Origin: a virus
Taxonomy: Duplodnaviria > Heunggongvirae > Uroviricota > Caudoviricetes
Direction: 5' to 3' (one strand)
IMG/VR virus record: IMGVR_UViG_2651869781_000017
Location: 1 to 51,682 of that record
Length of the DNA stretch: 51,682 nt
Shown: piece by piece, positions 1 to 51,682 of the stretch
Layout: every line of letters begins with the position of its first letter
Position numbering within the stretch: the stretch's first letter is position 1
The notes under the pieces: generated by a model
Databases searched by the model: none
What the model was told of the DNA's origin: nothing
Seen by the model: only the letters and a program-made list of their open reading frames with translations
Made by a program: the position numbers and the translations under genes

Positions 1-1254
1 ATGCTGGAACAAATGGGCATTGCCGCGAAGCAAGCCTCGTATAAATTAGCGCAACTCTCCAGCCGCGAAAAAAATCGTGTGCTGGAAAAAATCGCCGATG
101 AACTGGAAGCACAAAGCGAAAGCATCCTCAACGCTAACGCACAGGATGTTGCAGACGCGCGTGCCAATGGCCTTAGCGAAGCGATGCTTGACCGTCTGGC
201 ACTGACGCCCGCACGGCTGAAAGGCATTGCCGACGATGTGCGCCAGGTGTGCAATCTCGCCGATCCGGTGGGGCAGGTAATCGATGGCGGCGTACTGGAC
301 AGTGGCCTGCGTCTGGAGCGCCGTCGCGTGCCGCTGGGGGTGATTGGCGTGATTTATGAAGCGCGCCCGAACGTGACGGTAGATGTTGCTTCCCTGTGCC
401 TGAAAACCGGTAACGCGGTGATCCTGCGCGGCGGCAAAGAAACCTGTCGCACTAACGCTGCAACGGTAGCGGTGATTCAGGACGCCCTGAAATCCTGCGG
501 CTTACCGGCGGGTGCCGTGCAGGCAATTGATAATCCTGACCGTGCGCTGGTCAGTGAAATGCTGCGTATGGATAAATACATCGACATGCTGATCCCGCGC
601 GGTGGGGCTGGTTTGCATAAACTGTGCCGCGAGCAGTCGACAATTCCGGTGATCACAGGCGGTATAGGCGTATGCCATATTTACGTTGATGAAAGCGCAG
701 AGATCGCTGAAGCCCTGAAAGTAATTGTCAACGCGAAAACTCAGCGTCCGAGCACGTGTAATACGGTAGAAACGTTGCTGGTGAATAAAAACATCGCCGA
801 TAGCTTCCTGCCCGCATTAAGCAAGCAAATGGCGGAAAGCAGCGTGACATTACACGCAGATGTAGCTGCGCTGGCGCAGTTGCAGGCAGGCCCCGCGAAG
901 GTGGTGGCTGTTAAAGCCGAAGAGTATGACGATGAGTTTCTGTCATTAGATTTGAACGTTAAAATCGTCAGCGATCTTGACGATGCCATCGCCCATATTC
1001 GTGAACACGGCACACAACACTCCGATGCGATCCTGACCCGCGATATGCGCAACGCCCAGCGTTTTGTTAACGAAGTGGATTCGTCCGCTGTTTACGTTAA
1101 CGCCTCTACGCGTTTTACCGATGGCGGCCAGTTTGGTCTGGGAGCGGAAGTGGCGGTAAGCACACAAAAACTTCACGCGCGTGGCCCGATGGGGCTGGAA
1201 GCACTGACCACTTACAAGTGGATCGGCATTGGTGATTACACCATTCGTGCGTAA
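1..1254 (+). CDS. proA: gamma-glutamyl phosphate reductase (complete, 417 aa)
   Basis: Full-length ORF; translation matches E. coli ProA end to end as remembered (ends ...[15 protein letters not shown]); followed by thrW as in the E. coli chromosome. Confidence 0.93.
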
Positions 1255-1368
1255 ATAAAACCGGGTGATGCAAAAGTAGCCATTTGATTCACAAGGCCAT
1301 TGACGCATCGCCCGGTTAGTTTTAACCTTGTCCACCGTGATTCACGTTCGTGAACATGTCCTTTCAGG

Positions 1369-1444
1369 GCCGATATAGCTCAGTTGGTAGAGCAGCGCAT
1401 TCGTAATGCGAAGGTCGGAGGTTCGACTCCTCTTATCGGCACCA
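1369..1444 (+). tRNA. thrW: tRNA-Thr (anticodon CGT)
   Basis: 76-nt sequence GCCGATATAGCTCAGTTGGTAGAGCAGCGCATTCGTAATGCG...GGCACCA with cloverleaf-compatible arms and CGT anticodon; immediately 3' of proA. Confidence 0.9.
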
Positions 1445-1445
1445 T
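1399..1445 (+). repeat. attL core: 47-bp direct repeat (3' half of thrW) duplicated at 41393-41439
   Basis: Exact 47-bp match ATTCGTAATGCGAAGGTCGGAGGTTCGACTCCTCTTATCGGCACCAT at both positions; flanking bases differ. Confidence 0.85.
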
Positions 1446-1458
1446 TTAAATCAATGAG

Positions 1459-2619
1459 TTACCTAGTATTTAAGTAAATCACGTTCTCCTCTTGTGCCGT
1501 ATTTGTGCCATTGCGACTTATAATCGCATCGATTTTGCTCGCGTGCTCGGTGAGATGCCCGGCTGAAAGGTGGGCGTATCTTTGAACCATTTCGAGAGTT
1601 TCCCATCCTCCCATCTCTTTAAGTGCAAGAAGAGAGACACCGGACTGAACCAGCCAGCTTGCCCAAGTATGCCTCAGGTCATGGAAGCGGAAGTTGCTAA
1701 TGCCTGCCCGCTTTAACGCTCCCTTCCATGCCTTGTTGCTGTCGGTTCTCATCTTCCTTACCGCTGCTGTTTTTGTTCCGTCGCTTCGGTAGGCAGGTTT
1801 GGTGTGGACAAACACCCATCTCTTATGGAGACCCTGCTGTTTTCTTAATATCTGGCATGCGGTTTCGTTAAGAGGAACTCCGATCGCATTGCCAGCTTTT
1901 GTTTCATCAGGGTGCATCCATGCCATTTTCTTATCCAGATCGACCTGTGACCACTCAAGGTCTGTAACGTTGGAACGGCGAAGGCCTGTCGTGATTGCAA
2001 ACATGACCACAGGGAAGAAATGAGGAGCAATTTCTGCAAACAGGCGCTTCGATTCCTCCTCTGTAAGCCATCTGATTCGTCCATTCTTAACGCGTGGTGT
2101 TGATATTTTTGGCGCCCTGTCAAGCCATCCCCATTCAACAGCCATATTGAGAATAGCGCGAAGTATTGCCAGATGCCGCGTCTTCGTTCCTTTGCTTGCC
2201 AGCTTTGGTTTATACTCCGGCACTGGCTTGCCAAGCCGCAAACACCTGTCCCGGCTCATCTCCCAGTTCAGGCGATGGCGGCGGTTTTCCATCCCGTCTA
2301 CCGCCTCCATTATTTTTTCTGTTGTTATGTCAGAGAGAATGGCTTCTCTGAAGTGCAACATCCAGAACGATATAATGCTCTTGTCATCATCAATGGACTT
2401 CTTATCCGATTTCTCACGCAGCCACCGTATGCAGGCTTCCTTGAATAGCTTTTTCGGTGATTCCCCGAGATTTTTTACTCTCCACGCTTCTGCTTTCAGA
2501 CGATCGTGAAGTTCTTGCGCTTGCCTTTTGTCCGATGTTTCAAGAGAGCGTCTAACTCTTGATCCATCTGGCGCGACGAAATCGCAGTGCCACGTGCCAC
2601 CGCGTAGTTTGATTGACAT
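1459..2619 (-). CDS. int: tyrosine integrase (P22/lambda Int family)
   Basis: 386 aa; N-terminus and C-terminal HDLRHTWAS...RYAHL motifs typical of lambdoid integrases; GGAGG RBS before ATG; adjacent to tRNA att site. Confidence 0.9.
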   Translation of the reverse strand: MSIKLRGGTWHCDFVAPDGSRVRRSLETSDKRQAQELHDRLKAEAWRVKNLGESPKKLFKEACIRWLREKSDKKSIDDDKSIISFWMLHFREAILSDITTEKIMEAVDGMENRRHRLNWEMSRDRCLRLGKPVPEYKPKLASKGTKTRHLAILRAILNMAVEWGWLDRAPKISTPRVKNGRIRWLTEEESKRLFAEIAPHFFPVVMFAITTGLRRSNVTDLEWSQVDLDKKMAWMHPDETKAGNAIGVPLNETACQILRKQQGLHKRWVFVHTKPAYRSDGTKTAAVRKMRTDSNKAWKGALKRAGISNFRFHDLRHTWASWLVQSGVSLLALKEMGGWETLEMVQRYAHLSAGHLTEHASKIDAIISRNGTNTAQEENVIYLNTR

Positions 2620-2843
2620 GCTTTAACCTCCTGCACATCAACCGCATTCACCGCGCTATTGTGTCTCACAGACTTAAGCGCCGCAATGCAGTCTGACTTG
2701 CAAATGCGATATGGGCTTTTAGGTTTATCTGGATTTATCTTTGCTGCCTGAAGTCGTCCACTTCGTATCCACTGCGTGATAGTGCCTTTGTCTACCTTCA
2801 GATACGACGCTGCCTCTTCACGAGTGAAGATTTCTTCTTCCAC
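2496..2843 (-). CDS. xis: excisionase-like HTH protein (GTG start, overlaps int 5' end)
   Basis: 115 aa with excisionase/MerR-type HTH (ASYLKVDKGTITQWIRSGRL); position directly upstream of int. Confidence 0.55.
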   Translation of the reverse strand: MEEEIFTREEAASYLKVDKGTITQWIRSGRLQAAKINPDKPKSPYRICKSDCIAALKSVRHNSAVNAVDVQEVKACQSNYAVARGTAISSRQMDQELDALLKHRTKGKRKNFTIV

Positions 2844-2930
2844 CTGGAATCTCCATTTATTGGATTGGTATTATTGCGGTAGGTCTGGATATCTTGATAA
2901 ATGAAAATGCCTCATCGAGTGTGAGGCGGG

Positions 2931-3275
2931 TTAGTCCTTGCGTAGCTCGCTGATTCTTCTGTAAGTCTCTGGTGCTTTGTTCCCGTACGTCTTCATTTCA
3001 GACTTCAACAGAGCAACGAGTGAATCCCATTCGTTGAGGATTCCTTTGAATGCCGGAACGCGCTTTGCAACCTTGTCGAATGAATCTCTGATTTCTGGAA
3101 TCTGCTCAACAAGTGCAACGCATCGCCGGAAATCGGCTGCGTCATGTGGAGCACCGAAGCTATGACCATAGATATTCTTTTTCAGTCCACATGCGATTGA
3201 GGCAAGAGTTGCGCTACTGATACCGACATCGCTAGTCGATTGCCATTTCAAAACCTTCATAGCCAAATCTGACAT
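2931..3275 (-). CDS. hypothetical protein (ea-region accessory)
   Basis: ORF with GGAGA RBS before the internal ATG (MSDLAMKVLK...); longer ORF reaches 3302. Confidence 0.4.
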   Translation of the reverse strand: MSDLAMKVLKWQSTSDVGISSATLASIACGLKKNIYGHSFGAPHDAADFRRCVALVEQIPEIRDSFDKVAKRVPAFKGILNEWDSLVALLKSEMKTYGNKAPETYRRISELRKD

Positions 3276-3301
3276 TTCTTGTCTCCAATAAAAAACCGCC
3301 A

Positions 3302-3469
3302 TCAGGCGGCTTGGTGTTCTTTCAGTTCTTCAATTCGAATATTGGTTATGTCTGCATGTGCTATCTGCGCCCATATTATCCAGTGGTCATAGCAGTCGTT
3401 GATGTTCTCTGTTTCGATAACCCTGTTGAATGGCTCTCCATTCCATTCTCCTGTGACTCGGAAGTGCAT
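3302..3469 (-). CDS. hypothetical small protein (55 aa)
   Basis: ORF MHFRVTGEWNGEPF... with GGAGA RBS; abuts the neighbouring ORF. Confidence 0.3.
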   Translation of the reverse strand: MHFRVTGEWNGEPFNRVIETENINDCYDHWIIWAQIAHADITNIRIEELKEHQAA

Positions 3470-3549
3470 TTATCATCTCCATAAAACAAAACTCGCCGTA
3501 GCGAGTTCAGATAAAAGAAATCCATCAATTGGTTAGGGTTTTTGTAATT

Positions 3550-3741
3550 CTACGAATTATGTTGTTTTTTAGCTTCAGCTTTCCATTCATCAAAGGCAGT
3601 GTCTTTGTTCATGGTGCTGATATTGATCTTACGGTCAATATCATATACACGCCACTCACCGTTAGGCCTCTCTTCGCATCTAACTAAGTATGAATTGCCA
3701 TTAATATCTATGCGTCTGTCTATTTGCATGAACATTTTCAA
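3550..3741 (-). CDS. hypothetical small protein (63 aa)
   Basis: ORF in co-oriented early-left operon; AT-rich. Confidence 0.3.
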   Translation of the reverse strand: MKMFMQIDRRIDINGNSYLVRCEERPNGEWRVYDIDRKINISTMNKDTAFDEWKAEAKKQHNS

Positions 3742-3852
3742 TTTTCGAATCCTCTTTAATATGCATTTTTTGCTATTTCAGTAGTTTACTATTGATGAGT
3801 CGTTATTATACACACTTCATTAATGCAAGCATCTTTATGCTATGCTACTAAT

Positions 3853-4134
3853 TTAGCAATTGATATTCACCTTTATCGCGTATACCTTTACCGGTTTATC
3901 ACCGAAGTGGGGGTGTGTGATTGTTTTCACTTCATATCCTCCATACGGAACGTTAATTCTGCGGCTGGAATCGTCGCGCTTCGGATATCCCTTTGTGATA
4001 ATCAGGCGGTCATACTTACGATTAACGAGGCGTTTATTCCAGTAGTCATTGCACAGGCGATACTCTTCCGTTTTCTCTCCACGAATTATGGCATCGAAGT
4101 ATTCACCTTTAACGGCTAGTTGCAGGTTAGCCAC
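3853..4134 (-). CDS. ASCH/DUF3850-like small protein
   Basis: 93 aa; N-terminal LQLAVKGEYFDAIIRGEKTEEYR pattern resembles ASCH-fold proteins. Confidence 0.4.
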   Translation of the reverse strand: MANLQLAVKGEYFDAIIRGEKTEEYRLCNDYWNKRLVNRKYDRLIITKGYPKRDDSSRRINVPYGGYEVKTITHPHFGDKPVKVYAIKVNINC

Positions 4135-4996
4135 GGTTAACCTCCTGCGGAGGTTCCGGTAGCGGCATCCAATTGATTACATCGCATTCAGGGATGCTGA
4201 TATCATCACCAAGCCACCCTTGACCTTCAGACCAGCATTGCACGTAATACCCGTATTTTGTGTTCACTACGCACCACTGCGCGTCGTTCGGCGTCCGCTC
4301 ACTACAGCTTATCCAACCATCCGGAGTTACCGGAACTTGCGGAATGGCTGTCTGCTCTCGAACGTCATTAGGCGCTATAGGTTCTGCTGCCAACTGACTG
4401 GCATATTTGTTAATGGTAACGATAAGCTCTTGCTCAGCCTCATCCAGACAATCACCGATACCTCGCCTGTCACCGTCAAAATCATCGAAATCGGCACGAA
4501 TCTTGGCAACCTTCTGGATTGCGGACAACACCTCACTAGGAATTACCGGATAGTTGGTTGACGTTTCCGCGATTTCCCGAAAATTATTGGTTGACGAATT
4601 CTTGTTTTCCCGAAAGTTTCCGGACTGAAGCATGGCGGCGCGGCAGGCGTTCCAGCCTCTCACCTCTGCAATAGCGGCAACAGCATCAACCGCGTACATG
4701 CTAAGAGGATTAGGCATTGGTTTTTCTTCCGGTACTACTGGAACGGGTGGAGCGGCGTAGACCTCAATAATTCCATTATCAATAGGCCATTCTCCATCCT
4801 TGAGGTAGTCACTTGTGCCGTCAACTTGCTGTTCTGCAATGTGGAATGCACCTATTGGTTTTGCTTCCAGCGATGCCAGAGCAATTCGTGCCAGTTCTTC
4901 CGCTTCTTCTGCTGGCAGTACAACGTTGCTACCAGGTCCGTATGTTTCGCGCCACTGTTTGATTGTCAGCAGTCGCTCTTTGGTAATAGTGGTCAT
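4127..4996 (-). CDS. hypothetical protein with C-terminal DUF551-like domain
   Basis: 289 aa; C-terminal DGWISCSERTPND...WMPLPEPP resembles the DUF551 domain common in enterobacterial prophage ea regions. Confidence 0.45.
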   Translation of the reverse strand: MTTITKERLLTIKQWRETYGPGSNVVLPAEEAEELARIALASLEAKPIGAFHIAEQQVDGTSDYLKDGEWPIDNGIIEVYAAPPVPVVPEEKPMPNPLSMYAVDAVAAIAEVRGWNACRAAMLQSGNFRENKNSSTNNFREIAETSTNYPVIPSEVLSAIQKVAKIRADFDDFDGDRRGIGDCLDEAEQELIVTINKYASQLAAEPIAPNDVREQTAIPQVPVTPDGWISCSERTPNDAQWCVVNTKYGYYVQCWSEGQGWLGDDISIPECDVINWMPLPEPPQEVNRG

Positions 4997-4999
4997 GTG

Positions 5000-5149
5000 T
5001 TAGTCCTCTGTAGCAGGTGATACGCCGTAGTTGCATTCTTCATAGAATATGTCTCTGCCTATTTCTTCGGCATCCTCTGGCGTGTCTGCTTCAAACTCAA
5101 CAACCTTGCAATCATTAAATCCTTCGATAGTCACGATGTACTTAGCCAT
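5000..5149 (-). CDS. hypothetical small protein (49 aa)
   Basis: Short ORF tightly packed between flanking genes (4-bp and 2-bp gaps). Confidence 0.25.
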   Translation of the reverse strand: MAKYIVTIEGFNDCKVVEFEADTPEDAEEIGRDIFYEECNYGVSPATED

Positions 5150-5150
5150 A

Positions 5151-5885
5151 TCACTCTCCTTTGATGCGAATGTCAGCGTCAGACATCATATGCAGATACT
5201 CAACTGCATCCTGAACCCATTGACCGCCAATCCCGTAATAGCGATGCGTAATGATGTCGATAGTTACTAACGGGTCTTGTTCGATTAACTTCCGCAGAAA
5301 CTCTTCCAGGTCACCAGTGCAGTGCTTGATGACAGGAGTTTTCCCAGGATGGCGAACAACAAGAAACTGATTTCCGACTTCACGGACTTCGTTGCTTTCC
5401 AGTTCTGCAATGCGCTTCTCTGCGGATTCCAACGCCGCAACCAATTCGTCTACAGTTCCGGCAGCTTGCAGTGCGTAATCGGTAATAGCCATCTCATGAT
5501 CAATTTCAGTACCGTTCTCATTCGTTGAGGTGATAGCAAAATAATCAGAGTCGATTTCGTTATCAGCTAAGTGGCGTAGCGTATCGGCAACAAGCCGGCC
5601 GTTTTCGATTAGCAGCTCCCCTACCGTAAGCGCAATATCCTCGTTCTCCTGGTCGCGGAGTTTTATGTATTGCTGGTTTCTTTCCCGTTCATCCAGCAGC
5701 GCCAGCACGGTTTCTGGTCCGGTCAGAAATTTGAAGGCGTTGAGCGCATCAATATCCACACCGTAATCTTTAAGTTCCTGTTCAGTTAACAAATCATCAT
5801 CAGCTGACAACATTAACAGGCGTTCCATTGCTGGAATTGCACGTTCCGCCGCCTCACGCAGTGCCTGGTAATTAATTTCGCTCAC
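5151..5885 (-). CDS. hypothetical acidic protein (244 aa)
   Basis: ORF in early-left operon; start overlaps upstream gene stop. Confidence 0.45.
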   Translation of the reverse strand: MSEINYQALREAAERAIPAMERLLMLSADDDLLTEQELKDYGVDIDALNAFKFLTGPETVLALLDERERNQQYIKLRDQENEDIALTVGELLIENGRLVADTLRHLADNEIDSDYFAITSTNENGTEIDHEMAITDYALQAAGTVDELVAALESAEKRIAELESNEVREVGNQFLVVRHPGKTPVIKHCTGDLEEFLRKLIEQDPLVTIDIITHRYYGIGGQWVQDAVEYLHMMSDADIRIKGE

Positions 5886-6313
5886 TGGTTGCCTCCTTTG
5901 CGAAGCTGGGCAGCAAAGTCACGGATAGTGTCATCAAGGTCTGGGCACAACAGATGGTCAGCAAACATCTCCACGCCCTGCGCACGTACTTCAGCCAGGA
6001 AAGCATCGGTGGCTGGGGTGTTAAGTGAAAAGTCCTGTCGGCCTGATTTCAGATACGCAATGGCGATCTTTGTTGCTGCACATTCGACAGCGAATTTCTC
6101 TTTTTCAGCAGCCAGCGCCGCGCACTTTGCTTCAAGGTTATCAATCGTGATTCCAGCAGAACGGCACTCCCGCAACGCCGTTTCCAGTTTTGATTCAAGT
6201 TCACCGAACTTACGGACAAGATATTCAGCGTTTGTTTCGTTAACCTTTAAATCTCGTGGGATGCATTTACCTTTCAGAAATCCATCCATCTCAATTAGTG
6301 AGATTTGTTTCAT
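5882..6313 (-). CDS. hypothetical coiled-coil protein (143 aa)
   Basis: ORF with ATGA overlap to the upstream small ORF. Confidence 0.4.
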
Positions 6314-6474
6314 TTCTTCCCACTCCGCAACATCGCATTCAGATATTTGTTTTGATTAACTGATGGAAAAGAATTTCTCTTAAGCAATTCCTCTCTCGAT
6401 GGCATTGGCTTTACGCGTTGGCGAATAATCATTTCTGCCGGAAGAATGCCGGGATTGTATGCAAGTCCTCTCAT
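6310..6474 (-). CDS. hypothetical small protein (54 aa)
   Basis: Short ORF with ATGA-type overlap to downstream gene. Confidence 0.25.
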
Positions 6475-6490
6475 GATTAATTCCTCTTTG

Positions 6491-6805
6491 TTAATTTATT
6501 CGTATGCCTGCTCTTTCTTCATCGAGTTTTTTTAGCTTGTATCTCATAGCCCTTACTGAATAAATTGAGCGGCAGGTTGCAATTGCTATTTCTTCTGCGG
6601 AGAACTTACCGAAAAGTGATACTTCGGCTCTTGTCCAGCGTCTTCCGCGAAGTCGGCTAACAATGTCAGCGCCAATCCTTGTTGCTTTCGCCATTACTGC
6701 TTTTTCAGTCCTTTCCAGTTTTTCAGCGATAACTTCAACTGGCATTGTCGCCGCTACTTCGCGCAAGAAATCGACTTCCCATTTCTCCCATGGAGTCTTT
6801 TTCAT
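6491..6805 (-). CDS. hypothetical protein (104 aa)
   Basis: ORF in recombination-module neighbourhood. Confidence 0.4.
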
Positions 6806-6816
6806 AGGCGATACCG

Positions 6817-7299
6817 TTATTTGATAAGAAGTGAAGGTTTCCCAACCTTGAGTTGAGCGCCGGGGATATTTATTCCTGCTTTTAGTTGGTGCTTGATTGC
6901 CAACTTGTCGGCTTTAATTGTCGTTTCAAACTCAACGTATTCAGGAGGAATGGCGCTTGAGTCGATGATTTCTACAGTTTCTAACGGTTTGCGGATTGTT
7001 ACCTGGTGAATACCTGCTCGAATCTTTTTCTTGCCAACCATTTCAAGCGATGACGCTATATATGATTTGATGCTGTCAATTTTATTTTGAATTACTGCTG
7101 CTCGTTCATTCAGTGACTTTGCCTCTTCCTTGAGGCGTTCAGCATAACCAGATTCATTTTTAATGACGGAAAGAAGTTGCTCTATTTTATCGGTAAATTC
7201 TCCTTCCATGCCTTCTATTGTGTCAGCAATCATCTCTGGTTCTAAATCTGAATCCATCAATTTTGCGTATTCATTGGCAATTTCATACAGTTTGCTCAC
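6817..7299 (-). CDS. Gp157-like protein (recombination-module accessory); probable GTG start
   Basis: About 160 aa helical protein immediately downstream of RecT; GGAGG RBS before GTG at 7299. Confidence 0.4.
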   Translation of the reverse strand: MSKLYEIANEYAKLMDSDLEPEMIADTIEGMEGEFTDKIEQLLSVIKNESGYAERLKEEAKSLNERAAVIQNKIDSIKSYIASSLEMVGKKKIRAGIHQVTIRKPLETVEIIDSSAIPPEYVEFETTIKADKLAIKHQLKAGINIPGAQLKVGKPSLLIK

Positions 7300-8194
7300 T
7301 GGCAACCTCCAGTTTCGCTTTGCATTCTGCATAAATGGCTTGTACGTTCTGCTGCAATTTCATCCCAGATGTCAGGCGATATGCTTCTGCAAAATATCGC
7401 TTCAAATCATCCATGTTTTCAGCCTGAGCCATTTCATCACAAAGAAGTTGTGCTTTATCCGTTATTTCCTGCTGGCGTTTCCGTTCATCTTCGCGGATAT
7501 CTTCCTCTGATTTGTGCGGCATAACTGGTTCAGTCCACACACCTTCTTCTTCGTTTAGTACGTGAATAGCACTATCAAGACGTGATGCCTTAGGCCAATA
7601 CTTGCTTGCACGCTTTACGACCGTCTTTCGCGCCATCTCATTCCAGTGATTTACCCATGGTCCTTTATCGCTGAATGCCGCCTTGCTTGTTTTCCTTACA
7701 GCCTCAATTTCAGCCAGACTCATCTCTTCCGTTAGATAATCACCTGCTGGCGTCTTAACTGTGCAGTAAACGCCAACGATATCACCACGATCACCGAAGG
7801 CGTTGTATTTATGGGTTGGTGCTTTATCAAGCCCGTTTGACTCATAGGTATCGTTAGCATGAACAAGTTTTGCCTGACCCCATGAGATAACACCAGACTC
7901 CATTGCAATATGGAGCAATCCCATATAGCTGATATCAAGGCAAACCATGCCGTCGCGAGGAACCAGATAAGCCAGTTTGCTGGCAGGGTTTAAGGTGATG
8001 CCGATCGCCGCAACATTGATGATGGCGTTCTGTGCGCTGGTTGGATTTGCCAGTGCCGTTTTAGCCAGGTAATCATTTTTCTGGAAATACTGAATTGCAA
8101 ACTGGCTTTCCTTAGCCCATGTCACCGTCTGTTCAGTCAATGCTCCGCAGAATAACTGCTCTTGCTGTTTAACGAATTCAACGATATTGCTCAT
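7283..8194 (-). CDS. recT: RecT-family single-strand annealing recombinase
   Basis: 303 aa; conserved RecT core (AIINVAAIGITLNPASKLAYLVPRDG...) and acidic C-terminus. Confidence 0.8.
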   Translation of the reverse strand: MSNIVEFVKQQEQLFCGALTEQTVTWAKESQFAIQYFQKNDYLAKTALANPTSAQNAIINVAAIGITLNPASKLAYLVPRDGMVCLDISYMGLLHIAMESGVISWGQAKLVHANDTYESNGLDKAPTHKYNAFGDRGDIVGVYCTVKTPAGDYLTEEMSLAEIEAVRKTSKAAFSDKGPWVNHWNEMARKTVVKRASKYWPKASRLDSAIHVLNEEEGVWTEPVMPHKSEEDIREDERKRQQEITDKAQLLCDEMAQAENMDDLKRYFAEAYRLTSGMKLQQNVQAIYAECKAKLEVASEQTV

Positions 8195-8502
8195 GCAGCT
8201 TCTCCATAAATATGTCTGCGTTTGAATATTGCGAAGGCATATTCAGCCTTAACTCTTTCGGTTATTGCATCCCAGAACCATTCAGCGGCTTTTTCCTGAT
8301 AGTTACAGTCATCATCTTCCAGCCAGTCGATAGCGTCCTTAGTGTGTTCATCTGGTTTATATGAGCGAAGCATTTCGCTTATTGGGTCGCAACGTTTGCA
8401 GAGGCGATCAACTTCACTGTTGATTCGTTCGTAATCTTCATCAGTAAAGCTTGCGATTATTTGCGATATTTCACGCTTATCATTCAGAGTCAGAATCATC
8501 AT
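8191..8502 (-). CDS. hypothetical protein (103 aa) in lambda gam-equivalent position
   Basis: ORF directly upstream of recT; function not recognisable from sequence. Confidence 0.4.
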   Translation of the reverse strand: MMILTLNDKREISQIIASFTDEDYERINSEVDRLCKRCDPISEMLRSYKPDEHTKDAIDWLEDDDCNYQEKAAEWFWDAITERVKAEYAFAIFKRRHIYGEAA

Positions 8503-8583
8503 CTTTCTCCTGTTCTTTGTGCTGATTGAGCATTTTGTTCATCTGACGAATGAATTCTTCGTCTGACCAGTTATCTGTAAAAC

Positions 8584-8736
8584 TCATTTCCTGCGATACC
8601 ACGGAAGGTTGATAGCTGATTTCATCGCTTTATTTGCTTCAAGCCACATTTTGGAATCACCAATAAATCTGGCTATTACTGCTTTGTTCTGTGCAGCACG
8701 AAGCATCTGGTGATTGATGGCTATTTCATTGCGCAT
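8584..8736 (-). CDS. small protein in kil-equivalent position (50 aa)
   Basis: Short ORF overlapping cIII 3' end; assignment by position only. Confidence 0.3.
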   Translation of the reverse strand: MRNEIAINHQMLRAAQNKAVIARFIGDSKMWLEANKAMKSAINLPWYRRK

Positions 8737-8852
8737 AATAAGACCTCAACTCTTTTCCATCCGTCACGTAATTTACGGGTGATTCGTTCAAGTAAAGATT
8801 CATTTAATTGGAAGGCACCCATGCGAGCGCCTCCCGCGATTGCGTAAATCAT
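8721..8852 (-). CDS. cIII: CIII-like protease inhibitor (43 aa)
   Basis: Translation MIYAIAGGARMGAFQLNESLLERITRKLRDGWKR... closely matches lambda CIII core (ESLLERITRKLRDGWKRL). Confidence 0.7.
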   Translation of the reverse strand: MIYAIAGGARMGAFQLNESLLERITRKLRDGWKRVEVLLCAMK

Positions 8853-8876
8853 GGGTGGTTCCTTATGTTGGTTTTA

Positions 8877-9845
8877 TTAGTAGGTTATTTTTGTTGCGAA
8901 TACTTCGCCTTTTACGATGGCTGTTATGATATTTTTAGCAACATCTTCTGATGCGCCAACCTTGATAAGGTCAGCAAGTATTTTGTTATTTACTTCTTTC
9001 CGGTGAGCTTTATCCTTTGCTCTACGCTCTTCTTCTTCCTTGATTCTTTTTTCTTCTGCTATTCTGGCTTGCTCTTTTGCTTCAGCCTCGCGCAGGATTC
9101 GTTCTGCCTCCTCCTGTGCTTTACGGCGTTCTGCTTCAATTGCCGCATGCTTTTCTCTTTCAGCTCGTTCTGCTGCCTCTTTTGCTTCGCGCTGTGCTCG
9201 TTGCTCGGCTTCAATGCGTTCACGCTCTGCACGTTCCGCTGCGGCCTTAGCTTCTGCTTCTCGCCTTGCTGCTGCTTCAATTTCGGCTTTTGCCTTTGCT
9301 TCGGCTTCAGCTCTGGCTTTCTCTTCAGCTTCTCTTTTTAAGCGTTCTTCATGCTCTCGCTTTTCCTGCTCAGCTTTGAGTCTTGCCTCTTCTCTTTGGC
9401 GGTCAAATTCGCGATCCATCAAAATCGCTATTTCATGGTCAGACTCAATTTGCTTTGCGAGAGCTTCAGCTGCTGCCTTAGCTTCTTCTTCGGCTTTAAT
9501 CCGCGCCTGTTCTTCCTCATAATCAGTAAGAGGCTGGCGCGCCTTGGCTTTCAGTTCATCAAGGCGATCACGCACTGTCTTGCGGTTGGCATCAATTAGC
9601 TTTGGAATTTCCTTAAGTTCAGCAACAAGGTCTTTGCCAAGACCATCGAGATATGTTTTCGTCTGCGCAACTTTATACGCCAGAGAAGCGATCTCCTTTC
9701 TGCCCTTTGCCGTTGTGATATCAGGCACAAAGGACATAACTTCACGTTCAACCTTTTGGAGAATTTCTTCAATCTGGTCGGCAGACTGAAATACAGTCAT
9801 TGCATTTGCTTTTTCAATAACAACTAAATCTGTTACTTCACTCAT
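8877..9845 (-). CDS. hypothetical protein with long EA/R/K-rich low-complexity coiled-coil region
   Basis: 322 aa; about 110 residues of AEAKAKAEIEAAARREAEAKAAAERAERER-type repeats; GGAGGA RBS. Confidence 0.5.
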   Translation of the reverse strand: MSEVTDLVVIEKANAMTVFQSADQIEEILQKVEREVMSFVPDITTAKGRKEIASLAYKVAQTKTYLDGLGKDLVAELKEIPKLIDANRKTVRDRLDELKAKARQPLTDYEEEQARIKAEEEAKAAAEALAKQIESDHEIAILMDREFDRQREEARLKAEQEKREHEERLKREAEEKARAEAEAKAKAEIEAAARREAEAKAAAERAERERIEAEQRAQREAKEAAERAEREKHAAIEAERRKAQEEAERILREAEAKEQARIAEEKRIKEEEERRAKDKAHRKEVNNKILADLIKVGASEDVAKNIITAIVKGEVFATKITY

Positions 9846-9857
9846 ATATCCTCCGTC

Positions 9858-9885
9858 AAAAAATTGCCCTCACATTGGAGGGCAA
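9858..9885 (-). terminator. intrinsic terminator within early-left operon
   Basis: Perfect 8-bp stem (TTGCCCTC/GAGGGCAA) with 6-nt loop followed by T6 on the minus strand, immediately upstream of the 8877-9845 RBS. Confidence 0.5.
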
Positions 9886-9976
9886 AGAAGATTTCCAATA
9901 ATCAGAACAAGTCGGCTCCTGTTTAGTTACGAGCGACATTGCTCACATAGCAGACTCGCAAATCTGCTATAGGCGC

Positions 9977-10138
9977 TTATTCGCATCGCATGACAACATC
10001 AAATTTTTCGAGATTACTTTGTCGCAACAATCCTTCTTCGACGCGGTCAGCTTTTCTATAATTATCAAATTCGAAATGTTTAATTACTTCTTTCGTTTCT
10101 CGCTCTATAACTTCAACGATGTATTTCTTATTCATCAT
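9977..10138 (-). CDS. hypothetical small protein (53 aa)
   Basis: ORF with ATGA overlap to the upstream gene stop. Confidence 0.3.
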   Translation of the reverse strand: MMNKKYIVEVIERETKEVIKHFEFDNYRKADRVEEGLLRQSNLEKFDVVMRCE

Positions 10139-10425
10139 TCTTCCCAAAGAGCTTTGCTGATTGCTGACTGTGCTTTCGATACTTCATCAGGATAATGGTC
10201 ATTCCAGTTTTGCTTGTATGCCTTGTTTAGCATCGCTTGCAGGGCATTTAAAAGGTCAGGTGCTGCCGCTATTAGATTGGCATCTTCAATGCATTGAACT
10301 TCCTCACAGATTGCAATATACGAACGCCAGCCTGCGCCATTTTCAAGTGAGTCTGCCTGGATGATTTTAATCTCATCGCCATCCATCATTATTTCCCACT
10401 TACCTTCGGTACCTTTAAATTCCAT
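10135..10425 (-). CDS. hypothetical protein (96 aa)
   Basis: ORF in pL operon. Confidence 0.4.
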   Translation of the reverse strand: MEFKGTEGKWEIMMDGDEIKIIQADSLENGAGWRSYIAICEEVQCIEDANLIAAAPDLLNALQAMLNKAYKQNWNDHYPDEVSKAQSAISKALWEE

Positions 10426-10464
10426 GTTAGCCTCTGTTGTTTATGCCAAAAATAAAGGCCACCA

Positions 10465-10716
10465 TCAGGCAGCCTTGTTGTAAATGTTGCAGGTATCAAG
10501 TAAGTAATTAGATGGAGCGCCATAAATTATGAATTCATCGTTTGTCGGGTCCATCTCCATCTCTTGGCCTATTGCCATTCTTGCGTCAGTGTCATCAGCG
10601 GCGAAGCATAAAACAGCCCACGCACCCATTGTTTTAAAAAGAACTGCAATTGGCTGTGGTTTTACTGAATTTGCGTTAGCGCGAAAATCACAAATCGCAC
10701 TTTCATGAAATTCCAT
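10465..10716 (-). CDS. hypothetical protein (83 aa)
   Basis: ORF in pL operon. Confidence 0.4.
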   Translation of the reverse strand: MEFHESAICDFRANANSVKPQPIAVLFKTMGAWAVLCFAADDTDARMAIGQEMEMDPTNDEFIIYGAPSNYLLDTCNIYNKAA

Positions 10717-10724
10717 ATCTCACC

Positions 10725-10889
10725 TCAAATAAGTGGTTTGCCGCGAAAATAAATACGTTCCCACCAAGTTCCGTATCTATCTATCCAGTTACACCAATCA
10801 TCGACACTCCATTTTGTTGTGTCGCATTTTGGCAATTGGCATGAATATCTACCTTCTTTGTAAAGTCGGCGTTTGACTTTCTTGAGCAT
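10725..10889 (-). CDS. hypothetical Cys-rich small protein (54 aa)
   Basis: ORF MLKKVKRRLYKEGRYSCQLPKCDTTKWSVDDWCNW... immediately downstream of N. Confidence 0.3.
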   Translation of the reverse strand: MLKKVKRRLYKEGRYSCQLPKCDTTKWSVDDWCNWIDRYGTWWERIYFRGKPLI

Positions 10890-10897
10890 GGCTCACC

Positions 10898-11203
10898 TCA
10901 ATCGTAATAAGCTGGAATTGATTTTCCGCGTCGCTTCTGGCGGCCTGAGCAGGTCACACCCATTTCACTGCGTGGCTTGCGGTAGTAAATACGGTTCTGT
11001 TTACGCTCAACTTCTTCTGCCTTCTTGCAGCGAAGGCTTCCTAGTGATGCTGCTTTGTCTGCTCTGACGCAACCAGAGAGCTTTAGCGCAATTTTTCGCG
11101 CCAGTCGCTGTTCTTGCATTGCCTGCTCACGTTGAGCCTGTCTGCGTGCTCTGCGGCGATTTCTGGCGTTATCGTCAGCCAGATATGTAATGACTACTGC
11201 CAT
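10898..11203 (-). CDS. N: antitermination protein N (P22 gene 24 equivalent)
   Basis: 101 aa; N-terminal arginine-rich motif; C-terminus ...GVTCSGRQKRRGKSIP matches lambda N ...GITCSGRQKIKGKSIP; GGAGG RBS. Confidence 0.85.
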   Translation of the reverse strand: MAVVITYLADDNARNRRRARRQAQREQAMQEQRLARKIALKLSGCVRADKAASLGSLRCKKAEEVERKQNRIYYRKPRSEMGVTCSGRQKRRGKSIPAYYD

Positions 11204-11310
11204 GTTGACCTCCGATGATTGACTTTGGCGGTGACGCGCCGGGTGCTTATCTTCCGGTTGCCGTCGTGCAGCTGCACTTCACGTCACCCCAAAGCCAACT
11301 ACTCTTTGGT

Positions 11311-11352
11311 TCCCGCATTTCGGCGGGACAATCCCATCAATGTTAAAGAGCC
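11311..11352 (-). promoter_or_regulatory. nutL (boxA GGCTCTTTAA plus boxB hairpin)
   Basis: On minus strand boxA-like GCTCTTTAA followed 14 nt later by hairpin TCCCGC-CGAAAT-GCGGGA, identical to the hairpin at nutR. Confidence 0.7.
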
Positions 11353-11399
11353 TGCCAATCTGTTCCGTTTGGCTTCCAGCGTCCTGCTGATGGCTAAAG

Positions 11400-11484
11400 A
11401 ATACTGTAGGTATTTTATTGTGTAAATACCAAAGGTATTTATTTTTGATGAAATAATGATAAACAAATGAATACAAAGGATATT
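11400..11484. promoter_or_regulatory. OL operator cluster (three AATAC-N5-GTATT sites) with pL
   Basis: Palindromes at 11400-11414, 11425-11439 and 11470-11484 (third has one mismatch); same motif as at OR. Confidence 0.65.
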
Positions 11485-11570
11485 TATTTTTTTGCTGTCT
11501 GCTTGTTCAGTGATTTTTATGCGGGATATGTGAAGTGGATCCCGATAGCTATTGCTGCCGGGATTATGGG

Positions 11571-11939
11571 TTAGTCAGCGAAGGTTAAGACGAGAATTAC
11601 CTTAATGATGTCTGCTACAACAGACACGGCCATAGATAAACCAAAGACGATCCAAGCCACAGTGATGTCTTCACTACCATCGTATAGAGTTCCGTAATCA
11701 CTGGTGTAAGGCGTAAATGTCGCGCCTTGATACAATAGGTATAAGCTTGATCCATAGAGGATAAATGCAGATATCCCTTGTATTGCTATGATCACAAGAA
11801 TCATGAAACGAGCTGATCTATGCGCCCAAGCCTGGCTTATTTTTTCTGATAGAGATTTCGCAATAAAAGCATGCGCTAAGCCGTAAATTGTCGAGATTGC
11901 CAACATCCCAAAAAAGCTTGCTATAGCGGTTCCAACCAT
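11571..11939 (-). CDS. small multi-pass membrane protein co-transcribed with cI (rexB-position cargo)
   Basis: About 122 aa from ATG 11939 (129 aa if the TTG at 11960 overlapping the cI stop is used); four hydrophobic segments; AAGGGG RBS. Confidence 0.6.
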   Translation of the reverse strand: MVGTAIASFFGMLAISTIYGLAHAFIAKSLSEKISQAWAHRSARFMILVIIAIQGISAFILYGSSLYLLYQGATFTPYTSDYGTLYDGSEDITVAWIVFGLSMAVSVVADIIKVILVLTFAD

Positions 11940-11956
11940 AAGCGCCCCTTGCGTGA

Positions 11957-12673
11957 TCAAACCAGCCTTAGTTTTGTCTCAATTGCAACGCCTATAATCT
12001 TGCAGTTTCCATTGATTGGCACGAGAGGCCATGCAGGGTTAAGTCCCTTGAGGTATTTATTTCCGCCGTCGATTATCAGCTTCTTGAATGTTGCTTCGTT
12101 AGAGTCAGAAAGTTTTGCTATGACCAAGCTGCCGTTGATCGCCTCCCTTCCGGTATCGAAAAGAACGAATGTTCCCTCTGGAATGCTTAACCCAACCGGT
12201 GCCGTCATTGAATCACCTTCCACTTTAAGCCAGAACGCATTACCTTGAATATGCGCGTCAGACTCAAGCCAAACATCTATGTCTTTAATGGTGTATGGTT
12301 CGCATGCTTCACACCACGAGCCAGCCTGGATACTGCTTAACACCGGATACCTCTTTCCTGCTCTGTATTCCCCTGCATACCTTACGTTGGCATCGCTCTT
12401 AAGGCTTTCTGCCTGTTCTGCAACCTTGGCAGCAATTGACTGGCTAAAATCAGCAATTGAGACTTGCAACAGTCGTGCAAAACCAGATGCAACCTCAACG
12501 TTTAGCGCGTTTCTGCCATTAAGATAATGCCCTACCGCTCCTTGGGTGATACCCAGTTCATCAGCGATTGAGTATTGGGTTATTCCCAATTCTTTCTTTT
12601 TTGACTCATACAAAGCCTTAAGCCGCTTAGCGTCTTCGAGCTGTTCTGTCGTCAGTGATTTTTTATTTTCCAT
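11957..12673 (-). CDS. cI: CI-type prophage repressor (HTH_XRE plus S24 LexA-like peptidase domain)
   Basis: 238 aa; N-terminal HTH (QYSIADELGITQGAVGHYLNG) and C-terminal S24 self-cleavage domain; divergent from cro across operator region. Confidence 0.88.
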   Translation of the reverse strand: MENKKSLTTEQLEDAKRLKALYESKKKELGITQYSIADELGITQGAVGHYLNGRNALNVEVASGFARLLQVSIADFSQSIAAKVAEQAESLKSDANVRYAGEYRAGKRYPVLSSIQAGSWCEACEPYTIKDIDVWLESDAHIQGNAFWLKVEGDSMTAPVGLSIPEGTFVLFDTGREAINGSLVIAKLSDSNEATFKKLIIDGGNKYLKGLNPAWPLVPINGNCKIIGVAIETKLRLV

Positions 12674-12708
12674 AGCTTAATTCTAATAGCTAAGGTACTT
12701 AAACTAAA

Positions 12709-12748
12709 AATACCCTGAGTATTGATTGCTTTGAATACCTGTAGTATT
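12709..12748. promoter_or_regulatory. OR operators (AATAC-N5-GTATT palindromes) with divergent pRM/pR
   Basis: Sites at 12709-12723 and 12734-12748, 25 bp centre to centre, between the cI and cro starts. Confidence 0.7.
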
Positions 12749-12779
12749 CTTTGTTCATGGTTAATAACGGAGAGTGCAT

Positions 12780-12974
12780 ATGATTCGAATGACACTTGCC
12801 GATTACGCCAAAATCCATGGACAGGCTAAAGCAGCCAGTGACTTTGGTGTAATCCAGTGCGCTATCAGCAAGGCCATTCTGGCAGGCCGTAACATCATGG
12901 TTACGGTAAAGCCTGATGGCAGTGTGATTGGAGAGGAAGTTCGTCCTTTCCCAAGCAACAAGAAAAACAAATAG
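12780..12974 (+). CDS. cro: Cro repressor (lambda Cro fold)
   Basis: 64 aa [33 protein letters not shown]...FPSNKK closely parallels lambda Cro; GGAGAG RBS. Confidence 0.85.
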
Positions 12975-12980
12975 TAACAC

Positions 12981-13024
12981 CGCTCTTTAACAGTCATGGT
13001 CCTCATTCCCGCCGAAATGCGGGA
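12981..13024 (+). promoter_or_regulatory. nutR (boxA CGCTCTTTAA plus boxB hairpin)
   Basis: boxA consensus-like CGCTCTTTA followed 16 nt later by TCCCGC-CGAAAT-GCGGGA hairpin; located between cro and cII. Confidence 0.7.
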
Positions 13025-13082
13025 ATACAACGCGCATAAGTTGATGCGCATAACTTCTTATTTGTTAAGGAAATACTTACAT

Positions 13083-13361
13083 ATGCAACTTACAAGTACT
13101 CGCAAGAAAGCGAATGCAATTACAAGCAACATCCTAAATCGAATTGCTGTACGTGGTCAGCGAAAGGTTGCCGACGCGTTAGGGATTAATGAATCGCAAA
13201 TTTCGCGATGGAAAGACAGCTTTATCCCAAAGATGGCCATGCTTCTGGCTGTACTGGAGTGGGGTGTTGAAGACGAGGAGTTGGCGGAACTGGCTAAGAA
13301 AGTAGCCAGAATGCTGACAAAAGAAAAAGCCCCGAAGAACGGCGAATTCTTCGAGGCCTGA
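13083..13361 (+). CDS. cII: CII transcriptional activator
   Basis: 92 aa; ...SQISRWKDSFIPKMAMLLAVLEWGVEDEE... matches lambda CII (SQISRWKRDWIPKFSMLLAVLEWGV); AAGGAA RBS. Confidence 0.85.
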   Translation: MQLTSTRKKANAITSNILNRIAVRGQRKVADALGINESQISRWKDSFIPKMAMLLAVLEWGVEDEELAELAKKVARMLTKEKAPKNGEFFEA

Positions 13362-13395
13362 TGTAGAAAGACTGGATCAATCCACAGGAGTAATT

Positions 13396-14040
13396 ATGAC
13401 ATACGAAAATGACAAATTCCAGGTTCTGAAGAGCATGAAGGTGCCAGATGATTTTAAATCAAATGGCTTTGTTTATGTGCTTTCGAATGAGTGCATGCCA
13501 GGAATTTATAAGATTGGGATGACTAAGCATTCACCAGAAGTTAGGGCTAAAGAAATTTCAGCCTCTACTGGCGTTCCTAAGCCATTTAAGGTGATAGCAG
13601 CCTTTCATTCAAATAATCCCGCATCAGATGAAAAACTCATTCATAAAGCCTTTGCAAAAGAGAGGCTTAGTGATAATCGAGAGTTTTTCAAGCTTGAAGA
13701 TAATGATCTTTCTGAATCTCTAAATGAAATAAGGGCGCTGGTTGGCCCTGAAAGAAATGGCGAGACGGCAGAATACGCAATTTACGACTCATTCATTTCT
13801 TTTCGCCATGAAAATGAGCTTGATCTTAATGAGGAGCTTATAGAGCAAGGTCTGGGTAGTGTAGTTGGTCATCTTCCTGCGGTGAAAAATTTCCTTATTC
13901 GCGCCGGAATTGCTTACGCGAAGCAACTGATAAGCAAATATAACTCATCGATAGTTATTAATACAGATGGCAGTGTGGTGATGGTTAAGTCTCTTGAAGC
14001 CCAATGCTTTGATGCGGAGGTTGGAAATGAGCCTGGCTGA
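13396..14040 (+). CDS. T5orf172-domain (GIY-YIG-like) protein; moron between cII and O
   Basis: 214 aa; N-terminal GFVYVLSNECMPGIYKIGMTKHSPEVRAKEI...REFFKLE matches the T5orf172/GIY-YIG-like signature; AT-rich compared with flanking genes. Confidence 0.6.
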   Translation: MTYENDKFQVLKSMKVPDDFKSNGFVYVLSNECMPGIYKIGMTKHSPEVRAKEISASTGVPKPFKVIAAFHSNNPASDEKLIHKAFAKERLSDNREFFKLEDNDLSESLNEIRALVGPERNGETAEYAIYDSFISFRHENELDLNEELIEQGLGSVVGHLPAVKNFLIRAGIAYAKQLISKYNSSIVINTDGSVVMVKSLEAQCFDAEVGNEPG

Positions 14041-14893
14041 AGTATTTTACCTGCCGAAGAGTGAACCTGTTGAACAGGAGCGAAGAGTGGCTGATATCGA
14101 TGATGGTTACACCAGATTCGCTAACGAGCTGCTGGAAGCTATCGCAAGTGCCGATTTAACCGCTCGCCAGTTGAAAGTTATGCTGGCCTACGTCCGGAAA
14201 ACATATGGATTCAATAAGAAAACAGATCGAATAGCCGATGAGCAAATTGCTCAGTTAACAGGACTGTCAAGGCAGAATGTTAACAAGGCTAAAAAAGAAC
14301 TGATTTCAATGAATTGCCTGTTTATGGATGGAAATCAAATCGGTGTAAACAGTGAGGTATCTGCGTGGCAATTCAGCAAGTGTCTCCAAGTTAGCAACTT
14401 TGTCTCGAAGTTAGAGACAAAAAATGTCTCCAAATTAGAGACACTCAATGTCTCGAAGTTAGAGACACTCAATGTCTCGAAGTTAGAGACACACAAAAGA
14501 CATTCTTTAAAGACAAAAGAAAATATTAATAAACCCCCTATATCCCCCAAAAAAGTTTCTCAGAAGTTCGACCCGCTAGAAACAGAGTTGCCTGATTGGT
14601 TATCAGCAGAAACATGGTTCTCGTGGGTTACCTATCGCAAGGAGATAGGTAAGTCGATCAAGTCTAAGCAAAGTGTCACTCAGGCTATCAACGTTCTAAG
14701 CAGAAGTCTGGAGAAGGGATATACACCTGAAGAAATTATAAACCAGAGCATCGCCAGTGGTTGGCAGGGGATTTTTGAGCCCAAGACTCCAAAGGGGAAA
14801 TCTCAACCGAGGCCGCAGCATCGAGCTATGCAGGAAAACTTTGCCACTAAAGATTACGGACAAACTGAAATGCCTTCATGGGCGCAGGAGTGA
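14027..14893 (+). CDS. O: replication initiator O (lambda O-like)
   Basis: N-terminal domain resembles lambda O (ADIDDGYTRFANELLEA...RQLKVMLAYVRKTYG); ori iterons lie inside the gene, as in lambda. Confidence 0.8.
   Translation: MSLAEVFYLPKSEPVEQERRVADIDDGYTRFANELLEAIASADLTARQLKVMLAYVRKTYGFNKKTDRIADEQIAQLTGLSRQNVNKAKKELISMNCLFMDGNQIGVNSEVSAWQFSKCLQVSNFVSKLETKNVSKLETLNVSKLETLNVSKLETHKRHSLKTKENINKPPISPKKVSQKFDPLETELPDWLSAETWFSWVTYRKEIGKSIKSKQSVTQAINVLSRSLEKGYTPEEIINQSIASGWQGIFEPKTPKGKSQPRPQHRAMQENFATKDYGQTEMPSWAQE
14381..14560 (+). repeat. phage replication origin: five 22-24 bp iterons (TGTCTCGAAGTTAGAGACA...) plus A/T-rich tract inside O
   Basis: Five tandem iterons, each with internal GTCTC..GAGAC dyad, at 14381-14496, followed by an A-rich segment. 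Confidence 0.75.
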
Positions 14894-14895
14894 AC

Positions 14896-15741
14896 ATGAC
14901 GCTGGATGAAAAGATCTCCCAACTGGAGAAAAAACTTGCAGAATTGAGTTCTCCGCCAATTGCTATCGAGCATACATCTGTAGAAATTGGCACTGGCATC
15001 TGTGAAAAACATGGTGAGTTTGAGCAGCGTAACCGTTACTCGACTGGGCCAATTAAGTTTGCCTCAAGACCTAGCGAATGCCCGGAATGCATGAGAGATG
15101 AGCTTATTCGGCTACAGGCAGAGAAGATTAAAATCGACGAGGAATCACGTAAGCGCAATGTCGAGTTTCTGTTGAATAATCTTGATATTCCTGAACGATT
15201 CAAGGGTTGCACACTACAGAACTACGAGCCAGTCAACGACGATGCAAAGAGAGTGCTCAGGGTGTGTCAGGCATACGCCAGCAAATGGCCTGAGAGGTTA
15301 CAGAAAGGCGGTGGGCTGGTTATGTGTGGAAAGCCTGGTACTGGAAAGAATCATCTTGCACTGGCTATCGCCCGGCACGCAATTACGGAACATCAAAGCT
15401 CAGCTATTTTCACAACGGCGCTGAAAATTGCCAGAGAATATAAATCAACATGGTCGAAAAACTCCACCCGCACAGAGGATGAAGTGATCCGACAGTTCAC
15501 TAAACCTGACCTGCTAATTATCGATGAGGTTGGTGTGCAGTTTGGAAGCGAGGCGGAAAAGATGATCATGTTCGAAATCATCAACACCCGCTACGAGCGC
15601 ATGAAGCCAACAATCCTGATTAGCAACCAGAGCAAAGATGAACTGTCTGCATTCATTGGTGAGCGTGTTATTGACAGGATGAATGATGGCGGCGGGTGCA
15701 CTCTTGCGTTTACATGGGATAGTTACAGGAGCAGATCGTGA
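14896..15741 (+). CDS. DnaC/IstB-like AAA+ helicase loader
   Basis: Walker A GKPGTGKNHLA and Walker B LLIIDEVG; position downstream of O. Confidence 0.75.
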   Translation: MTLDEKISQLEKKLAELSSPPIAIEHTSVEIGTGICEKHGEFEQRNRYSTGPIKFASRPSECPECMRDELIRLQAEKIKIDEESRKRNVEFLLNNLDIPERFKGCTLQNYEPVNDDAKRVLRVCQAYASKWPERLQKGGGLVMCGKPGTGKNHLALAIARHAITEHQSSAIFTTALKIAREYKSTWSKNSTRTEDEVIRQFTKPDLLIIDEVGVQFGSEAEKMIMFEIINTRYERMKPTILISNQSKDELSAFIGERVIDRMNDGGGCTLAFTWDSYRSRS

Positions 15742-16028
15742 CTGGAAAAGAAATCATCCTGGAATATCTGAAAACTCATGAACAATTCTCCCCACATGAA
15801 TTAGCACTGATCACCGGAATACCAAATAACAGAATCGCTCAAGCAGCAAGGCATATGGTGAAACAAGGACATTTGAGTGTTGTTGAGCGTAAGTGGAAGA
15901 CGGTTATTTATGCAAAACGCAAAGTGAAGAAGGAGCCAATTAAAAGAAATCCAGATGGTACGGGGTGGGGATGTGCAAATCCAATGACGGCGTTTATTAA
16001 TAGGGCGCTTATGGAGGTAAGGCAATGA
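15738..16028 (+). CDS. hypothetical protein (96 aa, possible winged-helix)
   Basis: ORF overlapping the upstream gene stop (ATGA-type coupling). Confidence 0.4.
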   Translation: MTGKEIILEYLKTHEQFSPHELALITGIPNNRIAQAARHMVKQGHLSVVERKWKTVIYAKRKVKKEPIKRNPDGTGWGCANPMTAFINRALMEVRQ

Positions 16029-16101
16029 CCATCTACATCACTGAGCTAATAACAGGCCTGCTGGTAATCGCAGGCCTTTTTATTTGGGGGAGAGGGAAGT
16101 C

Positions 16102-16542
16102 ATGAAAAAACTAACCTTTGAAATTCGATCTCCAGCACATCAGCAAAACGCTATTCACGCAGTACAGCAAATCCTTCCAGACCCAACCAAACCAATCGTA
16201 GTAACCATTCAGGAACGCAACCGCAGCTTAGACCAAAACAGGAAGCTATGGGCCTGCTTAGGTGACGTCTCCCGTCAGGTTGAATGGCATGGTCGCTGGC
16301 TGGATGCAGAAAGCTGGAAGTGTGTGTTTACCGCAGCATTAAAGCAGCAGGATGTTGTTCCTAACCTTGCCGGGAATGGCTTTGTGGTAATAGGCCAGTC
16401 AACCAGCAGGATGCGTGTAAGCGAATTTGCGGAGCTATTAGAGCTTATACAGGCATTCGGTACAGAACGTGGCGTTAAGTGGTCAGACGAAGCGCGACTG
16501 GCTCTCGAATGGAAAGCGCGATGGGGAGATCGGGCTGCATGA
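16102..16542 (+). CDS. ninB: NinB (Orf-family recombination mediator)
   Basis: MKKLTFEIRSPAHQQNAIHAVQQILPDPTKP... is essentially lambda NinB as remembered. Confidence 0.85.
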   Translation: MKKLTFEIRSPAHQQNAIHAVQQILPDPTKPIVVTIQERNRSLDQNRKLWACLGDVSRQVEWHGRWLDAESWKCVFTAALKQQDVVPNLAGNGFVVIGQSTSRMRVSEFAELLELIQAFGTERGVKWSDEARLALEWKARWGDRAA

Positions 16543-17066
16543 CTATCAAATCAAATACGCCAGCACACGACAAGGACTGCTGGCAAACGCCGCTTTGGCT
16601 TTTTGATGCACTGGATATTGAGTTTGGATTCTGGCTGGATTCGGCAGCGAGCGACAAAAATGCTCTGTGCGCTCACTGGTTAACTGAGGCCGACGACGCG
16701 CTCAATTCTGAGTGGGTAAGCCACGGTGCAATCTGGAATAACCCACCGTACAGCAATATCAGGCCGTGGGTAGAAAAAGCCGCTGAGCAGTGCATACAAC
16801 AGCGACAGACGGTAGTGATGCTTGTGCCAGAGGATATGTCAGTCGGATGGTTCAGCAAGGCTCTGGAGAGCGTTGACGAAGTTCGCATCATCACTGATGG
16901 ACGGATTAATTTTATCGAACCATCGACGGGGCTGGAGAAGAAGGGAAACAGCAAAGGCTCAATGCTGCTGATTTGGCGACCGTTCATCAGTCCTCGACGG
17001 ATGTTTACTACCGTATCCAAAGCGGCATTGATGGCGATCGGGCAGGGCGTCAGGAGGGCGGCATGA
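16539..17066 (+). CDS. phage DNA N6-adenine methyltransferase
   Basis: NPPY catalytic motif (IWNNPPYSN) and DCWQTP N-terminus typical of phage N6A methylases; ATGA overlap with ninB. Confidence 0.7.
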
Positions 17067-17239
17067 GACGACAGCGACGAAGTATCACCGACATAATCTG
17101 CGAAAACTGCAAATACCTTCCAACGAAACGCTCCAGAAATAAACGCAAGCCAATCCCAAAAGAATCTGACGTAAAAACCTTCAACTACACGGCTCACCTG
17201 TGGGATATCCGGTGGCTAAGACATCGTGCGAGGAAATAA
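17063..17239 (+). CDS. ninE: NinE
   Basis: [23 protein letters not shown]... matches lambda NinE. Confidence 0.75.
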
Positions 17240-17241
17240 CA

Positions 17242-17643
17242 ATGCTTTTAATTCAACCTGGATTTGGCCTTAGCATCAAAAAAGGGCACATGTTTGGCGA
17301 GAAAGAGTCTCAACGAAAAATGGTGTCGATACAGTTGCCATTTATCAGTATTTATTGGCTAAACAGGGAGGCAACAAATTATTGGTATACATGCGCCAGA
17401 GCAGCATTTAACGACCCTGACTGGTTTGTGAAAAACCACCACGCAGTTCGTCAGGCAAAGAGAAAGGCCAATACGACATACATGAAGGCGTATCGAAAAG
17501 CATGGAAAGAACACCGCGATCGATACCAACAAGACATGGAAAAGCTTGAATCAGAAAACATGGAATTAAGACGAAAGCTTGGTGAAGCAAAACGAGACAT
17601 TGATGCTTACAAGCGACTTTTTAATGGTGAAAGCCATGCTTAG
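17242..17643 (+). CDS. hypothetical nin-region protein (133 aa)
   Basis: ORF with GAGGAA RBS 6 nt before the ATG; C-terminal coiled-coil; no recognisable family. Confidence 0.4.
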   Translation: MLLIQPGFGLSIKKGHMFGEKESQRKMVSIQLPFISIYWLNREATNYWYTCARAAFNDPDWFVKNHHAVRQAKRKANTTYMKAYRKAWKEHRDRYQQDMEKLESENMELRRKLGEAKRDIDAYKRLFNGESHA

Positions 17644-17812
17644 TCCATCCCAATCCCTTCAATACCAGAAAGAAAGCGTCGAGCGGGCTTTAACGTGCGC
17701 TAACTGCGGTCAGAAGCTGCATGTGCTGGAAGTTCACGTGTGTGAGCACTGCTGCGCAGAACTGATGAGCGATCCGAATAGCTCAATGTACGAGGAAGAA
17801 GACGATGAATGA
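17636..17812 (+). CDS. ninF: NinF
   Basis: MLSPSQSLQYQKESVERALTCANCGQKLHVLEVHVCEHCCAELMSDPNSSM... matches lambda NinF. Confidence 0.8.
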   Translation: MLSPSQSLQYQKESVERALTCANCGQKLHVLEVHVCEHCCAELMSDPNSSMYEEEDDE

Positions 17813-18527
17813 GTTAATAAATGGCAATGCCATCAAAATGACAAGCATTGAAATCGCTGAGTTGGTTGGTAAGCGTCATGACAATGTGAAACGTACCATC
17901 GAAACGCTGGCTAAAAATGGTGTTATCCGGCTTCCTCAAATTGAGGATTGTGGAAGAATCAATGGGTTAGGCTTAAATCAAAGTTTTTGTGTGTATGTAT
18001 TCGAAGGCGAACAAGGAAAGCGAGACAGTATTGTCGTTGTAGCCCAGTTGTCGCCGGAATTCACCGCTCGTCTTGTTGACCGTTGGCGAGAGCTTGAAGA
18101 AACTGCGGTTAATATCCCAAAAACGCTACCAGAAGCGTTGCGCCTTGCTGCTGACCTTGCTGAGCAGAAAATGCAACTGGAAAACCAGCTCGCAATTGCC
18201 GCACCTAAAGTTGAGTTTGCCGATCGCGTTGGCGAGGCCAGCGGAATTTTGATTGGAAACTTTGCAAAGGTTGTTGGAATTGGTCCAAACAAACCGTTTG
18301 CGTGGATGCGCGATCACAAAATCCTTATTGCTTCAGGTTCCCGGCGCAATGTGCCAATGCAGGAATATATGGATCGCGGCTATTTCACAGTGAAAGAAAC
18401 AGCGTTCAACACAAATCACGGAATACAGATATCGTTCACCACAAAAATCACCGGGCGTGGTCAACAGTGGCTGACCAGAAGGCTGCTCTATAGCGGAATG
18501 CTGAAAGTAACAGGGGAGGCTGCTTAA
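17805..18527 (+). CDS. Rha-family phage regulatory protein / antirepressor-like
   Basis: N-terminal Rha-type motif (MTSIEIAELVGKRHDNVKRTIETL) and antirepressor-type C-terminal region. Confidence 0.6.
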   Translation: MNELINGNAIKMTSIEIAELVGKRHDNVKRTIETLAKNGVIRLPQIEDCGRINGLGLNQSFCVYVFEGEQGKRDSIVVVAQLSPEFTARLVDRWRELEETAVNIPKTLPEALRLAADLAEQKMQLENQLAIAAPKVEFADRVGEASGILIGNFAKVVGIGPNKPFAWMRDHKILIASGSRRNVPMQEYMDRGYFTVKETAFNTNHGIQISFTTKITGRGQQWLTRRLLYSGMLKVTGEAA

Positions 18528-18817
18528 TGGCTAACCTACGCAAAGAAGCACGCGGCAGAGAATGCCAGGTACGTATTTACGGCGTATGCAATGGCAACCC
18601 TGAAACTACAGTTCTGGCACATTACCGGATGGCTGGAATTTGCGGAACGGGAATGAAGCCTGACGACCTGATCGGTGCATGGGCTTGTAGTGCGTGTCAC
18701 GATGAAATCGACCGACGCACCCATAACCTCGACAACAAAGACGCAAGACTTTACCACCTCGAAGGCGTGATCAGAACGCAGGCGATACTGCTGAGGGAGG
18801 GGAAGATTAAGTCATGA
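18527..18817 (+). CDS. DUF1364-like Cys-rich nin-region protein
   Basis: 96 aa with conserved Cys/His positions (CQVRIYGVC, CSACHDEID). Confidence 0.45.
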   Translation: MANLRKEARGRECQVRIYGVCNGNPETTVLAHYRMAGICGTGMKPDDLIGAWACSACHDEIDRRTHNLDNKDARLYHLEGVIRTQAILLREGKIKS

Positions 18818-19176
18818 ACGAATATCAGTTTGTGCTTCCATACCCGCCGTCGGTGAATACCTACTGGCGAAGACGGGGAAGCCAATATTACATAAGCGAT
18901 AAAGGCCAGAAATACCGAAAAGACGTTCAGCAAATCATCCGCCAACTTAAGTTAGACATTTTCACCAAATCACGACTCCGCATCAAAGTCATCGCAGACG
19001 TTCCAGACTCCCGCCGCCGCGACCTCGACAACATCCTGAAAGGTTTACTCGACTCCCTTATCCACGCCGGATTTGCGGAAGACGACGAGCAATTCGATGA
19101 CATTCGCGTAATTCGTGGCGTGAAAGTACCAGGCGGAAGGCTTGGAATAAAAATCACCGAACTGGAGAACGTATGA
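18814..19176 (+). CDS. rusA: RusA Holliday-junction resolvase
   Basis: 120 aa; MNEYQFVLPYPPSVNTYW...DLDNILKGLLDSL is the characteristic RusA signature. Confidence 0.85.
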   Translation: MNEYQFVLPYPPSVNTYWRRRGSQYYISDKGQKYRKDVQQIIRQLKLDIFTKSRLRIKVIADVPDSRRRDLDNILKGLLDSLIHAGFAEDDEQFDDIRVIRGVKVPGGRLGIKITELENV

Positions 19177-19361
19177 ACGCCACAATTCAAACGATACCAG
19201 AGCTTCTTATCCAGACACGAGGCAATCAGACCGAAGTGGCGAGGATTCTTTCCTGCGCAAGAGGAACAGTGCTCAAGTACAACCGAGACAGCAAAGGCGA
19301 GCGTCACGTAATAGTTAACGGCGTCCTGATGGTCACGCCAGGCAAAAAGGGAAGACGATGA
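19173..19361 (+). CDS. ninH: NinH
   Basis: ...GNQTEVARILSCARGTVLKY... matches lambda NinH (GNQTEVARRLKCSRGTVRKY). Confidence 0.75.
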   Translation: MNATIQTIPELLIQTRGNQTEVARILSCARGTVLKYNRDSKGERHVIVNGVLMVTPGKKGRR

Positions 19362-19981
19362 GACTCGAAAGCGTAGCTAAATTTCATTCGCCAAAAAGCC
19401 CGATGATGAGTGACTCACCACGGGCCACGGCTTCTGACTCTCTTTCCGGTACTGATGTGATGGCTGCTATGGGGATGGCGCAATCACAAGCCGGATTCGG
19501 CATGGCTGCATTCTGTGGTAAGCACGAACTCAGCCAGAACGACAAACAAAAGGCTATCAACTATCTGATGCAATTTGCACACAAGGTATCGGGGAAATAC
19601 CGTGGTGTGGCAAAGCTTGAAGGAAATACTAAGGCAAAGGTACTGCAAGTGCTCGCAACATTCGCTTATGCGGATTATTGCCGTAGTGCCGCGACGCCGG
19701 GCGCAAGATGCAGAGATTGCCACGGTACAGGTCGGGCGGTTGATATAGCCAAAACGGAGCAGTGGGGGAGAGTTGTTGAGAAAGAGTGCGGAAGATGCAA
19801 AGGTGTCGGCTATTCAAGAATGCCAGCAAGCGCCGCATATCGCGCTGTAACGATGCTAATCCCAAACCTTACTCAACCCACCTGGTCACGCACTGTTAAG
19901 CCGCTGTATGACGCTCTGGTGGTGCAATGCCACAAAGAAGAGTCAATCGCAGACAACATTTTGAACGCGGTCACACGTTAG
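19358..19981 (+). CDS. Q: late-gene antiterminator Q (lambda type)
   Basis: 207 aa; translation near-identical to lambda Q as remembered. Confidence 0.9.
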   Translation: MRLESVAKFHSPKSPMMSDSPRATASDSLSGTDVMAAMGMAQSQAGFGMAAFCGKHELSQNDKQKAINYLMQFAHKVSGKYRGVAKLEGNTKAKVLQVLATFAYADYCRSAATPGARCRDCHGTGRAVDIAKTEQWGRVVEKECGRCKGVGYSRMPASAAYRAVTMLIPNLTQPTWSRTVKPLYDALVVQCHKEESIADNILNAVTR

Positions 19982-20023
19982 CAGCATGATTGCCACGGAT
20001 GGCAACATATTAACGGCATAATA

Positions 20024-20052
20024 TTGACTTTTTGAATAAAGTTGGGTAAATT
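20024..20052 (+). promoter_or_regulatory. late promoter pR' (-35 TTGACT, 17-bp spacer, -10 TAAATT)
   Basis: Motifs and spacing match lambda pR' directly downstream of Q. Confidence 0.7.
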
Positions 20053-20088
20053 TGACTCAACGATGGATAAATGCACTCGTTAAATAAA

Positions 20089-20116
20089 GCCCTGAGTTAA
20101 TAGCTCGGGGCTTTTT
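20089..20116 (+). terminator. tR'-like intrinsic terminator
   Basis: GCCCTGAG / CTCGGGGC stem (one G-U pair) with 7-nt loop followed by TTTTT. Confidence 0.6.
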
Positions 20117-20414
20117 GCGTTTTAAGCACGACCTTTCTGAAAGCGCATCAAACCAAATACCAGACAGACCAAAATAATCACCTTATCCGCTGTGGCTACG
20201 GTGCGGTGTGCTTTGCATAAAAGAAAACCAGCGCAATGGCTGGCTTCGTGAAAGCGGGTGGCAAGAGGCTGCGCTAACAACCTCCTGCCGTTTTGCCCGT
20301 GCATATCGGTCACGAACAAATCTGATTACTAAACACAGTAGCCTGGATTTGTTCTATCAGTAATCGACCTTATTCCTAATTAAATAGAGCAAATCCCCTT
20401 ATTGGGGGTAAGAC

Positions 20415-20738
20415 ATGAAGATGCCAGAAAAACATGACCTGTTAGCCGCCATTCTCGCGGCAAAGGAACAAGGCATCGGGGCAATCCTTGCGTTTGCAAT
20501 GGCGTACCTTCGCGGCAGATATAATGGCGGTGCGTTTACAAAAACAGTAATCGACGCAACGATGTGCGCCATTATCGCCTGGTTCATTCGTGACCTTCTC
20601 GACTTCGCCGGACTAAGTAGCAATCTCGCTTATATAACGAGCGTGTTTATCGGCTACATCGGTACTGACTCGATTGGTTCGCTTATCAAACGCTTCGCTG
20701 CTAAAAAAGCCGGAGTAGAAGATGGTGGAAATCAATAA
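20415..20738 (+). CDS. S: holin S (class I; dual start S107/S105)
   Basis: [31 protein letters not shown]... is lambda S; upstream DNA also lambda-like. Confidence 0.92.
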
Positions 20739-21198
20739 TCAACGTAAGGCGTTCCTCGATATGCTGGCGTGGTCAGAGGGGACAGATAACGGACGTCAGA
20801 AAACCAGAAATCATGGTTATGACGTCATTGTTGGCGGAGAGCTATTTACTGATTACTCCGATCACCCTCGCAAACTTGTCACGCTAAACCCCAAACTCAA
20901 ATCAACAGCAGCCGGACGTTACCAGCTTCTTTCCCGTTGGTGGGATGCCTATCGTAAGCAGCTTGGCCTGAAAGACTTCTCTCCCAAAAGCCAGGACGCT
21001 GTGGCATTGCAGCAGATTAAAGAGCGTGGCGCTTTACCGATGATTGATCGCGGTGATATCCGTCAGGCTATCGATCGTTGCAGTAATATCTGGGCTTCAC
21101 TGCCGGGCGCTGGTTATGGTCAGTTCGAGCATAAGGCTGACAGCCTGATTGCAAAATTCAAAGAAGCAGGCGGAACGGTCAGAGAGATTGAGGTATGA
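20722..21198 (+). CDS. R: endolysin R (lytic transglycosylase)
   Basis: 158 aa; matches lambda R ([24 protein letters not shown]...). Confidence 0.92.
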
Positions 21199-21662
21199 GC
21201 AGAGTCACCGCGATTATCTCCGCTCTGGTTATCTGCATCATCGTCTGTCTGTCATGGGCTGTTAATCATTACCGTGATAACGCCATCGCCTACAAAGAGC
21301 AGCGAGATAAAAAAGTCAGTGAGCTGAAGCAGGCGACCGCCACCATTACTGACATGCAGCAACGCCAGCGTGCTGCTGATGTACTCGATGCTAAATACAC
21401 GAAGGAGTTAGCTGATGCGAAAGCTGAAAATGATGCTCTTCGTCGCAAGCTTGATAATGGTGGCAGGGTGCTCGTCAAAGGAAAATGCCCTGTGCCATCC
21501 TCAGCCGAAACCTCCGGCGCCTCCGGCATGGGCAATGATGCCACCGTCGAACTCTCTCCAGTTGCTGGACGAAACGTTCTCGGTGTCCGGGACGGAATTA
21601 TCCGCGACCAAACAGCACTGAGAACGCTTCAGGAATACATCAGGACGCAATGCCTTCGATGA
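21195..21662 (+). CDS. Rz: i-spanin Rz
   Basis: 155 aa; N-terminal TM plus coiled-coil; matches lambda Rz. Confidence 0.88.
21415..21621 (+). CDS. Rz1: o-spanin Rz1 (lipoprotein embedded in +1 frame of Rz)
   Basis: Lipobox (VAGC) and proline-rich segment PPAPPAW; embedded within Rz as in lambda. Confidence 0.8.
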
Positions 21663-22109
21663 TAGCGATAATTTTACTCATCATCCTTCACATCTGGCTC
21701 TGTAGACAGGGTGGTGATCACTTCTGGAGTGAATCCAGATTAAACATCTCATTGCTGATGCTTGAAGTTGAGCATCTGGCGCGCGGTAAGGGGCTGCGTT
21801 GAGATAAGAGCCAGTTCATTACAAAGCCTATCTACGGGTGGGCTTGATAATGAAACCGGAATTTATTCTGGGCAACCAGTTACGGCAGTACAGCGAAACA
21901 ACCCAAGCCAGTAAGTGGGGAAATAACACTGGCAGCCACTGAAAGATGAACCTCCTGCCTTATGGCAAAAAAGATTCTTTGTGGTGGCGGACTGATGGAA
22001 AGACATCGGTTATTGCAGAGACCATTCAATGAGTGGTCTCGACAATGGCTTATACCCTACACGGGATAACCTAACTGATATCCCTTTTAACGGATAAACG
22101 GAGCCAACA

Positions 22110-22352
22110 ATGGCAGAGATTATTCCCATGACTGAAGAACAGAAATTCCAGTTAGAGATTTACAAGCTGGTAATGAACCAGAACGCAGCCGCAGAAGAAG
22201 CATTTCAGTTCATTGGCACTGACGAACTGAAGCTTGAGCTATTCAAAATTCACTTCCAGTCAGGCGGAGCTAATTCGGATATCACGATCCGCACATTCGA
22301 AGCGGTGCGTAAATCTAAGGAAGCGTTAGACCTGTTCACTACCGGAGCATGA
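22110..22352 (+). CDS. hypothetical protein (80 aa)
   Basis: ORF between lysis and packaging modules. Confidence 0.4.
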   Translation: MAEIIPMTEEQKFQLEIYKLVMNQNAAAEEAFQFIGTDELKLELFKIHFQSGGANSDITIRTFEAVRKSKEALDLFTTGA

Positions 22353-22353
22353 T

Positions 22354-22533
22354 GTGAGCCGCGTAATCAATTTGGGTAAGGAGAAGAAATTCCCAATTAC
22401 TCAAGAGCTATACGAGCGACTGGAAAGCGTCATTCATGATTACGATGGTGAAATCAGTTTATGCGAGGCGATTGGCACACTCGAATTGCTGAAGCAGTCA
22501 CTGATTGAAAGCGCGAAAGAGTCATCAGCCTGA
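22354..22533 (+). CDS. hypothetical small protein (59 aa, GTG start)
   Basis: ORF abutting the upstream stop; below the ORF-track length cutoff. Confidence 0.3.
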   Translation: MSRVINLGKEKKFPITQELYERLESVIHDYDGEISLCEAIGTLELLKQSLIESAKESSA

Positions 22534-22550
22534 AATAACAAATAAGTGAG

Positions 22551-23045
22551 ATGAATATGGCAGCACCAAAGGGCAACCGATTTTGGGAGGCCCGCAGTAG
22601 TCATGGGCGAAATCCTAAATTCGAATCGCCTGAGGCGCTGTGGGCTGCTTGTTGTGAATACTTCGAGTGGGTGGAAGCTAACCCGCTATGGGAGATGAAG
22701 GCGTTCTCGTATCAGGGGGAAGTGATACAAGAGCCTATCGCCAAGATGCGAGCGATGACCATTACCGGTCTCACTCTGTTCATTGATGTGACGCTTGAAA
22801 CATGGCGCACATATCGCCTGAGAGAAGATTTATCTGAAGTCGTTACGCGAGCAGAGCAGGTCATCTACGATCAGAAATTCTCTGGCGCAGCCGCTGACCT
22901 TCTCAACGCTAACATCATCGCCCGTGATTTGGGCCTCAAAGAGCAGTCGCAAGTTGAAGACGTGACACCTGATAAGGGAGATCGCGATAAGCGACGCTCT
23001 CGTATCAAGGAGCTATTCAACCGTGGAACTGGACGCGATTCTTGA
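22551..23045 (+). CDS. terminase small subunit (P22 gp3-like)
   Basis: Translation from second ATG (22557) reads [29 protein letters not shown]..., as remembered for P22 gp3. Confidence 0.85.
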
Positions 23046-24519
23046 TAACCTGAGCGACGAAGAGCAAATCGAGTTGCTCGAGCTACTCGAAGAAGAAGAG
23101 AACTACCGGAACACACACCTGCTATATGAATTTACGCCATACAGCAAACAGCGTGAGTTCATCGACGCCGGGCATGACTATCCAGAGCGCTGTTTTATGG
23201 CTGGTAACCAGCTTGGTAAGTCATTTACTGGTGCTGCTGAAGTCGCGTTTCACCTTACCGGGCGTTATCCGGGAACAAAAGGCTATCCTGCAGATGGTAA
23301 ATATGGTGGGGAGTGGAAAGGTAAGCGTTTCTATGAGCCTGTTGTCTTCTGGATTGGCGGCGAGACAAACGAGACTGTAACCAAAACGACTCAACGCATC
23401 CTGTGCGGTCGTATCGAAGAGAATGATGAGCCTGGCTACGGTTCCATACCGAAAGAGGACATTATTAGCTGGAAGAAGTCTCCTTTCTTTCCGAACCTTG
23501 TTGATCACCTTCTGGTTAAGCATCACACGGCTGATGGCGTTGAAGATGGCATTTCAATCTGCTACTTCAAGCCATACTCGCAAGGCCGCGCTCGCTGGCA
23601 GGGTGACACAATCCACGGCGTGTGGTTTGACGAAGAGCCACCATACAGCATTTATGGCGAAGGGCTTACCCGTACCAACAAATACGGTCAATTCTCAATT
23701 CTGACGTTTACCCCGCTGATGGGGATGTCTGACGTTGTTACCAAGTTCCTGAAGAATCCAAGCAAGTCGCAGAAAGTGGTCAACATGACCATCTACGACG
23801 CTGAGCACTACACCGACGAGCAGAAAGAGCAAATCATCGCATCCTATCCCGAGCATGAAAGAGAGGCGCGTGCTCGCGGTATTCCTACGATGGGTAGCGG
23901 TCGAATCTTCCAGATACCGGAAGAGACGATTAAGTGTCAGCCGTTCGAGTGTCCTGATCACTTCTACGTCATCAATGCAATGGACTTCGGATGGGATCAC
24001 CCACAGGCACATATCCAGCTTTGGTGGGATAAAGACGAGGACGTGATTTATCTTTCTCGCGTCTGGAAGGCCAAACAGAAGAAGGCGACAGAGGCATGGA
24101 GTGCTGTTAAAGCATGGAGCAAAAACACCCCTACGGCTTGGCCTCATGACGGGCATCAGCACGAAAAGGGAGGCGGCGCTCAGCTCAAGGAACAATACGC
24201 CGAAGCTGGGTTCGACATGTTGCCAGATCATGCAACATGGCCTGATGGAGGTAATGCGGTCGAACCCGGGATAGCAGAGATACGCGACATGATGCTCGAC
24301 GGTCGTTTCAAGGTATTTAACACCTGCGAGCCATTCTTTGAAGAGTTTCGTCTGTATCACCGCGATGAGAACGGGAAGATCGTCAAGCTAAATGACGACA
24401 TCCTTTCTGCTGTTCGCTATGGCTACATGATGAGGCGTTTTGCAATACAGATGCGAGACATCAAAGATCCTAAAGAGATTGATTACTCAAGCTACAACAT
24501 ACCTTGCGGAGTTGGATGA
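23023..24519 (+). CDS. terminase large subunit (P22 gp2-like)
   Basis: 498 aa; size and synteny; overlaps terS 3' end. Confidence 0.88.
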
Positions 24520-26720
24520 TGGCTGATGATAGAAAGATGACTGACTGGCATCGCAAGGTGCTGTGCAACTTTGATAATGCCTGGTCAGCAACGAAGGATA
24601 TGCGTGAGCAGATTATTGAGGCTCAACGTTTCGTCCGGGTGTCCGGCGCACAGTGGGAAGGCAGCACAAACGCTGGTTACTCATTTGATGAAGGCAGGTT
24701 TGAGCATTACCCGCGCTTTGAACTGAATAAGATTGCCCGTGAATGTGATCGCATCATTGGCGAGTATCGACAGAATCGCATCAGCGTTAAATTCAGGCCT
24801 AAGGACGATAAGGCATCGGAAGCGTTAGCCGAAAAGATGAACGGCAAATTCCGCGCTGACTATCAGGAAACATCCGGTGGCGAAGCGTGTGATAACGCAT
24901 TTGATGATGCTGTAACGGGCGGATTCGGTTGTTTCCGCATGTGTGCCGATTACGAAGATGAAATGGATCCGAGTAACGAGCAGCGACGCATCAGCCTTCT
25001 TCCTGTTTACGACCCAGCGACATGCGTCTTCTTCGATCAGGACAGCAAGCAATATGACCGTTCTGATGCTATGTGGGCTATGGAAATGTTCTCCATGACG
25101 CCTAAAGCGTTCGAGGCTGAATACCCTGATTCCATCGCGGCAAGCCTTTCTCGTGATGACACTGGCACTCAATATGACTGGTCAACGCCAGATGCCATCT
25201 ATGTTGGACGCTACTACGAAGTCCGCATAGAGAAGGTGAAGCTCACAGCATGGCGTAACCCTGTCAGCGGAGAAACGGCAATCTATGATGAAGAGCAAAT
25301 CAAAGATATTGTCGACGAGCTGACCGATGGTGCATTCGAACTGATTGGCGAGCGAACGGTGAAGAAACGCCGAGTTTATTGCGGTCTTCTGTCTGGCGCT
25401 GAATGGCTGGAAGAACCGAAGCGTATTCCGGGCGAACATATTCCTCTCATCCCGGTATATGGGCGTCGTTCATTTGTTGATAATCAGGAGCGAATCGAAG
25501 GCCACGCAGCAAAAGCGATGGATGCACAGCGTCTTGAGAACCTGATGGTTTCCATGATTGCAGATAATGCTACTCAGGCTGGCGGTGATGGCATTCCTAT
25601 CGTGGATGTTGATTTCATTCCCGGTCCATTAATGAATCACTGGGCAGAGAGGAATAAGAAAAGACCTGCAGTTCTTCCCATGACCAGCAAGAAGGACAAA
25701 AACGGAACGGTCATTTCAGAGGCTCAGGTTGCTGGCTGGACACCTCCGACACAAATGCCTCCTGCTCTTGCCGGGCTATTGCAGTACACCGGAACGGCTA
25801 TTCAGCAAATTACAGGTGCGTCGCAGCTTGAGAACATGCCGAGCAACGTCGCTACCGATACCGTTGATAGCATCTTTAACCGGATGGACACGCAGTCCTA
25901 TATCTACATGGACAACATGGCTAAATCCATGCGCCGTGCTGGCGTCGTGTGGCTTTCTATGGCTCGTGAAGTCTATGGCAGCGATACGCCAATGCGCATC
26001 GTTAATGAGGATGGCAGCGATGACGTGGCGCTGATGACTGGTGAAGTGGTTGACCGTCAGACAGGGAAGGTTATCGCGCTTAACGACCTTTCGCAGGGTA
26101 ACTATGAAGTGACTGTCGATGTCGGTCAGTCGTTCGCTACTCGCCGTGATGCAACGGTTAAGTCGTTGCTTTCCATGCTGGCACTTATCCCGCCAGGAAC
26201 GCCGAAGCATGACCTTGTATCGTCGATGATTCTCGACAATATGGACGGCGAAGGGATGGACGACCTTAAAGAATACAACCGCAATCAGTTGCTTCTGTCT
26301 GGCGTTATTAAGCCGAGAACACCAGAAGAACAGCAGATGGTTGAGCAGGCGAAACAACAACAGGCCAGTCAGCCGGATCCGGCTATGGTTGCTGCGCAAG
26401 GTCAGCTTCTTGCTGGTCAGGCTGAATTGCAGAAAGCGCAGAACGAACAGGCAGCCATTCAGGTTAAAGCATTCCAGGCACAGACTGATGCTCAGGTTGC
26501 AGCGGCAAATGTTGTGAAAATCCTCGCATCTGCCGATAGCCAGCAGAAATCTGATATCCGCGAGGCTCTGAAACTGCTCGGACAGTTCCAGCAACAGCAA
26601 GGAGACAATGCCCGTGCTGATGCGGAGCTTGTCCTGAAAAGTCAGGCACAGGGCCATGCGCAGCGCATGGACATCAGCAGCATCCTGCAAAAATCAACTC
26701 AGCAACAACCACAGCAGTAA
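24504..26720 (+). CDS. portal protein (P22 gp1-like)
   Basis: 738 aa; C-terminal QQ-rich barrel segment (...PDPAMVAAQGQLLAGQAELQKAQNEQ...) parallels P22 portal. Confidence 0.88.
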   Translation: MRSWMMADDRKMTDWHRKVLCNFDNAWSATKDMREQIIEAQRFVRVSGAQWEGSTNAGYSFDEGRFEHYPRFELNKIARECDRIIGEYRQNRISVKFRPKDDKASEALAEKMNGKFRADYQETSGGEACDNAFDDAVTGGFGCFRMCADYEDEMDPSNEQRRISLLPVYDPATCVFFDQDSKQYDRSDAMWAMEMFSMTPKAFEAEYPDSIAASLSRDDTGTQYDWSTPDAIYVGRYYEVRIEKVKLTAWRNPVSGETAIYDEEQIKDIVDELTDGAFELIGERTVKKRRVYCGLLSGAEWLEEPKRIPGEHIPLIPVYGRRSFVDNQERIEGHAAKAMDAQRLENLMVSMIADNATQAGGDGIPIVDVDFIPGPLMNHWAERNKKRPAVLPMTSKKDKNGTVISEAQVAGWTPPTQMPPALAGLLQYTGTAIQQITGASQLENMPSNVATDTVDSIFNRMDTQSYIYMDNMAKSMRRAGVVWLSMAREVYGSDTPMRIVNEDGSDDVALMTGEVVDRQTGKVIALNDLSQGNYEVTVDVGQSFATRRDATVKSLLSMLALIPPGTPKHDLVSSMILDNMDGEGMDDLKEYNRNQLLLSGVIKPRTPEEQQMVEQAKQQQASQPDPAMVAAQGQLLAGQAELQKAQNEQAAIQVKAFQAQTDAQVAAANVVKILASADSQQKSDIREALKLLGQFQQQQGDNARADAELVLKSQAQGHAQRMDISSILQKSTQQQPQQ

Positions 26721-26810
26721 TTAACCCATAACGTGCAATGGCTGTCTTTATGAGGCCTGGCACCCTATTGCCTTCCGATGGGCTGAACATCGAGTAAACA
26801 GGGGTAACAA

Positions 26811-27704
26811 ATGGACCAGATGGCAGAAAACACACCAGAAGTTGAAATCGAAACCGACGCGTCAGAGCAGATTCCTGATGATGTCGAACTGGCTGAAGAA
26901 GTCGAAACAGAAGATGGCAGTGAGTCCTCCGGCAATGATGCAGAGGAAGCTACTGAAACTGATGACGACGAATCAGAACAGGAATTCTACTTTGGTGACG
27001 AAAAGCTGGATTCGCCAACCAGCGAAGATGGCGCAGAGCATGGACTGGTAAAACACCTGCGCAAGACGATTAAAGAGAAAGACCGTGAGCTGAAAGAGCT
27101 GATGCGTCAGTCTCAGAAACCCGTCGAGCAGCAGCCGGTAATCACTCAACCACCGCGAATGCCAAAACTGGATGATGAGGACATCGGTTTCGATGAAGAA
27201 ATCTACCAGCAACGCATGGCTAAGTGGGCAGAGGATAACGGCAAGTACCAGCAACAGGAGATGGCTCGCAAGCAGAAGGAGCAGGAGCTTCAGGCTGCCT
27301 ATCAAGAGCGATTATCCAAATATCAGCAACGTGTTAAGGCTCTCAAAGTTCCTGGCTATCAGGAAGCTGAGCAGGCCGTACTCGAGGAAATCCCCATCGA
27401 GACACAAAACGCGATCCTGTTTGAGTCAGAGAAGCCGGAAATCGTTGTTCTGGCACTCGGTCGCAACGATGAACTGCGCAAGCAACTGGCAGAAGCTACC
27501 AACCCCGTAGCAATTGGTCGTCTGCTGGAACGTATCGAATCGAAGGCCAGAATCATGCCAAAAGCAAAAACCACGGCAGCCACAACCCCGACAGTTAAGG
27601 GGAGCAACGGCGCAGTAATCAACAACCTCGTCAAATTGAAAGCCAAGGCGCTGGAAACTGGTGACTGGACGCCGTATTTCGCCGCTAAAAAGGCAAAAAA
27701 ATAA
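26811..27704 (+). CDS. scaffolding protein (P22 gp8-like)
   Basis: 297 aa, highly charged helical protein between portal and coat. Confidence 0.8.
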   Translation: MDQMAENTPEVEIETDASEQIPDDVELAEEVETEDGSESSGNDAEEATETDDDESEQEFYFGDEKLDSPTSEDGAEHGLVKHLRKTIKEKDRELKELMRQSQKPVEQQPVITQPPRMPKLDDEDIGFDEEIYQQRMAKWAEDNGKYQQQEMARKQKEQELQAAYQERLSKYQQRVKALKVPGYQEAEQAVLEEIPIETQNAILFESEKPEIVVLALGRNDELRKQLAEATNPVAIGRLLERIESKARIMPKAKTTAATTPTVKGSNGAVINNLVKLKAKALETGDWTPYFAAKKAKK

Positions 27705-27722
27705 CCTATCGGAGCATTAAGC

Positions 27723-28976
27723 ATGGCTAACCAATTAGCAAAAGACCTTGAAATCATGTTCGAAAACTACGTTGAAGGCTTTGAGGCCGCCTGCGTAGTT
27801 TCCCGTAACGCTAAAAAATTCCGTCCCGGTGATACAGCAATGCAGCGAGCAGGTGATGTTCTGTATCGTCCGCAGCATTACCACATGAACATTGAGGAAG
27901 GCCTAGACCTCAGCGGCAAAACGCCAACAGCACTGGTTCAGCGCCTTGTTCCTTCTGTGTTCAAGGGGCCGAAAAACATTCTGTACACTCTGGATGCGCG
28001 TGAAATGCGTGACCCGGAACATAAAACTGAAGCTGGTCGCGCCGCAGGTATGCGCCTTGCTGCACAGATTGACTCTGACCTGATTTCCATGGTTACGCAG
28101 CGTGCTACTAACGTGATCACGATGGCTGACTCAACCACAGGTTCACAGGGCCGTGATTTGTGGAACTGTGCGGCAGGTATTGATGCCACCATGACGGCGA
28201 TTGGTGTACCTCAGGGTATCAACCGTCGCTCTTTCTGGAACCCCTTCAACTACAAAGACCTTGCTGGCGAGCTTGGTCACCGTGCCTATGCTCAGGGCGC
28301 AACCCTGACAGCATACGAAAAAGCGCAAATCCCTCCGGTTGCGTCCTTCGATAGCTACAAGACCGATATTTCTGGTCGTGTTCCGAAGGGTACAGCAACT
28401 TCCATTACGCTGGCAGCAGCACCTGCGCACAAGGTTGAAGCCAAAGATGCTAACGATATGCCAGTGGATAACCGACAGGGGACCATTACGGTATCTGCTG
28501 AAGGTTTGCAGGTTGGCGATGCGTTTACCATCGCAGGGGTGAATTCTGTACACCAGATCACCAAAGATACCACCGGGCAGCCGCAGGTATTCCGCGTTCT
28601 GGCAGTAAGCGGAACGACAGTAACTATCTCCCCGAAAATTCTGCCGCCTGACAACGCGGATGTCGCCAGCCGACCATATGCAAACGTTGATGCTAATGCG
28701 GCAAGTAGCGCAGCAATCACCATTCTCAACAAAAATGCCGCACCGGCTAACCTGTTCTGGGCTGATGGTTCTGTTGAACTGATGTACGGCAAGCTGGCGT
28801 TCCCAACTGGTCAGGGTCCACAGGTAATGACAGCAACCACCGAGCAGGGCGCTACGCTGATCATGTCTTACGCCTTCGACCACATCAAAGGTGTAACCAC
28901 TGCGCGTTTCACCACCCTGTACGGTTGCTCTGTACTTGTTCCTGAATATACGGGCATCGTTATTGCCGGGCAGTAA
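27723..28976 (+). CDS. major coat protein (P22 gp5-like)
   Basis: 417 aa; position and conserved blocks (e.g. NLFWADGS versus P22 NVFWADD). Confidence 0.85.
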   Translation: MANQLAKDLEIMFENYVEGFEAACVVSRNAKKFRPGDTAMQRAGDVLYRPQHYHMNIEEGLDLSGKTPTALVQRLVPSVFKGPKNILYTLDAREMRDPEHKTEAGRAAGMRLAAQIDSDLISMVTQRATNVITMADSTTGSQGRDLWNCAAGIDATMTAIGVPQGINRRSFWNPFNYKDLAGELGHRAYAQGATLTAYEKAQIPPVASFDSYKTDISGRVPKGTATSITLAAAPAHKVEAKDANDMPVDNRQGTITVSAEGLQVGDAFTIAGVNSVHQITKDTTGQPQVFRVLAVSGTTVTISPKILPPDNADVASRPYANVDANAASSAAITILNKNAAPANLFWADGSVELMYGKLAFPTGQGPQVMTATTEQGATLIMSYAFDHIKGVTTARFTTLYGCSVLVPEYTGIVIAGQ

Positions 28977-29017
28977 TTTTGGTGGGGCTTCGGCCCCATT
29001 TTTATTGGGAGAAGACA

Positions 29018-29206
29018 ATGGCACGAACAATGCTCTATAAGCCTGGCAACATGATCACCTGTGGTCAGTTTGCTGTCGATTACATCATTGTTGATGACGA
29101 AGAAGTTAAATCTCACCTGAAAAAAGGCTGGGTAAAAACTCCTGAAGAAACCGCAACGAAGCATAAAGTGGCTAAGGCGGAAGAAGATGGCGAAAACGAA
29201 GGGTGA
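29018..29206 (+). CDS. hypothetical small protein (62 aa) after coat gene
   Basis: ORF with GGGAGAAG RBS before ATG at 29018. Confidence 0.35.
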   Translation: MARTMLYKPGNMITCGQFAVDYIIVDDEEVKSHLKKGWVKTPEETATKHKVAKAEEDGENEG

Positions 29207-29648
29207 TCTCGTTCTTAAGGCTTTACGAAAAGCCGGGCTGTATTCCAATGCCACGTTGACAGATGCCGACCCTCAGGCAATTGAAGATGCCATTAATGAC
29301 CTCGAAGACATGATGGCAGCATGGCAGGCTAAAGGTATCGAGCTTGGATATCAGTTTGCTGATACAGGTAACGGCATCATGCCGTTACCTGACGATGATT
29401 CAGGTATCCCTGCATGGGCAAATGATGGCGTCGCTTTGAAGCTCGCTGTGCAAGTGTGCATGGATAACGTCATTCAGCCGTCAGACGCTCTCCTTACCGC
29501 TGCTGACAGTGCATATCAAACAATCTGTATCGCTTTAACCAAAATACCACCACTTGAGCGGCGAAATGACATGCCTCGCGGTAGTGGTAACAAAAGCGCG
29601 TTTACGTGGAATCGGTTTTACATCGAGAAAGATGATCCGAGTACGTGA
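29187..29648 (+). CDS. head-to-tail adaptor / tail accessory factor (gp4-like)
   Basis: 153 aa; position immediately before gp10-like gene. Confidence 0.65.
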   Translation: MAKTKGDLVLKALRKAGLYSNATLTDADPQAIEDAINDLEDMMAAWQAKGIELGYQFADTGNGIMPLPDDDSGIPAWANDGVALKLAVQVCMDNVIQPSDALLTAADSAYQTICIALTKIPPLERRNDMPRGSGNKSAFTWNRFYIEKDDPST

Positions 29649-29657
29649 GGTGAATAA

Positions 29658-31076
29658 ATGCCGATTCAGCAACTTCCGCTTATGAAAGGTGTCGGCAAAG
29701 ACTTCCGAAACGCCGACTATATCGACTATCTGCCAGTGAATATGCTGGCTACACCCAAAGAAATTCTCAACAGCAGCGGATATCTTCGCTCATTCCCGGG
29801 CATTGCCAAACGCTCTGATGTGAACGGTGTATCGCGCGGCGTCGAGTACAACATGGCGCAGAGTGCTGTTTATCGCGTGTGTGGTGGCAAACTGTACAAA
29901 GGAGAAAGCGAGGTTGGTGATGTCGCCGGAAGTGGTCGTGTATCAATGGCGCATGGTCGGACATCACAGGCGGTAGGCGTTAATGGTCAACTGGTCGAGT
30001 ATCGCTATGATGGTACGGTTAAAGCCGTCTCAAACTGGCCTACAGACAGTGGATTCACTCAGTATGAGTTAGGTTCAGTTCGCGACATTACGCGCTTACG
30101 TGGGCGTTATGCGTGGTCAAAAGACGGAACTGATTCATGGTTTATCACTGACCTTGAAGACGAATCGCATCCTGACCGTTACAGTGCACAATATCGCGCA
30201 GAATCGCAGCCGGACGGCATCATCGGCATCGGAACATGGCGAGATTTCATCGTCTGCTTTGGTTCATCGACGATTGAATATTTCTCCCTGACTGGTGCAA
30301 CCACTGTTGGTGCCGCGTTGTATGTCGCACAGCCATCGCTGATGGTGCAAAAAGGCATCGCCGGAACTTACTGCAAAACGCCGTTTGCTGATTCTTATGC
30401 ATTCATCAGCAATCCGGCAACAGGTGCGCCGTCTGTATACATCATCGGTTCCGGTCAGGTATCACCAATCGCCAGCGCGAGCATTGAGAAAATACTACGC
30501 TCCTACACTGCTGATGAACTGGCTGATGGTGTGATGGAATCGTTGCGGTTTGATGCGCATGAGCTGCTGATTATTCACCTGCCGCGCCACGTCCTCGTAT
30601 ACGACGCATCTTCAAGATCCAATGGTCCGCAATGGTGTGTGCTGAAAACAGGCCTGTATGACGATGTGTACCGCGCTATCGACTTCATTTACGAAGGCAA
30701 TCAGATAACGTGCGGAGATAAGCTGGAGTCCGTGACCGGGAAATTGCAGTTCGATATCAGCAGCCAGTACGACAAGCAGCAGGAACACCTGCTGTTTACT
30801 CCGTTGTTCAAAGCGGATAACGCCAGAGTATTTGACTTTGAGGTTGAATCGTCAACTGGCGTTGCGCAGTATGCTGACCGCCTTTTTCTCTCTGCAACCA
30901 CTGACGGCATCAATTACGGGCGTGAGCAGATGATTGAGCAGAATGAACCGTTCGTTTACGACAAACGCGTTTTGTGGAAGCGTGTCGGGCGCATCAGGAA
31001 AAATGTCGGTTTCAAATTGCGCGTTATCACGAAGTCACCTGTCACTCTGTCAGGTTGCCAGATAAGGATTGAGTAA
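29658..31076 (+). CDS. tail hub protein (gp10-like)
   Basis: 472 aa, same length as P22 gp10; synteny. Confidence 0.75.
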
Positions 31077-31777
31077 TGGCTGATTCGAATCTCAATACAC
31101 CTGTTATTGTGCAGGCGACGCGGCTCGATACATCAATCCTTCCACGCAATATATTCAGCCAGTCTTACCTGCTGTATGTCATTAATCAGGGGGCTGATGT
31201 CGGCGCAATTGCCGGGAAGGCAAATCAGGCTGGTCAGGGCGCTTACGATGCTCAGGTGAAAAACGATGAACAGGACGTCGAACTGGCAGATCACGATTCA
31301 AGAATCACCGCAAACACAAAAGCGATAAATCTCCTTGAGGTCAGGTTAACAACCGCCGAAGGGAAGATAGTCGTACTGCGTAGCGATGTTGATTACTTGC
31401 TGGATGAGGTTATCGATATTCAGGCGCATCTGGTCACTGTTGACCAAAGACTGGATGACGTAGAAAACGATGTCTCTGGCATTAAGAGTGATTACGTATC
31501 GAAAACCGTAACCGAATTGCAGTCTCTTGCGTCACCGCTGGATGTAAAAACATCATATTCAGTTGATGGAATTCAGGTTGTTGGAGCAAGAAATACCGGA
31601 TGGACTGCAGCCACAGGTACACCTCTTCTTGGCTCATTCAACGCTAACCAGTCATACACGGTCGGCACTACGTACACACAATCCGAAGTCGCAGCTATCG
31701 CTACAGGTTTGGAGCAGGCGCGGCAGCGTATTCTGGCGCTTGAAACAGCACTTAGATTACATGGGCTGATTGACTGA
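31076..31777 (+). CDS. tail needle (gp26-like)
   Basis: 233 aa; N-terminus [36 protein letters not shown]... matches P22 gp26. Confidence 0.85.
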
Positions 31778-32232
31778 TGATTACATTCAAACCAACACGA
31801 AACATCGACCTGATAGAAGCCGTGGGAAATCACCCCGACATTATCGCTGGTAGCAACAACGGTGATGGATACGACTACAAGCCTGAATGCCGTTACTTTG
31901 AGGTTAACGTGCACGGTCAGTTTGGCGGCATTGTTTACTATCAGGAGATTCAGCCGCTTACATTCGATTGCCACGCCATGTACCTGCCAGAGGTTCGTGG
32001 ATTCAGCAAGGAAATCGGGCTGGCGTTCTGGCGATACATTCTGACTAACACCACCGTTCAGTGCGTCACATCGTTCGCTGCACGCAAATTCCGCCACGGT
32101 CAGATGTATTGCGCAATGATTGGCCTTAATCGTGTAGGAACCATCAAGAAATACTTCAAAGGCGTGGATGACGTGACGTTTTACAGCGCCACACGCGAAG
32201 AACTAATCGACTTCCTGAATCACGGGAGATAG
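31777..32232 (+). CDS. gp14-like virion protein
   Basis: 151 aa; synteny between needle and ejection proteins. Confidence 0.55.
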   Translation: MITFKPTRNIDLIEAVGNHPDIIAGSNNGDGYDYKPECRYFEVNVHGQFGGIVYYQEIQPLTFDCHAMYLPEVRGFSKEIGLAFWRYILTNTTVQCVTSFAARKFRHGQMYCAMIGLNRVGTIKKYFKGVDDVTFYSATREELIDFLNHGR

Positions 32233-32234
32233 CC

Positions 32235-32930
32235 ATGTTATATGCATTTAAGCTGGGCAGAAAACTGCGCGGCGAGGAACCTTATTGCCCTGAAAAAGGC
32301 GGGAAAGGTGGCAGCTCTGATAAAAGCGCAAAGTATGCCGCAGAAGCTCAGAAGTATGCAGCAGACCTGCAAAATCAGCAGTTCAACACCATCATGAATA
32401 ACCTAAAGCCGTTTACTCCTCTGGCTGATAAGTATGTCGGCAGCCTCGAGAACTTATCGTCTCTGGAAGGGCAAGGTCAGGCACTTAACCAGTATTACAA
32501 CTCTCAGCAGTACAAAGATCTTGCTGGTCAGGCTCGCTATCAGAGTCTGGCGGCAGCGGAAGCAACAGGTGGATTGGGTTCCACCGCAACCGGTAATCAG
32601 TTAGCAACAATCGCACCAACGCTTGGTCAGCAGTGGCTGTCTGGTCAGATGAACAACTACCAGAATCTGGCAAACATTGGTCTTGGCGCACTGCAAGGTC
32701 AGGCAAACGCCGGGCAGACATATGCCAACAACATGAGTCAGATTTCGCAGCAAAGTGCGGCTCTTGCAGCGGCAAATGCCAACAGACCATCAGCAATGCA
32801 ATCTGCTATTGGCGGAGGTGCGTCTGGTGCTATTGCTGGGGCTGGACTTGCGAAATTAATTGGTTCATCAACTCCGTGGGGTGCTGGTATCGGTGCTGGT
32901 ATCGGTCTGCTTGGTTCACTGCTTTATTAA
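32235..32930 (+). CDS. ejection protein (gp7-like)
   Basis: 231 aa; Q/A/G-rich; synteny. Confidence 0.7.
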   Translation: MLYAFKLGRKLRGEEPYCPEKGGKGGSSDKSAKYAAEAQKYAADLQNQQFNTIMNNLKPFTPLADKYVGSLENLSSLEGQGQALNQYYNSQQYKDLAGQARYQSLAAAEATGGLGSTATGNQLATIAPTLGQQWLSGQMNNYQNLANIGLGALQGQANAGQTYANNMSQISQQSAALAAANANRPSAMQSAIGGGASGAIAGAGLAKLIGSSTPWGAGIGAGIGLLGSLLY

Positions 32931-32939
32931 GGGGTAATC

Positions 32940-34271
32940 ATGGCTACGTGGCAACAGGGTATTAATTCTGGTGGTTTTCTTGCTGGCATCGGTACGCAAA
33001 ATGAGAATGCGCCAAAGGCAAGCGACATTAACGCAACGCTTGGCCTGATCCGCGAAAACAATGAACTGGCTCGCTCAGGTGCAAATAACGTTGGTCTGAC
33101 CGCGTTACGTGGTCTGGCTGGAGTTGCTGATATTTACAATCAGGAACAGCAACAGAAAGCTATTAGTGCGTTCAATAAGGTTCACGCTGATGCATGGGCT
33201 TCTGGTGATCCATCTGGACTATTTAAGTTTGCCCAGGAAAATCCAGCGTTTGTTGCACAGGCACAACAGGCGTTTTCCGGTCTTAATGAGCAGCAACGCA
33301 ACGATATGGGCGAGTTAGCCATGAGGGCTAACGTCGCTCTTTCTCAGGGACCGGAAGCCTACAGTAAATTCATTACTGACAACAAGGACGGGTTAAATCG
33401 TGTGGGTGCGAATGCTGACTGGATGATTCAGACAGGTATTCAGAATCCAGAGCAGCTATCACACATGCTGACTACTATGACGCTAGGGGCTGTTGGTCCG
33501 GATAAAATGCTGGATTATCAGGATAAGATGGTTGGTCGCCAACTAGAGAAAGGGAGATTGGATGAAAGCATCCGTCAGGCTGATATGGAGAATGCGAGAG
33601 GATGGGCAAATATCCAGAACGCTCAACTAGACAGGGCTCAGCGGGCACAAATGCATAATGATAACGTAGCCCTGAAGTTGCAGGAATTAGGGATGAAACA
33701 ACAGGAAAGCGGAAAGATTGACCCAAAACTTGTTCGAGATCTGAATAGTGATATTAATGGGTTCTCAAAGAATTATTCTGCAATGCGCAGTGCTTCTGAC
33801 AACCTACAAGCCCTTGGGAAGCGCAACACTCCAGCCGCGCAGTTGGGAATGATTTTCAACTATATGAAATCGCTGGATCCGCAATCTGTGGTACGCGAAG
33901 GTGAGCAAGTGCAGGTAAAACGCACTGATGGAATATTCGGCACACTTGGTAACTATGTTAGCCAATTATCTAACGGCAAGATGCTGAATAATGAGCAAGT
34001 CCAGGACTTAATCAACACCTCAAAACTGATGGCAAATACTGAAGGCCAAAAGTTTAATCAGCAAATGGATGATTATCTTTCAACTTATGGAGATTCTCTC
34101 CCCAGCGGACTAACTAAGCAATTGCAATCCAGAAAAGCCAAGCTGTATGAAGATATTCAGCAGCCTGCACAACAACAGAGCAATAACCAACAACCGACAA
34201 ATACCCAACAGCAGCAGAGTCAATCCGGATCATATACCTCAAAATCAGGCATTCAATTTACGGTGGAATGA
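32940..34271 (+). CDS. ejection protein (gp20-like)
   Basis: 443 aa; synteny. Confidence 0.7.
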
Positions 34272-36394
34272 TGAAAGTAACTGCAAACGGTAAGACATTT
34301 ACCTTCCCTGACGGTACGAGCACGGAAGATATTGGCTCCGCCATTGATGAGTATTTTGCTGGTCAGGCTGTTCAGCAACAAACAGTTAATCAGGCCAATA
34401 ATGAACAAGCACGTGAAGAACCATCATTGATGCAACAAGCTGGCGATTGGCTCACTGGTGGTCAAAGTGCAGGGCAAATTGCAGAACAGGCTGGTCGTGG
34501 TCTGGTAAACATACCATTTGACGTATTGCAGGGTGGCGCAAGTCTGATTAATGCAATCAGTCAGGGGCTTGGTGGGCCAAAAGTATTGGATGATGTCTAT
34601 CGTCCAGTCGATCGACCGACAGACCCTTACGCGCAAGCCGGTGAAACAATTGGTGGGTATCTCCTGCCAATTGGCACAGCGGCAAAAGCTGCTGGAGCGC
34701 CAGCAAAGCTCGCTGGAGATATCGGTTCCGCAGGAAACATGATTGCAGGTTCTCTTGCTGATGCTGCAAATCAGGAGGGCGACTTTGCACAAAATGCTGC
34801 CATTAACGGTGGTATCAATATTGGTGCTCAAGGCGTTCTTTCAGGTGTCGGGCGCGTTATTGCGCCAAGGGTTTCACAGGCTCTTGGTGGTGCAGCACTG
34901 AATTCTGCTAATGATGTTTCCAGGATGGCAAAGTCAGGTGCTGGGCGTCGGTCAATTGCCAGTCAGGCCGCTAATGTGTCCGAAGATGTAGCAAAAGCGG
35001 CTGAGTCTGCTGGAATTGATATAAACGCATTAACACCAGGAATGCGATCTGGAAGTCGTGGAATTGCACAAGCTGAAGGCGCATTGGCATCAACACCAGG
35101 AATTGTTCAGGACGCCCATCAGGCAGCATTTAACGAAATATCATCAAAGTTAAGTCGAAACCTTGATGAATTTGGGGCCGCATCTGGAACGGCATCAGAA
35201 AAAAGTGCGGCTATAAAACAAAGGATTCTTCAAAATCTTGATCAGATGAAGGATGCCGAGCGCGCGGCATGGGATGACGTGCGGTCAACAATGCCAAATC
35301 AAAAAGCAAGAATGCTAAATGGTAATGCCGTTATTCAGGCAGAGCGATCTGCTGGCATACCACTTACTCCTGAAATGAAACAGTTTGTTCAGGCAAACAA
35401 TCAAGGTGGAGTAACATTTGATGGCATGAAAGCATGGAGAGCGAAATTTGCTGATGCGGAGCAAAAATATAAGCGTAGCGGAGAGGCAAATGCGGCAAGG
35501 AGAGCAGGGGAAATACGCCGGGCAATTACTGATGATATGCGCACAATGGCGGAAAACGGCGGATTTCTTGATGACTGGCAGAAAGCTAATGATCTGTCTA
35601 AAGCGAGGTTATCAGCACAAGAGAGTGCAGAGTCTGTTTTCGGGCGTGATTTGGCAACAGATGCACTGATTACGAATGGAGTAAAATCCCTTCAATCATC
35701 GTCAGCTAAAGGTCTTAATGGTCCTGCTGGGTTCCATTCTATGATCCGCGCGCTGCCAGAATCAGAGCGTGTTCCTGCTATATCATCAATGTTGCAAGAT
35801 GCTATCTCGCATGGTGTACGTGGTGGCAAAGCTGATGCAGCAGGAATTAACCATATCGCAGGGATACTTACCCCACAAAATGTAAAAGCCATTAGCAGAT
35901 ATTCCTCAGATCTCGGAAGAATTGCTGATGCATATGGCACTCTTGCAAGAGCGGCAGTGAAACCTCAGCAGTATATTGAAAGAACAGGGAGAACTGCCAA
36001 TGTACTACGCGATCTGGATGCTGGTTTATCCAACGTCACATCAACAGTGTTAAATGCAATTGCCAACTCAACATCAGGTGCCATTGTTGGTGGCGCTGGA
36101 GGGGGTATTGCAGGCGCTGCCGCGGGTGCTTTAGTTGGCGCCGGGTTAAAAGGTGCTGTATCTAAAATTGCCACCACGCGTAGCGGTCGATATGCGATAG
36201 AGAAAGCAGTTCAGGAAGCCACGAAAGCAGTAAGAGCTGGCGGAAGTAAAGAAGCATTAGCGGCGGCGGAACGCAGATTTATGGCAAATAAAGCCGCCGT
36301 AAAAGCAATACGTGATGCAGTTGGAAACGAAGAGTTCAATCGCTTAGCGAGGGCTGGCATTGTAGCGTCGCTAAGCGGAATAGCACAGGAGTAA
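34268..36394 (+). CDS. ejection protein (gp16-like), enlarged (708 aa)
   Basis: Synteny; Ala/Gly-rich; about 100 aa longer than P22 gp16 as remembered. Confidence 0.7.
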
Positions 36395-36718
36395 TTAATC
36401 ATCCATGGATGGATTGAGCTTATCTCGTGTTGATGTGGCGATTTGTCCTACATTCCTAAGCCAAGATTTCAAATCCTTGATATTGTCATTGATTTCATGA
36501 ATATCTTCTTTTTTTAGTCTGTTAATATTATTCTCAATAATTTCAATGGATTGCTCAATATCAGATATAGTGAATGATAGTTTGTTCTTCTCATCTTTTA
36601 TTGAGTTTTTAAGTGCTTCGTTCTCAGTCTTGAGGTCAGATATCTTTTGTTTTAAAGATGCCAGTTGGTACTGAACCACAATGAGTGCGATAGCTATCAC
36701 GATAACTGTTGTATACAC
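36395..36718 (-). CDS. N-terminally anchored membrane coiled-coil protein (107 aa), AT-rich cargo gene
   Basis: N-terminal TM (YTTVIVIAIALIVVQY) followed by K/E/N-rich coiled coil; GC far below prophage average. Confidence 0.55.
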   Translation of the reverse strand: MYTTVIVIAIALIVVQYQLASLKQKISDLKTENEALKNSIKDEKNKLSFTISDIEQSIEIIENNINRLKKEDIHEINDNIKDLKSWLRNVGQIATSTRDKLNPSMDD

Positions 36719-36739
36719 ACAAATCTCCTTAGTTAGTAG

Positions 36740-37075
36740 CTATTTGGTAACCAAGGCAATAAACAGCGGAGCAAGGATTGCAGATATCATGAGGGCGATA
36801 AGCCACTTCTGATTCTCGTCCATCTTATCTGCTAGGCGACGCTCCATTCCGTGCATGTCGCCACGGATGCCAATCAACTCTTTTCTAGTTTCTGATATTA
36901 GCTTTTCTTGGTTGGCGGCAATCGTTTCAATGCGGGTCATTCTACTGTTCATATCTGATCCTCCTCCATTGCCACCTCCATGTGCTGGCTCTTCTGAGTC
37001 TTCAATTCCGATGGGGGCAAATTCGCTATTCGGAAAAGGATTGTCAGCATCGTAAGCCAACTTCAACTTAGACAT
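36740..37075 (-). CDS. tail-anchored membrane protein (111 aa) with Gly-rich N-terminal region
   Basis: C-terminal TM (WLIALMISAILAPLFIALV); start overlaps the stop of the upstream Zn-ribbon gene. Confidence 0.55.
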   Translation of the reverse strand: MSKLKLAYDADNPFPNSEFAPIGIEDSEEPAHGGGNGGGSDMNSRMTRIETIAANQEKLISETRKELIGIRGDMHGMERRLADKMDENQKWLIALMISAILAPLFIALVTK

Positions 37076-37433
37076 TGCTGTTTTTCTCCCTTAGATACCA
37101 GCTTAACACAACACCTGTGTTGTACTGCATAATGTATCCGCAATGCTTGCAAATTACATGATAAGAGTAATTTATTGGGTTGAATGATTCATCTTCGTTT
37201 TTTATATATTCACCATAATGGGCATGCCTACCCATGATGTCTTTTCCATTATCCTGATTTACAAATTGAACTTGAGGGACAACCATTTCAGACTGCCCGC
37301 ACATTGGGCATTCGTCTGGAACACCTTTAGCTCTCAAGAAAGAGTCGAGAACCTTTGTAGTTATAGACGATAGCGCCTTGCGATATTCAGCCTCTCGCAG
37401 TTGATCGTCTGAGTATCCTGAATTGTCACTCAT
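37068..37433 (-). CDS. zinc-ribbon protein (121 aa; CPMC...CKHC)
   Basis: Two CxxC pairs; ATGA overlap with mnt stop implies translational coupling. Confidence 0.55.
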   Translation of the reverse strand: MSDNSGYSDDQLREAEYRKALSSITTKVLDSFLRAKGVPDECPMCGQSEMVVPQVQFVNQDNGKDIMGRHAHYGEYIKNEDESFNPINYSYHVICKHCGYIMQYNTGVVLSWYLREKNSNV

Positions 37434-37681
37434 TTTTCATCCTTACCATACATGGTCTTTAGCGTCTCAACATCGCGTTCAAGATCTATCAATCGTGATG
37501 CTATAGTTGCAAGGTCTAGTGCTTGAATGTGTTTATTTTTTTCGGTCCACGCTTCAAGTGCCGCGACCATCTCAGCATTTAATGAACGAGAATTAGCCTC
37601 AGCCAGTTCAATAAGACGTTCCTTTATCTCTACAGGAAGCCTCAGATTCACTTGAGGGTTTTTGTACTTACGATCAGACAT
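37430..37681 (-). CDS. mnt: Mnt-like ribbon-helix-helix repressor
   Basis: 83 aa; N-terminal RHH (VNLRLPVEIKERLIELAEANSRSLNAEM) parallels P22 Mnt; divergent from arc-ant. Confidence 0.75.
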   Translation of the reverse strand: MSDRKYKNPQVNLRLPVEIKERLIELAEANSRSLNAEMVAALEAWTEKNKHIQALDLATIASRLIDLERDVETLKTMYGKDEK

Positions 37682-37786
37682 CGGCGCATCCTGAATAATT
37701 TTTTACCACAGGATATGTAGGTATCTATTGACTATCAATGCGTACCTAAATACTATGTATGCGTACCACACACAACGGAGGATGCA

Positions 37787-37927
37787 ATGAAGGTAAAAAC
37801 ACTGCGTATGCCAGAGAAGCTAGAAAAAATTCTTGAAGAAAAAGCAAAGGAAGAGTGCCGCTCATTCAGCGCAGAAGTAATTAAACGGGTGCTGGACAGC
37901 CTGAGGAGAGAGGGGATAACGGTGTGA
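37787..37927 (+). CDS. arc: Arc-like ribbon-helix-helix repressor (46 aa)
   Basis: MKVKTLRMPEKLEKILEEKAKEECRSFSAEVIKRVL...; small RHH directly upstream of ant. Confidence 0.7.
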   Translation: MKVKTLRMPEKLEKILEEKAKEECRSFSAEVIKRVLDSLRREGITV

Positions 37928-38025
37928 TTCGCTTGGATGCGGCAAAGAAATCAAAACAGTGAAGCCCCAACTGCGGGAACAGTCAGGGCTTCGGTATCGT
38001 AAAACCACGCATAGGAATTAACGAC

Positions 38026-38949
38026 ATGAAAAGTATAGCAACAGCAGTATCTACTATCAATGTACCATTCCACGGCGCAGAGCTTTATGTTGTCAATCAC
38101 AACGGCGAACCGTATACCCCAATGAAACCTATCGTTGAGGGAATGGGGCTAGACTGGAAATCTCAACATAAGAAGATTTCTCAACGCTTCTCGAAGGGTA
38201 TGGTGGAAATCACCATACCTTCTGCCGGTGGGGTGCAAGCCATGATTTGTATGGCTTTACGAAAATTGGCAGCTTGGTTGAACAGCATCAGTCCTAACAA
38301 AGTCCGCCCTGAAATCCGCGACAAGGTAATCCAGTATCAGGAAGAGTGTGACGATGTGCTCTACGACTACTGGACTAAAGGCCATGTAGTTAACCCACGC
38401 AAAGCTAAAAAGGCGTTGCCGGGTAAAATCACCACTGAACAGCAGGAAGCCATTAAACAACTCGTCATGAGTCGCGGTCAGTCTCTGCCAAAAGAAAAAC
38501 AGGCTAAGGCGATGATCACCATGTGGTCGTCACTGAAATCCCATTTTGGATGTTCGTACAAAGAAATCAGTGAGGAGCAGTTTACCGAAGCACTATCACT
38601 TGCAGCTAGAGTTCCACTTGAAGGTGAGTTCATTGGCAAACAAGAGAAGAAAACCAACGAGCTTTCTGCAAAAGAAGCAAACAGCCTTGTATGGTTATGG
38701 GATTATGCCAACCGTTCGCAGGCATTATTCCGCGAACTGTATCCGGCGCTAAAACAAATTCAATCGAACTATTCCGGCAGATGTCATGACTGCGGTTATG
38801 AGTTCTCCCGTATTATCGATATGGCGAGAGATGTTTTAATCAACCATACACGAGATGTTGATATTAATGAGCCAGACGGACCAACGAATCTTTCCGCATG
38901 GATGAGACTTAAGAATAAAGAATTACCTCCTTCAGTACATAACTACTGA
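38026..38949 (+). CDS. ant: antirepressor Ant
   Basis: 307 aa; AntA-type N-terminal domain; immI position downstream of arc. Confidence 0.7.
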   Translation: MKSIATAVSTINVPFHGAELYVVNHNGEPYTPMKPIVEGMGLDWKSQHKKISQRFSKGMVEITIPSAGGVQAMICMALRKLAAWLNSISPNKVRPEIRDKVIQYQEECDDVLYDYWTKGHVVNPRKAKKALPGKITTEQQEAIKQLVMSRGQSLPKEKQAKAMITMWSSLKSHFGCSYKEISEEQFTEALSLAARVPLEGEFIGKQEKKTNELSAKEANSLVWLWDYANRSQALFRELYPALKQIQSNYSGRCHDCGYEFSRIIDMARDVLINHTRDVDINEPDGPTNLSAWMRLKNKELPPSVHNY

Positions 38950-39049
38950 CAGATAACCAACGCAACGACCCAGCTTCGGCTGGGTTTTTTTATGCCCAAA
39001 ATTCACCGTAGCCATGCTGCGGCGATTCCTTGTATCTGGAGCAAATTAA

Positions 39050-41179
39050 ATGACAGATATCACCGCAAATGTTGTGGTAAGCATGCCTTCGCAACTCTTC
39101 ACTATGGCTCGTTCTTTTAAAGCCGTAGCTAATGGCAAAATTTATATCGGAAAAATTGACACTGACCCGGTAAATCCAGGAAACCAGATCCAGGTTTATG
39201 TGGAGAACGAAGATGGCTCTCATGTTCCTGTTTCGCAACCAATCATCATTAACGCTGCCGGATATCCGGTATATAACGGACAGATTGCCAAATTCGTTAC
39301 CGTGCAAGGCCATTCTATGGCTGTTTATGATGCATATGGTGCGCAGCAGTTTTATTTTCCTAATGTGTTGAAGTATGATCCTGATCAGTTTAGTTTGAAG
39401 CTATCCATGCCTGATGGGGCAGGTGAAATTGGATATCAATATAGAAATAATGTTACATCTTCTTACCGAAGAGTAAACGACAAGCTTGATGAGCATGTCA
39501 GTATTCTGGATTTTCATAGAAATGTTGATGGTGGGTTAATCCTTCCTGCACAGAATGTTGATAGTAGACCATTCTTTGAGCGAGCACTTGTATACATTGA
39601 ATCAATAGGCGGTGGCACTATTTATGTACCGGCTGGAAAATACTATTTAAATTCATACAGTGAAATAGGGATCATAGGCACTGTCTTTAATGCAATATTG
39701 CCACTTTGCGATAATGTTAAAATTTTATTGGATACAGCGGCAGAAATAGTTGTCGGTACTTTTTTTGATGACAAGCCTTTCCAGTTGTTTTTTGGTTCTT
39801 CGCCTTTGAAACCAAATCTTGTAGACGCTGTAAATAATGTTGTCATAGAAGGTGGTACAATTAGCTTTAGTGGTTATAGCAGTATGATGAGAACAGCACC
39901 ACTAAACAGAATTGCATTGCAGACAGGAAATATAGATAATCTTCGCATATCAAATGTTACCTTTCGTGATGGTGACTTAACAAACGCTTTAGCGATAGGA
40001 TACAAAAATCTAGGCAAATATGCAGTTGTTGAGAATTGCAACTTTATTGACCTTATTCAGAACGGAATGAATAACGATCATAGTAGTATCTACCTTAATG
40101 CGTCACACTCTACAATTAATAATTGCAACTTTATTTCCACGATAGATAAAGGAAGGAAGATCGCTTGTGCTGTTGAGTTGCATAAATCTTTCAATAGTTG
40201 GATTGGTGGTAATGTTGATGGCTATACACGTGGTGCTTTTATAAACGCTATTGATACTGAATCATCTCTTGTAGAAAACACCAGAATTGAATCAGTTACC
40301 GCTAGAATACTACACCAGTTTGTAGCGTACTCGTTCGGTTCTAATGGGGTTATAAGAAATAGTCTTGTTTCAGGAAATAATGTAACAACTCTTGCGAGAA
40401 GTTCATCCGATACAGATCCTTCAGAATTTGGACCTTGCAGTCTCTGCGGTTGGGTGTCATATGGTAGTTTTGCAAATGCAGAAGGCCTAAATATCGTAGT
40501 TGAAAATAATACATACATTGTTGATGAATCAGTACAAGATTCATATAGTTGCGTATTTTATGCAATCGCAAATGTTTCAGGTGTTACTGTTCGTAGAAAC
40601 AGTGTTGGAGCGAGAACTTTTTTCTACAACCCAACCCCATCACTAAATCTTTACAATTGCCATTTTTATGAAAACAGGTTTGAGGAATCGTATGTACAGA
40701 GCGGTTCAGAAAGATTTTTATATGATCTTAACTGTAATCGTATTTCTCAAAGCACTTTCGAAGCATTTGTTCCAATAAAAACAACTGCACTGACAGGAGT
40801 TATGAGGATTGACCCATCTACGCTCGGTCCGCAGAATCGTTTTGTTGTCGATACTCAGAATACAGATAATATTGAACACCCATTTATTACAAATTTGCCA
40901 GGTTTGCTCGGGCAGGATGGTACAACTTACTCATATCCGCAAAAATGCGATGTCAACATCGGAGTTGGTTCTACACCTGTCCTATCTGTGATAAGTCCGG
41001 AAATAAGCACTGTAGACAGAGGACAGATTCTTAACAACGCGAACCTTCCATCTGGTTATGTCGCTCCGTCGTCGTTAATGAAGTACGATTCTACGCTTAC
41101 AGGAGCTGGTGTCACAGTATCAGGGACGCCATCCGGTAATTATCATGACGTGAGGATTCTACTGATAAGAGAACGTTAG
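39050..41179 (+). CDS. tailspike protein (P22-type N-terminal head-binding domain plus distinct receptor-binding domain)
   Basis: N-terminal 110 aa [34 protein letters not shown]...VLKYDPDQ matches P22 gp9 head-binding domain; rest diverges. Confidence 0.88.
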
Positions 41180-41392
41180 ATAGGTCTTGCGCAGGGACGC
41201 GCAAATCATTCGGGATTGCAAGGCTTTGTGCTCTTCTGTTGATGTGTGTCTACATGTTTGAAGATCGTTGTGCCGTATTTGTGACATACACATGACAACA
41301 TCATGCATCAACTTTCTGTTTGTGCCATCAACTATAGCTTAGTGAATGCGGTTAATGCTTGCTAAAACAGATAGTTATGATTGGTGCTACAT

Positions 41393-41439
41393 ATTCGTAA
41401 TGCGAAGGTCGGAGGTTCGACTCCTCTTATCGGCACCAT
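41393..41439 (+). repeat. attR: duplicated 3' 47 bp of thrW
   Basis: Exact copy of 1399-1445; lacks the tRNA 5' half so it is not a functional tRNA. Confidence 0.85.
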
Positions 41440-42263
41440 CAAGAAAATCAATAACTTAGCTTAACTTCTCTAAGAAATTGTATCTTCTGTTATCACTTAC
41501 AAACGCCTATACGTTGTTATGGGCTTTTGGTAGTTTAACACGTATGGGCGAGTAGTTCCCAGGCTCAACCTCGTAACAAGTTCCTTTGAAGCTGGAAGAC
41601 GTGCCACCGTCTCTAAACCTTCTACCAAAACTCTTAGCAAGATGTTCCACACCTGGCGCGGTGTCCAATGATGCTACACGTCGTGAGACGTTGCAGAGGA
41701 TAAACAGGCTAAATGATGGGAAGAGTTTTAAGTGCAATAGTGGATTAAAGCCCACCTCTTCAAAACCTAACTTGATCGGGAAAGAATCAAGCTCTAGCAC
41801 GGTTTCGTCCACCGGAGTACAACGGGTGCCTGATAAGAGAAGAACTGCTAAGACTTCATAGCTTTTGTGAAAAAGCCCTTTTTAGTGGATACGCCTACGG
41901 CGCTTATTTTTTGGTATAACCATCAAAGGCGCTTTATGGCTCCTATTGTCTTGAAAATGTATCTTTACTTGTATTGTGTTTTATGCGTAGTCTCCCTGTG
42001 TAGTATGTAACTTGTTAATTTTCATATGAATACAGAGGCACACGATGAAAAACATTGCAGCTATCAAACGTAATAACCGCAAGATTCACGCTCGTAAGTT
42101 CCTGTCTACGCCAGAGGGAAAAGCCTGGCTAGAGCGTAAACAGCGAGAGAACGAAGAAAGAAAACTCCTTAGTGAGTTGAAATGGCTTAAGGATTGAATC
42201 ACCAGTAGGCGCATAACACATCCAGCGATCAAAGATGTGTTTATGCGCCTGATAGTGAAATTA

Positions 42264-42422
42264 TTAAAGTTTTTTAGTTAATGTAGCCATTGCATGAACG
42301 ATGATCGCTAGTGAATCGATTTTATCTCGAGGGGTAAAATAGATGAGGTATATGATGGTAACAATTACAGCTAAAGTAATTGTGGTTCTGCAGGTTTTTA
42401 AAATGGATGAGATAAAGCGCAT
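42264..42422 (-). CDS. small hydrophobic protein (52 aa)
   Basis: ORF with G-rich RBS; single hydrophobic helix (TITLAVIVTIIYLIYF). Confidence 0.3.
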   Translation of the reverse strand: MRFISSILKTCRTTITLAVIVTIIYLIYFTPRDKIDSLAIIVHAMATLTKKL

Positions 42423-42748
42423 AGATACCCCCTATTGATTTAACAATAGCAAAGTATCATTTATTTTTTATTGCACGCAACATGCAAATTTTCACATATA
42501 ATAGTTTACTATTCACTTTGTATGGTGTCAACAAGATGATGTGTTGTTTTGTTTGATTTGTTCAAGATAATGTTTCATTTTCTCATCTATATAACTTGTG
42601 TTTTAGATAATTTCACTAATTGTAAAAGTTACGTATTGCTTAATAGCTACCTTTTTATCTGAAATCGGCGCAGACGTGATCAATGTTTAACGCGAAGATC
42701 AGCGGCGTCAGGTCCACGCAGCGACAATTCTCAAATATCAAGGAGGCA

Positions 42749-43288
42749 TTACGCCTCCTCTTCTTCCTTCTTGATACGTTGCACCGTTGAAGGAGCAACA
42801 TTAAAGCTCTCGGCGGTTTTACGCACTGACAGGCCATCAGAAAGGGCTTTCTTTATACCTTCTCGATCCACTGCTTTTCCATTACCACGTTTTGTAGGAT
42901 TGACGGCTTGCGCTTCTCGTTTACGTTCTAACATCAGTTCACGTTCACACGTTGCAACTGCCGACAACATCGTAAGCATCATCTTTCCCATCGCGCTTGT
43001 AATGTCTGCAATGATTCCTTCTTTGTGAAATCGAACAATTACACCTCGATTATTAAGTTGTTCAACTAAAGCAAGGATGTCTAAGGTGTTACGTCCTAAA
43101 CGGTCGAGAGAGTGCACGTGTAAGGTGTCGCCTTCTCTCAGATAGGCTAAACACGCTTGTAAGCCTGGGCGGTTAGTGTCTTTACCAGACAGCTTATCTT
43201 CAAAGACTTTATCGAGAGTTACTCCTGCAAGCTGGCGATCAGTGTTCTGATCTACAGTGCTCACACGCTTATAACCGATATTGCTCAT
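42749..43288 (-). CDS. small serine recombinase (resolvase/invertase family)
   Basis: 179 aa; catalytic N-terminus GYKRVSTVDQNTDRQ, LDRLGRN motif, C-terminal HTH. Confidence 0.85.
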   Translation of the reverse strand: MSNIGYKRVSTVDQNTDRQLAGVTLDKVFEDKLSGKDTNRPGLQACLAYLREGDTLHVHSLDRLGRNTLDILALVEQLNNRGVIVRFHKEGIIADITSAMGKMMLTMLSAVATCERELMLERKREAQAVNPTKRGNGKAVDREGIKKALSDGLSVRKTAESFNVAPSTVQRIKKEEEEA

Positions 43289-43940
43289 AAAATCCTCTTA
43301 ATGTGTCGATTTGGCACTACTTCAATGCAAATGAGTATACCGTATTCATTTGGTCTGTTTCAAGCCTTATGGGTACGGAATATTACACGATTTAGCTGTA
43401 TTCATTTGGTATGCCTAATGGATACACAGGGGGATAGATTAAATGTTGTTCTGTTTATACAGGTTTATTTGTTAGATCAACAATTTGGCATTTCTAAACA
43501 GATGTTTGAACGTTGCCAAATGTCTTGACAACACAAGAAAAGGGCTTGCTATGCCACGCATTACACGAAATAAGGCTATAAAAACAAAATAAATTTTAAA
43601 ATTTGCACAAACGAGAGAACTCATTCGACAAATAATAGATTAATTTTTAGCCAACAATTTATGATGGTGCTCTGTAAGCCGCACTACACAAGGATTTGCG
43701 AAAGTGATGTAAAAGTGAAGAAAGTGAGAATTGCCCTTTTAAGCTACTTTTTCATTGAATTTTTAGTATGGAATTACACAGGGAATAGAGAGCATTATTC
43801 TATGATTTACACAGGGAATATAGGGGGATTATGGCACACACATAGAAAGGCATTACACAGAGTGCTATGTGACAAATGGATGTAACGAGAGGTTACATTC
43901 AGCTATCTGAAATGCTCTCTGTAAGAAAGTTGGTAGTAAC

Positions 43941-44052
43941 GGTAGGTCACTGTGAACTAGGGGGGGTAGTTCACTATGAGCTAGGGGGGTAGTTCACTAT
44001 GAGCTAGGGGGTAGGTCACTGTGAACTAGGGGGTAGGTCACTGTGAACTACA
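43941..44052 (+). repeat. five tandem 22-24 bp iterons (GGTAGGTCACTGTGAACTAGGG family)
   Basis: Five direct repeats in two sequence variants, followed by an A/T-rich tract with a (TA)n run near 44100-44127. Confidence 0.8.
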
Positions 44053-45152
44053 ATAAGACTATTAATAAAACTATATTAGATTATTAATTAGATCATAATA
44101 ATAATATTCTTTATATCTATATATATATATATGATCTTTTGCCTTTCGGCGTTAGCTCCACTCTCTGGCAAGCAGCCTTACTCCGCTACCTTTCGGGCTA
44201 CGTTGGCTGGCCTCGTTCCGCTCACACCGAAAGCAAAGCGTTACTTTCTTCGTGTAACTATCGTTGGCGATAACGCCCACGAAGAAATACTATTGCGCTG
44301 TGCGCAGTAAGAGTAATCACCTAACCAATCATACTGATTGCTTACGTGTTAACTCTATCTCTCTACCTCGTAATTACCCTCCTACACTTAATAACTCTCG
44401 TTATTCTCTGTAGTTGTGTAATTACTCGAAGAGAGAGCGGCTAAAGCTCAATTACACTCTGCTTTCCTCGTGTAATTTCACTAAGCCTCAATACAATTCC
44501 ACTTCCTACATTCTGTAGTCGTGTAATTGTTTTCGGTGGAAAAGCCAGAGGCGACACCGAAAGAGAATTCTGATCTTATTAATCTTATCTATCTTAGTTA
44601 ATCTTCTTACTTACTTTATCTACTTTATTATTAATAATAGCTTTATAAGCTCTCTGTAGCTCTCTGACGCAAGAAACAGCATTCAGGAAGGGAATCACCT
44701 TAGAAAAGTGTTCTTTGCGTCATAATGTGTTTTATGAAGGATTCAGAGGTGTTTCATAACAGGAGTGTATAGAGGATACTTTAATTAATTAAAAATAAGG
44801 GGTCTAAATGCTTCTCTAACAGCATTAAGCAGGGTAGGGAATGGAAACGCATTGCCTACATATATAAGCTCACTACAGGGCTTTACAGAGCGTTTTATAA
44901 AGTGACTCTCTATCTTATATCTACCATTACCTTTTCATATACCTAACAAATACAAAATAAGCCCCTTAAATAAGCCTCTGGCGAGCTAAACAGCCATTAG
45001 ATAAGGGAATGTATTGCTTTTATCAAAATCTCGTTAGAACGCGTTTTAGAGCGTTTTAGCGGATAATGAAGAATAGCACTACACAGAAGAGCACGAATTG
45101 CTAAGAAAAAATGTAAGTGCATGAAAAAGATCAGATTTTTTGTGAAAAGGTA

Positions 45153-45181
45153 TTGACAAATGTTTCTTTATATGTAATAAT
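45153..45181 (+). promoter_or_regulatory. sigma70-like promoter (TTGACA, 17 bp, AATAAT) upstream of 45292 operon
   Basis: Consensus -35 with 17-bp spacer to an A/T -10 hexamer. Confidence 0.45.
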
Positions 45182-45291
45182 AGGTATTAGAGGGACAGAA
45201 AAACATTCTTCTCTAAATAATCAAAATCAATGCACTTTGAAGCCGTCAGGCTTGCAAGGTGTTTTTCTTTTAACTGAATAAGGAGTTTTTT

Positions 45292-45480
45292 ATGAAATGG
45301 TTTACACCGGAACACGTCGTCGCGGCATTTAAAAAAGGTGAGCTAACACGCCACCAAGTAGTAATGAATCGTAATATGGCAAGGAGTCGAGGTTATCCAG
45401 AGCGTGAAAAATGTTTCGATGCAGCACTAAAAATTATTGATGAACTAAGAAAAAATGAAAAAGAATCTGAAACAGAGTAA
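45292..45480 (+). CDS. hypothetical small protein (62 aa)
   Basis: ORF with AGGAG RBS. Confidence 0.4.
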   Translation: MKWFTPEHVVAAFKKGELTRHQVVMNRNMARSRGYPEREKCFDAALKIIDELRKNEKESETE

Positions 45481-45499
45481 AGAATAGAAGGAGAAAACT

Positions 45500-45667
45500 A
45501 TGAGCGAAACTAAGAAACCAATTCCGCGCACTTACCTACACGTTGACCCTGAAATCTTCAAGGTTTTATTTGCTGAAGCCAAGAAAAGGCAAATTATGGT
45601 CAGTGATTTGATGTTAGAAATCATTACTGAAGCAGCAGAGAACATCAAACAAAAAAAGGGTAAGTGA
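45500..45667 (+). CDS. putative ribbon-helix-helix DNA-binding protein (55 aa)
   Basis: Beta-strand then two helices pattern (RTYLHVDPEIFKVLFAEAKKRQIMVSDLMLEII); GGAG RBS. Confidence 0.4.
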   Translation: MSETKKPIPRTYLHVDPEIFKVLFAEAKKRQIMVSDLMLEIITEAAENIKQKKGK

Positions 45668-45718
45668 TCCTCATTCACTTTAGTAGCGCATTAAGCGTGA
45701 TTTATAAGGAGATTTTTA

Positions 45719-46411
45719 ATGATTAATCAACTAACTTTTACAAAACACTATGACACGTTTGATAATGTATCAAAGATTTATTCTGATAAATTCCCTCAAG
45801 GAAAAGATTTAGATCTATTACATATTGTGCTTTATTTTCGATTCCTTAGTTATCAGGAAAACAACCTTAATTGTTATGAAAGTCACGAAACATTAGCTAA
45901 GATTTTTAAGTCTTCAGCGTCAACAATTAAACGTAAGATAAACGATCTTAAAGAGATGGGATTATTAGAAACATCCCCACATCCTGATCCGTATATTTCA
46001 TCTTTGATTTACAATGCTCTCCCTCTCACAGATGCACATATTACTCCCCCAGGAGAATCATCACTCTCTGATCTTTCTGAGGCAGAAGAAGCACAGGAAC
46101 AACCTAAAGGCCATAAACAGCCTTCTTTTGATGTTCTTGATGATGATTGGGATACGCCTTTACCCTGGGAGACGGAAGAAACACCTGTTTCATCAAGTGA
46201 AAAGGTAGCTAATGATAATGAGGAGGATGTGTTAGAGAATTTTGCCTCTCTTATCATCCAGGAGAAGACTACAAGAACAGGAGGGGCATCATTTATTGAG
46301 TTTGCAAATTCACTAGCTTATAGACACGGGCTAAAACGACCAAATGGTATTGAGGCATATTTTTCTAAGCATTACCCAAATGTGTATGAAGACTTTGATA
46401 TTCCATTTTAA
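45719..46411 (+). CDS. hypothetical protein with N-terminal HTH and acidic linker (possible replication or regulatory protein)
   Basis: 230 aa; HTH-like segment (HETLAKIFKSSASTIKRKINDLKEMGLL); AGGAG RBS. Confidence 0.4.
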   Translation: MINQLTFTKHYDTFDNVSKIYSDKFPQGKDLDLLHIVLYFRFLSYQENNLNCYESHETLAKIFKSSASTIKRKINDLKEMGLLETSPHPDPYISSLIYNALPLTDAHITPPGESSLSDLSEAEEAQEQPKGHKQPSFDVLDDDWDTPLPWETEETPVSSSEKVANDNEEDVLENFASLIIQEKTTRTGGASFIEFANSLAYRHGLKRPNGIEAYFSKHYPNVYEDFDIPF

Positions 46412-46422
46412 TAAGGAGGGTT

Positions 46423-46701
46423 ATGATTCAATATTTAGTAAAAAATCAAGTAGACAGAATTCAGTGTAATGACACAGGAAAACGCATCTACGAAACACTT
46501 GCTTACCTCTATAAAGGAAAGCCAACACCGCTAAAATATAGCGATGTGTTACACCGAGCAGGGTGCTCTGAAGATGGTTTAAAATTCTGGCTGAAACAGC
46601 TATCAAATTTCGGTGTTATAGAGATTAAAGAATTATCTTTCTCTACATTCAATCTCAAAAGACTGGATAAAGAAATAGTATTCATCTATTCCACTCTCTA
46701 A
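46423..46701 (+). CDS. hypothetical protein (92 aa), possible winged-helix
   Basis: ORF with GGAGGG RBS. Confidence 0.35.
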   Translation: MIQYLVKNQVDRIQCNDTGKRIYETLAYLYKGKPTPLKYSDVLHRAGCSEDGLKFWLKQLSNFGVIEIKELSFSTFNLKRLDKEIVFIYSTL

Positions 46702-46833
46702 AATCTCTCTATGTAATTAAAATATAAAAGGAAAACATTATTATGATAGTAGCTATGTATTGGTTATTGTTCTTTCTCACGTTAGAAACATATTTCGGGG
46801 TGTTTTCCTTTAAAAGAAAAGGAAAAGTAAATA

Positions 46834-47241
46834 ATGGCAAAAAGAAAAAACAACGTTGTTAAGAAAATCGGTGATTCAGCTTCTCTTCTAAGTAAACCTA
46901 AATCTATTCTAAGACGTAAAGACTTTAAAGAGCTAGTTACGCTCTCCAAGCAAAATAGCGCCCCTGGCGAATGGAAAACAGAGATCATAGAACATTCTCC
47001 CTCTGTGCCTTGTGGAGATGAATTTAACGCCTTACAAGAAATCTTATCTTCAACACCTGGCGTATTCTGGAAACCTAGAAAAAGAAAAGAGTATATTGTT
47101 GATAGCTCTGATTTACGCAAATACCAGATTTTAGGATTTGAAGACTATAACCACTACGTTGGTTATCTCGCCACCAATGGCCTAAATAATTTAGTTCCTG
47201 AATTCCATTTAGATAATGATGATCACTATGGAGACTTTTAA
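46834..47241 (+). CDS. hypothetical basic protein (135 aa)
   Basis: ORF with AAGGAAAAG RBS. Confidence 0.35.
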   Translation: MAKRKNNVVKKIGDSASLLSKPKSILRRKDFKELVTLSKQNSAPGEWKTEIIEHSPSVPCGDEFNALQEILSSTPGVFWKPRKRKEYIVDSSDLRKYQILGFEDYNHYVGYLATNGLNNLVPEFHLDNDDHYGDF

Positions 47242-47242
47242 T

Positions 47243-47578
47243 ATGAACAAAAACACGTATGACACAATTTATTCACTAATTAATTATTATGAGGATGATT
47301 ACCTCCTGCCTTTAAACCGTGCTGAACTTGAAGCACACAAAAACTCCACGCCAGCGGCACTAAATGAGGCGTTTAAACACTGGGATTTAGCTGTGAATGC
47401 CTTTGAGATGCTCTGTAAGCGTGTAGAGATGCTCTGTAAGCGTGAAAACGCATACCTGACAGCCGATCAGATATGGGAGCTATCAAACTGGATAGAAGAT
47501 ATTGAATCTGATGTTCGCTATGTGGGAGATGGCCTTATCGAACTCGCTCAACGCTTAGCTGTTATCACAGAAGAATAA
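47243..47578 (+). CDS. hypothetical protein (111 aa) containing a 21-bp tandem duplication
   Basis: ORF contains in-frame direct repeat GAGATGCTCTGTAAGCGTG x2 (EMLCKRVEMLCKRE). Confidence 0.35.
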   Translation: MNKNTYDTIYSLINYYEDDYLLPLNRAELEAHKNSTPAALNEAFKHWDLAVNAFEMLCKRVEMLCKRENAYLTADQIWELSNWIEDIESDVRYVGDGLIELAQRLAVITEE

Positions 47579-47607
47579 AAAAAGCAACAAAAAAGTTGTA
47601 AAATATC

Positions 47608-47636
47608 TTGACATTTCATCTATTGTATGTTAATAT
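47608..47636 (+). promoter_or_regulatory. near-consensus sigma70 promoter (TTGACA, 17 bp, TAATAT)
   Basis: Exact -35 consensus, 17-bp spacer, strong -10; upstream of 47922-49540 gene block. Confidence 0.55.
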
Positions 47637-47921
47637 AATTATATAGGGTGATTATTTTTCCTTTATTGGTTCGATATTAAAAATTCTTCTTGTCGTTAAA
47701 GGGGAGTAAAATCTCCGCTCCCCGCTTCTCCTCCTCCTTAAGTGTCATTATTACCTCTTTTTTCCTTTGTTATGCATACATCTTGGAGTATGCATAACAT
47801 AGGGTAATTACATAGGTACAAGTTAATAAAAGGCGGCTCTAAATGCTGCCTTTTATTTTGCCCGTTATACAACTTAAAAGTTGTATTTCTTACTTTAAAC
47901 AAGGTAACAAGGTTTATATAA

Positions 47922-48134
47922 ATGTTGTTCTTAAATGATAAAGAGCAAATCATCAAGTATCGCGATGAAATGCTAAAGATCAATCCACAAATTACCGAAA
48001 TGGTAGCTAAATACGCTGGGTGTTCTGTCGAGGAAGTAGAAAGATGTGTTGAAAAATATTTTTCTCCTTCTTCTCCGTCTACACCTTCCCTTAATGAATT
48101 AATCAAATTAAAAGCTAAGGAGATTACTAAATGA
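47922..48134 (+). CDS. hypothetical protein (70 aa)
   Basis: ORF; stop overlaps next gene start. Confidence 0.35.
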   Translation: MLFLNDKEQIIKYRDEMLKINPQITEMVAKYAGCSVEEVERCVEKYFSPSSPSTPSLNELIKLKAKEITK

Positions 48135-48493
48135 TTATTGATTTAGACACTCTGTTTCCAGTTCGAAAGACTTTCACAGATATTGTAAGTTATTGTACTG
48201 ATCCGTTTGCCTCTGTAGAAAACAAGGTTTTTGCTTCTCTTCCTGCTGATGTTGAATGCGGAGACTTGATCACCAGCACTGGCGCTAAATATGTATCAGG
48301 AGATGATATCTATGTTGTTATGAGTGAATTTGTAACGGCTGGAGACAACAAGCCTGTAGATGTGCTACGTAGCAATGCTGGTCTTGTCTGCATCAAAGCT
48401 GATGCGCTGAATGCTGTAAGTGAAGCAGCAAAAACAGCATTAATTAAAAAAGGCTTCCAGCTTGAAGGCTTCCACTCTGTTTTCACTTCTTAA
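48131..48493 (+). CDS. hypothetical protein (120 aa), possible virion accessory or decoration protein
   Basis: ORF immediately upstream of capsid-like gene. Confidence 0.3.
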   Translation: MIIDLDTLFPVRKTFTDIVSYCTDPFASVENKVFASLPADVECGDLITSTGAKYVSGDDIYVVMSEFVTAGDNKPVDVLRSNAGLVCIKADALNAVSEAAKTALIKKGFQLEGFHSVFTS

Positions 48494-48511
48494 TAAAAGG
48501 AATAATAATAA

Positions 48512-49540
48512 ATGATTCTAGGTAATGATTACGTTGATTTAGCTCCTTTGTTCTCTGCGCATAGCACTAGAAACTATCTGCTTTCTACTCTCGACTTCAC
48601 TGATCCGGTGGGCGTTAGTTCTCATAAAGTAGCTGTTTCCCAGCTTGTCGAAAGCAACGAATCTCTCTTTAACAAAGAGACAAGCCGTTTTAGTTCTGAA
48701 CACAATGTTACTAAGCGAGAACAAGGTAAAGAATGGCTGATTGAAATCCCTTACTTCCTGCGTGAAGATGTGATCCGTCCTTCTGATGTTCAAGGCAAAC
48801 GTAAACCTGGCACTGATTTTCAGGAAACACTCACTGATATTTATGCTGACTATGTTGCTAAACACCACGTAGCGTATCAGCGCACTAAAGAAAGCGTATT
48901 GGCTGCATCTCTGTTTAGCGGTAAAACTTACACGCCTAAAACTGATGATGTGTTAATTGAGTGGGGCAAGCTGTTTAACGTATCAGCTATGAAAGCCACT
49001 GTGAACGCTTCCAGCACTGACACCACGAAGATTTTTAAAGAATTTGATCAGATTGCTACTGACATTATCGAGAAAGCACAAAGCCAGGCGGCTGCTGTAG
49101 AGCGTATTGTTGTTTTCTGTAAGCCGGAAGCCTTCTCTGCAATTCGATTCTCTGCGGGTATGGCAAACGCATTCCAGTATGTAAGCCCACTGGAAGAAGG
49201 GAACGTTGTGTATCAGCGTCGTGACCTGCTACCAGGAGTGACAGCGTTCACTATTCCAGGAACTAACATTGATGTTATTAAACTGGTAGATCCGCTACAC
49301 CTTGCACATATGACCGCTGACGCTGTAGCCGTGCCTAAATTCGCTAAAGGCTCTAACGTCTACCAGGCCATCTATGGGGCGGCTTCCAGCACCTTTGAAC
49401 TGATCAATGCCGCTCCTGCTGAGGTTTACAGCTACAGCTATGAATCTTCTCGTGGTGATGCTGTTAACGTTGTTACAGAGAATAGCCAGATGGTTGTAAA
49501 CCACGGTGTAGGCTTCTCCGTTCAAATCACTGTTAAATAA
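48512..49540 (+). CDS. putative major capsid protein (possible T7 gp10-like, HK97 fold)
   Basis: 342 aa; local resemblance to T7 gp10A (ours RIVVFCKPEAFSAI versus T7 RVFYCDPDSYSAI) and similar length; from memory only. Confidence 0.4.
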   Translation: MILGNDYVDLAPLFSAHSTRNYLLSTLDFTDPVGVSSHKVAVSQLVESNESLFNKETSRFSSEHNVTKREQGKEWLIEIPYFLREDVIRPSDVQGKRKPGTDFQETLTDIYADYVAKHHVAYQRTKESVLAASLFSGKTYTPKTDDVLIEWGKLFNVSAMKATVNASSTDTTKIFKEFDQIATDIIEKAQSQAAAVERIVVFCKPEAFSAIRFSAGMANAFQYVSPLEEGNVVYQRRDLLPGVTAFTIPGTNIDVIKLVDPLHLAHMTADAVAVPKFAKGSNVYQAIYGAASSTFELINAAPAEVYSYSYESSRGDAVNVVTENSQMVVNHGVGFSVQITVK

Positions 49541-49625
49541 TATTTAACGTGTAATAGAGGCGTGGCGTGTATTCACGCTTCGCCTTTTTTTTATTTATTT
49601 TTAAATTTTGAGAGGTGATTAAAAT

Positions 49626-49829
49626 ATGGAAGTGATTCTGAAATCAAAAAATGGTGTCCACGTACATTTAGATGCTAATGATTCTAGAGGCTTGTTAAAT
49701 CTGAAATATCTATGTTCTCTCTTAGATGTTCCATATGAAGGAGTAAAAGCCCGTATGTTCAGACTAAACGAGAGTATTGATCAGGCTCTACACCATTTCT
49801 TAAGTAAAGAAGGTGGTAAAAATGATTAA
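49626..49829 (+). CDS. hypothetical small protein (67 aa)
   Basis: ORF between capsid-like gene and large downstream ORF. Confidence 0.3.
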   Translation: MEVILKSKNGVHVHLDANDSRGLLNLKYLCSLLDVPYEGVKARMFRLNESIDQALHHFLSKEGGKND

Positions 49830-49843
49830 TAAGGGGATTTTAA

Positions 49844-51682
49844 ATGTTAGAAATTAACACTTCTAAAATTAAGAACACAGTTACATTTAGTGTAGATAAA
49901 GACAGCTTGAAAAAAGCGAAAGACTCTATTACAGGCTTAAAGGAATTCGCAGAAAATATCAAGCCTGCTAAATTAAGATTTGATACTGTCACTAAAGGCT
50001 ATAAGAAAGCACAAAGTGAAGTAGATAAGATTGCTCAACAGAAAGCGAAAAACGAAAAACAGAATCAAAGAGCACAAGCTGCCGCAGCAAGAGCACAGGC
50101 AAGGCAACAGCAACAAATAGCAGCACGTAAGGAGAAAGCTGAACTAAAGCTTTTAGACGTTGGATCAAGCATTAGTGCAATGCACCGTCTTTCTGTAGCT
50201 GAACAATACAAAGCTATTGCACAGGCTAGAGAGATAGCAAAACAATATGAGCAAGGGGCTATCTCGCTTGCACGTATGAATAGCCAGATGAAACGCTTAC
50301 AACAGCAACAACGTAAGATTAATGGCAACAGAAAAGCTCAATTAGCCCCCGTTAAGGGAGGATCAGGGAATTCCGCCACTATGGGCGCTCTGTTATTTGG
50401 AGGCGCTACGGCGGCTGCTGGCGTGATGGCTGTAAGTAAAACCGCCGAGTTTGTTAGTAAAAGTTTCGCTAACGCAGAGACACAAGGAGAATTAATCCAA
50501 CGTGCAAGGCTTGGCGGTGTAGACGTTAACCAGATGTATAACATTACAGAATGGGCGTATAAAAACGGCGTTGACTCTATGATGGGTGATCAAGGGGCTA
50601 GAAAATACCTGGATCAGATGAAAGATGTTAGGGAACGTGCTACCAAATCTTATGACGAGGCTGAATATGTAGTTGATAAGAAAACAGGGAAAGGCATATG
50701 GAAAGGCGGTGATAACGGTATTAATGAACTTCTAAACATCGGTGTTATTAACAAAAGCGACCTTAAAAAATTTGCTGATAATCCAGCCGGATTAATTTCT
50801 AAGGCTGTTAATGGAATGATGAAAAAAGGGTTTTCAGATTCTCAAATTGGACAACGTTTAGAAGACCTGGGCGATGATTTGATGCTTACGTCAAAATATT
50901 GGCAACGTTCCGTTAAAGATGTACAAGAAAGTATTAATCAGCAAAAAGCCTCTGGAAAATGGCTAACAGAAACACAGCAAGACTCTATCGTTAAATTCAG
51001 AGAACTAAACAGACAGCTTTCGCAGCTTTCTGATGCAAGACAAGTAGCATTTGTAGACGGGTTTATGAAATCTCTCGATCCAAAAGTAACGGAAGAGTTT
51101 TTGAAAAACCTTTCTAATCTCACTCCGTATTTTACGAAGCTGGGAGAAGCTACAGGAAGTCTCTTTGAAGCTATTATGAAGATTGTAAACTGGTTTAATC
51201 GTAATGATGATAAGACAGAGGCTATTCAGAAAAATTTAGGTGATGCACCGCCATTAAGCAATGAAGGAATGAAACAGAATCTTTCTAATCTCGTTCCTGA
51301 CCAATATAAAGGCGCTGGCACTGCAACAACTACACCTGATAATAGTCATTCTCTCTTTAACACGATTAAGGGATTGCTTTTCGATGATAAATCTTCTGTG
51401 TCAGATGTAAAAATGTCAGTCAGCGAAGCACCGATAACCAATCTCAAACAGGGTGCTTTAAATAATCTTGCAATGACAACTCCGGCTTATAATTTATCTC
51501 CTGTATTCAATCTGAATCCGACATTTGAAGTGGTAACGGAGGTTCCGCTTACTATTAATTCTGACACGTCCAGATTAAGCGATTATGTGGATTTTACAGC
51601 GAGAGCAAGTCGGGATAGCTTCTTGAAATCATTAACATTAACCAGCTTATCAGGACAATCTAACGGCGGGGAATTCCCGCCA
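49844..51682 (+). CDS. large coiled-coil protein, 3'-truncated by window end (at least 613 aa)
   Basis: Open frame from ATG 49844 to window end with no stop (absent from ORF track because no stop); Q/A/R-rich coiled coil then Gly/Ala hydrophobic segment. Confidence 0.5.
   Translation, partial: MLEINTSKIKNTVTFSVDKDSLKKAKDSITGLKEFAENIKPAKLRFDTVTKGYKKAQSEVDKIAQQKAKNEKQNQRAQAAAARAQARQQQQIAARKEKAELKLLDVGSSISAMHRLSVAEQYKAIAQAREIAKQYEQGAISLARMNSQMKRLQQQQRKINGNRKAQLAPVKGGSGNSATMGALLFGGATAAAGVMAVSKTAEFVSKSFANAETQGELIQRARLGGVDVNQMYNITEWAYKNGVDSMMGDQGARKYLDQMKDVRERATKSYDEAEYVVDKKTGKGIWKGGDNGINELLNIGVINKSDLKKFADNPAGLISKAVNGMMKKGFSDSQIGQRLEDLGDDLMLTSKYWQRSVKDVQESINQQKASGKWLTETQQDSIVKFRELNRQLSQLSDARQVAFVDGFMKSLDPKVTEEFLKNLSNLTPYFTKLGEATGSLFEAIMKIVNWFNRNDDKTEAIQKNLGDAPPLSNEGMKQNLSNLVPDQYKGAGTATTTPDNSHSLFNTIKGLLFDDKSSVSDVKMSVSEAPITNLKQGALNNLAMTTPAYNLSPVFNLNPTFEVVTEVPLTINSDTSRLSDYVDFTARASRDSFLKSLTLTSLSGQSNGGEFPP

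Follow-up and report, generated by a model that had tools for sequence, protein, structure and literature searches.

Gam-type end binders and RecBCD inhibitors are triggers of OLD and Gabija. Gp27 of phage HK446, named Oad2, was experimentally shown to inhibit the P2 OLD abortive nuclease directly, whereas its HK75 homologue, 54% identical to Oad2, did not inhibit P2 OLD; the same work proposed recombination-linked loci as anti-defence hot spots (bioRxiv 10.64898/2026.07.10.737580). Ea22 has a documented pro-lysogenic phenotype and early expression (PMC7093339, PMC4195576, PMC10834534), and a model of lambda Orf55 as an RNA-polymerase binder resembling T7 Gp2 is regarded by its authors as speculative (PMC8614690).

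Here, we analyzed positions 2931-6805 of a window of 51,682 nucleotides, the whole stretch available from a Caudoviricetes record (IMGVR_UViG_2651869781_000017). The element hosting this block is a 40-kb P22-like lambdoid prophage in E. coli thrW, with a tRNA-Thr at 1369-1444, 47-bp att repeats at 1399-1445 and 41393-41439, an integrase 99% identical to that of thrW-integrating HK446, and morphogenesis genes 95-96% identical to those of the P22-like phages E212, CUS-3 and HK620. Every gene from an N-like ORF through int lies on the minus strand, and kil, cIII, RecT and Gp157 were identified in the same operon. Promoter, nut and terminators were assigned by pattern matching only, and the nutL assignment, made by likeness to the known lambda/P22 boxA/boxB pattern, is putative. 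The features upstream of the block are:

11426-11398, minus strand: candidate pL promoter, TTTACA-17-TATTCT (promoter scan, pattern match)
11351-11342, minus strand: nutL-like site, boxA-like GCTCTTTAAC (sequence pattern)
11327-11312, minus strand: nutL-like site, CCCGC/GCGGG hairpin (sequence pattern)
10898-11203, minus strand: Arg-rich N-like ORF, downstream of the candidate pL and nutL-like site
7283-8194, minus strand: RecT, upstream of Gp157 (PF03837, 2.7e-32)
6817-7299, minus strand: Siphovirus Gp157 or 'Mu Gam-like end protection' gene, bounding the block (PF05565, 3.7e-38; phrog_253, 5.6e-54)

The Gp157 gene codes for 160 aa in an independent gene call, and its 'Mu Gam-like' label was given by PHROG and the record annotation, not by Pfam. 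[quoted passage not shown] About a dozen co-oriented ORFs had been described; the shared orientation held, and the number came to ten, all on the minus strand (104, 54, 143, 244, 49, 289, 93, 63, 55 and 123 aa), within the size range of 49-289 aa given earlier for the proteins named there. They are, in the direction of transcription:

6491-6805, minus strand: basic protein of 104 aa, pI 10, first gene after the Gp157/RecT module
6310-6474, minus strand: basic DUF2737 protein of 54 aa, HK97 gp38 / P22 orf56 / HK620 hkaI family (PF10930, E 3.4e-32, full length)
5882-6313, minus strand: P22 EaE / HK97 gp37 / HK446 gp27 (Oad2) family protein of 143 aa (BLASTP; phrog_614, 2e-49)
5151-5885, minus strand: Ea22 protein of 244 aa (PF13935, E 2e-25)
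5000-5149, minus strand: very acidic orphan of 49 aa, pI 4.05, 14 D/E (phrog_1997, 3.5e-16)
4127-4996, minus strand: acidic Eaa-type protein of 289 aa (DUF551, PF04448, E 1.6e-9)
3853-4134, minus strand: basic ASCH-like (PUA-fold superfamily) protein of 93 aa (PF04266, 21.2 bits)
3550-3741, minus strand: orphan of 63 aa (61 aa from ATG) in an AT-rich segment, GC 0.38 (phrog_16329, 8.5e-49)
3302-3469, minus strand: acidic lambda Orf55 (lambdap35) orthologue of 55 aa (phrog_676, 1.3e-37)
2931-3275, minus strand: basic, all-helical orphan of 114 aa, last gene before xis (phrog_1229, 2.3e-50)

The last gene corresponds to the 123-aa ORF. Its start most likely lies at the tenth codon, a choice made because GGAG stands 8 nt upstream of it, the phrog_1229 alignment begins at residue 10, and the length called independently is also 114 aa. 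The coding share of the block is ~94%, and the junctions measure +16, -4, -4, +1, +3, -8, +111, +80 and +26 nt, the last computed with the 114-aa start. The overlapping stop and start codons reported earlier were confirmed in three true overlaps, with seven genes spaced no more than 16 nt apart and three looser genes following. Shine-Dalgarno-like motifs precede eight of the ten starts; the 104-aa first gene has none, and the Oad2-like gene has only a weak GGGAAG. ASCH-like, DUF551-like and acidic proteins were all found as described, five of the ten being acidic (pI 4.05-5.3).

Coding is better supported for these ten ORFs than expected of chance ORFs. An independent gene caller, run on an E. 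coli assembly arranged in the same way, returned the same ten genes (104/54/143/244/49/289/93/61/55/114 aa), and all of them matched a PHROG family across their full length (E 1e-16 to 1e-68). Comparison with divergent homologues gave pN/pS of 0.06-0.62, below 1 for each of the ten and indicative of purifying selection on the whole set; the longest antisense ORF (3823-4119, plus strand) gave 1.5-2.2. It is highly improbable that any of the four shortest ORFs (49, 54, 55 and 63 aa) arose by chance in a transcribed spacer. Their size, the lack of an NCBIfam model for any of them, and the finding of just one phage record with a relative of the 49-aa ORF, left unannotated there, would fit such an origin. 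However, all four have pN/pS of 0.07-0.6, with pS of 0.8-0.9 against pN of 0.16-0.20 in the two most divergent comparisons, as well as full-length PHROG or Pfam matches, correctly spaced Shine-Dalgarno-like motifs and independent gene calls.

In its build the block is mosaic: whole genes and parts of genes act as exchangeable modules, in circulation between lambdoid and P22-like genomes and those of P1-like phage-plasmids. Pieces of it occur in 578 phage records and 3981 of 5426 E. coli genomes, none with at least 80% coverage, and matching places on plasmids numbered 633; the P1-like phage RCS47 carries the DUF551/Ea22/ASCH set. Identity breakpoints fall inside the 143-, 244- and 289-aa genes.

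Taken together, this segment is very probably a distal, dispensable accessory part of the early-left operon of the 40-kb P22-like thrW prophage, encoding a set of modulators rather than one machine. The statement that none of its genes has a recognizable function proved wrong for Ea22, Orf55 and the first gene. First, the 6491-6805 product is a tandem LuxR / sigma-70 region-4-type HTH protein and a predicted DNA binder. A W-x3-E..L..EIA..RS..SV repeat occurs twice in it and three times in 150-aa homologues, its family profile matches the NarL DNA-binding domain (E 0.0045), and its AF2 model (pLDDT 84) consists of two three-helix units, with weak Foldseek matches only, to bipartite HTH proteins. 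It belongs to phrog_323, named 'transcriptional regulator, D5-like', was found in no more than 16 phage records, with identities of 91% or higher throughout, and has pN/pS of 0.07. Identity with P22 Abc1 was ruled out, as the two do not align.

Second, judged by its sequence, 5151-5885 is a true Ea22: an Ead/Ea22 segment forms its N-terminus, the central segment is longer, and the C-terminal domain is of the lambda type. The solved lambda Ea22 CTD (PDB 8DSX) matches residues 164-244 at 93% identity (E 5e-47), and the loop HRYYGIGG is conserved; over its full length the protein is 57% identical to lambda Ea22 but carries 62 additional central residues. Its GTG start overlaps the preceding stop by 4 nt, and pN/pS is 0.18-0.58. 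Third, the Orf55 orthologue is 94.5% identical to lambda lambdap35 (pN/pS 0.24-0.48).

The best lead of the block is the Oad2-like gene beside the putatively RecBCD-interfering module, and its product is, by family membership, a candidate for inhibiting an abortive nuclease of the OLD type. It matches HK446 gp27 by BLASTP with E 1e-58 and 57% identity, the first 60 residues being ~95% identical, and contains conserved family motifs including QLRKGGNQ, and a variable middle. Relatives occur in 270 phage records, and pN/pS is 0.06-0.25. Identity is 57% to active HK446 Oad2 versus 61% to the inactive HK75 homologue, and the variable segments are unlike both. Fused EaE-Ea22 profiles (phrog_14548 and phrog_368) each span this gene and its Ea22 neighbour (5151-5885). 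The 6310-6474 gene, whose stop overlaps the start of this gene by 4 nt, encodes a protein 77% identical to P22 orf56 (pN/pS 0.07-0.6), and the pairing of a DUF2737 gene with an EaE/gp37-type gene immediately downstream recurs in Gally, HK140, HK446, HK75, HK620 and P22; we found no literature on the function of the DUF2737 family.

It had also been suggested that this region is a hotspot for host takeover and anti-defence. The Oad2 homology gives that idea one concrete support, and no other ORF was so matched. That most or all ten proteins inhibit host immunity (RM, OLD/Gabija/retron-type RecBCD guards, CBASS and others) is unlikely. Besides the Oad2 family member and the proposal of recombination-linked hot spots in the Oad2 study itself, such an island would be consistent with the Abc2, Lar-like and dATP/dGTP pyrophosphohydrolase genes in equivalent regions of related phages, with the general resemblance of the small acidic proteins (49 and 55 aa) to protein inhibitors or DNA mimics, and with rapid modular turnover. 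Nevertheless, no ORF other than 5882-6313 resembles a characterized anti-defence protein, a PADLOC scan with host defence-system models gave zero matches, none of the ten ORFs appears in the supplement of a 200-gene accessory-gene screen that we searched, the documented Ea22 phenotype is developmental, and the tandem-HTH and ASCH-like proteins resemble nucleic-acid binders.

The ten ORFs matched neither defence nor housekeeping families, and none maps to a housekeeping phage role in Pfam, PHROG or NCBIfam; for six of them, no experimentally characterized relative was found in Pfam, PHROG, NCBIfam, PADLOC or the literature. The 4127-4996 protein has an N-terminal module (~1-90), a middle module (~94-228) and a C-terminal DUF551 (227-284), with intragenic mosaic joints; phrog_3323/5117 cover the N-terminus, phrog_14306 the middle and phrog_60 the whole. 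The middle holds an 11-aa imperfect tandem repeat, seen in the DNA as a 33-nt tandem repeat at 4554-4618. The protein is 26% identical to P22 EaA over its full length, one E. coli protein is 100% identical, and relatives fill more than 8000 clusters named 'DUF551 domain-containing' or 'Eaa protein'; a PDB sequence search gave no match. The score of the ASCH-like protein, 21.2 bits, is exactly the Pfam cut-off of PF04266. Its gene starts with GTG, overlaps the previous gene by 8 nt and has pN/pS of 0.14. The motif GxKxxExR (G19-x-K21-x-x-E24-x-R26) is nearly invariant over 41 diverse relatives, four of which reach ASCH at E<=0.01 and two DUF3850; 878 representative clusters are related, and a RefSeq protein 92% identical is named 'ASCH domain-containing'.

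Orphans account for 4 of the 10 genes, one of them confidently modelled but lacking a fold counterpart in the PDB. This is the 114-aa protein (63 clusters, all Enterobacteriaceae; pN/pS 0.09-0.28), modelled by AF2 as seven helices with pLDDT 93.7; a PDB fold search gave no match (best E 4, TM<0.36), and BFVD matches were uncharacterized viral proteins only, such as one of Clavibacter phage CN1A (TM 0.80). The 49-aa protein has a sub-threshold DpnD/PcfM match (E 0.022), a sole phage-record relative in Klebsiella phage ZX1 (73% identity) and pN/pS of 0.17 with saturated synonymous sites. Its PDB sequence search gave no meaningful match, the best hit, mitochondrial NDUFA10 (E ~0.03), being judged a chance one. 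The 63-aa gene, with relatives in only three phage records and pN/pS of 0.25, follows a 111-nt gap and precedes the first of three terminator-like hairpins:

3489-3508, minus strand: hairpin and T-run downstream of the 63-aa gene, 8-bp stem with 4 GC pairs, then TGTTTTATGG
3293-3312, minus strand: hairpin across the Orf55 stop codon, 8-bp stem with 5 GC pairs, then TTTATTGG
2909-2927, minus strand: hairpin between the 114-aa gene and xis, 6-bp stem with 4 GC pairs, then ATTTTCATTT

Likewise, in HK140 an annotated rho-independent terminator straddles the 3' end of the Orf55 homologue, and in HK639 an annotated terminator follows a homologue of the 63-aa gene (67% identical) near int. The latter flanking, the GC content down to 0.37-0.39 at 3250-4000, the separation of the three distal genes by 26-111 nt with a hairpin after each, and a perfect TATAAT in the 111-nt gap would suit morons, with the 63-aa gene and perhaps the Orf55 and 114-aa genes being lysogenic-conversion genes expressed autonomously from the repressed prophage for host benefit. 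We consider this quite improbable, as a promoter scan of the minus strand at 3742-3852 found no acceptable -35/-10 pair, the TATAAT in our reading lacks a usable -35 or extended -10, the pL orientation makes read-through expression sufficient, and the 63-aa sequence shows no evident signal peptide or membrane segment.

As a modulator set, the block would receive its transcripts from pL in the first minutes after infection or induction, with N-mediated antitermination carrying polymerase through kil/cIII, RecT-Gp157 and the ten genes towards xis/int. Only antiterminated polymerase would pass the three hairpins, which lie within the last 600 bp, and translation of the first seven genes may be coupled through overlapping or abutting stop and start codons. 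The products, by homology or otherwise presumably, would be small host- and phage-modulating proteins. Ea22 would, by homology, tip development towards lysogeny, and the tandem-HTH protein is predicted to bind DNA. The EaE/Oad2-family protein, on the grounds of Oad2 homology and synteny, would most likely bind and silence an abortive nuclease of the OLD type (ABC-ATPase/TOPRIM), a class triggered when phages interfere with RecBCD, as the neighbouring Gp157(Gam-like)/RecT module is putatively expected to do. Orf55, the ASCH-like protein, Eaa/DUF551 and the four orphans may act on host targets.

Alternatively, the block could tune development as lambda/Stx-phage exo-xis does, acting on lysis-lysogeny, induction timing and host physiology (cell cycle, replication, transcription) and not on defence, a reading we hold as possible though doubtful. 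The exo-xis literature describes effects on lysogenization, induction and host survival, other phages have Orf73/TraR-type RNAP modulators in this region, and an HTH protein is present here. On the other hand, the Oad2 homologue suggests defence antagonism, and the Ea22 phenotype could itself reflect host-defence or recombination interplay indirectly. The modulator set remains our preferred reading, and the block is an ordinary mosaic accessory region of modest interest. Compared with the lambda locus, the absence of the conserved lambda/Stx core (orf60a, orf63, orf61, orf73 and ea8.5) likewise argues against a tuning module, whereas Ea22 and Orf55, the only matches, are common to both loci and speak for it.

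The block of early-left accessory genes at 2931-6805 on the minus strand lies at the distal end of the early-left operon, where it follows the recombination module and precedes xis/int. Our analyses suggested with good confidence that it represents the lambda exo-xis / P22 ea accessory region of a P22-like prophage, and the preliminary description was correct in placing it in the early-left ea region. The landmarks of the prophage and its operon are as follows:

1-1254, at the window start: proA
1369-1444: tRNA-Thr(CGU), thrW
1459-2619, minus strand: integrase, 99% identical to the HK446 integrase
2927-2909, 3312-3293 and 3508-3489, minus strand: terminator-like hairpins, one behind each loosely spaced gene, in the last 600 bp of the block
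6817-7299, minus strand: Gp157 / "Mu Gam-like" gene (Pfam Sipho_Gp157, E 4e-38)
7283-8194, minus strand: RecT
8584-8736, minus strand: kil
8721-8852, minus strand: cIII
between cIII and the N-like ORF, minus strand: several genes without known function
10898-11203, minus strand: Arg-rich N-like ORF
upstream of the N-like ORF: boxA-like GCTCTTTAAC, then a short hairpin (nut-like)
11426-11398, minus strand, upstream of the N-like ORF: promoter-like TTTACA-17-TATTCT
11957-12673: LexA-type repressor gene

A 47-bp exact direct repeat of the 3' part of the tRNA (1399-1445 and 41393-41439) marks attL and attR of the 40.0-kb P22-like prophage. Its late half is 95-96% identical to the P22-like phages E212, CUS-3, Kapi1 and HK620, the attP of HK446 is annotated as thrW-like, and the E. 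coli assembly GCA_001265575.1 displays the same arrangement adjoining proA-proB-phoE. The gene order on one strand, from the N-like ORF to the block, places the block at the distal end of the early-left operon. The boxA-like element and its hairpin we take to be a nut site, following the known lambda/P22 pattern, and we infer transcription of the block from pL with N-dependent read-through. The gene directly upstream of the block is named "Mu Gam-like end protection" by PHROG and in phage records; its longest ORF (6817-7332) overlaps RecT by 50 nt, and the independently called version (160 aa) by 17 nt. Annotated terminators occupy matching places in HK140 and HK639, GC content dips to 0.37-0.39 around 3250-4000, and no internal sigma-70 promoter passed the promoter scan that could have made the 63-aa gene a "moron".

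Several observations were made in the surroundings of the block. Between cIII and the N side, a 322-aa protein (8877-9845, minus strand) is extremely rich in E, K, A and R, with long charged helical-looking repeats, and matched only phrog_1376 and phrog_21365. The repressor gene is followed directly by a multi-pass membrane-like ORF of 129 aa (11571-11960, minus strand), which takes the position of rexAB in lambda and of gene 38 in Sf6/HK446, and may be a prophage-expressed exclusion gene. Beyond attR, a second foreign-looking segment (41500-51682) contains a serine recombinase of the resolvase type (42749-43288, minus strand) along with several ORFs without obvious identity, including one of 342 aa (48512-49540); this segment is possibly another element inserted in tandem at thrW.

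The block comprises ten minus-strand ORFs of 104, 54, 143, 244, 49, 289, 93, 63, 55 and 123 aa in transcription order, and an independent gene caller recovered the same ten genes. The last one most probably starts at its tenth codon and encodes 114 aa (2931-3275), since a GGAG lies 8 nt upstream of that codon, the PHROG alignment begins at residue 10, 114 aa are annotated in other records, and the longer start is covered by a terminator-like hairpin. The junctions among the first seven genes are +16, -4, -4, +1, +3 and -8 nt, and these genes appear to be translationally coupled; the last three are preceded by gaps of +111, +80 and +26 nt. SD-like motifs were observed before eight of the ten starts, with a weak one for the 143-aa gene and none for the 104-aa gene. 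Full-length PHROG family matches were obtained for all ten ORFs (E 1e-16 to 1e-68), and every ORF showed purifying selection against divergent homologues (pN/pS 0.06-0.62), including the 63-aa (0.25) and 49-aa (0.17) ORFs, for which synonymous sites are near saturation. These gene calls, family matches and pN/pS values bear out the existence and close packing of the co-oriented ORFs that had been described as about a dozen and tightly coupled, but the number is ten and only three junctions are real stop/start overlaps.

On the opposite strand, the longest antisense ORF (3823-4119, plus strand) matches phrog_20945 at E 1e-43. Its pN/pS is 1.5-2.2, compared with 0.14 in the ASCH frame that it opposes, and it was rejected as a gene and considered a shadow ORF, as it is unconstrained in its own frame. 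The family phrog_20945 was probably built from mis-called shadow ORFs. A second antisense ORF (4220-4561) gave a marginal match to phrog_23547 (E 0.00098) with no passing stretch, and the remaining antisense ORFs in the block had no PHROG match. Rfam over 1200-12800 returned tRNA-Thr alone, with no RNA family inside the block, and NCBIfam held no family for any of the ten ORFs. PADLOC defence-system models gave nothing significant against them, the lone line being PglZ (E 0.0099, no passing stretch). PDB sequence searches with the 289-, 104-, 123-, 93-, 143-, 63-, 49- and 54-aa proteins taken singly yielded nothing meaningful, motifs of the ten ORFs were absent from the accessory-gene screen supplements of Silas et al., and our literature search found no functional work on DUF551, DUF2737 or Eaa. 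The only repeat detected in the block was an 11-aa tandem repeat inside the 289-aa gene.

The block is also mosaic. Pieces of it were found by megablast in 578 phage records and in 3981 of 5426 complete E. coli genomes, with 633 places on plasmids, and no record covered 80% or more of it (best 46% among phage records and 58% among complete E. coli genomes). Identity breakpoints fall within genes. The 143-aa gene has ~95% identity to HK140 in nt 1-349 and to HK446 in nt 1-212 only; the 244-aa gene joins a widely shared 5' part (nt 1-274) to a lambda-like 3' part (nt 469-735); and the 289-aa gene combines at least three sources. Some relatives of the 114-aa protein are chimeric, containing pieces of Kil, ERF, Ea22 and dATP/dGTP pyrophosphohydrolase, and there are therefore recombination joints inside this gene as well. 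The chimeric relatives in our set are P0014, P0016, P0030, P0031, P0050 and P0053.

That none of these genes has a recognisable function, as previously described, is overstated, because homologies to Ea22, Oad2 and Orf55 are present. First, the 244-aa protein (5151-5885, minus strand) is, on homology, Ea22. PF13935 (Ead/Ea22) matched residues 2-93 (E 2.1e-25, 90 bits vs a cut-off of 27), and residues 164-244 are 93% identical (E 5e-47) to PDB 8DSX, the solved C-terminal domain of lambda Ea22, the sole PDB sequence match among the block proteins searched singly. This domain is a mixed alpha/beta dimer with the conserved loop HRYYGVGG, which reads HRYYGIGG in the window protein. Full-length identity to lambda Ea22 is 57%, with a different central segment and 62 extra residues, and the gene has the ea22 position in the pL operon, with the recombination genes on one side and xis on the other. 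Ea22 of lambda and Stx phages is expressed early, tetrameric and favours lysogeny; both the coiled-coil tetramer state and the pro-lysogeny phenotype come from the lambda and Stx-phage proteins only (PMC7093339, PMC10834534, PMC4195576). In addition, the 143-aa protein and its neighbour Ea22 (5151-6313) are both covered by each of the profiles phrog_14548 and phrog_368, and thus EaE/Oad2-like proteins are fused to Ea22 in other phages, a form also stated in the preprint on OLD (bioRxiv 10.64898/2026.07.10.737580). Such fusions hint at a shared pathway.

Second, the 143-aa protein (5882-6313, minus strand) belongs to the P22 EaE / HK97 gp37 family and matches HK446 gp27 with 57% identity (E 1e-58). 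HK446 gp27 is Oad2, which binds the P2 OLD nuclease and blocks its cleavage of tRNA; it also relieves OLD toxicity in recB cells and restores phage plating (bioRxiv 10.64898/2026.07.10.737580). The HK75 homologue, 54% identical to Oad2, was reported to be inactive against P2 OLD (bioRxiv 10.64898/2026.07.10.737580), and specificity is therefore narrow; we reproduced the 54% identity, confirming gp27 as Oad2. Identity of the 143-aa protein is 57% with the active Oad2 and 61% with the inactive HK75 homologue. An alignment of seven sequences demonstrated that the N-terminal 60 residues of the family are near-identical and that a 14-residue motif and QLRKGGNQ are invariant, with variable segments between them; the 143-aa protein is 32 residues shorter than Oad2 and differs from it at about residues 64-100 and 113-135. 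Its upstream neighbour (6310-6474, minus strand) is a DUF2737 protein (E 3e-32); in each related phage that we checked, the gene for it directly precedes the EaE-type gene. The start of the 143-aa gene overlaps this gene by 4 nt within the early-left operon, which is the synteny of Oad2. This region of lambdoid phages had also been called a hotspot for host-takeover and anti-defence genes, a claim for which this Oad2-family gene supplies one literature-backed member.

OLD is triggered by phage proteins that disable or displace RecBCD, such as lambda Gam, T7 Gp5.9 and HK75/HK446 Gp33 (bioRxiv 10.64898/2026.07.10.737580). The literature also describes Mu Gam as licensing Gabija. In this prophage, the Gam-like Gp157 together with RecT, encoded directly upstream of the block, may set off a RecBCD-guarding nuclease, and an Oad2-type inhibitor on the same transcript would neutralise an OLD-type guard. 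We tentatively propose that the 143-aa protein may neutralise an OLD-type guard triggered by the prophage's own Gp157/RecT module, a reading drawn from sequence comparison and one that we hold to be possible, at odds somewhat below even.

Third, the 104-aa protein (6491-6805, minus strand) is basic and consists of two LuxR / sigma-70-r4-like HTH repeats, of which longer homologues carry three. Its family profile matches the NarL DNA-binding domain (E 0.0045), and the single sequence has no PDB match; an AF2 model shows two three-helix units (pLDDT 84), for which Foldseek returned weak HTH matches only (E>0.1). The protein is present in only 16 phage records, and its gene adjoins the Gp157/RecT module in Gally and HK140. 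The identical Gally protein (locus L001 6019-6333) is annotated as "Anti-RecBCD protein 1, similar to P22 Abc1". This identification was rejected: BLASTP gave no local alignment with Abc1 at E<=100, and tblastn against the P22 genome gave no match. The 104-aa protein and Abc1 are both HTH proteins beside a recombination module, and therefore only an analogy of position remains; the label in Gally looks like annotation by position. No similarity was found to the "regulator" beside the Gam-like gene in HK639 either.

Among the other genes, the one at 3302-3469 encodes lambda Orf55 (lambdap35), the two proteins being 94.5% identical across all 55 residues; in lambda this gene is the last one before xis, and in the window one further gene separates the two. 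A speculative published model treats Orf55 as a T7 Gp2-like protein that binds RNA polymerase (PMC8614690). The 93-aa protein (3853-4134) reaches PF04266 (ASCH) at 21.2 bits, exactly the cut-off, over only profile positions 1-59 of 103, and among 41 diverse relatives only four show ASCH at E<=0.01 and two DUF3850. It carries GxKxxExR (G19-E-K21-T-E-E24-Y-R26), reportedly the ASCH signature in the original description by Iyer, Burroughs and Aravind in 2006; K21 is the same in all 41 relatives, and G19, E24 and R26 each show at least 90% conservation among them. We regard the protein, as far as its residues tell, as ASCH-like (PUA-like fold family). The gene at 4127-4996 encodes an Eaa-type protein with a C-terminal DUF551 (PF04448, E 1.6e-9, 38.9 bits vs a cut-off of 22, residues 227-284, profile 1-68 of 68), and the closest proteins in the databases bear the names DUF551 / Eaa. 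In this gene, an imperfect tandem duplication of 33 nt (4554-4618, 78% identity) encodes the 11-aa repeat (NFRE...), which falls in the linker between the middle module and DUF551. Three genes are orphans. The 49-aa protein is very acidic (pI 4.05); a DpnD/PcfM-like identity (PF14207) was rejected at 15.2 bits vs a cut-off of 25 (E 0.022). For the 63-aa protein, no more than three phage records contain a relative. The 114-aa protein gave a seven-helix AF2 model (pLDDT 93.7), for which Foldseek found no match in the PDB; its sole structural relatives in BFVD are uncharacterised proteins of unrelated viruses.

Taken as a whole, the block is of a known kind, a textbook mosaic accessory region in which every gene belongs to a catalogued phage family, and its products appear to be assorted small modulators and not parts of one machine. 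The region in itself is of minor importance; its value is that of a compact, well-delimited test set. A bolder joint reading, which we think less likely than not, is that the 143-aa protein, perhaps with DUF2737 and Ea22, is an inhibitor with new specificity, directed at a nuclease of the OLD family or a related guard of RecBCD which Gp157 (Gam-like)/RecT of the same phage would otherwise trigger, and that at least one orphan (the 49-aa acidic, the 63-aa or the 114-aa protein, the last having a fold without PDB match) may be a new anti-defence or host-takeover protein. If the first part of this were true, the "pro-lysogenic" Ea22 phenotype would be part of the same defence-evasion circuit. An Oad2-family variant beside a putatively RecBCD-interfering module and a lambda-type Ea22 bears on whether variable segments control the specificity of OLD inhibitors, and the same arrangement bears on whether the long-unexplained pro-lysogenic effect of Ea22 is linked to defence evasion. 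Furthermore, two database labels are corrected, namely "Abc1-like" for the 104-aa HTH protein, which is unsupported, and a PHROG family seemingly founded on an antisense shadow ORF, and the 114-aa protein is flagged as a confidently predicted fold with none alike in the PDB.

Compared with known systems, the lambda/Stx exo-xis region (orf60a-orf63-orf61-orf73-ea22-ea8.5-orf55) occupies the same place, closing the pL operon with the recombination genes on one side and xis on the other; regions of this type are non-essential and expressed early (literature, including PMC8614690). The two share Ea22 and Orf55 only: the lambda core orf60a/orf63/orf61/orf73 and ea8.5 are absent from the block, eight of the ten block genes have no lambda counterpart, and the recombination module is Gp157/RecT rather than Gam/Bet/Exo. 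The P22 ea region (eaC-eaG-eaA-eaI-eaD-eaF-orf45-eaE-orf56, then abc2/abc1/erf) comes from a phage with the same virion type and operon layout as the prophage. The DUF2737 gene has its counterpart in P22 orf56 (77% identical), the 143-aa protein is a relative of EaE, the 289-aa protein is one of EaA (26% identical), and EaD and the window Ea22 have an Ea22 segment in common. However, identities between the block and P22 are mostly low or partial, EaG matching no more of the 55-aa Orf55 protein than its C-terminal 25 residues; abc1/abc2/erf are lacking from the block, and P22 has no relatives of the ASCH-like, 49-aa, 63-aa and 114-aa genes. HK446 gp28-gp27 is the same DUF2737 plus Oad2 unit, with the 4-nt overlap and the same operon place, as are HK97 gp38-gp37 and HK75 gp29-gp28, and HK446 also has the same thrW integrase as the prophage. 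The 104-aa, DUF2737 and 143-aa genes and the Gp157/RecT module are found in HK140 and Gally with 79-100% amino acid identity, and the closest DNA relatives of the 114-aa (95% aa) and ASCH-like (87% aa) genes are in HK022. The nearest relatives of individual block genes are thus distributed among HK022, HK140, Gally and HK446.

Follow-up and report, generated by a model that had tools for sequence, protein, structure and literature searches.

How does a RecT-family annealing protein work in a phage that has no recognizable exonuclease beside it, and what do the genes on either side contribute? This question is raised by a 51,682-nucleotide (nt) sequence from an IMG/VR record of a tailed phage (hereafter, the window, meaning the whole stretch of DNA that was analysed). 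The locus is a Rec module encoded in the early-left operon, on the minus strand, of an E. coli prophage that resembles lambda and P22; this lambdoid, P22-like prophage is integrated at thrW. In minus-strand order, the genes are cIII, Kil, an open reading frame (ORF) of 35-40 amino acids (aa), a 103-aa ORF that we denote X, RecT, Sipho_Gp157 (hereafter, Gp157) and an Abc1-like HTH protein. All features that an earlier, sequence-only reading had named here were confirmed in strand and coordinates. The locus comprises the following features.

8721-8852, minus strand: cIII (PF02061, E 4e-15)
8584-8736, minus strand: Kil (PF06301, E 1.7e-20)
8584-8852, minus strand: kil and cIII together, flanking the module on its upstream side and identifying its position as lambda-like
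8480-8602, minus strand: ORF of 35-40 aa between kil and X (phrog_17766, E 7.6e-16)
8191-8502, minus strand: ORF X, 103 aa (phrog_3486, annotated as function unknown; without a Pfam family)
7283-8194, minus strand: RecT, 303 aa (PF03837, E 2.7e-32; phrog_148, E 1.8e-92)
7544-8104, minus strand: RecT annealing core, aa 31-217 (PF03837)
7286-7519, minus strand: RecT C-terminal domain, aa about 226-303, putative docking domain for Gp157
6817-7299, minus strand: Sipho_Gp157, 160 aa (PF05565, E 3.7e-38; phrog_253, E 5.6e-54)
6491-6805, minus strand: Abc1-like HTH protein, 104 aa, basic (phrog_323, E 2.8e-20)

RecT matches PF03837 over aa 31-217 with a score of 112.4 bits (cutoff 24) and is, by family membership, a single-strand annealing protein; among solved structures it matches that of Listeria RecT (7UB2) weakly (E 0.0046). 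Gp157 scores 131.5 bits against PF05565 (cutoff 28.6), covering profile positions 1-162 of 162. Adjacent genes overlap: the X stop codon runs into the RecT start (ATGA), and the first 17 nt of the Gp157 gene lie within the RecT 3′ end; Gp157 starts at a GTG codon preceded by a GGAGG Shine-Dalgarno sequence.

A Rec module without a recognizable exonuclease

The sequence-only reading had seen no RecE- or Exo-type partner for RecT, and our profile searches of the neighbouring ORFs agree. Early-left ORFs gave zero matches to YqaJ/lambda Exo, RecE/ExoVIII, DUF3799 or other nucleases in Pfam and PHROG; the scan took in a further 20 ORFs from the int-N interval (2931-11203), and none of the 30 ORFs scanned in total matched a nuclease profile. 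With lambda Exo as the query, a tblastn search of all six frames of the whole window reached only E 0.27 at best. The early-right operon encodes NinB/Orf, YbcO and RusA, and no 5′-3′ exonuclease was found in it.

Several early-left ORFs carry no functional assignment, and one of them (Gp157, a 322-aa coiled-coil protein or another) might be an exonuclease in disguise. We consider this highly improbable, given the 30 ORFs without any nuclease profile match, models of Gp157 and X that resemble no nuclease fold, and a homologue of the 322-aa protein that lies beside a DUF3799 nuclease module at another locus (L092). The 322-aa protein was also rejected as a DUF1351-like partner, with no Pfam support at E ≤ 1 and the same homologue beside a nuclease-bearing module. 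Furthermore, nuclease-less modules are common, accounting for 84 of 246 lambdoid Rec modules, and the HK140 type is catalogued as ‘SAP-4, no nuclease, no SSB, MuGam’ (Zheng et al. 2025, Genome Res, PMC12315714). That such a gene is missing had been singled out as noteworthy; with the module type already catalogued, the arrangement is ordinary.

Identical modules are found in mEpX1, HK140 and Kapi1; in mEpX1, X and RecT aa 1-215 are each 100% identical to those of the window. A scan of genome contigs for related loci found no relatives. It is very doubtful that the module is a decaying, functionless remnant of a defective prophage, as might be supposed from its prophage location and from public copies of X that are truncated or chimeric (P0003, P0022). 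Every module ORF is intact, with coupled starts, and the same block is present in the plaque-forming phages mEpX1, HK140, Kapi1, Louie and Gally and, at ≥80% coverage, in 264 complete E. coli genomes out of 5,426.

The RecT C-terminal domain and Gp157

The C-terminal domain of RecT tracks the identity of the partner gene. A tblastn search found the window-type domain (aa about 226-303) in 24 of 50,697 phage records, with a Sipho_Gp157 gene after it in each of the eight divergent representative phages checked. The order of domain followed by Gp157 recurs in mEpX1, HK140, Kapi1, Louie, HK639, KO-TP1, PA-1, 15b, phiA005 and 4_L372X. In PdC23, the domain is carried on an ERF core and Gp157 again follows, here with an HNH gene inserted between the two. 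The RecT core itself is shared more widely, with 52-77% identity to the cores of TL-2011c, Vibrio 1.236.O and PY100. A Bet-type C-terminal domain is found instead on cores of about 50-77% identity that have a lambda Exo or YqaJ partner (TL-2011c, ENT47670 and PY100) and on a metagenomic RecT (locus L089) that lies in a sequence truncated before the downstream partner; Bet-type domain matches in this comparison have E-values of 2e-22, 2e-35 and 1.6e-17. Counted by lineage, Gp157 follows in 6/6 with the window-type domain versus 0/8 without it (Fisher p = 3.3e-4), a comparison of about 14 sampled lineages in which those with the domain were collected by searching with it, so that it tests the direction ‘domain implies Gp157’ only. 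With a hidden Markov model of the window-type domain, none of the annealing proteins linked to an exonuclease was matched at E ≤ 1, and a relationship to the Bet C-terminal domain was rejected on negative sequence comparison. In Gram-positive phages, more distant Gp157 genes (604 records) adjoin other annealing proteins, outside the set covered by the domain comparison.

RecT and Gp157 are also transferred as one cassette with precise two-gene limits: in HK639 and PA-1, DNA homology covers window positions 8196-6815 and nothing else, and this interval consists of just the RecT and Gp157 genes. From this cassette and the tracking of partner by domain, we infer that Gp157 docks on RecT and that the last ~78 residues of RecT form a portable docking domain specific for Gp157; the co-inheritance of domain and Gp157 could also stem from tight linkage alone. 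In a two-component SynExo recombinase, an annealing protein is joined by its cognate 5′-3′ exonuclease, as in Bet/Exo, RecT/RecE and RecT/YqaJ. Set against this pattern, RecT has no cognate exonuclease beside its gene, and its C-terminal domain co-varies with the adjacent partner.

Gp157, which had been read as a bystander, emerges from these comparisons as the likely partner of RecT, in a class that PHROGs and Zheng et al. regard as MuGam-type, with an end-protection or anti-RecBCD function. The PHROG and RefSeq label is ‘Mu Gam-like end protection’, and Zheng et al. set the type by AlphaFold3 folds (PMC12315714). Gp157 occupies the place where relatives have an exonuclease. Our AlphaFold2 model (pLDDT 80) consists of a long helix and a beta-rich C-terminal domain. 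In the PDB, Foldseek found nothing at E < 0.9 and no Gam or Ku fold, in what is a weak test with an elongated monomer (pTM 0.42) of a probable dimer. Searches of PDB sequences with phmmer and hmmsearch were non-significant for Mu Gam, and hhalign gave a probability of 0.8% with single sequences and small profiles; these profiles had little depth (Neff about 1.7), each homologue search being limited to the best 120 proteins. The Mu Gam family PF07352 is not matched by the Gp157 of the window. Collinear and nearly full-length sub-threshold matches are seen in 6 of 23 close homologues and in the HK639 and PdC23 copies, the best with E 0.0022 (16-18 bits versus a cutoff of 28.3). Our own phmmer, hmmsearch, Foldseek and hhalign searches did not confirm kinship with Mu Gam, for which the sub-threshold Pfam matches alone speak.

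A different reading takes Gp157 as an independent MuGam-type anti-RecBCD end protector that is physically unlinked to RecT, with the RecT domain binding another target (for example, host SSB) and accompanying Gp157 only through adjacency of the genes, and X serving an unrelated early function. It is in keeping with the family label and with the counting of MuGam in HK140 as its anti-RecBCD function (PMC12315714), and it draws on a report, cited in the same paper, that the lambda Bet C-terminal domain binds SSB, as well as on Gram-positive phages in which Gp157 precedes erf or sak4 and alternates with Mu gam (PMC8093625). We nevertheless think it unlikely, if worth keeping in mind. The same domain accompanies Gp157 on the unrelated ERF core of PdC23, despite the HNH insertion, and RecT cores of 70-77% identity that have exonuclease partners bear a different C-terminal domain. 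Moreover, most RecT-Gp157 modules also hold Gam, GamL or X in the gam slot, a separate gene for which there would be no need were Gp157 itself to inhibit RecBCD.

ORF X and the gam slot

The 103-aa ORF had been placed in the gam-equivalent position, and the comparisons agree: phage Dewey has a lambda-type Gam in its place, with DNA homology ending at the RecT start codon, and GamL holds the slot in HK639, KO-TP1 and TL-2011c. The further suggestion of an anti-RecBCD factor gains support from this position and none from similarity, as X has no profile, hhalign or fold match to Gam, GamL or Abc2. It matches nothing in Pfam, including the Gam family PF06064, which together with phrog_259 and phrog_1050 served as the Gam/GamL reference. 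Probabilities from hhalign were 0.8-3.8% for Gam, 0.2% for GamL and 0.7% for Abc2; as a control, phmmer does connect GamL with Gam (E 6.5e-7). The AlphaFold2 model of X (pLDDT 81) is all-helical, with five helices, and a Foldseek search for a Gam-like fold gave no match at E < 3 in the PDB set, which presumably includes the Gam entries 2UUZ and 5MBV. We rejected X as a diverged Gam, the collinear motif DDDxxYQE (tblastn E 0.025 within the window) being non-significant and hhalign, a PDB profile search and Foldseek being null, and we rejected it as a GamL or Abc2 relative on the hhalign result. Abc2 itself was not found in the window (best tblastn E 3.1). The Chi count of the window, 0 observed versus 1.2 expected, has no statistical weight and was dropped as an uninformative test of RecBCD inhibition; absence of Chi is typical for phages with an anti-RecBCD gene (PMC12315714).

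The family of X is small, with only 54 representative clusters in an exhaustive HMMER search, and acidic (median pI 4.65); its size of about 100 aa and its acidity resemble those of GamS and GamL. Its members lie directly 5′ of an annealing-protein or nuclease gene in 12 independent contexts, the exception being phage 15b, in which X is about 1 kb upstream. They lead modules of Bet with YqaJ, RecT with YqaJ, DUF3799 with RecT, DUF3799 with an unknown gene, Erf with Gp157, and RecT with Gp157. Among the loci retrieved, X never occurs together with Gam, GamL or Abc2. From gene position only, an anti-RecBCD role is plausible and, since X fills the slot of Gam and GamL, it is most likely an inhibitor or modulator of RecBCD.

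The translational coupling of X to RecT and its constant company of recombination genes would also suit a dedicated RecT cofactor instead of a nuclease inhibitor, one acting as mediator or chaperone in the way that Arf serves Erf in P22 or that UvsY acts in T4; the sole fold matches of X are several non-significant ones to UvsY (E 3.6-8). The wider distribution of X makes such a role improbable. Its copy in SEN22 (97.7% identical in one comparison and 96% in another) stands ahead of a DUF3799 nuclease and no RecT, and other family members precede Bet, Erf and unknown proteins, a range of partner types that disfavours a partner-specific cofactor. X also exchanges with Gam and GamL at one and the same gene boundary.

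The SEN22 comparison further delimits the neighbouring genes. Exactly 8190-6806 is swapped there for the DUF3799 nuclease and a 189-aa gene, and X and the Abc1-like gene (82%) are retained; the 104-aa HTH protein is 91% identical to the product of the gene in the same place. P22 Abc1 (E 1.3e-23) and Mu gp9 (E 5.2e-29) both match phrog_323, the family of this ORF. BLASTP aligns it with Mu gp9 (E 5e-5) and gives no alignment with Abc1, so that the link to Abc1 stands at the PHROG-profile level only. The 40-aa ORF upstream of X is present in 80/80 IMG/VR loci and travels with X, inside the block shared with SEN22. It was rejected as P22 Arf, which belongs to another family (phrog_2445); a short FSDEEFI-like motif is all that the two have in common, and tblastn gave E 0.58.

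Proposed mechanism and comparison with known systems

We put the chances at slightly better than even that the locus is a nuclease-less HK140-type Rec module in which RecT and Gp157 form a functional unit through the docking domain and X is a probable RecBCD inhibitor or modulator, as its gene comparisons suggest. RecT and Gp157 would then act as a two-gene unit, with Gp157 docked by the RecT C-terminal domain in the manner of lambda Exo on its Bet counterpart. Gp157, a candidate Mu-Gam/Ku-like binder of double-strand ends, may shield the ends from RecBCD and recruit RecT to them. Host enzymes would take over the resection of 5′ strands that Exo or RecE carries out in other modules; alternatively, annealing could occur at replication forks, as it does in P22, which has Erf and Abc proteins and no nuclease. 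X would act independently of the identity of the annealing protein, and the Abc1-like HTH protein may be an accessory factor, as Abc1 is in P22. A bolder joint claim can be made only tentatively, and we would not yet bet on it: that Gp157 is a dedicated, docked annealase partner (domain of about 50-78 aa) in a nuclease-free two-component recombinase parallel to Bet-Exo and RecT-RecE, and that X represents an unrecognized type of gam-slot inhibitor of the host nuclease RecBCD, sharing neither sequence nor, it seems, fold with Gam, GamL, Abc2, gp5.9 or MuGam.

If the RecT domain docks Gp157, this would explain how annealing proteins that lack an exonuclease are targeted to DNA ends, and it would give recombineering a rule, namely that an annealing protein be transferred along with the C-terminal domain and the partner that match it. 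Should X prove to inhibit RecBCD, a new family would join the short list of inhibitors of this hub of bacterial immunity, and several phages scored as having no anti-RecBCD gene, SEN22 included, would need reclassifying. Old and retron Ec48 are among the abortive-infection systems that sense RecBCD inhibitors as their triggers. Beyond existing annotation, our analysis adds the linkage of the RecT domain to Gp157 and the role of X as an interchangeable first gene of Rec modules; Zheng et al. leave X and the Abc1-like gene out of the module and do not analyse partner-domain shuffling (PMC12315714).

The closest systems, HK140 and mEpX1, have essentially the same genes in the shared order X-RecT-Gp157-HTH, and nothing substantial differs. 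P22 (arf-erf-abc1-abc2) is likewise nuclease-less, with an annealing protein and accessory or anti-RecBCD genes located after c3-kil; its Abc1 shares a PHROG family with the 104-aa ORF of the window, in which a homologue of P22 orf56 follows with 77% identity. The two differ in that P22 uses Erf rather than RecT and has neither Gp157 nor X, and in that Abc2 is not in the window.

The lambda Red genes (gam-bet-exo) hold the same operon place, in the order cIII-kil-[slot]-annealing protein-partner, and the complex of the lambda Bet C-terminal domain with Exo (PDB 6M9K) provides a modular, partner-tracking domain like that proposed for the RecT of the window. Relatives of X even occupy the gam slot of true Bet plus Exo modules. 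However, the partner in lambda is an exonuclease, whereas here it is Gp157, the two domains are unrelated in sequence, and X is not detectably a homologue of Gam. Mu Gam, which is Ku-like, resembles Gp157 in size and in the order of secondary structure, and in both Mu and the window the gam or Gp157 gene adjoins a phrog_323 HTH gene. Mu Gam differs in being unattached to an annealing protein, and hhalign and Foldseek did not confirm homology to Gp157. Finally, in Firmicutes phages, Gp157, Mu-gam, DUF1351 and DUF2483 alternate beside erf-ssb and sak4, from which an analogous function has been inferred (Steczkiewicz et al. 2021, PMC8093625). As in the window, Gp157 there adjoins an annealing protein without a nuclease; but it lies upstream of Erf or Sak4, whereas the Gp157 of the window lies downstream of RecT and appears tied to a specific C-terminal domain.

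Early-left operon and the missing exonuclease

The layout of int, an excisionase-like gene, N, a cI-like repressor gene, cro and cII identifies the minus-strand genes from N to int as the early-left operon of a lambdoid prophage at thrW. The tRNA gene directly abuts the P22-like int, marking the attachment site and left boundary of the prophage.

Features of the window
1-1254, proA, at the window start
1369-1444, plus strand, tRNA-Thr(CGT) (thrW), just 3' of proA
1459-2619, minus strand, P22-like integrase (int); the excisionase-like gene is next
6491-6805, minus strand, 104-aa basic helix-turn-helix (HTH) ORF, PHROG family common to P22 Abc1 and Mu gp9
6817-7299, minus strand, Sipho_Gp157 (PF05565, E 3.7e-38)
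7283-8194, minus strand, RecT (PF03837, E 2.7e-32)
8191-8502, minus strand, 103-aa ORF, here X (phrog_3486, function unknown; no Pfam family)
8480-8602, minus strand, 35-40 aa ORF, co-inherited with X
8584-8736, minus strand, Kil (Pfam/PHROG scan)
8721-8852, minus strand, cIII (Pfam/PHROG scan)
10898-11203, N
11957-12673, minus strand, cI-like repressor; cro and cII also lie farther right

Pfam and PHROG scans confirmed every feature named in the sequence-only reading (RecT, a Gp157-like protein, kil, cIII and the 103-aa ORF). The X stop overlaps the RecT start in an ATGA, and Gp157 starts with a GTG at 7299, seven bases past a GGAGG and overlapping the final 17 nt of RecT. As no terminator-like site was found on the minus strand from 9864 to 6000, X, RecT, Gp157 and their neighbours look like one translationally coupled unit. 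A profile rules out the 35-40 aa ORF as P22 Arf.

The earlier claim that RecT has no recognisable RecE/Exo partner stands: profile searches of the neighbouring ORFs matched no such nuclease, 20 further early-left ORFs (2931-11203) gave no Pfam or PHROG match to YqaJ/lambda Exo, RecE, DUF3799 or other nuclease families, and lambda Exo as a tblastn query was negative against all six window frames. The early-right operon encodes NinB/Orf, Dam, YbcO and RusA, and no 5'-3' exonuclease was found there.

Several other features of the prophage were observed. A 322-aa protein (8877-9845, minus strand; phrog_1376; publicly labelled 'TolA' or 'hypothetical') has a long E/A/K/R-rich coiled-coil centre, matches no Pfam family and gives no support for DUF1351; in phage locus L092, whose module combines DUF3799 with RecT, a homologue of 48 % identity lies on the upstream side of cIII. 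Inserted between cII and the replication O gene is a gene with a T5orf172/MUG113 (GIY-YIG-like) domain (13396-14040, plus strand), which may be a mobile nuclease or defence-related insert. The O-like protein (13994-14893, plus strand) carries four tandem NVSKLETL copies (~14400-14520), and the DNA repeats beneath them are probably origin iterons. Towards the right end of the window (39000-50000) the GC content falls to 0.34-0.40, compared with ~0.50 for the structural genes, which points to horizontal acquisition of a tail-fibre, host-range or moron region.

RecT C-terminal domain and its neighbour

In the window RecT the core spans aa 31-217 and is followed by a separate C-terminal domain (aa ~226-303), which tblastn located in only 24 of 50,697 phage records. 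In all eight divergent representatives inspected (HK639, KO-TP1, Pantoea PA-1, Pseudomonas 15b, Aeromonas phiA005, 4_L372X, Louie and Pantoea PdC23), a 160-aa Sipho_Gp157 gene comes next, with an HNH gene inserted before it in Louie. PdC23 carries the domain on an ERF-family core (PF04404, E 6e-44), followed by HNH and then Gp157. By lineage, Gp157 is next in 6/6 with the domain, which were found by searching with it, and in 0/8 without (Fisher p = 3.3e-4).

Conversely, RecT cores 50-77 % identical to that of the window precede a lambda-Exo/YqaJ-type nuclease in TL-2011c, Vibrio 1.236.O, PY100 and ENT47670, and an HMM of the window-type domain found no match at E<=1 among annealing proteins of exonuclease-bearing loci. 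The RecTs of TL-2011c, ENT47670, PY100 and the metagenomic locus L089, whose downstream gene is cut off so that its partner is not visible, instead end in a Bet-type domain (41-55 % identity to Bet residues ~140-261; E 2e-22, 2e-35 and 1.6e-17). By sequence comparison, these Bet-type RecTs are a positive control for the C-terminal domain tracking the partner.

Mosaic breakpoints also fit RecT and Gp157 forming a unit. HK639 and PA-1 share DNA homology with the window only over 8196-6815, exactly RecT plus Gp157. In Salmonella phage SEN22, exactly 8190-6806 is replaced by a DUF3799 nuclease and a 189-aa gene, and the breakpoint comparison shows that both flanks, X at 97.7 % and the HTH gene downstream at 82 %, are retained; the 104-aa HTH ORF kept beside the swapped cassette is 91 % identical. 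At the sequence level, RecT and Gp157 thus show cassette-like inheritance, with the C-terminal domain co-varying with the partner, and we infer that Gp157 may be a docked partner of RecT in the exonuclease slot.

Three unrelated phages (Louie, 4175-4642; PdC23, 2647-3111; PY100, 3413-3901) have an HNH endonuclease gene inserted precisely where the annealing-protein gene meets that of its partner, be it Gp157 or an exonuclease; this junction seems a preferred homing site.

X in the gam slot

Exhaustive HMMER searching of 1.84 billion representative proteins recovered only 54 X clusters, nearly all of 100-107 aa. The proteins are acidic (median pI 4.65, n = 32) and close with a conserved E-(A/V)-A tail; the AlphaFold2 model of X has five helices (pLDDT 81). 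X heads the recombination module in every context recovered, immediately following cIII or kil in those whose upstream flank can be seen, and lies ~1 kb upstream of RecT in phage 15b. The contexts are X-Bet-YqaJ; X-RecT-YqaJ (ENT47670); X-DUF3799-RecT; X-DUF3799 with an unknown gene; X, a 167-aa gene and YqaJ; X-Erf-HNH-Gp157 (PdC23); and X-RecT-Gp157 (PA-1 and the window). A 96 % identical copy in the RecT-free module of SEN22 argues against a RecT-specific cofactor role.

The placement of the 103-aa ORF in a gam-equivalent position was borne out: lambda-type Gam holds the slot in Dewey, where homology breaks at the RecT start codon, and GamL in HK639, KO-TP1 and TL-2011c. No fetched locus has X together with Gam, GamL or Abc2. 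Given these facts, X is most economically read as a host-nuclease inhibitor. Kinship with these proteins did not hold up: none of Pfam, hhalign (probability 0.2-3.8 %) and Foldseek linked X to Gam, GamL or Abc2, so function is read from position alone. A short DDDxxYQE stretch resembling Gam falls short of significance. The Chi site GCTGGTGG is absent from both strands of the 51.7 kb, consistent with lambdoid phages having an anti-RecBCD function, a count that is statistically uninformative against ~1.2 expected by chance.

The public 125-aa protein P0022 is a chimera, identical to X over residues 1-49 and resembling the Ead/Ea22-like 143-aa ORF (5882-6313) at its C terminus, which implies a mosaic junction mid-X in some prophages. 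Family-less 167-189 aa proteins (phrog_21613, phrog_11517) occupy the annealing-protein/SSB position downstream of X, next to YqaJ or DUF3799, in three other loci (L093, 723-1226; L096, 5139-5693; L108, 5130-5699), and may be annealing or ssDNA-binding proteins that have escaped recognition.

Relation to known recombination modules

The module is of an already catalogued, common type. Its 4.1-kb region is 96-98 % identical to vB_EcoP-683R2, Louie, Kapi1, Gally, mEpX1, HK140 and Dewey, and the X-RecT-Gp157 block is covered to at least 80 % in 264 of 5,426 complete E. coli genomes. RefSeq and PHROG label RecT a 'RecT-like ssDNA annealing protein' and Gp157 'Mu Gam-like end protection'. In a survey of 325 lambdoid phages (Genome Res 2025; PMC12315714), Zheng, Casjens, Davidson, Amundsen and Smith found the nuclease absent from 84 of 246 Rec modules and declared 'shuffling of partner interaction domains' to be 'beyond the scope'; Steczkiewicz et al. 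(2021; PMC8093625) described Gp157, Mu-gam-like, DUF1351 and DUF2483 genes alternating next to nuclease-less erf/sak4. A RecT without exonuclease is therefore unsurprising.

We accept 'Mu-Gam-like' for Gp157 as a published assignment, not independently confirmed by our model, hhalign or profile matches. The AlphaFold2 model (pLDDT 80, pTM 0.42), in which a helix of ~68 residues leads into a small beta-rich domain, has no match in the PDB. Alignment to Mu Gam by hhalign is collinear in the C-terminal halves, but with probability <1 %, and PF07352 gives sub-threshold, nearly full-length matches to 6 of 23 close homologues and to the HK639 and PdC23 copies (best E 0.0022). The shared neighbour is a further hint: Mu gam adjoins gp9, a phrog_323 HTH protein, and Gp157 likewise adjoins a phrog_323 protein.

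The established parts are an annealing protein of the RecT family, a Gp157-family protein, an HTH protein of the Abc1 family, translational coupling and no nuclease. Gp157 would bind DNA ends, tethered to RecT through the RecT C-terminal domain, and would protect the ends and load RecT; from its place in the gam slot, X would act on RecBCD by neutralising or modulating it. A gam-slot gene, be it X, Gam or GamL, is also present in most RecT-Gp157 modules, which fits, without proving, Gp157 serving as a partner in recombination and not as the only anti-RecBCD function. Two proposals are new here, both hypotheses of moderate interest: that RecT carries a domain for docking Gp157, and that X represents a gam-slot family. 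Resection could fall to host enzymes, or annealing could occur at forks, as in P22, whose recombination system is likewise nuclease-less and whose Abc1 shares a PHROG family with the 104-aa HTH ORF of the window.

Follow-up and report, generated by a model that had tools for sequence, protein, structure and literature searches.

The 322-codon gene at positions 8877 to 9845 (minus strand) of the phage sequence analysed here, a stretch of 51,682 nucleotides referred to below as the window, lies in what we regard with good confidence as a standard lambdoid early-left (pL) junction, in which a homologue of the lambda small RNA PreS, ending in the terminator tL2a, stands before an N-gated gene for a protein of a widespread three-part family. 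The gene order is that of a lambdoid pL operon, running from N through small ORFs to the 322-aa gene, cIII, kil and RecT. The features that define the junction are as follows, each with the basis for its assignment.

8721..8852, minus strand: cIII, immediately 3' of the 322-aa gene (identical sequence so annotated in Sf6, mEp234 and E. coli)
8877..9845, minus strand: 322-aa gene of the Sf6 gp33 / D3 Orf53 / phi80 Agt (Mog) family (ORF list, ATG to TAA)
9846..9857, minus strand: leader with the Shine-Dalgarno sequence GGAGG and the motif GAGGATAT, common to the lambda ea10 leader (reading, lambda alignment)
9858..9885, minus strand: predicted intrinsic terminator, hairpin and T6, homologue of lambda tL2a (scan, folding, Sf6 annotation)
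9858..9944, minus strand: LPR1/PreS homologue of 87 nt, with 5' stem-loop, unpaired middle, terminator hairpin and U-tail (lambda alignment)
10898..11203, minus strand: N-like antiterminator gene (phrog_271 'anti-termination protein N-like', E 6e-36)
11306..11351, minus strand: nutL, with boxA GCTCTTTAACA (11351..11341) and the boxB hairpin UCCCGC-CGAAAU-GCGGGA (sequence reading)
12982-13025, plus strand: nutR, with boxA at 12982-12992 and a boxB identical to that of nutL (sequence reading)

The small RNA element and its terminator

A consensus terminator scan finds the hairpin TTGCCCTC-CAATGT-GAGGGCAA at 9885..9864 on the minus strand, with eight pairs, five of them G-C, enclosing a 6-nt loop and followed by TTTTTT at 9863..9858. 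Folded alone, the hairpin reaches -13.2 kcal/mol (z = -3.8 against shuffles). The earlier note had described a strong hairpin with T6 at 9858-9885, immediately before a ribosome binding site, and this is borne out by the scan and the folding; its further claim, that a terminator-type hairpin lies inside the pL operon ahead of the ribosome binding site of a real gene, agrees with both the scan and the gene order. The Sf6 record labels the same hairpin 'tL2A, homology to lambda', within the boundary sequence bsq4, and the mEp234 record has a rho-independent terminator annotated at the hairpin position. By homology it is thus an already known structure, lambda tL2a, with which the small RNA PreS of that phage ends, and its role would exceed that of a gate for the downstream gene, as it should serve also as the terminator and Hfq-binding 3' end of an sRNA.

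The 87 nt from 9944 to 9858 align without gaps to lambda 34011..33925, with 85 of 87 positions identical, and match Sf6 and mEp234 at 86 of 87. Both differences from lambda sit in the terminator, where a loop G is replaced by A and the closing U.G pair by U-A, making the hairpin marginally more stable than its lambda counterpart (-12.9 kcal/mol); across the entire non-terminator body of PreS the window copy and lambda are the same. The predicted fold of the element is also that of lambda (-29.2 kcal/mol, z -3.9), and its 3' module is a G+C-rich hairpin (8-bp stem, five G-C) followed by a U-tract (U6). The likeness to lambda tL2a/PreS, evident in sequence, predicted fold and the G+C hairpin with U6, extends to position: in both phages the element comes after N and the ral-side genes, with one gene lying between it and cIII. 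The two loci differ in that the window's downstream gene is gp33-like, that of lambda being ea10, and in that two extra ORFs lie between the window element and the upstream ral-side terminator.

In lambda, LPR1/PreS lies between ral and ea10, has tL2a as its 3' end and is an Hfq-bound RNA of about 88 nt (RNA of ~88/68 nt accumulates) that is specific to the lytic cycle, is seen upon induction and raises translation of the host dnaN, activating a dnaN-gfp reporter about 4-fold (preprint, bioRxiv 10.1101/2024.10.31.621285); these findings are repeated in a review (PMC12197685). As the window copy departs from lambda only within the terminator hairpin, it very probably acts like lambda PreS, binding Hfq and increasing translation of dnaN. 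We infer termination and sRNA production in the window phage alike from this homology.

The same stretch could be read differently, with the hairpin a mere leaky terminator or mRNA-stabilising structure and the upstream 60 nt a boundary sequence conserved because mosaic modules recombine there, not a functional sRNA. Such a reading would fit the Sf6 annotation of the stretch as a boundary sequence (bsq4) and the way in which homology between phages starts and stops exactly at the element's junction (position 9944 is the exact start of homology to most phages, query_from 157), and a scan of 8500-12500 against Rfam (E<=1) returned no family for the element. We nevertheless consider it very unlikely, as in lambda the RNA is visible on northern blots, is enriched with Hfq and forms chimeras with its targets, and seed mutations and compensatory changes alter dnaN-gfp (bioRxiv 10.1101/2024.10.31.621285). 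The body identical to lambda's argues the same way, as does the conservation of the element among phages: it is present in 325 phage records, 323 of which carry it at full length with at least 90% identity over the 87 nt despite differing flanks. The sRNA element is separable from, and independent of, the gene downstream. What appears as a terminator before a gene would therefore be an sRNA gene doubling as an N-controlled gate, and a probably functional sRNA, the 87-nt PreS, has gone without annotation in this prophage, as it has in nearly all of the 325 carrier records.

The early-left operon and N-dependent expression

The N gene and nutL are both found in the window between pL and the terminator. 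The N-like protein contains the Arg-rich motif NARNRRRARRQAQR, and nutL and nutR have identical boxA and boxB sequences in the right positions and orientations. Since the N-like protein and both nut sites are present, dependence on N is a sound deduction, and N-dependent read-through into the 322-aa gene is well supported by inference. RNA polymerase from pL, modified by N at nutL, would pass tL2a and transcribe the gene, whose Shine-Dalgarno sequence and ATG start 4 and 12 nt past the T-tract. The 12 nt from the end of the T-tract to the ATG (9845), with GGAGG 6 nt 5' of the ATG, leave no room for a promoter. Given N-dependent read-through of the lambda kind, the 322-aa protein would be a delayed-early product.

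The adjacency of cIII indicates that the slot of the 322-aa gene is that of ea10 in lambda. Lambda Ea10 occupies the same interval, from tL2a/PreS to cIII, behind the same leader and ribosome binding motif GAGGATAT, but it has 122 aa against the 322 aa of the window protein and represents an alternative cassette; homology between the two proteins was considered and rejected (BLASTP E 1.4). As a separate observation, in the minimum-free-energy fold of the window sequence the Shine-Dalgarno sequence pairs with AUCUUCU 5' of the hairpin, a pairing absent from the lambda fold.

Family and relatives of the 322-aa protein

The protein family, which the earlier note had found unrecognisable, can be identified by homology as that of Sf6 gene 33, D3 orf53 and phi80 agt. 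The gene is 98-99% identical to genes of mEp043, Sf6, mEp234, CUS-3 and other phages, its product matches PHROG 1376 (function unknown) over the full length (E 7e-109), and phi80 Agt (AFV29176), likewise of 322 aa, shows 51% full-length identity (E 5e-65). About 9% of complete E. coli genomes carry the gene, and the 322-aa length is constant among Enterobacteriaceae homologues down to about 75% identity. The window protein has the conserved N-domain motif VPD-x-[ST]T-x-KGR-xx-IAS-x-A-x-KV...KT...D..GK and RxPLT.

Profile and structure searches with the N-terminal part, as suggested at the outset, had unequal success: the profile search gave a family of 5,734 clusters at 50% identity, and the structure search gave no informative fold match, those in BFVD being unnamed family members only. 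With the full-length model, Foldseek against the PDB found nothing better than E 3, and a sequence search of the PDB gave only a low-complexity match (E 0.025). No Pfam or NCBIfam model matched the protein at E<=1, PADLOC returned no meaningful match, our literature search found no report on the function of the family, and the main text of a 2025 survey of lambdoid Rec modules does not mention it.

DUF1351 (PF07083) comprises Gram-positive phage proteins encoded near recombination genes. A resemblance of the family to these proteins was considered, but the PF07083 model matched neither the window protein (E<=1) nor any of 101 family members (E<=0.01), and phage phi11, inspected for a DUF1351 example, gave nothing useful.

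Among the relatives, Sf6 gene 33, annotated as a hypothetical protein, hardly differs from the window gene (98.5% DNA identity) and shares its slot and its terminator. In phi80, Agt has the same N-domain, charged helix and C-terminal ...Y and is also encoded in the pL operon upstream of recombination genes. There, however, agt directly precedes gamL and follows a hypothetical gene, with no PreS element, whereas the window gene is preceded by PreS and followed by cIII and kil, without GamL or Gam. Orf53 of Pseudomonas phage D3, also a hypothetical protein, shares the architecture and about 55% identity in the N-domain; at 354 aa it exceeds the window protein in length, it carries an insertion that follows the N-domain, and its gene directly precedes those for Erf and a YqaJ exonuclease.

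Domain architecture and the charged helix

The protein is divided into three parts, coded as follows.

9525..9845, minus strand: N-terminal conserved helical domain, aa 1-107 (family alignments, AF2 pLDDT 89)
8991..9524, minus strand: predicted charged A/E/K/R-rich helix, aa 108-285 (composition, charge periodicity, AF2)
8880..8990, minus strand: C-terminal small domain and tail with terminal Tyr, aa 286-322 (alignment, AF2)

In the AF2 model the helices of the N-domain span residues 12-20, 22-37 and 46 onward, and R49, K63, K71 and P105 are invariant across 101 family members. Towards the C-terminus H281, L293, A303 and Y322 are invariant in the family alignment (A1), and of the 101 diverse members 83 end in Y and 7 in F; AF2 places a helix at 300-311 and gives low confidence to the tail, 318-322.

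The composition of the whole protein (19.6% Glu, 18.6% Ala, 11.2% Lys, 10.2% Arg) reflects a biased stretch from about residue 108 to 285 that is 79% A/E/K/R. The earlier note had seen here a periodic Ala/Glu/Arg/Lys repeat filling the central third; bias and periodicity are confirmed, but the stretch takes up 55% of the protein and is not a tandem repeat. It holds one imperfect 22-aa duplication (198-219 against 220-241, 13/22 identical). Opposite charges occur at i/i+4 59 times in the charged middle, against 28.6 expected (z 7.5), and like charges show a deficit at i/i+4 (z -4.9) and an excess at i+8 (z 5.8). This ER/K charge signature is kept in the 101 family members (mean z 4.3). A canonical coiled-coil heptad is not evident in the charged middle, which has no lag-7 signal and no register with hydrophobic a/d positions: hydrophobic residues make up 11% of it, and at most 12% of a/d positions in any heptad register.

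These properties predict an ER/K single alpha-helix (SAH) of about 27 nm. Such domains are known from myosin VI and X and from caldesmon, and the window helix resembles them in its high content of E, K, R and A, its i/i+4 opposite-charge pairs and its want of a hydrophobic heptad; compared with classical E4K4 SAHs it is richer in Ala, it is prokaryotic/viral, and its assignment as an SAH is a prediction from sequence. The full-length AF2 model has an all-helical middle, with helices at 46-179 and 189-295 and a break at 180-188 (pLDDT <50 there); the pTM of the model is 0.30. Homologues carry indels of 11-48 aa that fall within residues 128-256, all but one within 176-256, and the conservation of the 322-aa length in the Enterobacteriaceae suggests a spacer or ruler.

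Two other views of the charged middle need to be weighed against a single helix. It could be a parallel or antiparallel coiled coil joining the N- and C-domains in the style of SMC, Rad50 or MukB, since coiled coils of this kind are frequent among recombination-associated proteins, RefSeq names the gene 'coiled-coil domain-containing protein', and the two AF2 helices with their break are compatible with a hairpin. We think this unlikely, as the scarcity of hydrophobic residues, in total and at a/d in every register, does not fit a coiled coil, the excess of opposite and deficit of like charges at i/i+4 is typical of ER/K helices, and the AF2 break itself is of low confidence; moreover the 11-48 aa indels affect one side of the putative hairpin only and would therefore upset the register of an antiparallel coiled coil. 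The other view takes the protein for a TolA-like or colicin-import-like envelope protein, after the database names 'cell envelope biogenesis protein TolA' and 'colicin import membrane protein'; domain II of TolA is indeed also a long Ala/Glu/Lys-rich helix. Here the evidence leaves almost no probability, as no TolA model matches in NCBIfam or Pfam (E<=1 in each, including that of the TolA C-terminal domain III), the protein has no hydrophobic segment or N-terminal transmembrane anchor (maximum Kyte-Doolittle value over a 19-aa window, 1.03), its conserved N- and C-domains bear no relation to TolA, the similarity being limited to the low-complexity helix, identical genes also go under 'coiled-coil domain-containing' or 'hypothetical' in RefSeq, and the gene stands in a phage early operon. 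The 'TolA / colicin import' label, although widespread, is an artefact of low complexity.

Genomic context and possible function

Genes of the family are almost always found next to those for RecT, Erf, Bet or Sak4, with or without an exonuclease. In 11 of the 12 phage genomes inspected (phi80, D3, phiLM21, phiV039C, RCIP0034, PhiPLPE, phiARM81mr, ZP9, TCUAN1, phiPSA1 and the window/Sf6 type) the gene lies at most three genes from a single-strand annealing protein; the twelfth, Vibrio phage 1.139.B, has no recognisable recombination neighbour. Between the gene and recT the window has cIII, kil and a 103-aa ORF, and a link to recombination drawn from this synteny is one of association.

The phi80 homologue offers the most specific hint of a role. 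Its GenBank notes describe agt as 'anti-toxin for Gam; Mog (modifier of Gam)' and gamL as 'toxic without Mog', and the position of agt directly upstream of gamL, together with the 51% full-length identity of two proteins that are both 322 aa long, could mean that the window protein serves solely to neutralise a toxic partner, as the dedicated antitoxin, or modifier, for an inhibitor of RecBCD of the Gam type. This seems to us improbable. A tblastn search for homologues of GamL and lambda Gam found none in the 51.7-kb window and none in the flanks, 2.5-3.5 kb on each side, that surround the gene in the other 11 phage genomes with a family member, so antitoxin activity towards GamL cannot be the general role, and in most members it is Erf, RecT or Bet that directly follows the gene. 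The 103-aa ORF upstream of recT was considered as a GamL equivalent and rejected, having no similarity to GamL.

We speculate instead that the protein may assist the recombination and DNA-end-processing module as an accessory or adaptor factor, holding two partners at a fixed distance, the modulation of GamL toxicity in phi80 then being one manifestation of the adaptor role. It would be a cytoplasmic protein of three parts, a helical N-domain of about 107 aa rich in basic residues, an ER/K helix of about 27 nm acting as a rigid spacer, and a C-domain of about 37 aa whose tail ends in a conserved Tyr. More specifically, and as a tentative proposal to which we give clearly less than even weight, the gp33/Orf53/Agt family might be a core accessory that has so far gone unrecognised in phage recombination modules, a molecular ruler built on the rigid ~27-nm helix. 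The basic N-domain and the Tyr-ended C-terminal tail would then bind two different partners, for which the annealing protein or exonuclease, a DNA end, and a host nuclease or replisome component are candidates.

If correct, this would be one of the first cases in which a bacteriophage protein is described as using a single alpha-helix as a functional spacer. None of the results overturns current understanding. The family, which is very large, occurs in phages of proteobacteria and has no Pfam model, has in phi80 its single genetic hint of function, and it merits study for its bearing on phage recombination, recombineering efficiency and RecBCD evasion.

Repeats and antisense reading frames in the gene

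At the DNA level the repeats of the 322-aa gene are degenerate only (65-89%) and spaced in multiples of three, with a weak 6-nt TRF array (score 36), and the pattern is one of codon-composition bias, not true repetitiveness. The earlier note had held that DNA repetitiveness generates long spurious antisense ORFs: spurious they are, but their cause lies in the codon bias towards GAA, GCN, AAR and CGN and not in DNA repeats. Plus-strand ORFs of 160, 112, 82 and 81 aa overlie the gene, and over its 969 nt two of the plus-strand frames are interrupted by no more than 4 and 5 stops.

A predicted conserved sRNA and its terminator precede the 322-aa gene

A consensus terminator scan, folding and the reading of the ORF bear out the earlier note's observation of an intrinsic terminator before a gene of strongly biased composition, and the scan and ORF agree with the coordinates it gave:

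9885..9864, minus strand, terminator hairpin TTGCCCTC-CAATGT-GAGGGCAA, then T6 at 9863..9858
9845..8877, minus strand, 322-aa ORF (stop TAA), with GGAGG 4 nt and ATG 12 nt past the T-tract

Folded alone, the hairpin reaches -13.2 kcal/mol (z -3.8). The Sf6 record labels the same hairpin 'terminator; homology to phage lambda; tL2A', within 'boundary sequence' bsq4, and the mEp234 record annotates a rho-independent terminator there. Window 9944..9858 is identical to the lambda sequence upstream of ea10 at 85 of 87 positions, ungapped, the two differences lying in the terminator loop and at the closing pair (U.G to U-A); the RBS motif GAGGATAT is common to both, and similarity ends at the start codon. 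By this homology the hairpin is the counterpart of lambda tL2a, with which the sRNA PreS ends. In lambda, this Hfq-dependent sRNA (LPR1, renamed PreS) is encoded in the stretch from ral to ea10; it is ~88 nt long, is processed to ~68 nt, is made during lytic growth and not in lysogens, and activates dnaN translation and represses alaS via a seed in an unpaired region; deleting the seed lowers phage DNA replication (10.1101/2024.10.31.621285, a preprint; PMC12197685, a review repeating its results). Outside the terminator hairpin the window copy does not differ from lambda, which leaves any seed intact, and the predicted fold is the same in both (-29.2 kcal/mol in the window vs -28.9 in lambda). 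The earlier note's reading of the hairpin as a terminator is thus upheld by tL2a homology, but it was missed that both tL2a and the PreS sRNA ending in it were already described.

Copies of the 87-nt element lie in 325 phage records, 323 of which have it in full length (>=90% identity); it is almost never annotated, and Rfam holds no model for it. The surrounding 1.4-kb region (window 8700-10100, including cIII and kil) matches many lambdoid phages at 98-99% identity, and for most of them homology starts at exactly window 9944. The gene that follows PreS differs between phages:

ea10-like gene: lambda, Stx phage 1717
gp33 family (Sf6 gp33, D3 Orf53, phi80 Agt): Sf6, mEp234, the window
cIII directly: mEpX1, HK75

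This variation indicates that the terminator and sRNA form an independent conserved module, behind which the 322-aa gene is one of several interchangeable cassettes. PreS/tL2a is also seen in HK022-type phages, at 1501-1621 of HK75 (record L018) and 1501-1585 of mEpX1 (L017); phages of this type rely on putL RNA or Nun, not N. The start of the mEpX1 'cIII' CDS, which overlaps the sRNA, is probably mis-called.

An inverted repeat, TAGCAGA-n8-TCTGCTA (~9948-9969, minus), abuts the PreS 5' end at 9944; lambda has a hairpin, GTGTATTCA-n9-TGAATACAC, at the same place, so that position is conserved and sequence is not, and the structure could direct processing or shield the 3' end of the upstream mRNA. 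A second terminator-like hairpin, AAGGCTGCC-TGAT-GGTGGCCTT (10455-10476, minus) followed by TATTTTT, overlaps the end of an 83-aa ORF (10716..10465) and is homologous to the lambda stretch that comes right after ral. Whereas the lambda hairpin is ~70 nt upstream of PreS, two extra ORFs intervene in the window (96 aa, phrog_1273; 53 aa, phrog_6949). In the window's minimum-free-energy fold the AUCUUCU lying directly 5' of the terminator hairpin forms pairs with the Shine-Dalgarno sequence GGAGGAU (9846-9895, minus), a pairing absent from the corresponding fold of the lambda leader; as predicted, it would mask the RBS of read-through transcripts.

The early-left operon and probable N-dependence

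Terminator and gene sit within a lambdoid early-left operon on the minus strand, listed here together with the plus-strand nutR:

12982-13025, plus, nutR (boxA 12982-12992, boxB), downstream of the cro-side ORF
12673..11957, minus, cI-like repressor
near 11426..11398, minus, pL-like promoter
11306-11351, minus, nutL (boxA 11351..11341, boxB), downstream of pL
11203..10898, minus, N-like antiterminator (phrog_271, E 6e-36; Arg-rich motif)
between the N-like gene and the terminator, minus, four small ORFs
8852..8721, minus, cIII, after the 322-aa gene
8736..8584, minus, kil
8191-8502, minus, 103-aa acidic ORF between kil and recT (phrog_3486, unknown function; 4-nt overlap with the recT start)
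8194..7283, minus, RecT (PF03837)
7332..6817, minus, Sipho_Gp157 / 'Mu Gam-like' protein (PF05565, E 4e-38; PHROG 253, 'Mu Gam-like end protection')

The perfect boxA (GCTCTTTAACA, the rrn-like form) has exactly two copies in the window, and boxB is identical at nutL and nutR (TCCCGCCGAAATGCGGGA, hairpin UCCCGC-CGAAAU-GCGGGA). The N-like protein, which has an Arg-rich motif, completes a predicted system for read-through of tL2a, and no promoter fits into the 12 nt that separate the terminator from the ATG. The proposal in the earlier note that the gene is delayed-early and N-dependent is therefore reasonable; by analogy with lambda biology, which it matches, the gene is probably expressed in this way.

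The Sipho_Gp157 gene directly follows that of RecT, overlapping its 3' end, and its product is likely the DNA-end-protection or anti-nuclease part of the window Rec module, replacing lambda Gam. The 103-aa ORF shows no similarity to GamL. Between the cI-like repressor and pL lies a 122-aa hydrophobic, membrane-like ORF (11571-11939, minus), which could be a prophage-expressed exclusion gene, as the slot is that of lambda rexA/rexB.

The 322-aa protein belongs to a large family

The protein had been called unrecognisable as to family, and this does not hold: it belongs to a very large, recognisable family with one genetically characterised homologue. The gene is Sf6 gene 33, whose record notes 'similar to D3 orf53'. 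No Pfam model matches at E<=1, but PHROG 1376 (unknown function) does at E 7e-109, and the N-terminal 115 aa and the remainder each match separate PHROGs. With the N-terminal 121 aa as query, tblastn matched 157 phage records, from phages of Escherichia, Pseudomonas, Vibrio, Klebsiella, Erwinia, Shewanella, Acinetobacter, Aeromonas, Sinorhizobium and Iodobacter. One match carries a function label, phi80 agt ('anti-toxin for Gam; Mog (modifier of Gam)'), adjacent to gamL, labelled 'toxic without Mog'; Agt has the same length as the window protein, 322 aa, and is 51% identical to it over that whole length (E 5e-65). When an N-domain profile was run against 1.84 billion representative proteins, 5,734 clusters matched at E<=1e-3, and 1,537 matched at E<=1e-30. 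Among 101 diverse full-length members (median 349 aa; no relevant Pfam family matched) R49, K63, K71 and P105 are invariant, the middle region averages 68% A/E/K/R/Q, and the protein ends in Tyr in 83 and in Phe in 7. The gene is common in E. coli: its N-domain DNA is present in 509 of 5,426 complete genomes, and 2,277 carry at least part of the 1.4-kb region. The gene is of a known but uncharacterised kind, and the terminator before it was already known.

Many records name the protein 'cell envelope biogenesis protein TolA' or 'colicin import membrane protein'. We reject this identity as a low-complexity artefact: the protein has no hydrophobic segment (maximum hydropathy 1.03), no NCBIfam or Pfam TolA model matches it, and its conserved terminal domains are unrelated to TolA.

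A predicted single alpha-helix

Residues 108-285 are 79% A/E/K/R and 11% hydrophobic. Opposite charges at i/i+4 are in excess (59 observed vs 28.6 expected, z 7.5), like charges are depleted at i/i+4 (z -4.9) and enriched at i+8 (z 5.8), and no heptad register has >12% hydrophobic residues at a/d. The region therefore carries the sequence signature of an ER/K single alpha-helix, not of a coiled coil, with a predicted length of ~27 nm if fully extended; the i/i+4 excess is family-wide (mean z 4.3, 101 members). The AF2 model (mean pLDDT 81.6) has helices at 12-20, 22-38, 46-179, 189-295 and 300-311; its fold-back at 180-188 is unreliable given the pTM of 0.30 and pLDDT <50 at the break.

E. coli variants range from 245 to 333 aa by indels of 11, 22, 26, 29, 32, 36, 47 or 48 aa, every one of them inside aa 128-256 and, with one exception, inside 176-256, a pattern consistent with slippage between the copies of an imperfect 22-aa duplication (13/22 identical) in the 322-aa protein. 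Homologues from Enterobacter, Cronobacter, Citrobacter and Salmonella, ~75% identical, nevertheless keep a length of 322 aa, which hints that helix length matters. The DNA holds only degenerate in-frame repeats; two plus-strand frames over the gene have just 4-5 stops in 969 nt, these long antisense ORFs arising from codon bias.

Gene neighbourhood points to a possible role in recombination

Foldseek with the full AF2 model against the PDB gave nothing better than E 3, and the BFVD fold search returned unnamed relatives only. Gene neighbourhood is the strongest functional clue:

Gene order around gp33-family genes (member, the family gene)
phi80: agt, gamL, recT, exo
D3: orf53, erf, YqaJ exonuclease
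phiLM21: gp10, erf, exonuclease, ninB
phiV039C: erf, ssb, member
RCIP0034: member, two small ORFs, ERF
PhiPLPE: recE, recT, member, rdgC
phiARM81mr: exoVIII, recT, member
ZP9: ERF, exo, one ORF, member, RdgC
TCUAN1: member, bet
phiPSA1: member, AAA_24 (Sak4-type)
Window / Sf6: member, cIII, kil, one or two small ORFs, RecT or Erf

Vibrio phage 1.139.B, alone among the phages inspected, has no recognisable recombination neighbour. The phi80 label would make these proteins antitoxins of GamL, but neither GamL nor lambda Gam occurs in the window or, in the other phages that carry the family, in the 2.5-3.5 kb searched on each side of the member, so this cannot be the family's general function. 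The link to recombination genes spans four unrelated annealing-protein families, and this breadth favours a role connected with the module for recombination and DNA-end processing over one that depends on a single partner. We speculate, from architecture and synteny, that the protein might be a bipartite adaptor whose rigid helix would keep its two ends ~27 nm apart. The family is flagged as a candidate recombination accessory; in annotation, 'TolA' should give way to Rec-module-associated ER/K-helix protein, and PreS should be added.

Follow-up and report, generated by a model that had tools for sequence, protein, structure and literature searches.

The control region analysed here, part of a 51,682-nucleotide stretch of DNA (the window), is very probably the immC (cI-cro) region of a P22-like, seemingly intact E. 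coli prophage with the immunity specificity of phage HK620, and it most likely works in the manner of lambda. The HK620 identity is based on sequence identity, on gene and site architecture and on an operator motif conserved together with the recognition helices across diverged relatives; binding, cooperativity, activation of pRM and antitermination are predicted from the sequence. In the first-pass annotation the region had been read as a natural specificity-swap variant of the lambda switch. This reading is right, as operator, Cro and CI recognition-helix, boxB and N arginine-rich motif (ARM) sequences all differ from those of lambda, but it is not new, because the region is essentially identical to the sequenced and annotated HK620 immunity type; it is a real and ordinary region. 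The exact same module appeared with phage HK620 in Clark, Inwood, Cloutier and Dhillon (2001, J Mol Biol 311:657). A specificity-swap variant corresponds to the classical definition of a heteroimmune lambdoid phage; such phages, in which repressor/operator and N/boxB modules co-vary, have stood in textbooks since the 1970s-80s.

Window positions 11012-13400 showed 99.1% nucleotide identity to HK620 (AF335538, Clark et al. 2001), with 22 differences in 2389 bp, the matching stretch spanning from inside N to the end of cII; OR-cro-nutR was 100% identical over 441 bp. The comparison with sequenced lambdoid phages that had been proposed as a check thus returned about 99% identity to the HK620 immunity region, which makes the module known rather than wrong. 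The GenBank record AF335538 already annotates OL1-3, OR1-3, pL, pR, nutL and nutR. Cro is identical to that of HK620, as are OR1-3 and OL1; CI differs by one amino acid (T66A, outside helix 3) and OL2 by a single spacer base (11431); by sequence, the switch is of the HK620 type. It has the layout of a lambdoid immC switch, with cI (a LexA-like repressor) and cro diverging around a multi-site OR, operators overlapping pR and pL, and a second operator cluster, OL, upstream of N. The module was also found in HK630, mEpX2, HK140, HZ41 and some Stx2c phages, and in 146 of 5426 complete E. coli genomes. The mEpX2 module is 99% identical to the window; mEpX2 is reported to form its own immunity group, apart from lambda, HK022, phi80 and others, and double and triple lysogens of mEpX2 and lambda have been reported (PMC3442831). 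No direct binding, footprinting or antitermination data for HK620-type immunity were found in the searchable literature. The features of the region are as follows, operators being listed without strand.

10898-11203, minus strand: antitermination gene N, encoding 101 aa, with a match to PHROG 271 ('anti-termination protein N-like', E=6e-36)
11311-11352, minus strand: nutL, with boxA GGCTCTTTAACA at 11352->11341, a 12-nt spacer and boxB UCCCGC-CGAAAU-GCGGGA at 11328->11311
11398-11426, minus strand: promoter pL (TTTACA, 17-nt spacer, TATTCT), coinciding with the pL annotated in HK620
11399-11415: OL1, gAATACTGTAGGTATTt, exact motif, 21.2 bits, HK620 annotation
11424-11440: OL2, aAATACCAAAGGTATTt, exact motif, 23.3 bits, HK620 annotation, 25 bp from OL1
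11469-11485: probable OL3, gAATACAAAGGATATTt, one mismatch, 13.1 bits, 45 bp from OL2
11571-11939, minus strand: hkaS, a 122-aa hydrophobic protein, HK620 annotation (PHROG 6534, unknown function)
11957-12673, minus strand: cI repressor, 238 aa, with an N-terminal HTH (helix 3 QGAVGHYLNG) and a C-terminal LexA-like S24 domain
12684-12700: OR3 (weak), tAATAGCTAAGGTACTt, AATAG-CTAAG-GTACT, HK620 annotation
12708-12724: OR2, aAATACCCTGAGTATTg, exact motif, 24.3 bits, HK620 annotation
12722-12750, plus strand: promoter pR (TTGATT, 17-nt spacer, TATTCT), from the mapped HK620 annotation and sequence reading
12733-12749: OR1, gAATACCTGTAGTATTc, exact motif, 20.5 bits, HK620 annotation, 25 bp from OR2
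12780-12974, plus strand: cro, 64 aa, lambda-fold Cro, DNA identical to HK620 cro
12981-13026, plus strand: nutR, with boxA CGCTCTTTAACA at 12981-12992, a spacer and boxB AUUCCCGC-CGAAAU-GCGGGAAU at 13005-13026
13083-13361, plus strand: cII, 92 aa (Pfam Phage_CII PF05269, 143 bits), identical to HK620 CII
13359->13327, opposite strand to cII: oop-like terminator, a terminator-like site in the scan

The operators share the 17-bp consensus nAATAC-N5-GTATTn. The palindromes of this type claimed for OL and OR proved to be the five best motif matches in the 51.7-kb window, and they are not lambda operator sequences. The weight matrix used for scoring derives from 99 distinct sites of other loci and is biased towards the core because its sites were chosen as perfect pairs. 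The highest scores were obtained, in descending order from 24.3 to 13.1 bits, for OR2, OL2, OL1, OR1 and the third OL site, and the next position reached 8.0 bits. The exact sequence ATAC-N5-GTAT was found five times in 51.7 kb, where about one exact 8-base match is expected, and all five copies lie between 11401 and 12747; four of them are OL1, OL2, OR2 and OR1. The fifth copy, inside hkaS (11730-11742), was considered as an extra operator and is probably a chance match, as it scored -2.4 bits and reads GATAC...GTATA, both half-sites missing the flanking A/T at position 2.

The cI-cro intergenic region has a length of 106 bp. Two clear sites had been described at OR; OR1 and OR2 are indeed exact, but OR has three sites, a weak OR3 having to be added at 12684-12700. 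OR3 deviates from the motif by two mismatches, is located 24 bp from OR2 and scored 0.3 bits, ranking 18 among 51.7k positions with the weight matrix. Most of the distinct cI-cro intergenic regions that were listed have a third site, with one or two mismatches, where OR3 lies. OR1 and OR2 overlap pR, which with 8 of 12 matches is under the threshold of the sigma-70-like promoter scan. For pRM, a -10 element TAGAAT can be read 6 nt before the cI ATG; OR3 covers the spacer of this putative promoter and adjoins its -10. At the same mismatch threshold, some cI-cro intergenic regions have OR1 and OR2 alone.

At the other end of the region, pL was the sole sigma-70-like match of the promoter scan in 10800-13500; OL1 covers its spacer and -10 and OL2 overlaps its -35. 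The count of three OL sites held, with OL1 and OL2 exact and the third site, at 11469-11485, fitting the motif with one mismatch. The HK620 record places OL3 elsewhere, 22 bp from OL2; this position (window 11446-11462) was rejected as its motif score was -32.7 bits. The palindrome at 11469-11485 overlaps the annotated tIMM of HK620, and there is a real, if smaller, chance that it is not an operator, only a part of this terminator of the cI-hkaS transcript or a conserved AT-rich element, in which case OL would be bipartite or its third site would stand elsewhere. The HK620 authors did annotate tIMM across this stretch and OL3 at the shorter distance, the AT-rich segment ...GGAATTTATTTTT is partly conserved here even in lineages with a third motif copy at +21 or +30, and a spacing of 45 bp is unusual compared with 20 bp in lambda. 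On the other hand, 11469-11485 scored 13.1 bits, the fifth-best value in the window, versus -32.7 bits at the annotated position. In 68 of 109 distinct pair regions, a single additional site (one mismatch or none) stood at a discrete offset of +21, +28-30 or +44/45; with shuffled flanks such a site arose 0.6% of the time. Furthermore, diverged lineages also have a site at +45 from OL2 with no more than one mismatch; its spacer sequence differs there, and it is perfect in two of these lineages, L010 and L029. We therefore favour the palindrome at 11469-11485 as OL3, and the reference HK620 record should probably be corrected in its OL3 annotation. If OL3 is indeed the +45 palindrome over tIMM, the annotated HK620 OL3 is misplaced and one element has two functions.

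N is the first gene of the pL operon and encodes a small protein with the N-terminal arginine-rich arm NARNRRRARRQAQREQ. Its arginine-rich motif (about aa 10-27) is of the HK620 type, and the protein is phage-21/lambda-like in the middle and at the C-terminus. Identity to N of HK620, HK630, mEp213 and HK140 was 95-98% over residues 1-64, phage 21 N matched residues 37-97 at 88.5% identity, and over its full length the protein is 97% identical to N of phage HF4s. As its C-terminus differs from that of HK620 N, the window N is a recombinant. Similarity to lambda N is limited to the C-terminal 33 aa (64% identity), in line with the divergent arginine-rich motif described before. The description of the N circuitry as lambda-like stood only in part: N is accompanied by nutL and nutR, but in N and the pL leader the resemblance is to phage 21, not to lambda.

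The boxB sequence TCCCGCCGAAATGCGGGA occurred exactly twice, at 11311-11328 (minus strand) and 13007-13024 (plus strand), with 0.01 copies expected by chance, and each copy is preceded by a good boxA; the pL and pR transcripts each carry a nut site (boxA, spacer, boxB hairpin) with the same boxB. Identical boxB hairpins in nutL and nutR, as claimed, were confirmed by the two exact matches and by folding, which gave a 6-bp stem for nutL, an 8-bp stem for nutR (AUUCCCGC/GCGGGAAU) and the 6-nt loop CGAAAU. The 'nutL' of HK620 maps onto the window nutL with identical boxA and boxB, and nutR is identical to the nutR annotated in HK620. No Rfam family matched the nut sites, the matches in the window being one tRNA and the sar RNA. 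The boxB with the CGAAAT loop co-occurred (co-occurrence only) with a NARNRRRA(R/K)R arm in 29 loci, including an otherwise diverged N, and loci with the same operators but other boxB types carry other N arms.

Judged from these sequences, N/nut is phage-21-like with a swapped ARM/boxB pair. The hexaloop CUAACC of phage 21-type boxB is replaced by CGAAAU on a different stem, so that the window boxB would fall outside the phage 21 specificity class, possibly with the same architecture at equal loop length. The CGAAAU loop is possibly a genuine GNRA tetraloop with a closing C-U pair, akin to the phage 21 complex yet different from it, and the HK620-type N arm with its C-GAAA-U hexaloop boxB could represent a fourth N-peptide/boxB recognition mode. 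Structure or binding data for this pair were not found in the searchable literature. Taken together, these two modest points, the N arm/C-GAAA-U boxB as a fourth recognition mode and the palindrome 45 bp from OL2 as the real OL3, form a tentative proposal that we regard as somewhat doubtful.

Between OL and cI, hkaS stands in the position of lambda rexAB and differs from its HK620 counterpart by one amino acid; it is probably co-transcribed with cI. In addition, P22-like genes for early functions, replication, virion and tailspike cover about 38 kb beside a tRNA-Thr gene, and the prophage has a full mnt-arc-sar-ant immI region, in which the sar antisense RNA (76.6 bits) was detected between the arc-like and ant-like genes; Ant is encoded at 38026-38949. 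The window DNA lies as a prophage in a bacterial chromosome, and defective prophages are common, but nothing specific points to a decayed remnant with a non-functional switch, and we regard such decay as very unlikely: every gene is intact and nearly the same as in HK620, HK630 and mEpX2, which are viable phages, and the P22-like gene set beside tRNA-Thr also argues against it.

The description of Cro as lambda-like was borne out by 63% identity to lambda Cro over 60 aa without gaps, by Pfam PF09048 'Cro' (91.3 bits versus a cutoff of 32.7) and by lambda Cro being the best solved-structure match. Its recognition helix starts Q-C-A-I-S-K and aligns with lambda QSAINKAIHA exactly as claimed, including the differences between the two. 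In the 'evolutionary code' of Cro proteins, Gln H1 pairs with A+2, Ala H3 with A+5 and Lys H6 with C+6 (PMC6649833); the window Cro carries Q, A and K at H1, H3 and H6, and the half-site nAATAC has A2, A5 and C6. The Stx2a-phage Cro proteins (61% identical, helix QSAISKALL) were rejected as members of this specificity, as their OR sites are lambda-like (TATCAC/TAACAC), not AATAC. CI is 43% identical to lambda CI over the full length, with Pfam HTH_3 and Peptidase_S24 (84.6 bits). The motifs QAG, GDSMT and FKKL align with A111-G112, S149 and K192 of lambda CI. The Ala-Gly site and Ser/Lys dyad for RecA-dependent self-cleavage are present as sequence motifs.

A comparative scan for two AATAC-N5-GTATT sites 10 bp apart matched at least 119 viral contigs and 29 species genomes, among them Tatumella, Pectobacterium, Providencia, Kluyvera, Photorhabdus, Pantoea and Enterobacter, and a Serratia phage. 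At 53 distinct cI-cro intergenic regions, CI was 46-100% and Cro 44-100% identical to the window proteins, and most of these regions have three sites at the same positions. CI helix 3 was constant as QG(A/G)VGHYLNG across the 53 regions, with the exception of one lineage (L060/L048) with a single-residue change (HYMNG), and the Cro helix was constant as Q(C/T)AISKA across the comparative loci. The conservation of two sites is partly circular because the loci were chosen for a perfect pair; this choice did not extend to where the sites lie, to a third site or to linkage with the helices. Biochemical data for this immunity type were not found, but that the true operators have some other sequence and these palindromes are incidental is extremely improbable, as the palindromes cluster over pL and pR, keep their sequence and position while flanking DNA and proteins diverge, and agree with the Cro helix/half-site correlations.

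In the proposed mechanism, CI dimers would bind the 17-bp operators, and CI at OR1/OR2 and OL1/OL2 would silence pR and pL. From OR2 it probably also stimulates transcription from pRM, giving a leaderless mRNA with cI and hkaS, and the weaker OR3, probably together with the third OL site, would give autoregulation. After RecA-stimulated self-cleavage of CI, pL and pR would fire; Cro, with its lambda alpha+beta fold and the same 17-bp operator geometry, would bind the same operators and lower pRM and the early promoters. N made from pL would bind, by its arginine-rich N-terminus, the boxB hairpins with CGAAAU loop on the nutL and nutR RNAs, and together with boxA and host Nus factors would render RNA polymerase resistant to terminators. 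The differences from lambda sit in recognition surfaces and their targets, i.e. half-site bp 3 and 4, positions H2, H5 and H9 of Cro, helix 3 of CI, the ARM of N, and loop and stem of boxB. Together these predict a phage that is heteroimmune to lambda and has an N with its own nut specificity.

As a discovery the region has little weight, the exact module having been published with HK620 in 2001. Its practical value lies in a well-populated natural series, in which many Enterobacterales genera keep the operator motif with CI and Cro down to about 45-50% identity. This series could serve studies of protein-DNA co-evolution, e.g. an extension of the Cro 'evolutionary code' to H2 and bp 3 and 4, and it could supply orthogonal repressor/operator and N/boxB parts.

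Compared with HK620 itself, the window differs in the C-terminal third of N (H-19B-like in HK620, phage-21/lambda-like here), in the gene after cII (T5orf172/MUG113 instead of hkaW) and in its full mnt-arc-sar-ant immI region; in a published comparison, ant of HK620 was described as degraded (PMC2629481). With lambda, the region has in common the gene order, the overlap of promoters and operators, 17-bp operators with a base pair at their centre, three of the six bases of the half-site (A2, A5, C6) and Gln H1, Ala H3 and Lys H6 of the Cro helix. It differs from lambda in half-site bp 3 and 4 (nAATAC versus TATCAC), Cro H2, H5 and H9 (Cys, Ser and Leu versus Ser, Asn and His), CI helix 3 (QGAVGHY versus QSGVGAL), hkaS instead of rexAB, OL spacings of 25 and 45 bp (24 and 20 bp in lambda) and a much weaker OR3.

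Like phage 21, whose N-peptide-boxB complex has been solved (PDB 1NYB), the window has a 6-nt boxB loop, a closely similar N over residues 37-97 and a nearly identical pL leader up to boxA. In phage 21, the loop C-UAAC-C consists of a GNRA-like four-base core with a flanking C-C pair (PMC12550061), and the window loop C-GAAA-U can by analogy be read in the same way. Unlike phage 21, with boxB TCTCAAC-CTAACC-GTTGAGA and arm TAKSRYKARRAELIAERR, the window has TCCCGC-CGAAAT-GCGGGA and NARNRRRARRQAQREQ. As to P22, the prophage has P22-like virion genes and an immI-like cluster, i.e. a bipartite immC + immI organization, but its immC consists of a lambda-fold Cro and HK620-type operators, not of P22 c2/cro and P22 operators.

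Judged by nucleotide identity, the immunity region of this P22-like prophage is of the HK620 type, which is already known. In megablast searches of phage records, window positions 11012-13400 were 99.1% identical to coliphages HK620 and HK630 and 97.7-99% identical to mEpX2, HK140, HZ41, two EHEC-derived phages and two Stx2c phages. The first-pass annotation had allowed for identity to a characterised immunity type, and this comparison with sequenced lambdoid phages places its observation as known rather than wrong, and hence of little interest as a discovery. The HK620 record (GenBank AF335538; Clark et al. 2001) annotates OL1-3, OR1-3, pL, pR, nutL, nutR, tIMM, tR1 and pRE. Against HK620 there were 22 differences over 2389 bp, none over the 441 bp of OR-cro-nutR and 4 in the 301 bp of nutL-OL, one of them within the OL2 spacer. 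Cro and CII were exactly those of HK620, CI differed by T66A and hkaS by V20G. At least 80% of the module was present in 146 of 5426 complete E. coli genomes. A published phage panel assigns mEpX2 to a separate immunity group from that of lambda, and lambda/mEpX2 polylysogens were made in the same work (PMC3442831); no biochemical work on HK620-type CI, Cro or N was found in the searchable literature. Between 10.9 and 13.4 kb, genes and sites are arranged in lambda order, and the family assignments of Cro, CI, CII and N are clear.

Features of the immunity region
10898-11203, minus strand: N (PHROG 271 match)
11311-11352: nutL
11398-11485: pL with OL
11571-11939: hkaS, small membrane-protein gene (match to PHROG 6534, a family of unknown function)
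11957-12673, minus strand: cI (Pfam HTH_3 and Peptidase_S24)
12684-12749: OR with pR
12780-12974: cro (Pfam PF09048, 91 bits)
12981-13026: nutR
13083-13361: cII (Pfam PF05269)

Cro had been called lambda-like with an altered recognition helix, and it is indeed 63% identical to lambda Cro without gaps, its helix differing from the aligned QSAINKAIHA. Likewise, the AATAC-N5-GTATT sites reported at OL (three) and OR gave the five top scores in the whole 51.7 kb (24.3, 23.3, 21.2, 20.5 and 13.1 bits; next best 8.0) with a weight matrix of 99 distinct sites from other loci, which were chosen as perfect pairs and thus bias it to the core bases. Exact ATAC-N5-GTAT occurred five times in the window, always inside 11401-12747. 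An additional weak OR3 (12684-12700, AATAG-CTAAG-GTACT) lies 24 bp from OR2 and overlies the putative pRM. The pRM -10 element would be TAGAAT, ending 6 nt 5' of the cI ATG; if so, the cI transcript is leaderless, as in lambda.

The hkaS product, a hydrophobic protein of 122 aa without a significant Pfam match, is encoded between cI and OL, the position of lambda rexAB. It is presumably expressed in the lysogen and possibly has an exclusion or lysogenic-conversion function. Inside hkaS there is an exact ATAC-N5-GTAT (11730-11742, GATAC...GTATA, -2.4 bits), which lacks the operators' flanking A/T and is probably due to chance, and a one-mismatch copy at 11771-11783; an internal motif copy could possibly be an auxiliary weak operator.

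A first new point concerns the position of OL3, which probably deserves a new reading. OL3 of the HK620 record corresponds to window 11446-11462, which scored -32.7 bits and does not resemble the motif, and the third OL site at 11469-11485 has one mismatch (13.1 bits). OL1 and OL2 were spaced by 25 bp in every relative, this spacing being itself a selection criterion. A third OL site with at most one mismatch was found at one of a few discrete offsets (+21, +28-30 or +44/45) in 68 of the 109 distinct pair regions, compared with 0.6% of shuffled flanks. The +45 arrangement recurred in lineages with different spacers and CI 47-88% identical to that of the window, and in two of them, loci L010 and L029 of the comparative scan, the site was perfect. 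Against this assignment, HK620's authors named the same stretch tIMM, the cI-hkaS transcript terminator, and an AT-rich segment, ...GGAATTTATTTTT, is partly kept there even where the third site lies elsewhere. On balance we lean towards 11469-11485 as the functional OL3; it may also serve as part of a terminator. OL3 is probably misplaced in the HK620 reference annotation. Beside it, at 11486-11500, the window reads AT-rich ...GG(A/T)ATTTATTTTT..., with equivalents in L006, L018, L020, L103 and other loci. Located some 45-60 bp past OL2, this element is shared among lineages with or without an operator-like palindrome there and may be a terminator, a bend or a host-factor site.

The identical boxB reported for nutL and nutR was recovered as an 18-nt string present exactly twice in the window, once per nut site (0.01 expected). 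Both copies fold into a CGAAAU-loop hairpin whose stem measures 6 bp in nutL and as many as 8 bp in nutR, and a near-consensus boxA, (C/G)GCTCTTTAACA, precedes each copy. The N arginine-rich motif, described as divergent, is distinct from that of lambda, and likeness to lambda N is confined to the last 33 residues. N residues 1-64 are HK620-type (95-98% identity), and residues 37-97 share 88.5% identity with phage 21 N; since HK620 has a different, H-19B-like tail, the window N is a recombinant, and phage HF4s carries a full-length N 97% identical to it. Operators, Cro helix, boxB and N motif thus all differ from those of lambda, which supports the proposed specificity variant of the lambda switch; the identity, matrix, string-count and N comparisons bore out the whole sequence observation.

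In all fetched loci having it, the CGAAAT-loop boxB was paired with an NARNRRRA(R/K)R arm, even where N had otherwise diverged, and where the same operators occurred with a boxB of the lambda, P22 or another type, N had the corresponding other arm. The N/nut module therefore reassorts independently of the cI/cro/operator module, in keeping with the mosaicism expected of lambdoid phages. The phage-21-like character of the N/boxB pair is a new point: the phage 21 pL leader is almost the same through boxA inclusive, but its boxB reads TCTCAAC-CTAACC-GTTGAGA versus TCCCGC-CGAAAT-GCGGGA in the window. The phage 21 hexaloop C-UAAC-C has been described as a C-C pair enclosing a GNRA-like core (PMC12550061), and by analogy C-GAAA-U may be read as having such a core too. 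Directly past the nutR boxB, a hairpin (GCGCAT-AAGTTG-ATGCGC, 13033-13050) is followed by a T-rich stretch, and a similar GCGCAT-loop-ATGCGC hairpin followed nutR in the few related loci compared over this stretch. The hairpin may be tR1 or belong to an alternative nut structure.

Outside the immunity region, the early sequences form a mosaic with HZ41, N7, HK140 and mEpX2, and the virion genes share about 95% identity with those of CUS-3, Huey and Sf101. The neighbouring tRNA-Thr gene is the likely integration site, which would be thrW-type, as in P22-like phages. A P22-type immI-like cluster at 37430-38949, with mnt-, arc- and ant-like genes and sar RNA, suggests a P22-style bipartite immunity, probably on top of the HK620-type immC, and may act on HK620-type CI. 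HK620 is described in a published comparison as having only a degraded ant (PMC2629481).

Features outside the immunity region
1369-1444: tRNA-Thr (anticodon CGT), left end of phage-like DNA
37430-37681, minus strand: Mnt-like ribbon-helix-helix ORF
37787-37927, plus strand: Arc-like ORF
37958-38024, minus strand: sar antisense RNA (Rfam RF00262, 76.6 bits)
38026-38949, plus strand: antirepressor-like ORF, 307 aa
39050-41179: tailspike, with the immI cluster just upstream

Three further ORFs were observed. An accessory gene seems to have been inserted between cII and replication gene O, at the place of the small HK620 gene hkaW: ORF 13396-14040 (214 aa, with T5orf172/MUG113, GIY-YIG-like domains). 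The O-like ORF 13994-14893 contains, at about 14400-14520, four tandem (N)VSKLET(L/K/H) copies from direct DNA repeats, which are probably origin iterons by analogy with lambda O, whose gene contains such iterons, and HK620, where a rep_origin is annotated within O. In the early-left operon, ORF 8877-9845 (322 aa) has a long, highly charged, Glu/Ala/Lys/Arg-rich, coiled-coil-like middle.

The breadth of the operator/helix family is also new. Viral contigs and species-representative genomes were scanned for pairs of AATAC-N5-GTATT sites separated by 10 bp, so that conservation is partly circular in loci picked by the perfect pair; site position, the third site and linkage to the helices lie outside the selection. 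The viral contigs yielded 53 distinct cI-cro intergenic regions, with CI at 46-100% and Cro at 44-100% identity to the window proteins, and in most of these regions the three sites keep their distances to the cI start. CI helix 3 was constant as QG(A/G)VGHYLNG, one lineage having the single-residue variant HYMNG, and the Cro helix as Q(C/T)AISKA(I/V/L)(L/R). Hosts include Tatumella, Pectobacterium, Providencia, Kluyvera, Photorhabdus, Pantoea, Phytobacter, Siccibacter, Lelliottia and Enterobacter, and Serratia phage OS31 also carries the pair. Three Pseudomonas species have the same pair beside CI-like repressors reading PGAVGHWLNG, so that this specificity class may reach outside Enterobacterales. 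In the Pseudomonas loci L132, L151, L152 and L154 these repressors are 31-43% identical to the window CI, and no lambda-type Cro was detected.

Published Cro helix/half-site correlations pair Gln at helix position H1 with A+2, Ala at H3 with A+5 and Lys at H6 with C+6 (PMC6649833). All three pairings, which lambda shares, are present in the window: Cro carries Q, A and K, and the half-site n-A-A-T-A-C supplies A2, A5 and C6. Compared with the lambda half-site TATCAC, the window departs at bp 3 and 4, and its Cro has Cys instead of Ser at H2 (Thr in relatives), Ser instead of Asn at H5 and Leu instead of His at H9 (Arg in relatives). Because Stx2a-phage Cro, with Ser at both H2 and H5, adjoins lambda-like sites (ATCAC/AACAC), H2 would be the better candidate than H5 for reading bp 3 and 4.

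What the first reader, a model, noticed from the sequence alone, without database searches (positions are those of the whole stretch)
11571..11960. Small four-helix membrane protein in the rexAB position directly after cI
The cI stop overlaps the start of a 122-129 aa ORF with four hydrophobic segments, placed between cI and pL/OL exactly where lambda encodes rexA-rexB. No RexA-like partner is present. A lone membrane protein co-transcribed with the repressor is a classic signature of a superinfection-exclusion or abortive-infection effector.
Basis: partly seen in the sequence, partly recalled or inferred. Interest (0 to 1): 0.6.

Follow-up and report, generated by a model that had tools for sequence, protein, structure and literature searches.

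The report
Uncharacterised membrane gene hkaS behind cI
The ORF is real: it is hkaS of coliphage HK620, a 122-residue three-pass inner-membrane protein that is the last gene of the prophage repressor operon, sits where lambda carries rexAB, has no detectable relative of known function, and is therefore a reasonable but wholly untested candidate for a prophage-encoded phage-exclusion protein.

Summary
The gene (window 11571-11939, minus strand) is 122 aa. It starts at an ATG with a Shine-Dalgarno sequence 17 nt after the cI stop, not at the overlapping TTG. It has three transmembrane helices plus a short amphipathic helix, not four hydrophobic segments. It is 99% identical to hkaS ("unknown") of phage HK620, and the window is a thrW-integrated P22-like prophage with HK620 immunity. 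The family (phrog_6534) is small and sharply bounded: 32 clusters, all 121-122 aa, all in Enterobacteriaceae prophages. Every copy with readable upstream sequence lies 17-22 nt after a cI gene and before OL/pL/N. It is under purifying selection (dN/dS 0.14) and intact in all 81 loci whose sequence I checked. All 146 complete E. coli genomes with this cI carry it. It is dispensable for the repressor, because a Serratia phage with 71%-identical cI has an empty slot. Sequence, profile and fold searches found no link to RexB, SieA, HK97 gp15, 434 Hex, Pfam, NCBIfam, PADLOC or PDB. Function is inferred from position and precedent only (rexAB, bstA, hex, stk). An anti-phage role at the inner membrane is the best guess. 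Rivals are a lone pore-type abortive effector, a Hex-like lysogeny modulator, and another conversion function. It is already annotated but uncharacterised, so interest is moderate.

The parts
11571..11939 (-). hkaS coding sequence: 122 aa plus stop (stop at 11571-11573). Predicted three-pass inner-membrane protein, N-out/C-in.
   Evidence: ORF list. phrog_6534 full-length match. 99% identical to HK620 hkaS. AF2 models. Hydropathy and charge bias.
11940..11956 (-). 17-nt cI-hkaS spacer with Shine-Dalgarno AAGGGG at 11945-11950. The spacer is 17-22 nt in all relatives examined.
   Evidence: Read. Spacers with AAGGA/AGGGA-type SD in other lineages. 80 of 80 loci with upstream sequence have a 17-20 nt gap.
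11957..12673 (-). cI repressor, 238 aa, HK620 immunity type (HTH_3 + S24 peptidase). First gene of the operon.
   Evidence: Pfam and PHROG hits. HK620 annotation.
12680..12685 (-). Candidate PRM -10 (TAGAAT), 6 nt before the cI ATG. This implies a leaderless cI-hkaS mRNA. OR2 abuts the expected -35. Inferred, not scored by the promoter scan.
   Evidence: Sequence. Geometry by analogy with lambda PRM (established knowledge). OR2 position.
12709..12748 (.). OR2 (12709-12723) and OR1 (12734-12748) operator palindromes. OR3 maps to about 12684-12700 from the HK620 annotation.
   Evidence: Exact matches to AATAYN5RTATT. HK620 feature table.
11539..11564 (-). Stem-loop starting 6 nt after the hkaS stop, with no U-run. 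Probable 3' end or terminator element of the immunity transcript. Relatives have different GC-rich hairpins at the same place, and Buttiauxella has a canonical intrinsic terminator.
   Evidence: Fold. Alignment of downstream regions. L019 3391-3420.
11400..11484 (.). OL operators: 11400-11414, 11425-11439, 11470-11484. pL is at 11398-11426 on the minus strand. This is the downstream boundary of the immunity operon.
   Evidence: Pattern search. Promoter scan. Invariant across lineages. HK620 annotation.
10898..11203 (-). Antiterminator N, first gene of the pL operon. This is the other edge of the cI-N accessory slot.
   Evidence: phrog_271, E = 6e-36. HK620 annotation.
12780..12974 (+). cro, divergent from cI. 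Completes the immunity cassette that travels with hkaS.
   Evidence: Translation. HK620 annotation. Pfam Cro in all related loci.

Best explanation
hkaS is the second and last gene of the repressor (PRM/PRE) operon of the HK620-type immunity cassette. It is therefore made together with CI in every lysogen. Its product is a 122-residue protein that is almost entirely membrane-embedded. It has three transmembrane helices (N-terminus periplasmic, C-terminus cytoplasmic), a basic amphipathic helix on the cytoplasmic face, and a short acidic, tyrosine-rich periplasmic hairpin. It is an accessory gene and is not part of the repression switch.

The most likely role is protection of the lysogen against other phages at the cytoplasmic membrane. 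Because it has no soluble sensing domain and no partner, the most probable mode is blocking genome entry or the inner-membrane step of injection, as the three-pass P22 SieA does. Triggered cell killing is less likely.

Shown: gene reality, operon position, topology and fold prediction, family limits, strict synteny, purifying selection, dispensability for cI. Inferred: expression from PRM, inner-membrane location, and the entire anti-phage function and mechanism.
For: Operon membership. The spacer is 17 nt with an SD and there is no terminator-like site between cI and hkaS on the minus strand. A hairpin follows the stop. A canonical terminator follows the Buttiauxella homologue.

Synteny. The order cro<-|cI->hkaS->[OL/pL]->N holds in all contexts examined: E. 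coli, Salmonella, Hafnia, Klebsiella, Cronobacter, Citrobacter, Buttiauxella and 80 IMG/VR contigs. hkaS and the cI N-terminal domain each match 146 of 5426 complete E. coli genomes, at 147 places each.

Selection. dN/dS is 0.14-0.22, all 81 checked copies are intact, and length is fixed at 121-122 aa.

Membrane protein. Supported by hydropathy, AF2 pLDDT 89-94, and a conserved positive-inside charge bias.

Accessory status. Serratia phage OS31 has a cI that is 71% identical, with the same recognition helix, and an empty slot. The same slot holds hex in 434 and Sf101 and rexAB in lambda.

Precedent. Characterised genes in this slot exclude heterologous phages (PMC8585504, PMC7067206, PMC3564112). 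P22 SieA is a three-TM inner-membrane protein that blocks DNA delivery (PMC10883804).

Variability. The periplasmic loop is the most variable part (52% mean identity, 4 of 20 positions invariant). This fits a surface that meets changing phage components.

No SieA elsewhere. This prophage and HK620 lack a SieA homologue. The slot after the last ejection-protein gene holds unrelated genes, and PMC10883804 reports that the phages carrying sieA all infect Salmonella.
Against: There is no experimental or homology evidence for any function. There are no hits in PADLOC, Pfam, NCBIfam or PDB, and only its own unknown-function PHROG. Fold searches return only generic helical bundles.

The strictly invariant residues lie on the cytoplasmic side: K33, Q36, W38, H40, A43, R44, F45, and the C-terminal D110-x-x-K113-x-I-x-x-x-TFAD. 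That points to a conserved cytoplasmic or inner-leaflet partner rather than to a periplasmic phage target.

The cassette occurs in phages with different virion types: P22-like HK620, the 47-kb HK630, mEpX2, HK140 and Stx phages. It is therefore not matched to one injection apparatus.

The closest occupant of the slot, Hex, has a lysogeny-stabilising activity (PMC3564112).
Confidence: 0.4

Rival explanations
1. Lone abortive-infection effector (works like RexB without RexA). HkaS oligomerises into a pore or ion channel that is held closed in the lysogen. Opening is triggered by an infection cue, or by an unlinked or host sensor, which depolarises the cell.
For: It occupies the same slot as rexAB. 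Polar and charged residues inside the TM helices are invariant across 25 sequences: Q54, Y67, D110, K113. These could line a channel. Its size is similar to RexB (122 vs 144 aa). The N-out/C-in three-TM topology is that of class I holins (established knowledge).
Against: No similarity to RexB by BLASTP or profile comparison, and three TM helices rather than four. No RexA-like gene or any partner is in the operon. There is no soluble domain that could sense infection. D110 and K113 are three residues apart, so they could simply be an intrahelical salt bridge near the cytoplasmic interface. The only holin-family Pfam hits are sub-threshold (Phage_holin_Dp1, best E = 0.045, in 2 of 25 members), and the charged C-terminal tail typical of holins is absent.
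Confidence: 0.15
2. Modulator of lysogeny rather than defence (works like 434 Hex, or like the non-exclusion roles proposed for Rex). From the membrane, HkaS adjusts prophage stability or induction. It might act on the CI C-terminal domain or its RecA-stimulated cleavage, or on membrane proteases such as FtsH/HflKC that control CII and CIII.
For: hkaS travels with the 3' half of cI, not with DNA-binding specificity. In Buttiauxella the cI N-terminal domain is 27% identical (different HTH, cro and operators), while the C-terminal domain is 88.5% identical and is followed by hkaS. The invariant residues face the cytoplasm. It is never lost from this cI type in 146 E. coli genomes. Hex, in the same slot of the related 434 cassette, blocks RecA-mediated repressor cleavage (PMC3564112). 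RexA and RexB have been reported to assist the lysogeny-to-lysis transition (bioRxiv 10.1101/2021.04.19.439022, title and abstract seen).
Against: Linkage to the cI 3' half is what plain adjacency (17 nt) predicts without any functional coupling. OS31 keeps a similar cI without hkaS. HkaS exposes only about 20 cytoplasmic residues. Hex is unrelated and carries a signal-peptide-like N-terminus. HkaS evolves about 4-5 times faster at non-synonymous sites than the adjacent cI, which is unusual for a tightly co-adapted partner.
Confidence: 0.15
3. Some other lysogenic-conversion or housekeeping role at the envelope, with no effect on phages. Examples are tolerance to colicins, antibiotics or stress, altered transport, or a membrane anchor for another prophage product.
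For: The family has no informative relatives, so nothing excludes this. Prophage genes expressed in lysogens include non-defence functions such as lambda lom and bor (PMC7067206). The gene is widespread in commensal and pathogenic E. coli from many hosts.
Against: All characterised occupants of this slot have phage-exclusion phenotypes (PMC3564112, PMC8585504). The family is confined to prophage immunity cassettes and never occurs as a chromosomal gene outside them.
Confidence: 0.2
4. Not a functional gene: a chance or decaying ORF in the cI-OL spacer.
For: A few frameshifted alleles exist (P0006, P0007, P0009; one or two members each).
Against: Length is conserved at 121-122 aa down to 52% identity across eight genera. 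dN/dS is 0.14. An SD is conserved. The AF2 model is confident. All 81 checked copies are intact.
Confidence: 0.02

Closest known systems
HK620 hkaS / phrog_6534 (GenBank AAK28867, 'unknown')
   Same: It is the same gene: 99% identical protein, same position between cI and OL3/tIMM, same 122-aa length.
   Different: Nothing of substance. The window is a different mosaic prophage (about 44% of its first 25 kb matches its best phage relatives) that carries the same immunity cassette.
Lambda RexB (with RexA)
   Same: A small polytopic inner-membrane protein encoded after cI in the PRM operon, before OL/pL.
   Different: No sequence or profile similarity. Three TM helices rather than four. No RexA partner. 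17 nt from cI rather than separated by rexA. No internal promoter like pLIT was detected.
P22 SieA
   Same: A prophage-expressed protein predicted to have three TM segments and shown to be in the inner membrane. It acts alone and blocks DNA delivery (PMC10883804). This is the best mechanistic analogue.
   Different: No similarity (hhalign probability 0.3%). SieA is 162-164 aa, lies in immI next to ejection gene 16 and has its own promoter. The phages carrying sieA all infect Salmonella (PMC10883804).
Phage 434 Hex
   Same: Occupies the same slot directly after a related cI (52% identity) and is read from PRM (PMC3564112). It excludes P22 and stabilises the repressor.
   Different: Unrelated sequence. 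134 aa with a signal-peptide-like N-terminus and a soluble body, not a polytopic membrane protein.
BTP1 BstA
   Same: Encoded downstream of, and co-transcribed with, the cI of a P22-like prophage. The synteny with the repressor is conserved (PMC8585504, PMC7067206).
   Different: PMC8585504 reports that BstA localises to sites of phage DNA replication and carries its own anti-BstA DNA element (aba). It is not described there as a membrane protein. I did not compare the BstA sequence with HkaS directly, and PADLOC gave no hit of any kind.
HK97 gp15
   Same: A small prophage-encoded membrane protein that blocks phage genome entry (Cumby et al. 2012, cited in PMC11436027).
   Different: 62 aa with a single TM segment. 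It is a moron with its own terminator, inserted in the tail gene cluster. No similarity.

Membership tests
HkaS family (phrog_6534) | Full-length sequence match to the family profile | tested here: met
   E = 2.4e-79, residues 1-122 on profile positions 1-122. 99% identical to HK620 HkaS.
HkaS family (phrog_6534) | Position 17-22 nt after a cI gene and before OL/pL/N | tested here: met
   Window. All related loci.
Lambda RexB (Rex exclusion system) | Sequence homology to RexB | tested here: not met
   BLASTP best E = 3.7. hhalign probability 0.6%. No Pfam hit to a RexB model at E <= 1 for the window protein or for any of 25 members.
Lambda RexB (Rex exclusion system) | Partner sensor RexA encoded in the same operon | tested here: not met
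   Only cI and hkaS lie between OR and OL. The same holds in all relatives.
Lambda RexB (Rex exclusion system) | Four transmembrane helices | tested here: not met
   Three TM helices plus one short amphipathic helix.
Lambda RexB (Rex exclusion system) | Location in the PRM operon between cI and OL | tested here: met
Lambda RexB (Rex exclusion system) | Exclusion of T4 rII and other phages with membrane depolarisation | not testable with these tools
   Needs phage challenge and membrane-potential assays.
P22 SieA | Sequence homology to SieA | tested here: not met
   hhalign probability 0.3%.
P22 SieA | Three-TM inner-membrane protein acting alone | tested here: inconclusive
   Three TM helices are predicted and there is no partner gene. 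Membrane location and autonomy were not tested experimentally.
P22 SieA | Located in immI next to ejection-protein gene 16, with its own promoter | tested here: not met
   hkaS is in immC after cI. The slot after the last ejection-protein gene of this prophage holds other genes.
P22 SieA | Blocks DNA delivery by superinfecting phage | not testable with these tools
   Needs K+ efflux or DNA-entry assays as in PMC10883804.
Phage 434 Hex | Sequence homology to Hex | tested here: not met
   hhalign probability 0.06%. The protein type also differs.
HK97 gp15 | Sequence homology to gp15, and a single-TM 62-aa architecture | tested here: not met
   hhalign probability 0.1%.
Known defence-system proteins (PADLOC-DB v2) | Match to any of 5027 models | tested here: not met
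   No hit at E <= 10.
Holins (class I, three TM, N-out/C-in) | Holin family homology, a charged C-terminal tail, and location in the lysis cassette | tested here: not met
   Only sub-threshold Phage_holin_Dp1 hits in 2 of 25 members. The C-terminus is hydrophobic (ILVLTFAD). The gene lies in the immunity operon.

The most novel reading that the evidence does not exclude
HkaS founds a new family of single-component, membrane-only prophage proteins whose conserved face is cytoplasmic. It would act on a conserved cytoplasmic-side partner rather than plugging a periplasmic conduit. One option is coupling to the CI C-terminal domain or RecA-dependent induction, as a membrane-tethered functional analogue of 434 Hex. 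Another is coupling to a host inner-membrane machine that many phages need for genome entry or early development. Either would link the lysis-lysogeny switch to the membrane while also giving heterologous exclusion. The evidence does not exclude this: hkaS co-travels with the cI C-terminal half across a swap of DNA-binding domain, and its invariant motifs KxxQAWxHRxARF and DxxKxIxxxTFAD face the cytoplasm.
Probability: 0.1. Interest if true: 0.65.

Novelty: new member of a known kind. Interest (0 to 1): 0.38.

Why it matters
About 2.7% of complete E. coli genomes (146 of 5426) express this protein whenever the prophage is repressed. So do relatives in Salmonella, Klebsiella, Citrobacter, Cronobacter, Hafnia, Raoultella and Buttiauxella. 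Its carriers include well-used model phages (HK620, mEpX2, HK630, HK140) and Stx-converting phages.

If it excludes phages, it would add a new, very small, partner-less protein family to the defence catalogue. None of the current detection models sees it. It would also affect host-range results with HK620-immunity lysogens and phage-therapy predictions.

If it instead tunes induction, it bears on Stx-phage induction and on what genes in the repressor operon are for in general. In either case the experiment is simple and the material already exists.

Tried and rejected
- **Family libraries.** Pfam, NCBIfam and PADLOC gave nothing meaningful, for the single protein or for 25 family members. There were only scattered sub-threshold hydrophobic matches: TssN, Cation_ATPase_C, Sdh_cyt, Phage_holin_Dp1. 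PHROGs matched only its own unknown-function family.
- **Remote homologues.** An exhaustive phmmer search of 1.84 billion representatives found only one other 50% cluster, plus low-complexity Y/G/S hits in giant proteins, which I rejected. A profile search widened the genera but not the family edge; the lowest identity was 52%.
- **Direct comparisons.** Comparisons with RexB, SieA, Hex and gp15 were all negative.
- **Internal promoter for hkaS (like pLIT for rexB).** None was found by the consensus scan.
- **Operator-like site inside hkaS (11770-11784).** It is not conserved in other lineages, so I treat it as chance.
- **Moron-like base composition.** hkaS is 42.0% GC against 45.7% for cI. 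This is not distinctive.
- **Strict coupling to one immunity specificity.** Rejected. The Buttiauxella cassette has a different DNA-binding domain, cro and operators.
- **Literature.** Searches for hkaS, mEpX2 and HK620 with exclusion terms, and for immunity-region membrane proteins, found no study of this gene. The first search was wasted on substring matches. Degnan et al. 2007 (DOI tried) is not held.
Full report
**What is there**

The window is a prophage integrated next to tRNA-Thr(CGT) (1369-1444), with an integrase at 1459-2619. It has lambdoid early regions and a P22-type tailspike.

On the minus strand, 11957-12673 encodes a 238-aa CI repressor (HTH_3 + Peptidase_S24). The ORF in the finding lies directly behind it.

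Megablast shows that 11400-12700 is 98.5-99.5% identical to the immunity regions of 16 phage records. These cover HK620, HK630, mEpX2, HK140, HZ41, HF4s and several Stx phages. In HK620 the ORF is the annotated gene hkaS, product "unknown".

HK620's feature table maps the surroundings. OR1-3, pR and cro lie to the right. To the left of hkaS come a tIMM terminator, OL3-OL1, pL, nutL and N. I confirmed exact operator palindromes at five sites:
- 11400-11414
- 11425-11439
- 11470-11484
- 12709-12723
- 12734-12748

The promoter scan found pL at 11398-11426.

**Corrections to the observation**

The start is the ATG at 11939, which gives 122 aa. It is not the TTG at 11960 that overlaps the cI stop. 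Four lines of evidence support this:
- The 122-position PHROG profile aligns from residue 8 of the long version.
- HK620's annotators and PGAP both aa.
- An SD (AAGGGG) precedes the ATG.
- The Salmonella lineage has an in-frame TAA just before the ATG.

The cI-hkaS spacer is 17-20 nt in all 80 related loci that have upstream sequence (79 IMG/VR loci and the Buttiauxella contig), and up to 22 nt in the Salmonella contigs.

The protein has three hydrophobic spans, not four. Two AlphaFold2 models (8 and 25 sequences; pLDDT 89.3 and 93.7; pTM 0.76 and 0.80) agree on the architecture:
- three long helices (2-29, 41-73/74, 89-121)
- a short helix (31-38)
- a beta-hairpin (78-86)

Loop 28-44 carries +3 to +5 net charge and loop 73-92 carries -1 to -4 in all six lineages examined. 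The positive-inside rule therefore gives N-out/C-in.

**Is it a real gene?**

Yes. Between the window and a Hafnia-type allele, synonymous divergence is similar for cI and hkaS (dS 0.76 and 0.66). dN/dS is 0.029 for cI and 0.14 for hkaS.

All 81 copies checked (80 IMG/VR loci plus one Buttiauxella contig) are intact 122-codon ORFs, falling into 25 protein alleles that differ by conservative changes. The three complete E. coli genomes read in full also carry an intact 369-nt CDS. A few singleton frameshifted alleles exist.

**Family and distribution**

| Search | Result |
|---|---|
| Word-seeded search, single sequence | 12 clusters |
| Exhaustive phmmer, 1.84 billion representatives | one further 50%-identity cluster, plus low-complexity noise |
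| Profile search | 32 clusters |

All clusters from the profile search are 121-122 aa apart from a few truncated or frameshifted variants. None of the full-length ones is below 52% identity to the query. They come from Escherichia, Salmonella, Hafnia, Klebsiella aerogenes, Citrobacter, Raoultella, Cronobacter and Buttiauxella. Wherever a source gives a name, it is "hypothetical protein".

In every context read, the order is cro<-|cI->hkaS->gap->N.

Among 5426 complete E. coli genomes, hkaS occurs in 146 (147 places). The cI N-terminal-domain probe also occurs in 146 (147 places). The flanks beyond OL differ between genomes, with different N genes, sieB, ral and others. The cassette therefore moves as a unit among otherwise different lambdoid, P22-like and Stx phages.

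**How tight is the link to cI?**

Two informative exceptions were found.

- Serratia phage OS31 has a cI that is 71% identical overall (N-terminal domain 69%, C-terminal domain 75%), with the same recognition-helix sequence. Its slot after cI holds no annotated gene, only ORFs of at most 85 aa with no counterpart of hkaS. The repressor therefore does not need HkaS.
- A Buttiauxella prophage has a cI whose N-terminal domain is only 27% identical, with a different HTH, cro and operators. Its C-terminal domain is 88.5% identical. It is followed 20 nt later by an hkaS homologue (56% identity) and then by a textbook intrinsic terminator.

hkaS therefore travels with the 3' half of cI rather than with an immunity specificity. 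Simple adjacency explains this, although a functional link to the CI C-terminal domain is not excluded.

Related cassettes fill the same slot differently. 434 and Sf101 (cI 51-52% identical) carry hex. Lambda carries rexA-rexB.

**Ends of the operon**

The scan found no terminator-like site on the minus strand between cI and hkaS, and no sigma-70-like promoter inside cI.

A 7+3-bp stem-loop begins 6 nt after the hkaS stop (11539-11564), but it lacks a U-run. The other lineages have unrelated GC-rich hairpins at the same place. Buttiauxella has a canonical terminator there.

Upstream, a TAGAAT sits 6 nt before the cI ATG, and OR2 abuts the expected -35. By analogy with lambda PRM, this suggests a leaderless, CI-activated cI-hkaS mRNA. 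Expression of hkaS in lysogens is thus strongly implied but was not measured.

**What does the protein look like functionally?**

Nothing known.

| Test | Result |
|---|---|
| Pfam, NCBIfam, PADLOC | no meaningful hit for the protein or for 25 relatives |
| PHROGs | only its own unknown-function family |
| PDB sequence search | empty |
| Lambda RexB | negative |
| P22 SieA | negative |
| 434 Hex | negative |
| HK97 gp15 | negative |

Conservation is informative. The residues invariant across 25 sequences cluster in two places. One is the cytoplasmic amphipathic helix and the start of TM2 (K33, Q36, W38, H40, A43, R44, F45). The other is the C-terminal end (D110, K113, I115, T119, F120, A121, D122). 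A few polar residues in or near the membrane are also invariant (Q54, Y67, T74, W96).

The periplasmic loop is the least conserved region: 52% mean pairwise identity, with 4 of 20 positions invariant.

hkaS accumulates non-synonymous change 4-5 times faster than the adjacent cI.

**Interpretation**

The literature establishes that the cI-N interval is a hotspot for accessory genes read from the repressor promoter. The characterised examples exclude heterologous phages (PMC8585504, PMC7067206, PMC3564112):
- rexAB in lambda
- bstA in BTP1
- hex in 434
- stk in 933W

P22 SieA shows that a three-TM inner-membrane protein acting alone can block genome delivery (PMC10883804).

On this basis I rank the readings as follows.

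| Reading | Confidence |
|---|---|
| Anti-phage role at the inner membrane, entry block more likely than triggered killing because there is no sensor domain or partner | about 0.4 |
| Lone pore-type abortive effector | 0.15 |
| Hex-like modulator of lysogeny or induction, suggested by the cytoplasm-facing conserved motifs and by Hex's second activity | 0.15 |
| Unrelated conversion function | 0.2 |
| Not a functional gene | 0.02 |

All functional statements are inference. No tool result bears directly on function.

**Novelty and verdict**

The ORF has been annotated since the HK620 genome record (AF335538). It sits in a PHROG and is called by PGAP, so the feature itself is known.

What is not known is its function. 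I found no paper on it.

It is best filed as an uncharacterised member of a known kind: an accessory gene in the repressor operon at the cI-N hotspot. It is not a RexB. Interest is moderate. It is a clean, cheap experimental target present in about 2.7% of complete E. coli genomes and in several model phages, but the category is unsurprising and nothing here points to an unusual mechanism.

Noticed in passing
window 11469-11485 (compare 11446-11462): The third leftward operator appears to be the conserved 17-mer GAATACAAAGGATATTT at 11469-11485. It is invariant across E. coli, Salmonella, Hafnia and metagenomic lineages. It is not at the position that HK620's GenBank OL3 maps to (11446-11462), and it lies inside the stretch annotated there as tIMM.
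   Followed up: partly
window 11770-11784 (inside hkaS): There is an operator-like sequence, GATATCCCTTGTATT, one mismatch from the operator pattern and close to OL3. It is not conserved in the Salmonella or L006 lineages, so it is probably chance.
   Followed up: yes
L019 2333-3420 (Buttiauxella contig CBCPKK010000004.1): A hybrid cI. The N-terminal DNA-binding domain, cro and operators are of a different immunity type (27% identity). The C-terminal domain is 88.5% identical to the window's cI. It is followed by an hkaS homologue and a canonical intrinsic terminator. This is a natural domain swap within a repressor gene.
   Followed up: partly
window 36395-37433 (minus strand): In the slot where P22 carries sieA (just after the last ejection-protein gene, 34268-36394) there is a three-gene cassette of unknown function. 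It comprises a 107-aa protein with an N-terminal TM anchor and coiled coil (phrog_5962), a 111-aa protein with a C-terminal TM anchor (phrog_6324), and a 121-aa Cys-rich protein (phrog_4293). This is another candidate for a prophage-expressed envelope function.
   Followed up: partly
window 13396-14040 (+): A 214-aa gene with a T5orf172/MUG113 domain is inserted between cII and the replication gene O. It matches several unknown-function PHROGs (best phrog_8430, E = 4.8e-68). HK620 has no counterpart there.
   Followed up: no
window 42749-49540: Beyond the tailspike (39050-41179) lie a DNA invertase (42749-43288, minus strand), a replication-initiator-like HTH protein (45719-46411) and a major capsid protein E homologue (48512-49540). 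This suggests a second phage-like element abutting the prophage.
   Followed up: no
window 1369-2619: tRNA-Thr(CGT) lies immediately next to the prophage integrase. This is a thrW-type attachment site, as used by P22-like phages (the last point is from my own knowledge).
   Followed up: no
window 8877-9845 (minus strand): A 322-aa protein very rich in E/A/K/R, coiled-coil-like, in the early-left operon. It has no Pfam hit at E <= 0.001.
   Followed up: no
proteins P0006, P0007, P0009 (E. coli and metagenome): Rare hkaS alleles whose first 30 or so residues are read in another frame and then return to frame. They are probably frameshift mutations or sequencing errors. Each cluster has one or two members, against hundreds of intact copies.
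   Followed up: partly
window 11957-12673 versus 11571-11939: hkaS evolves much faster than the adjacent cI. Protein identity falls to 52-61% for HkaS where cI stays at 86-89%. dN is about 4-5 times higher at similar dS. Among E. coli genomes only 59 of 146 hkaS copies are >= 99% identical in DNA, against 139 of 146 for the cI N-terminal domain. The cause is not resolved: it could be relaxed constraint on a membrane protein or diversifying selection.
   Followed up: partly
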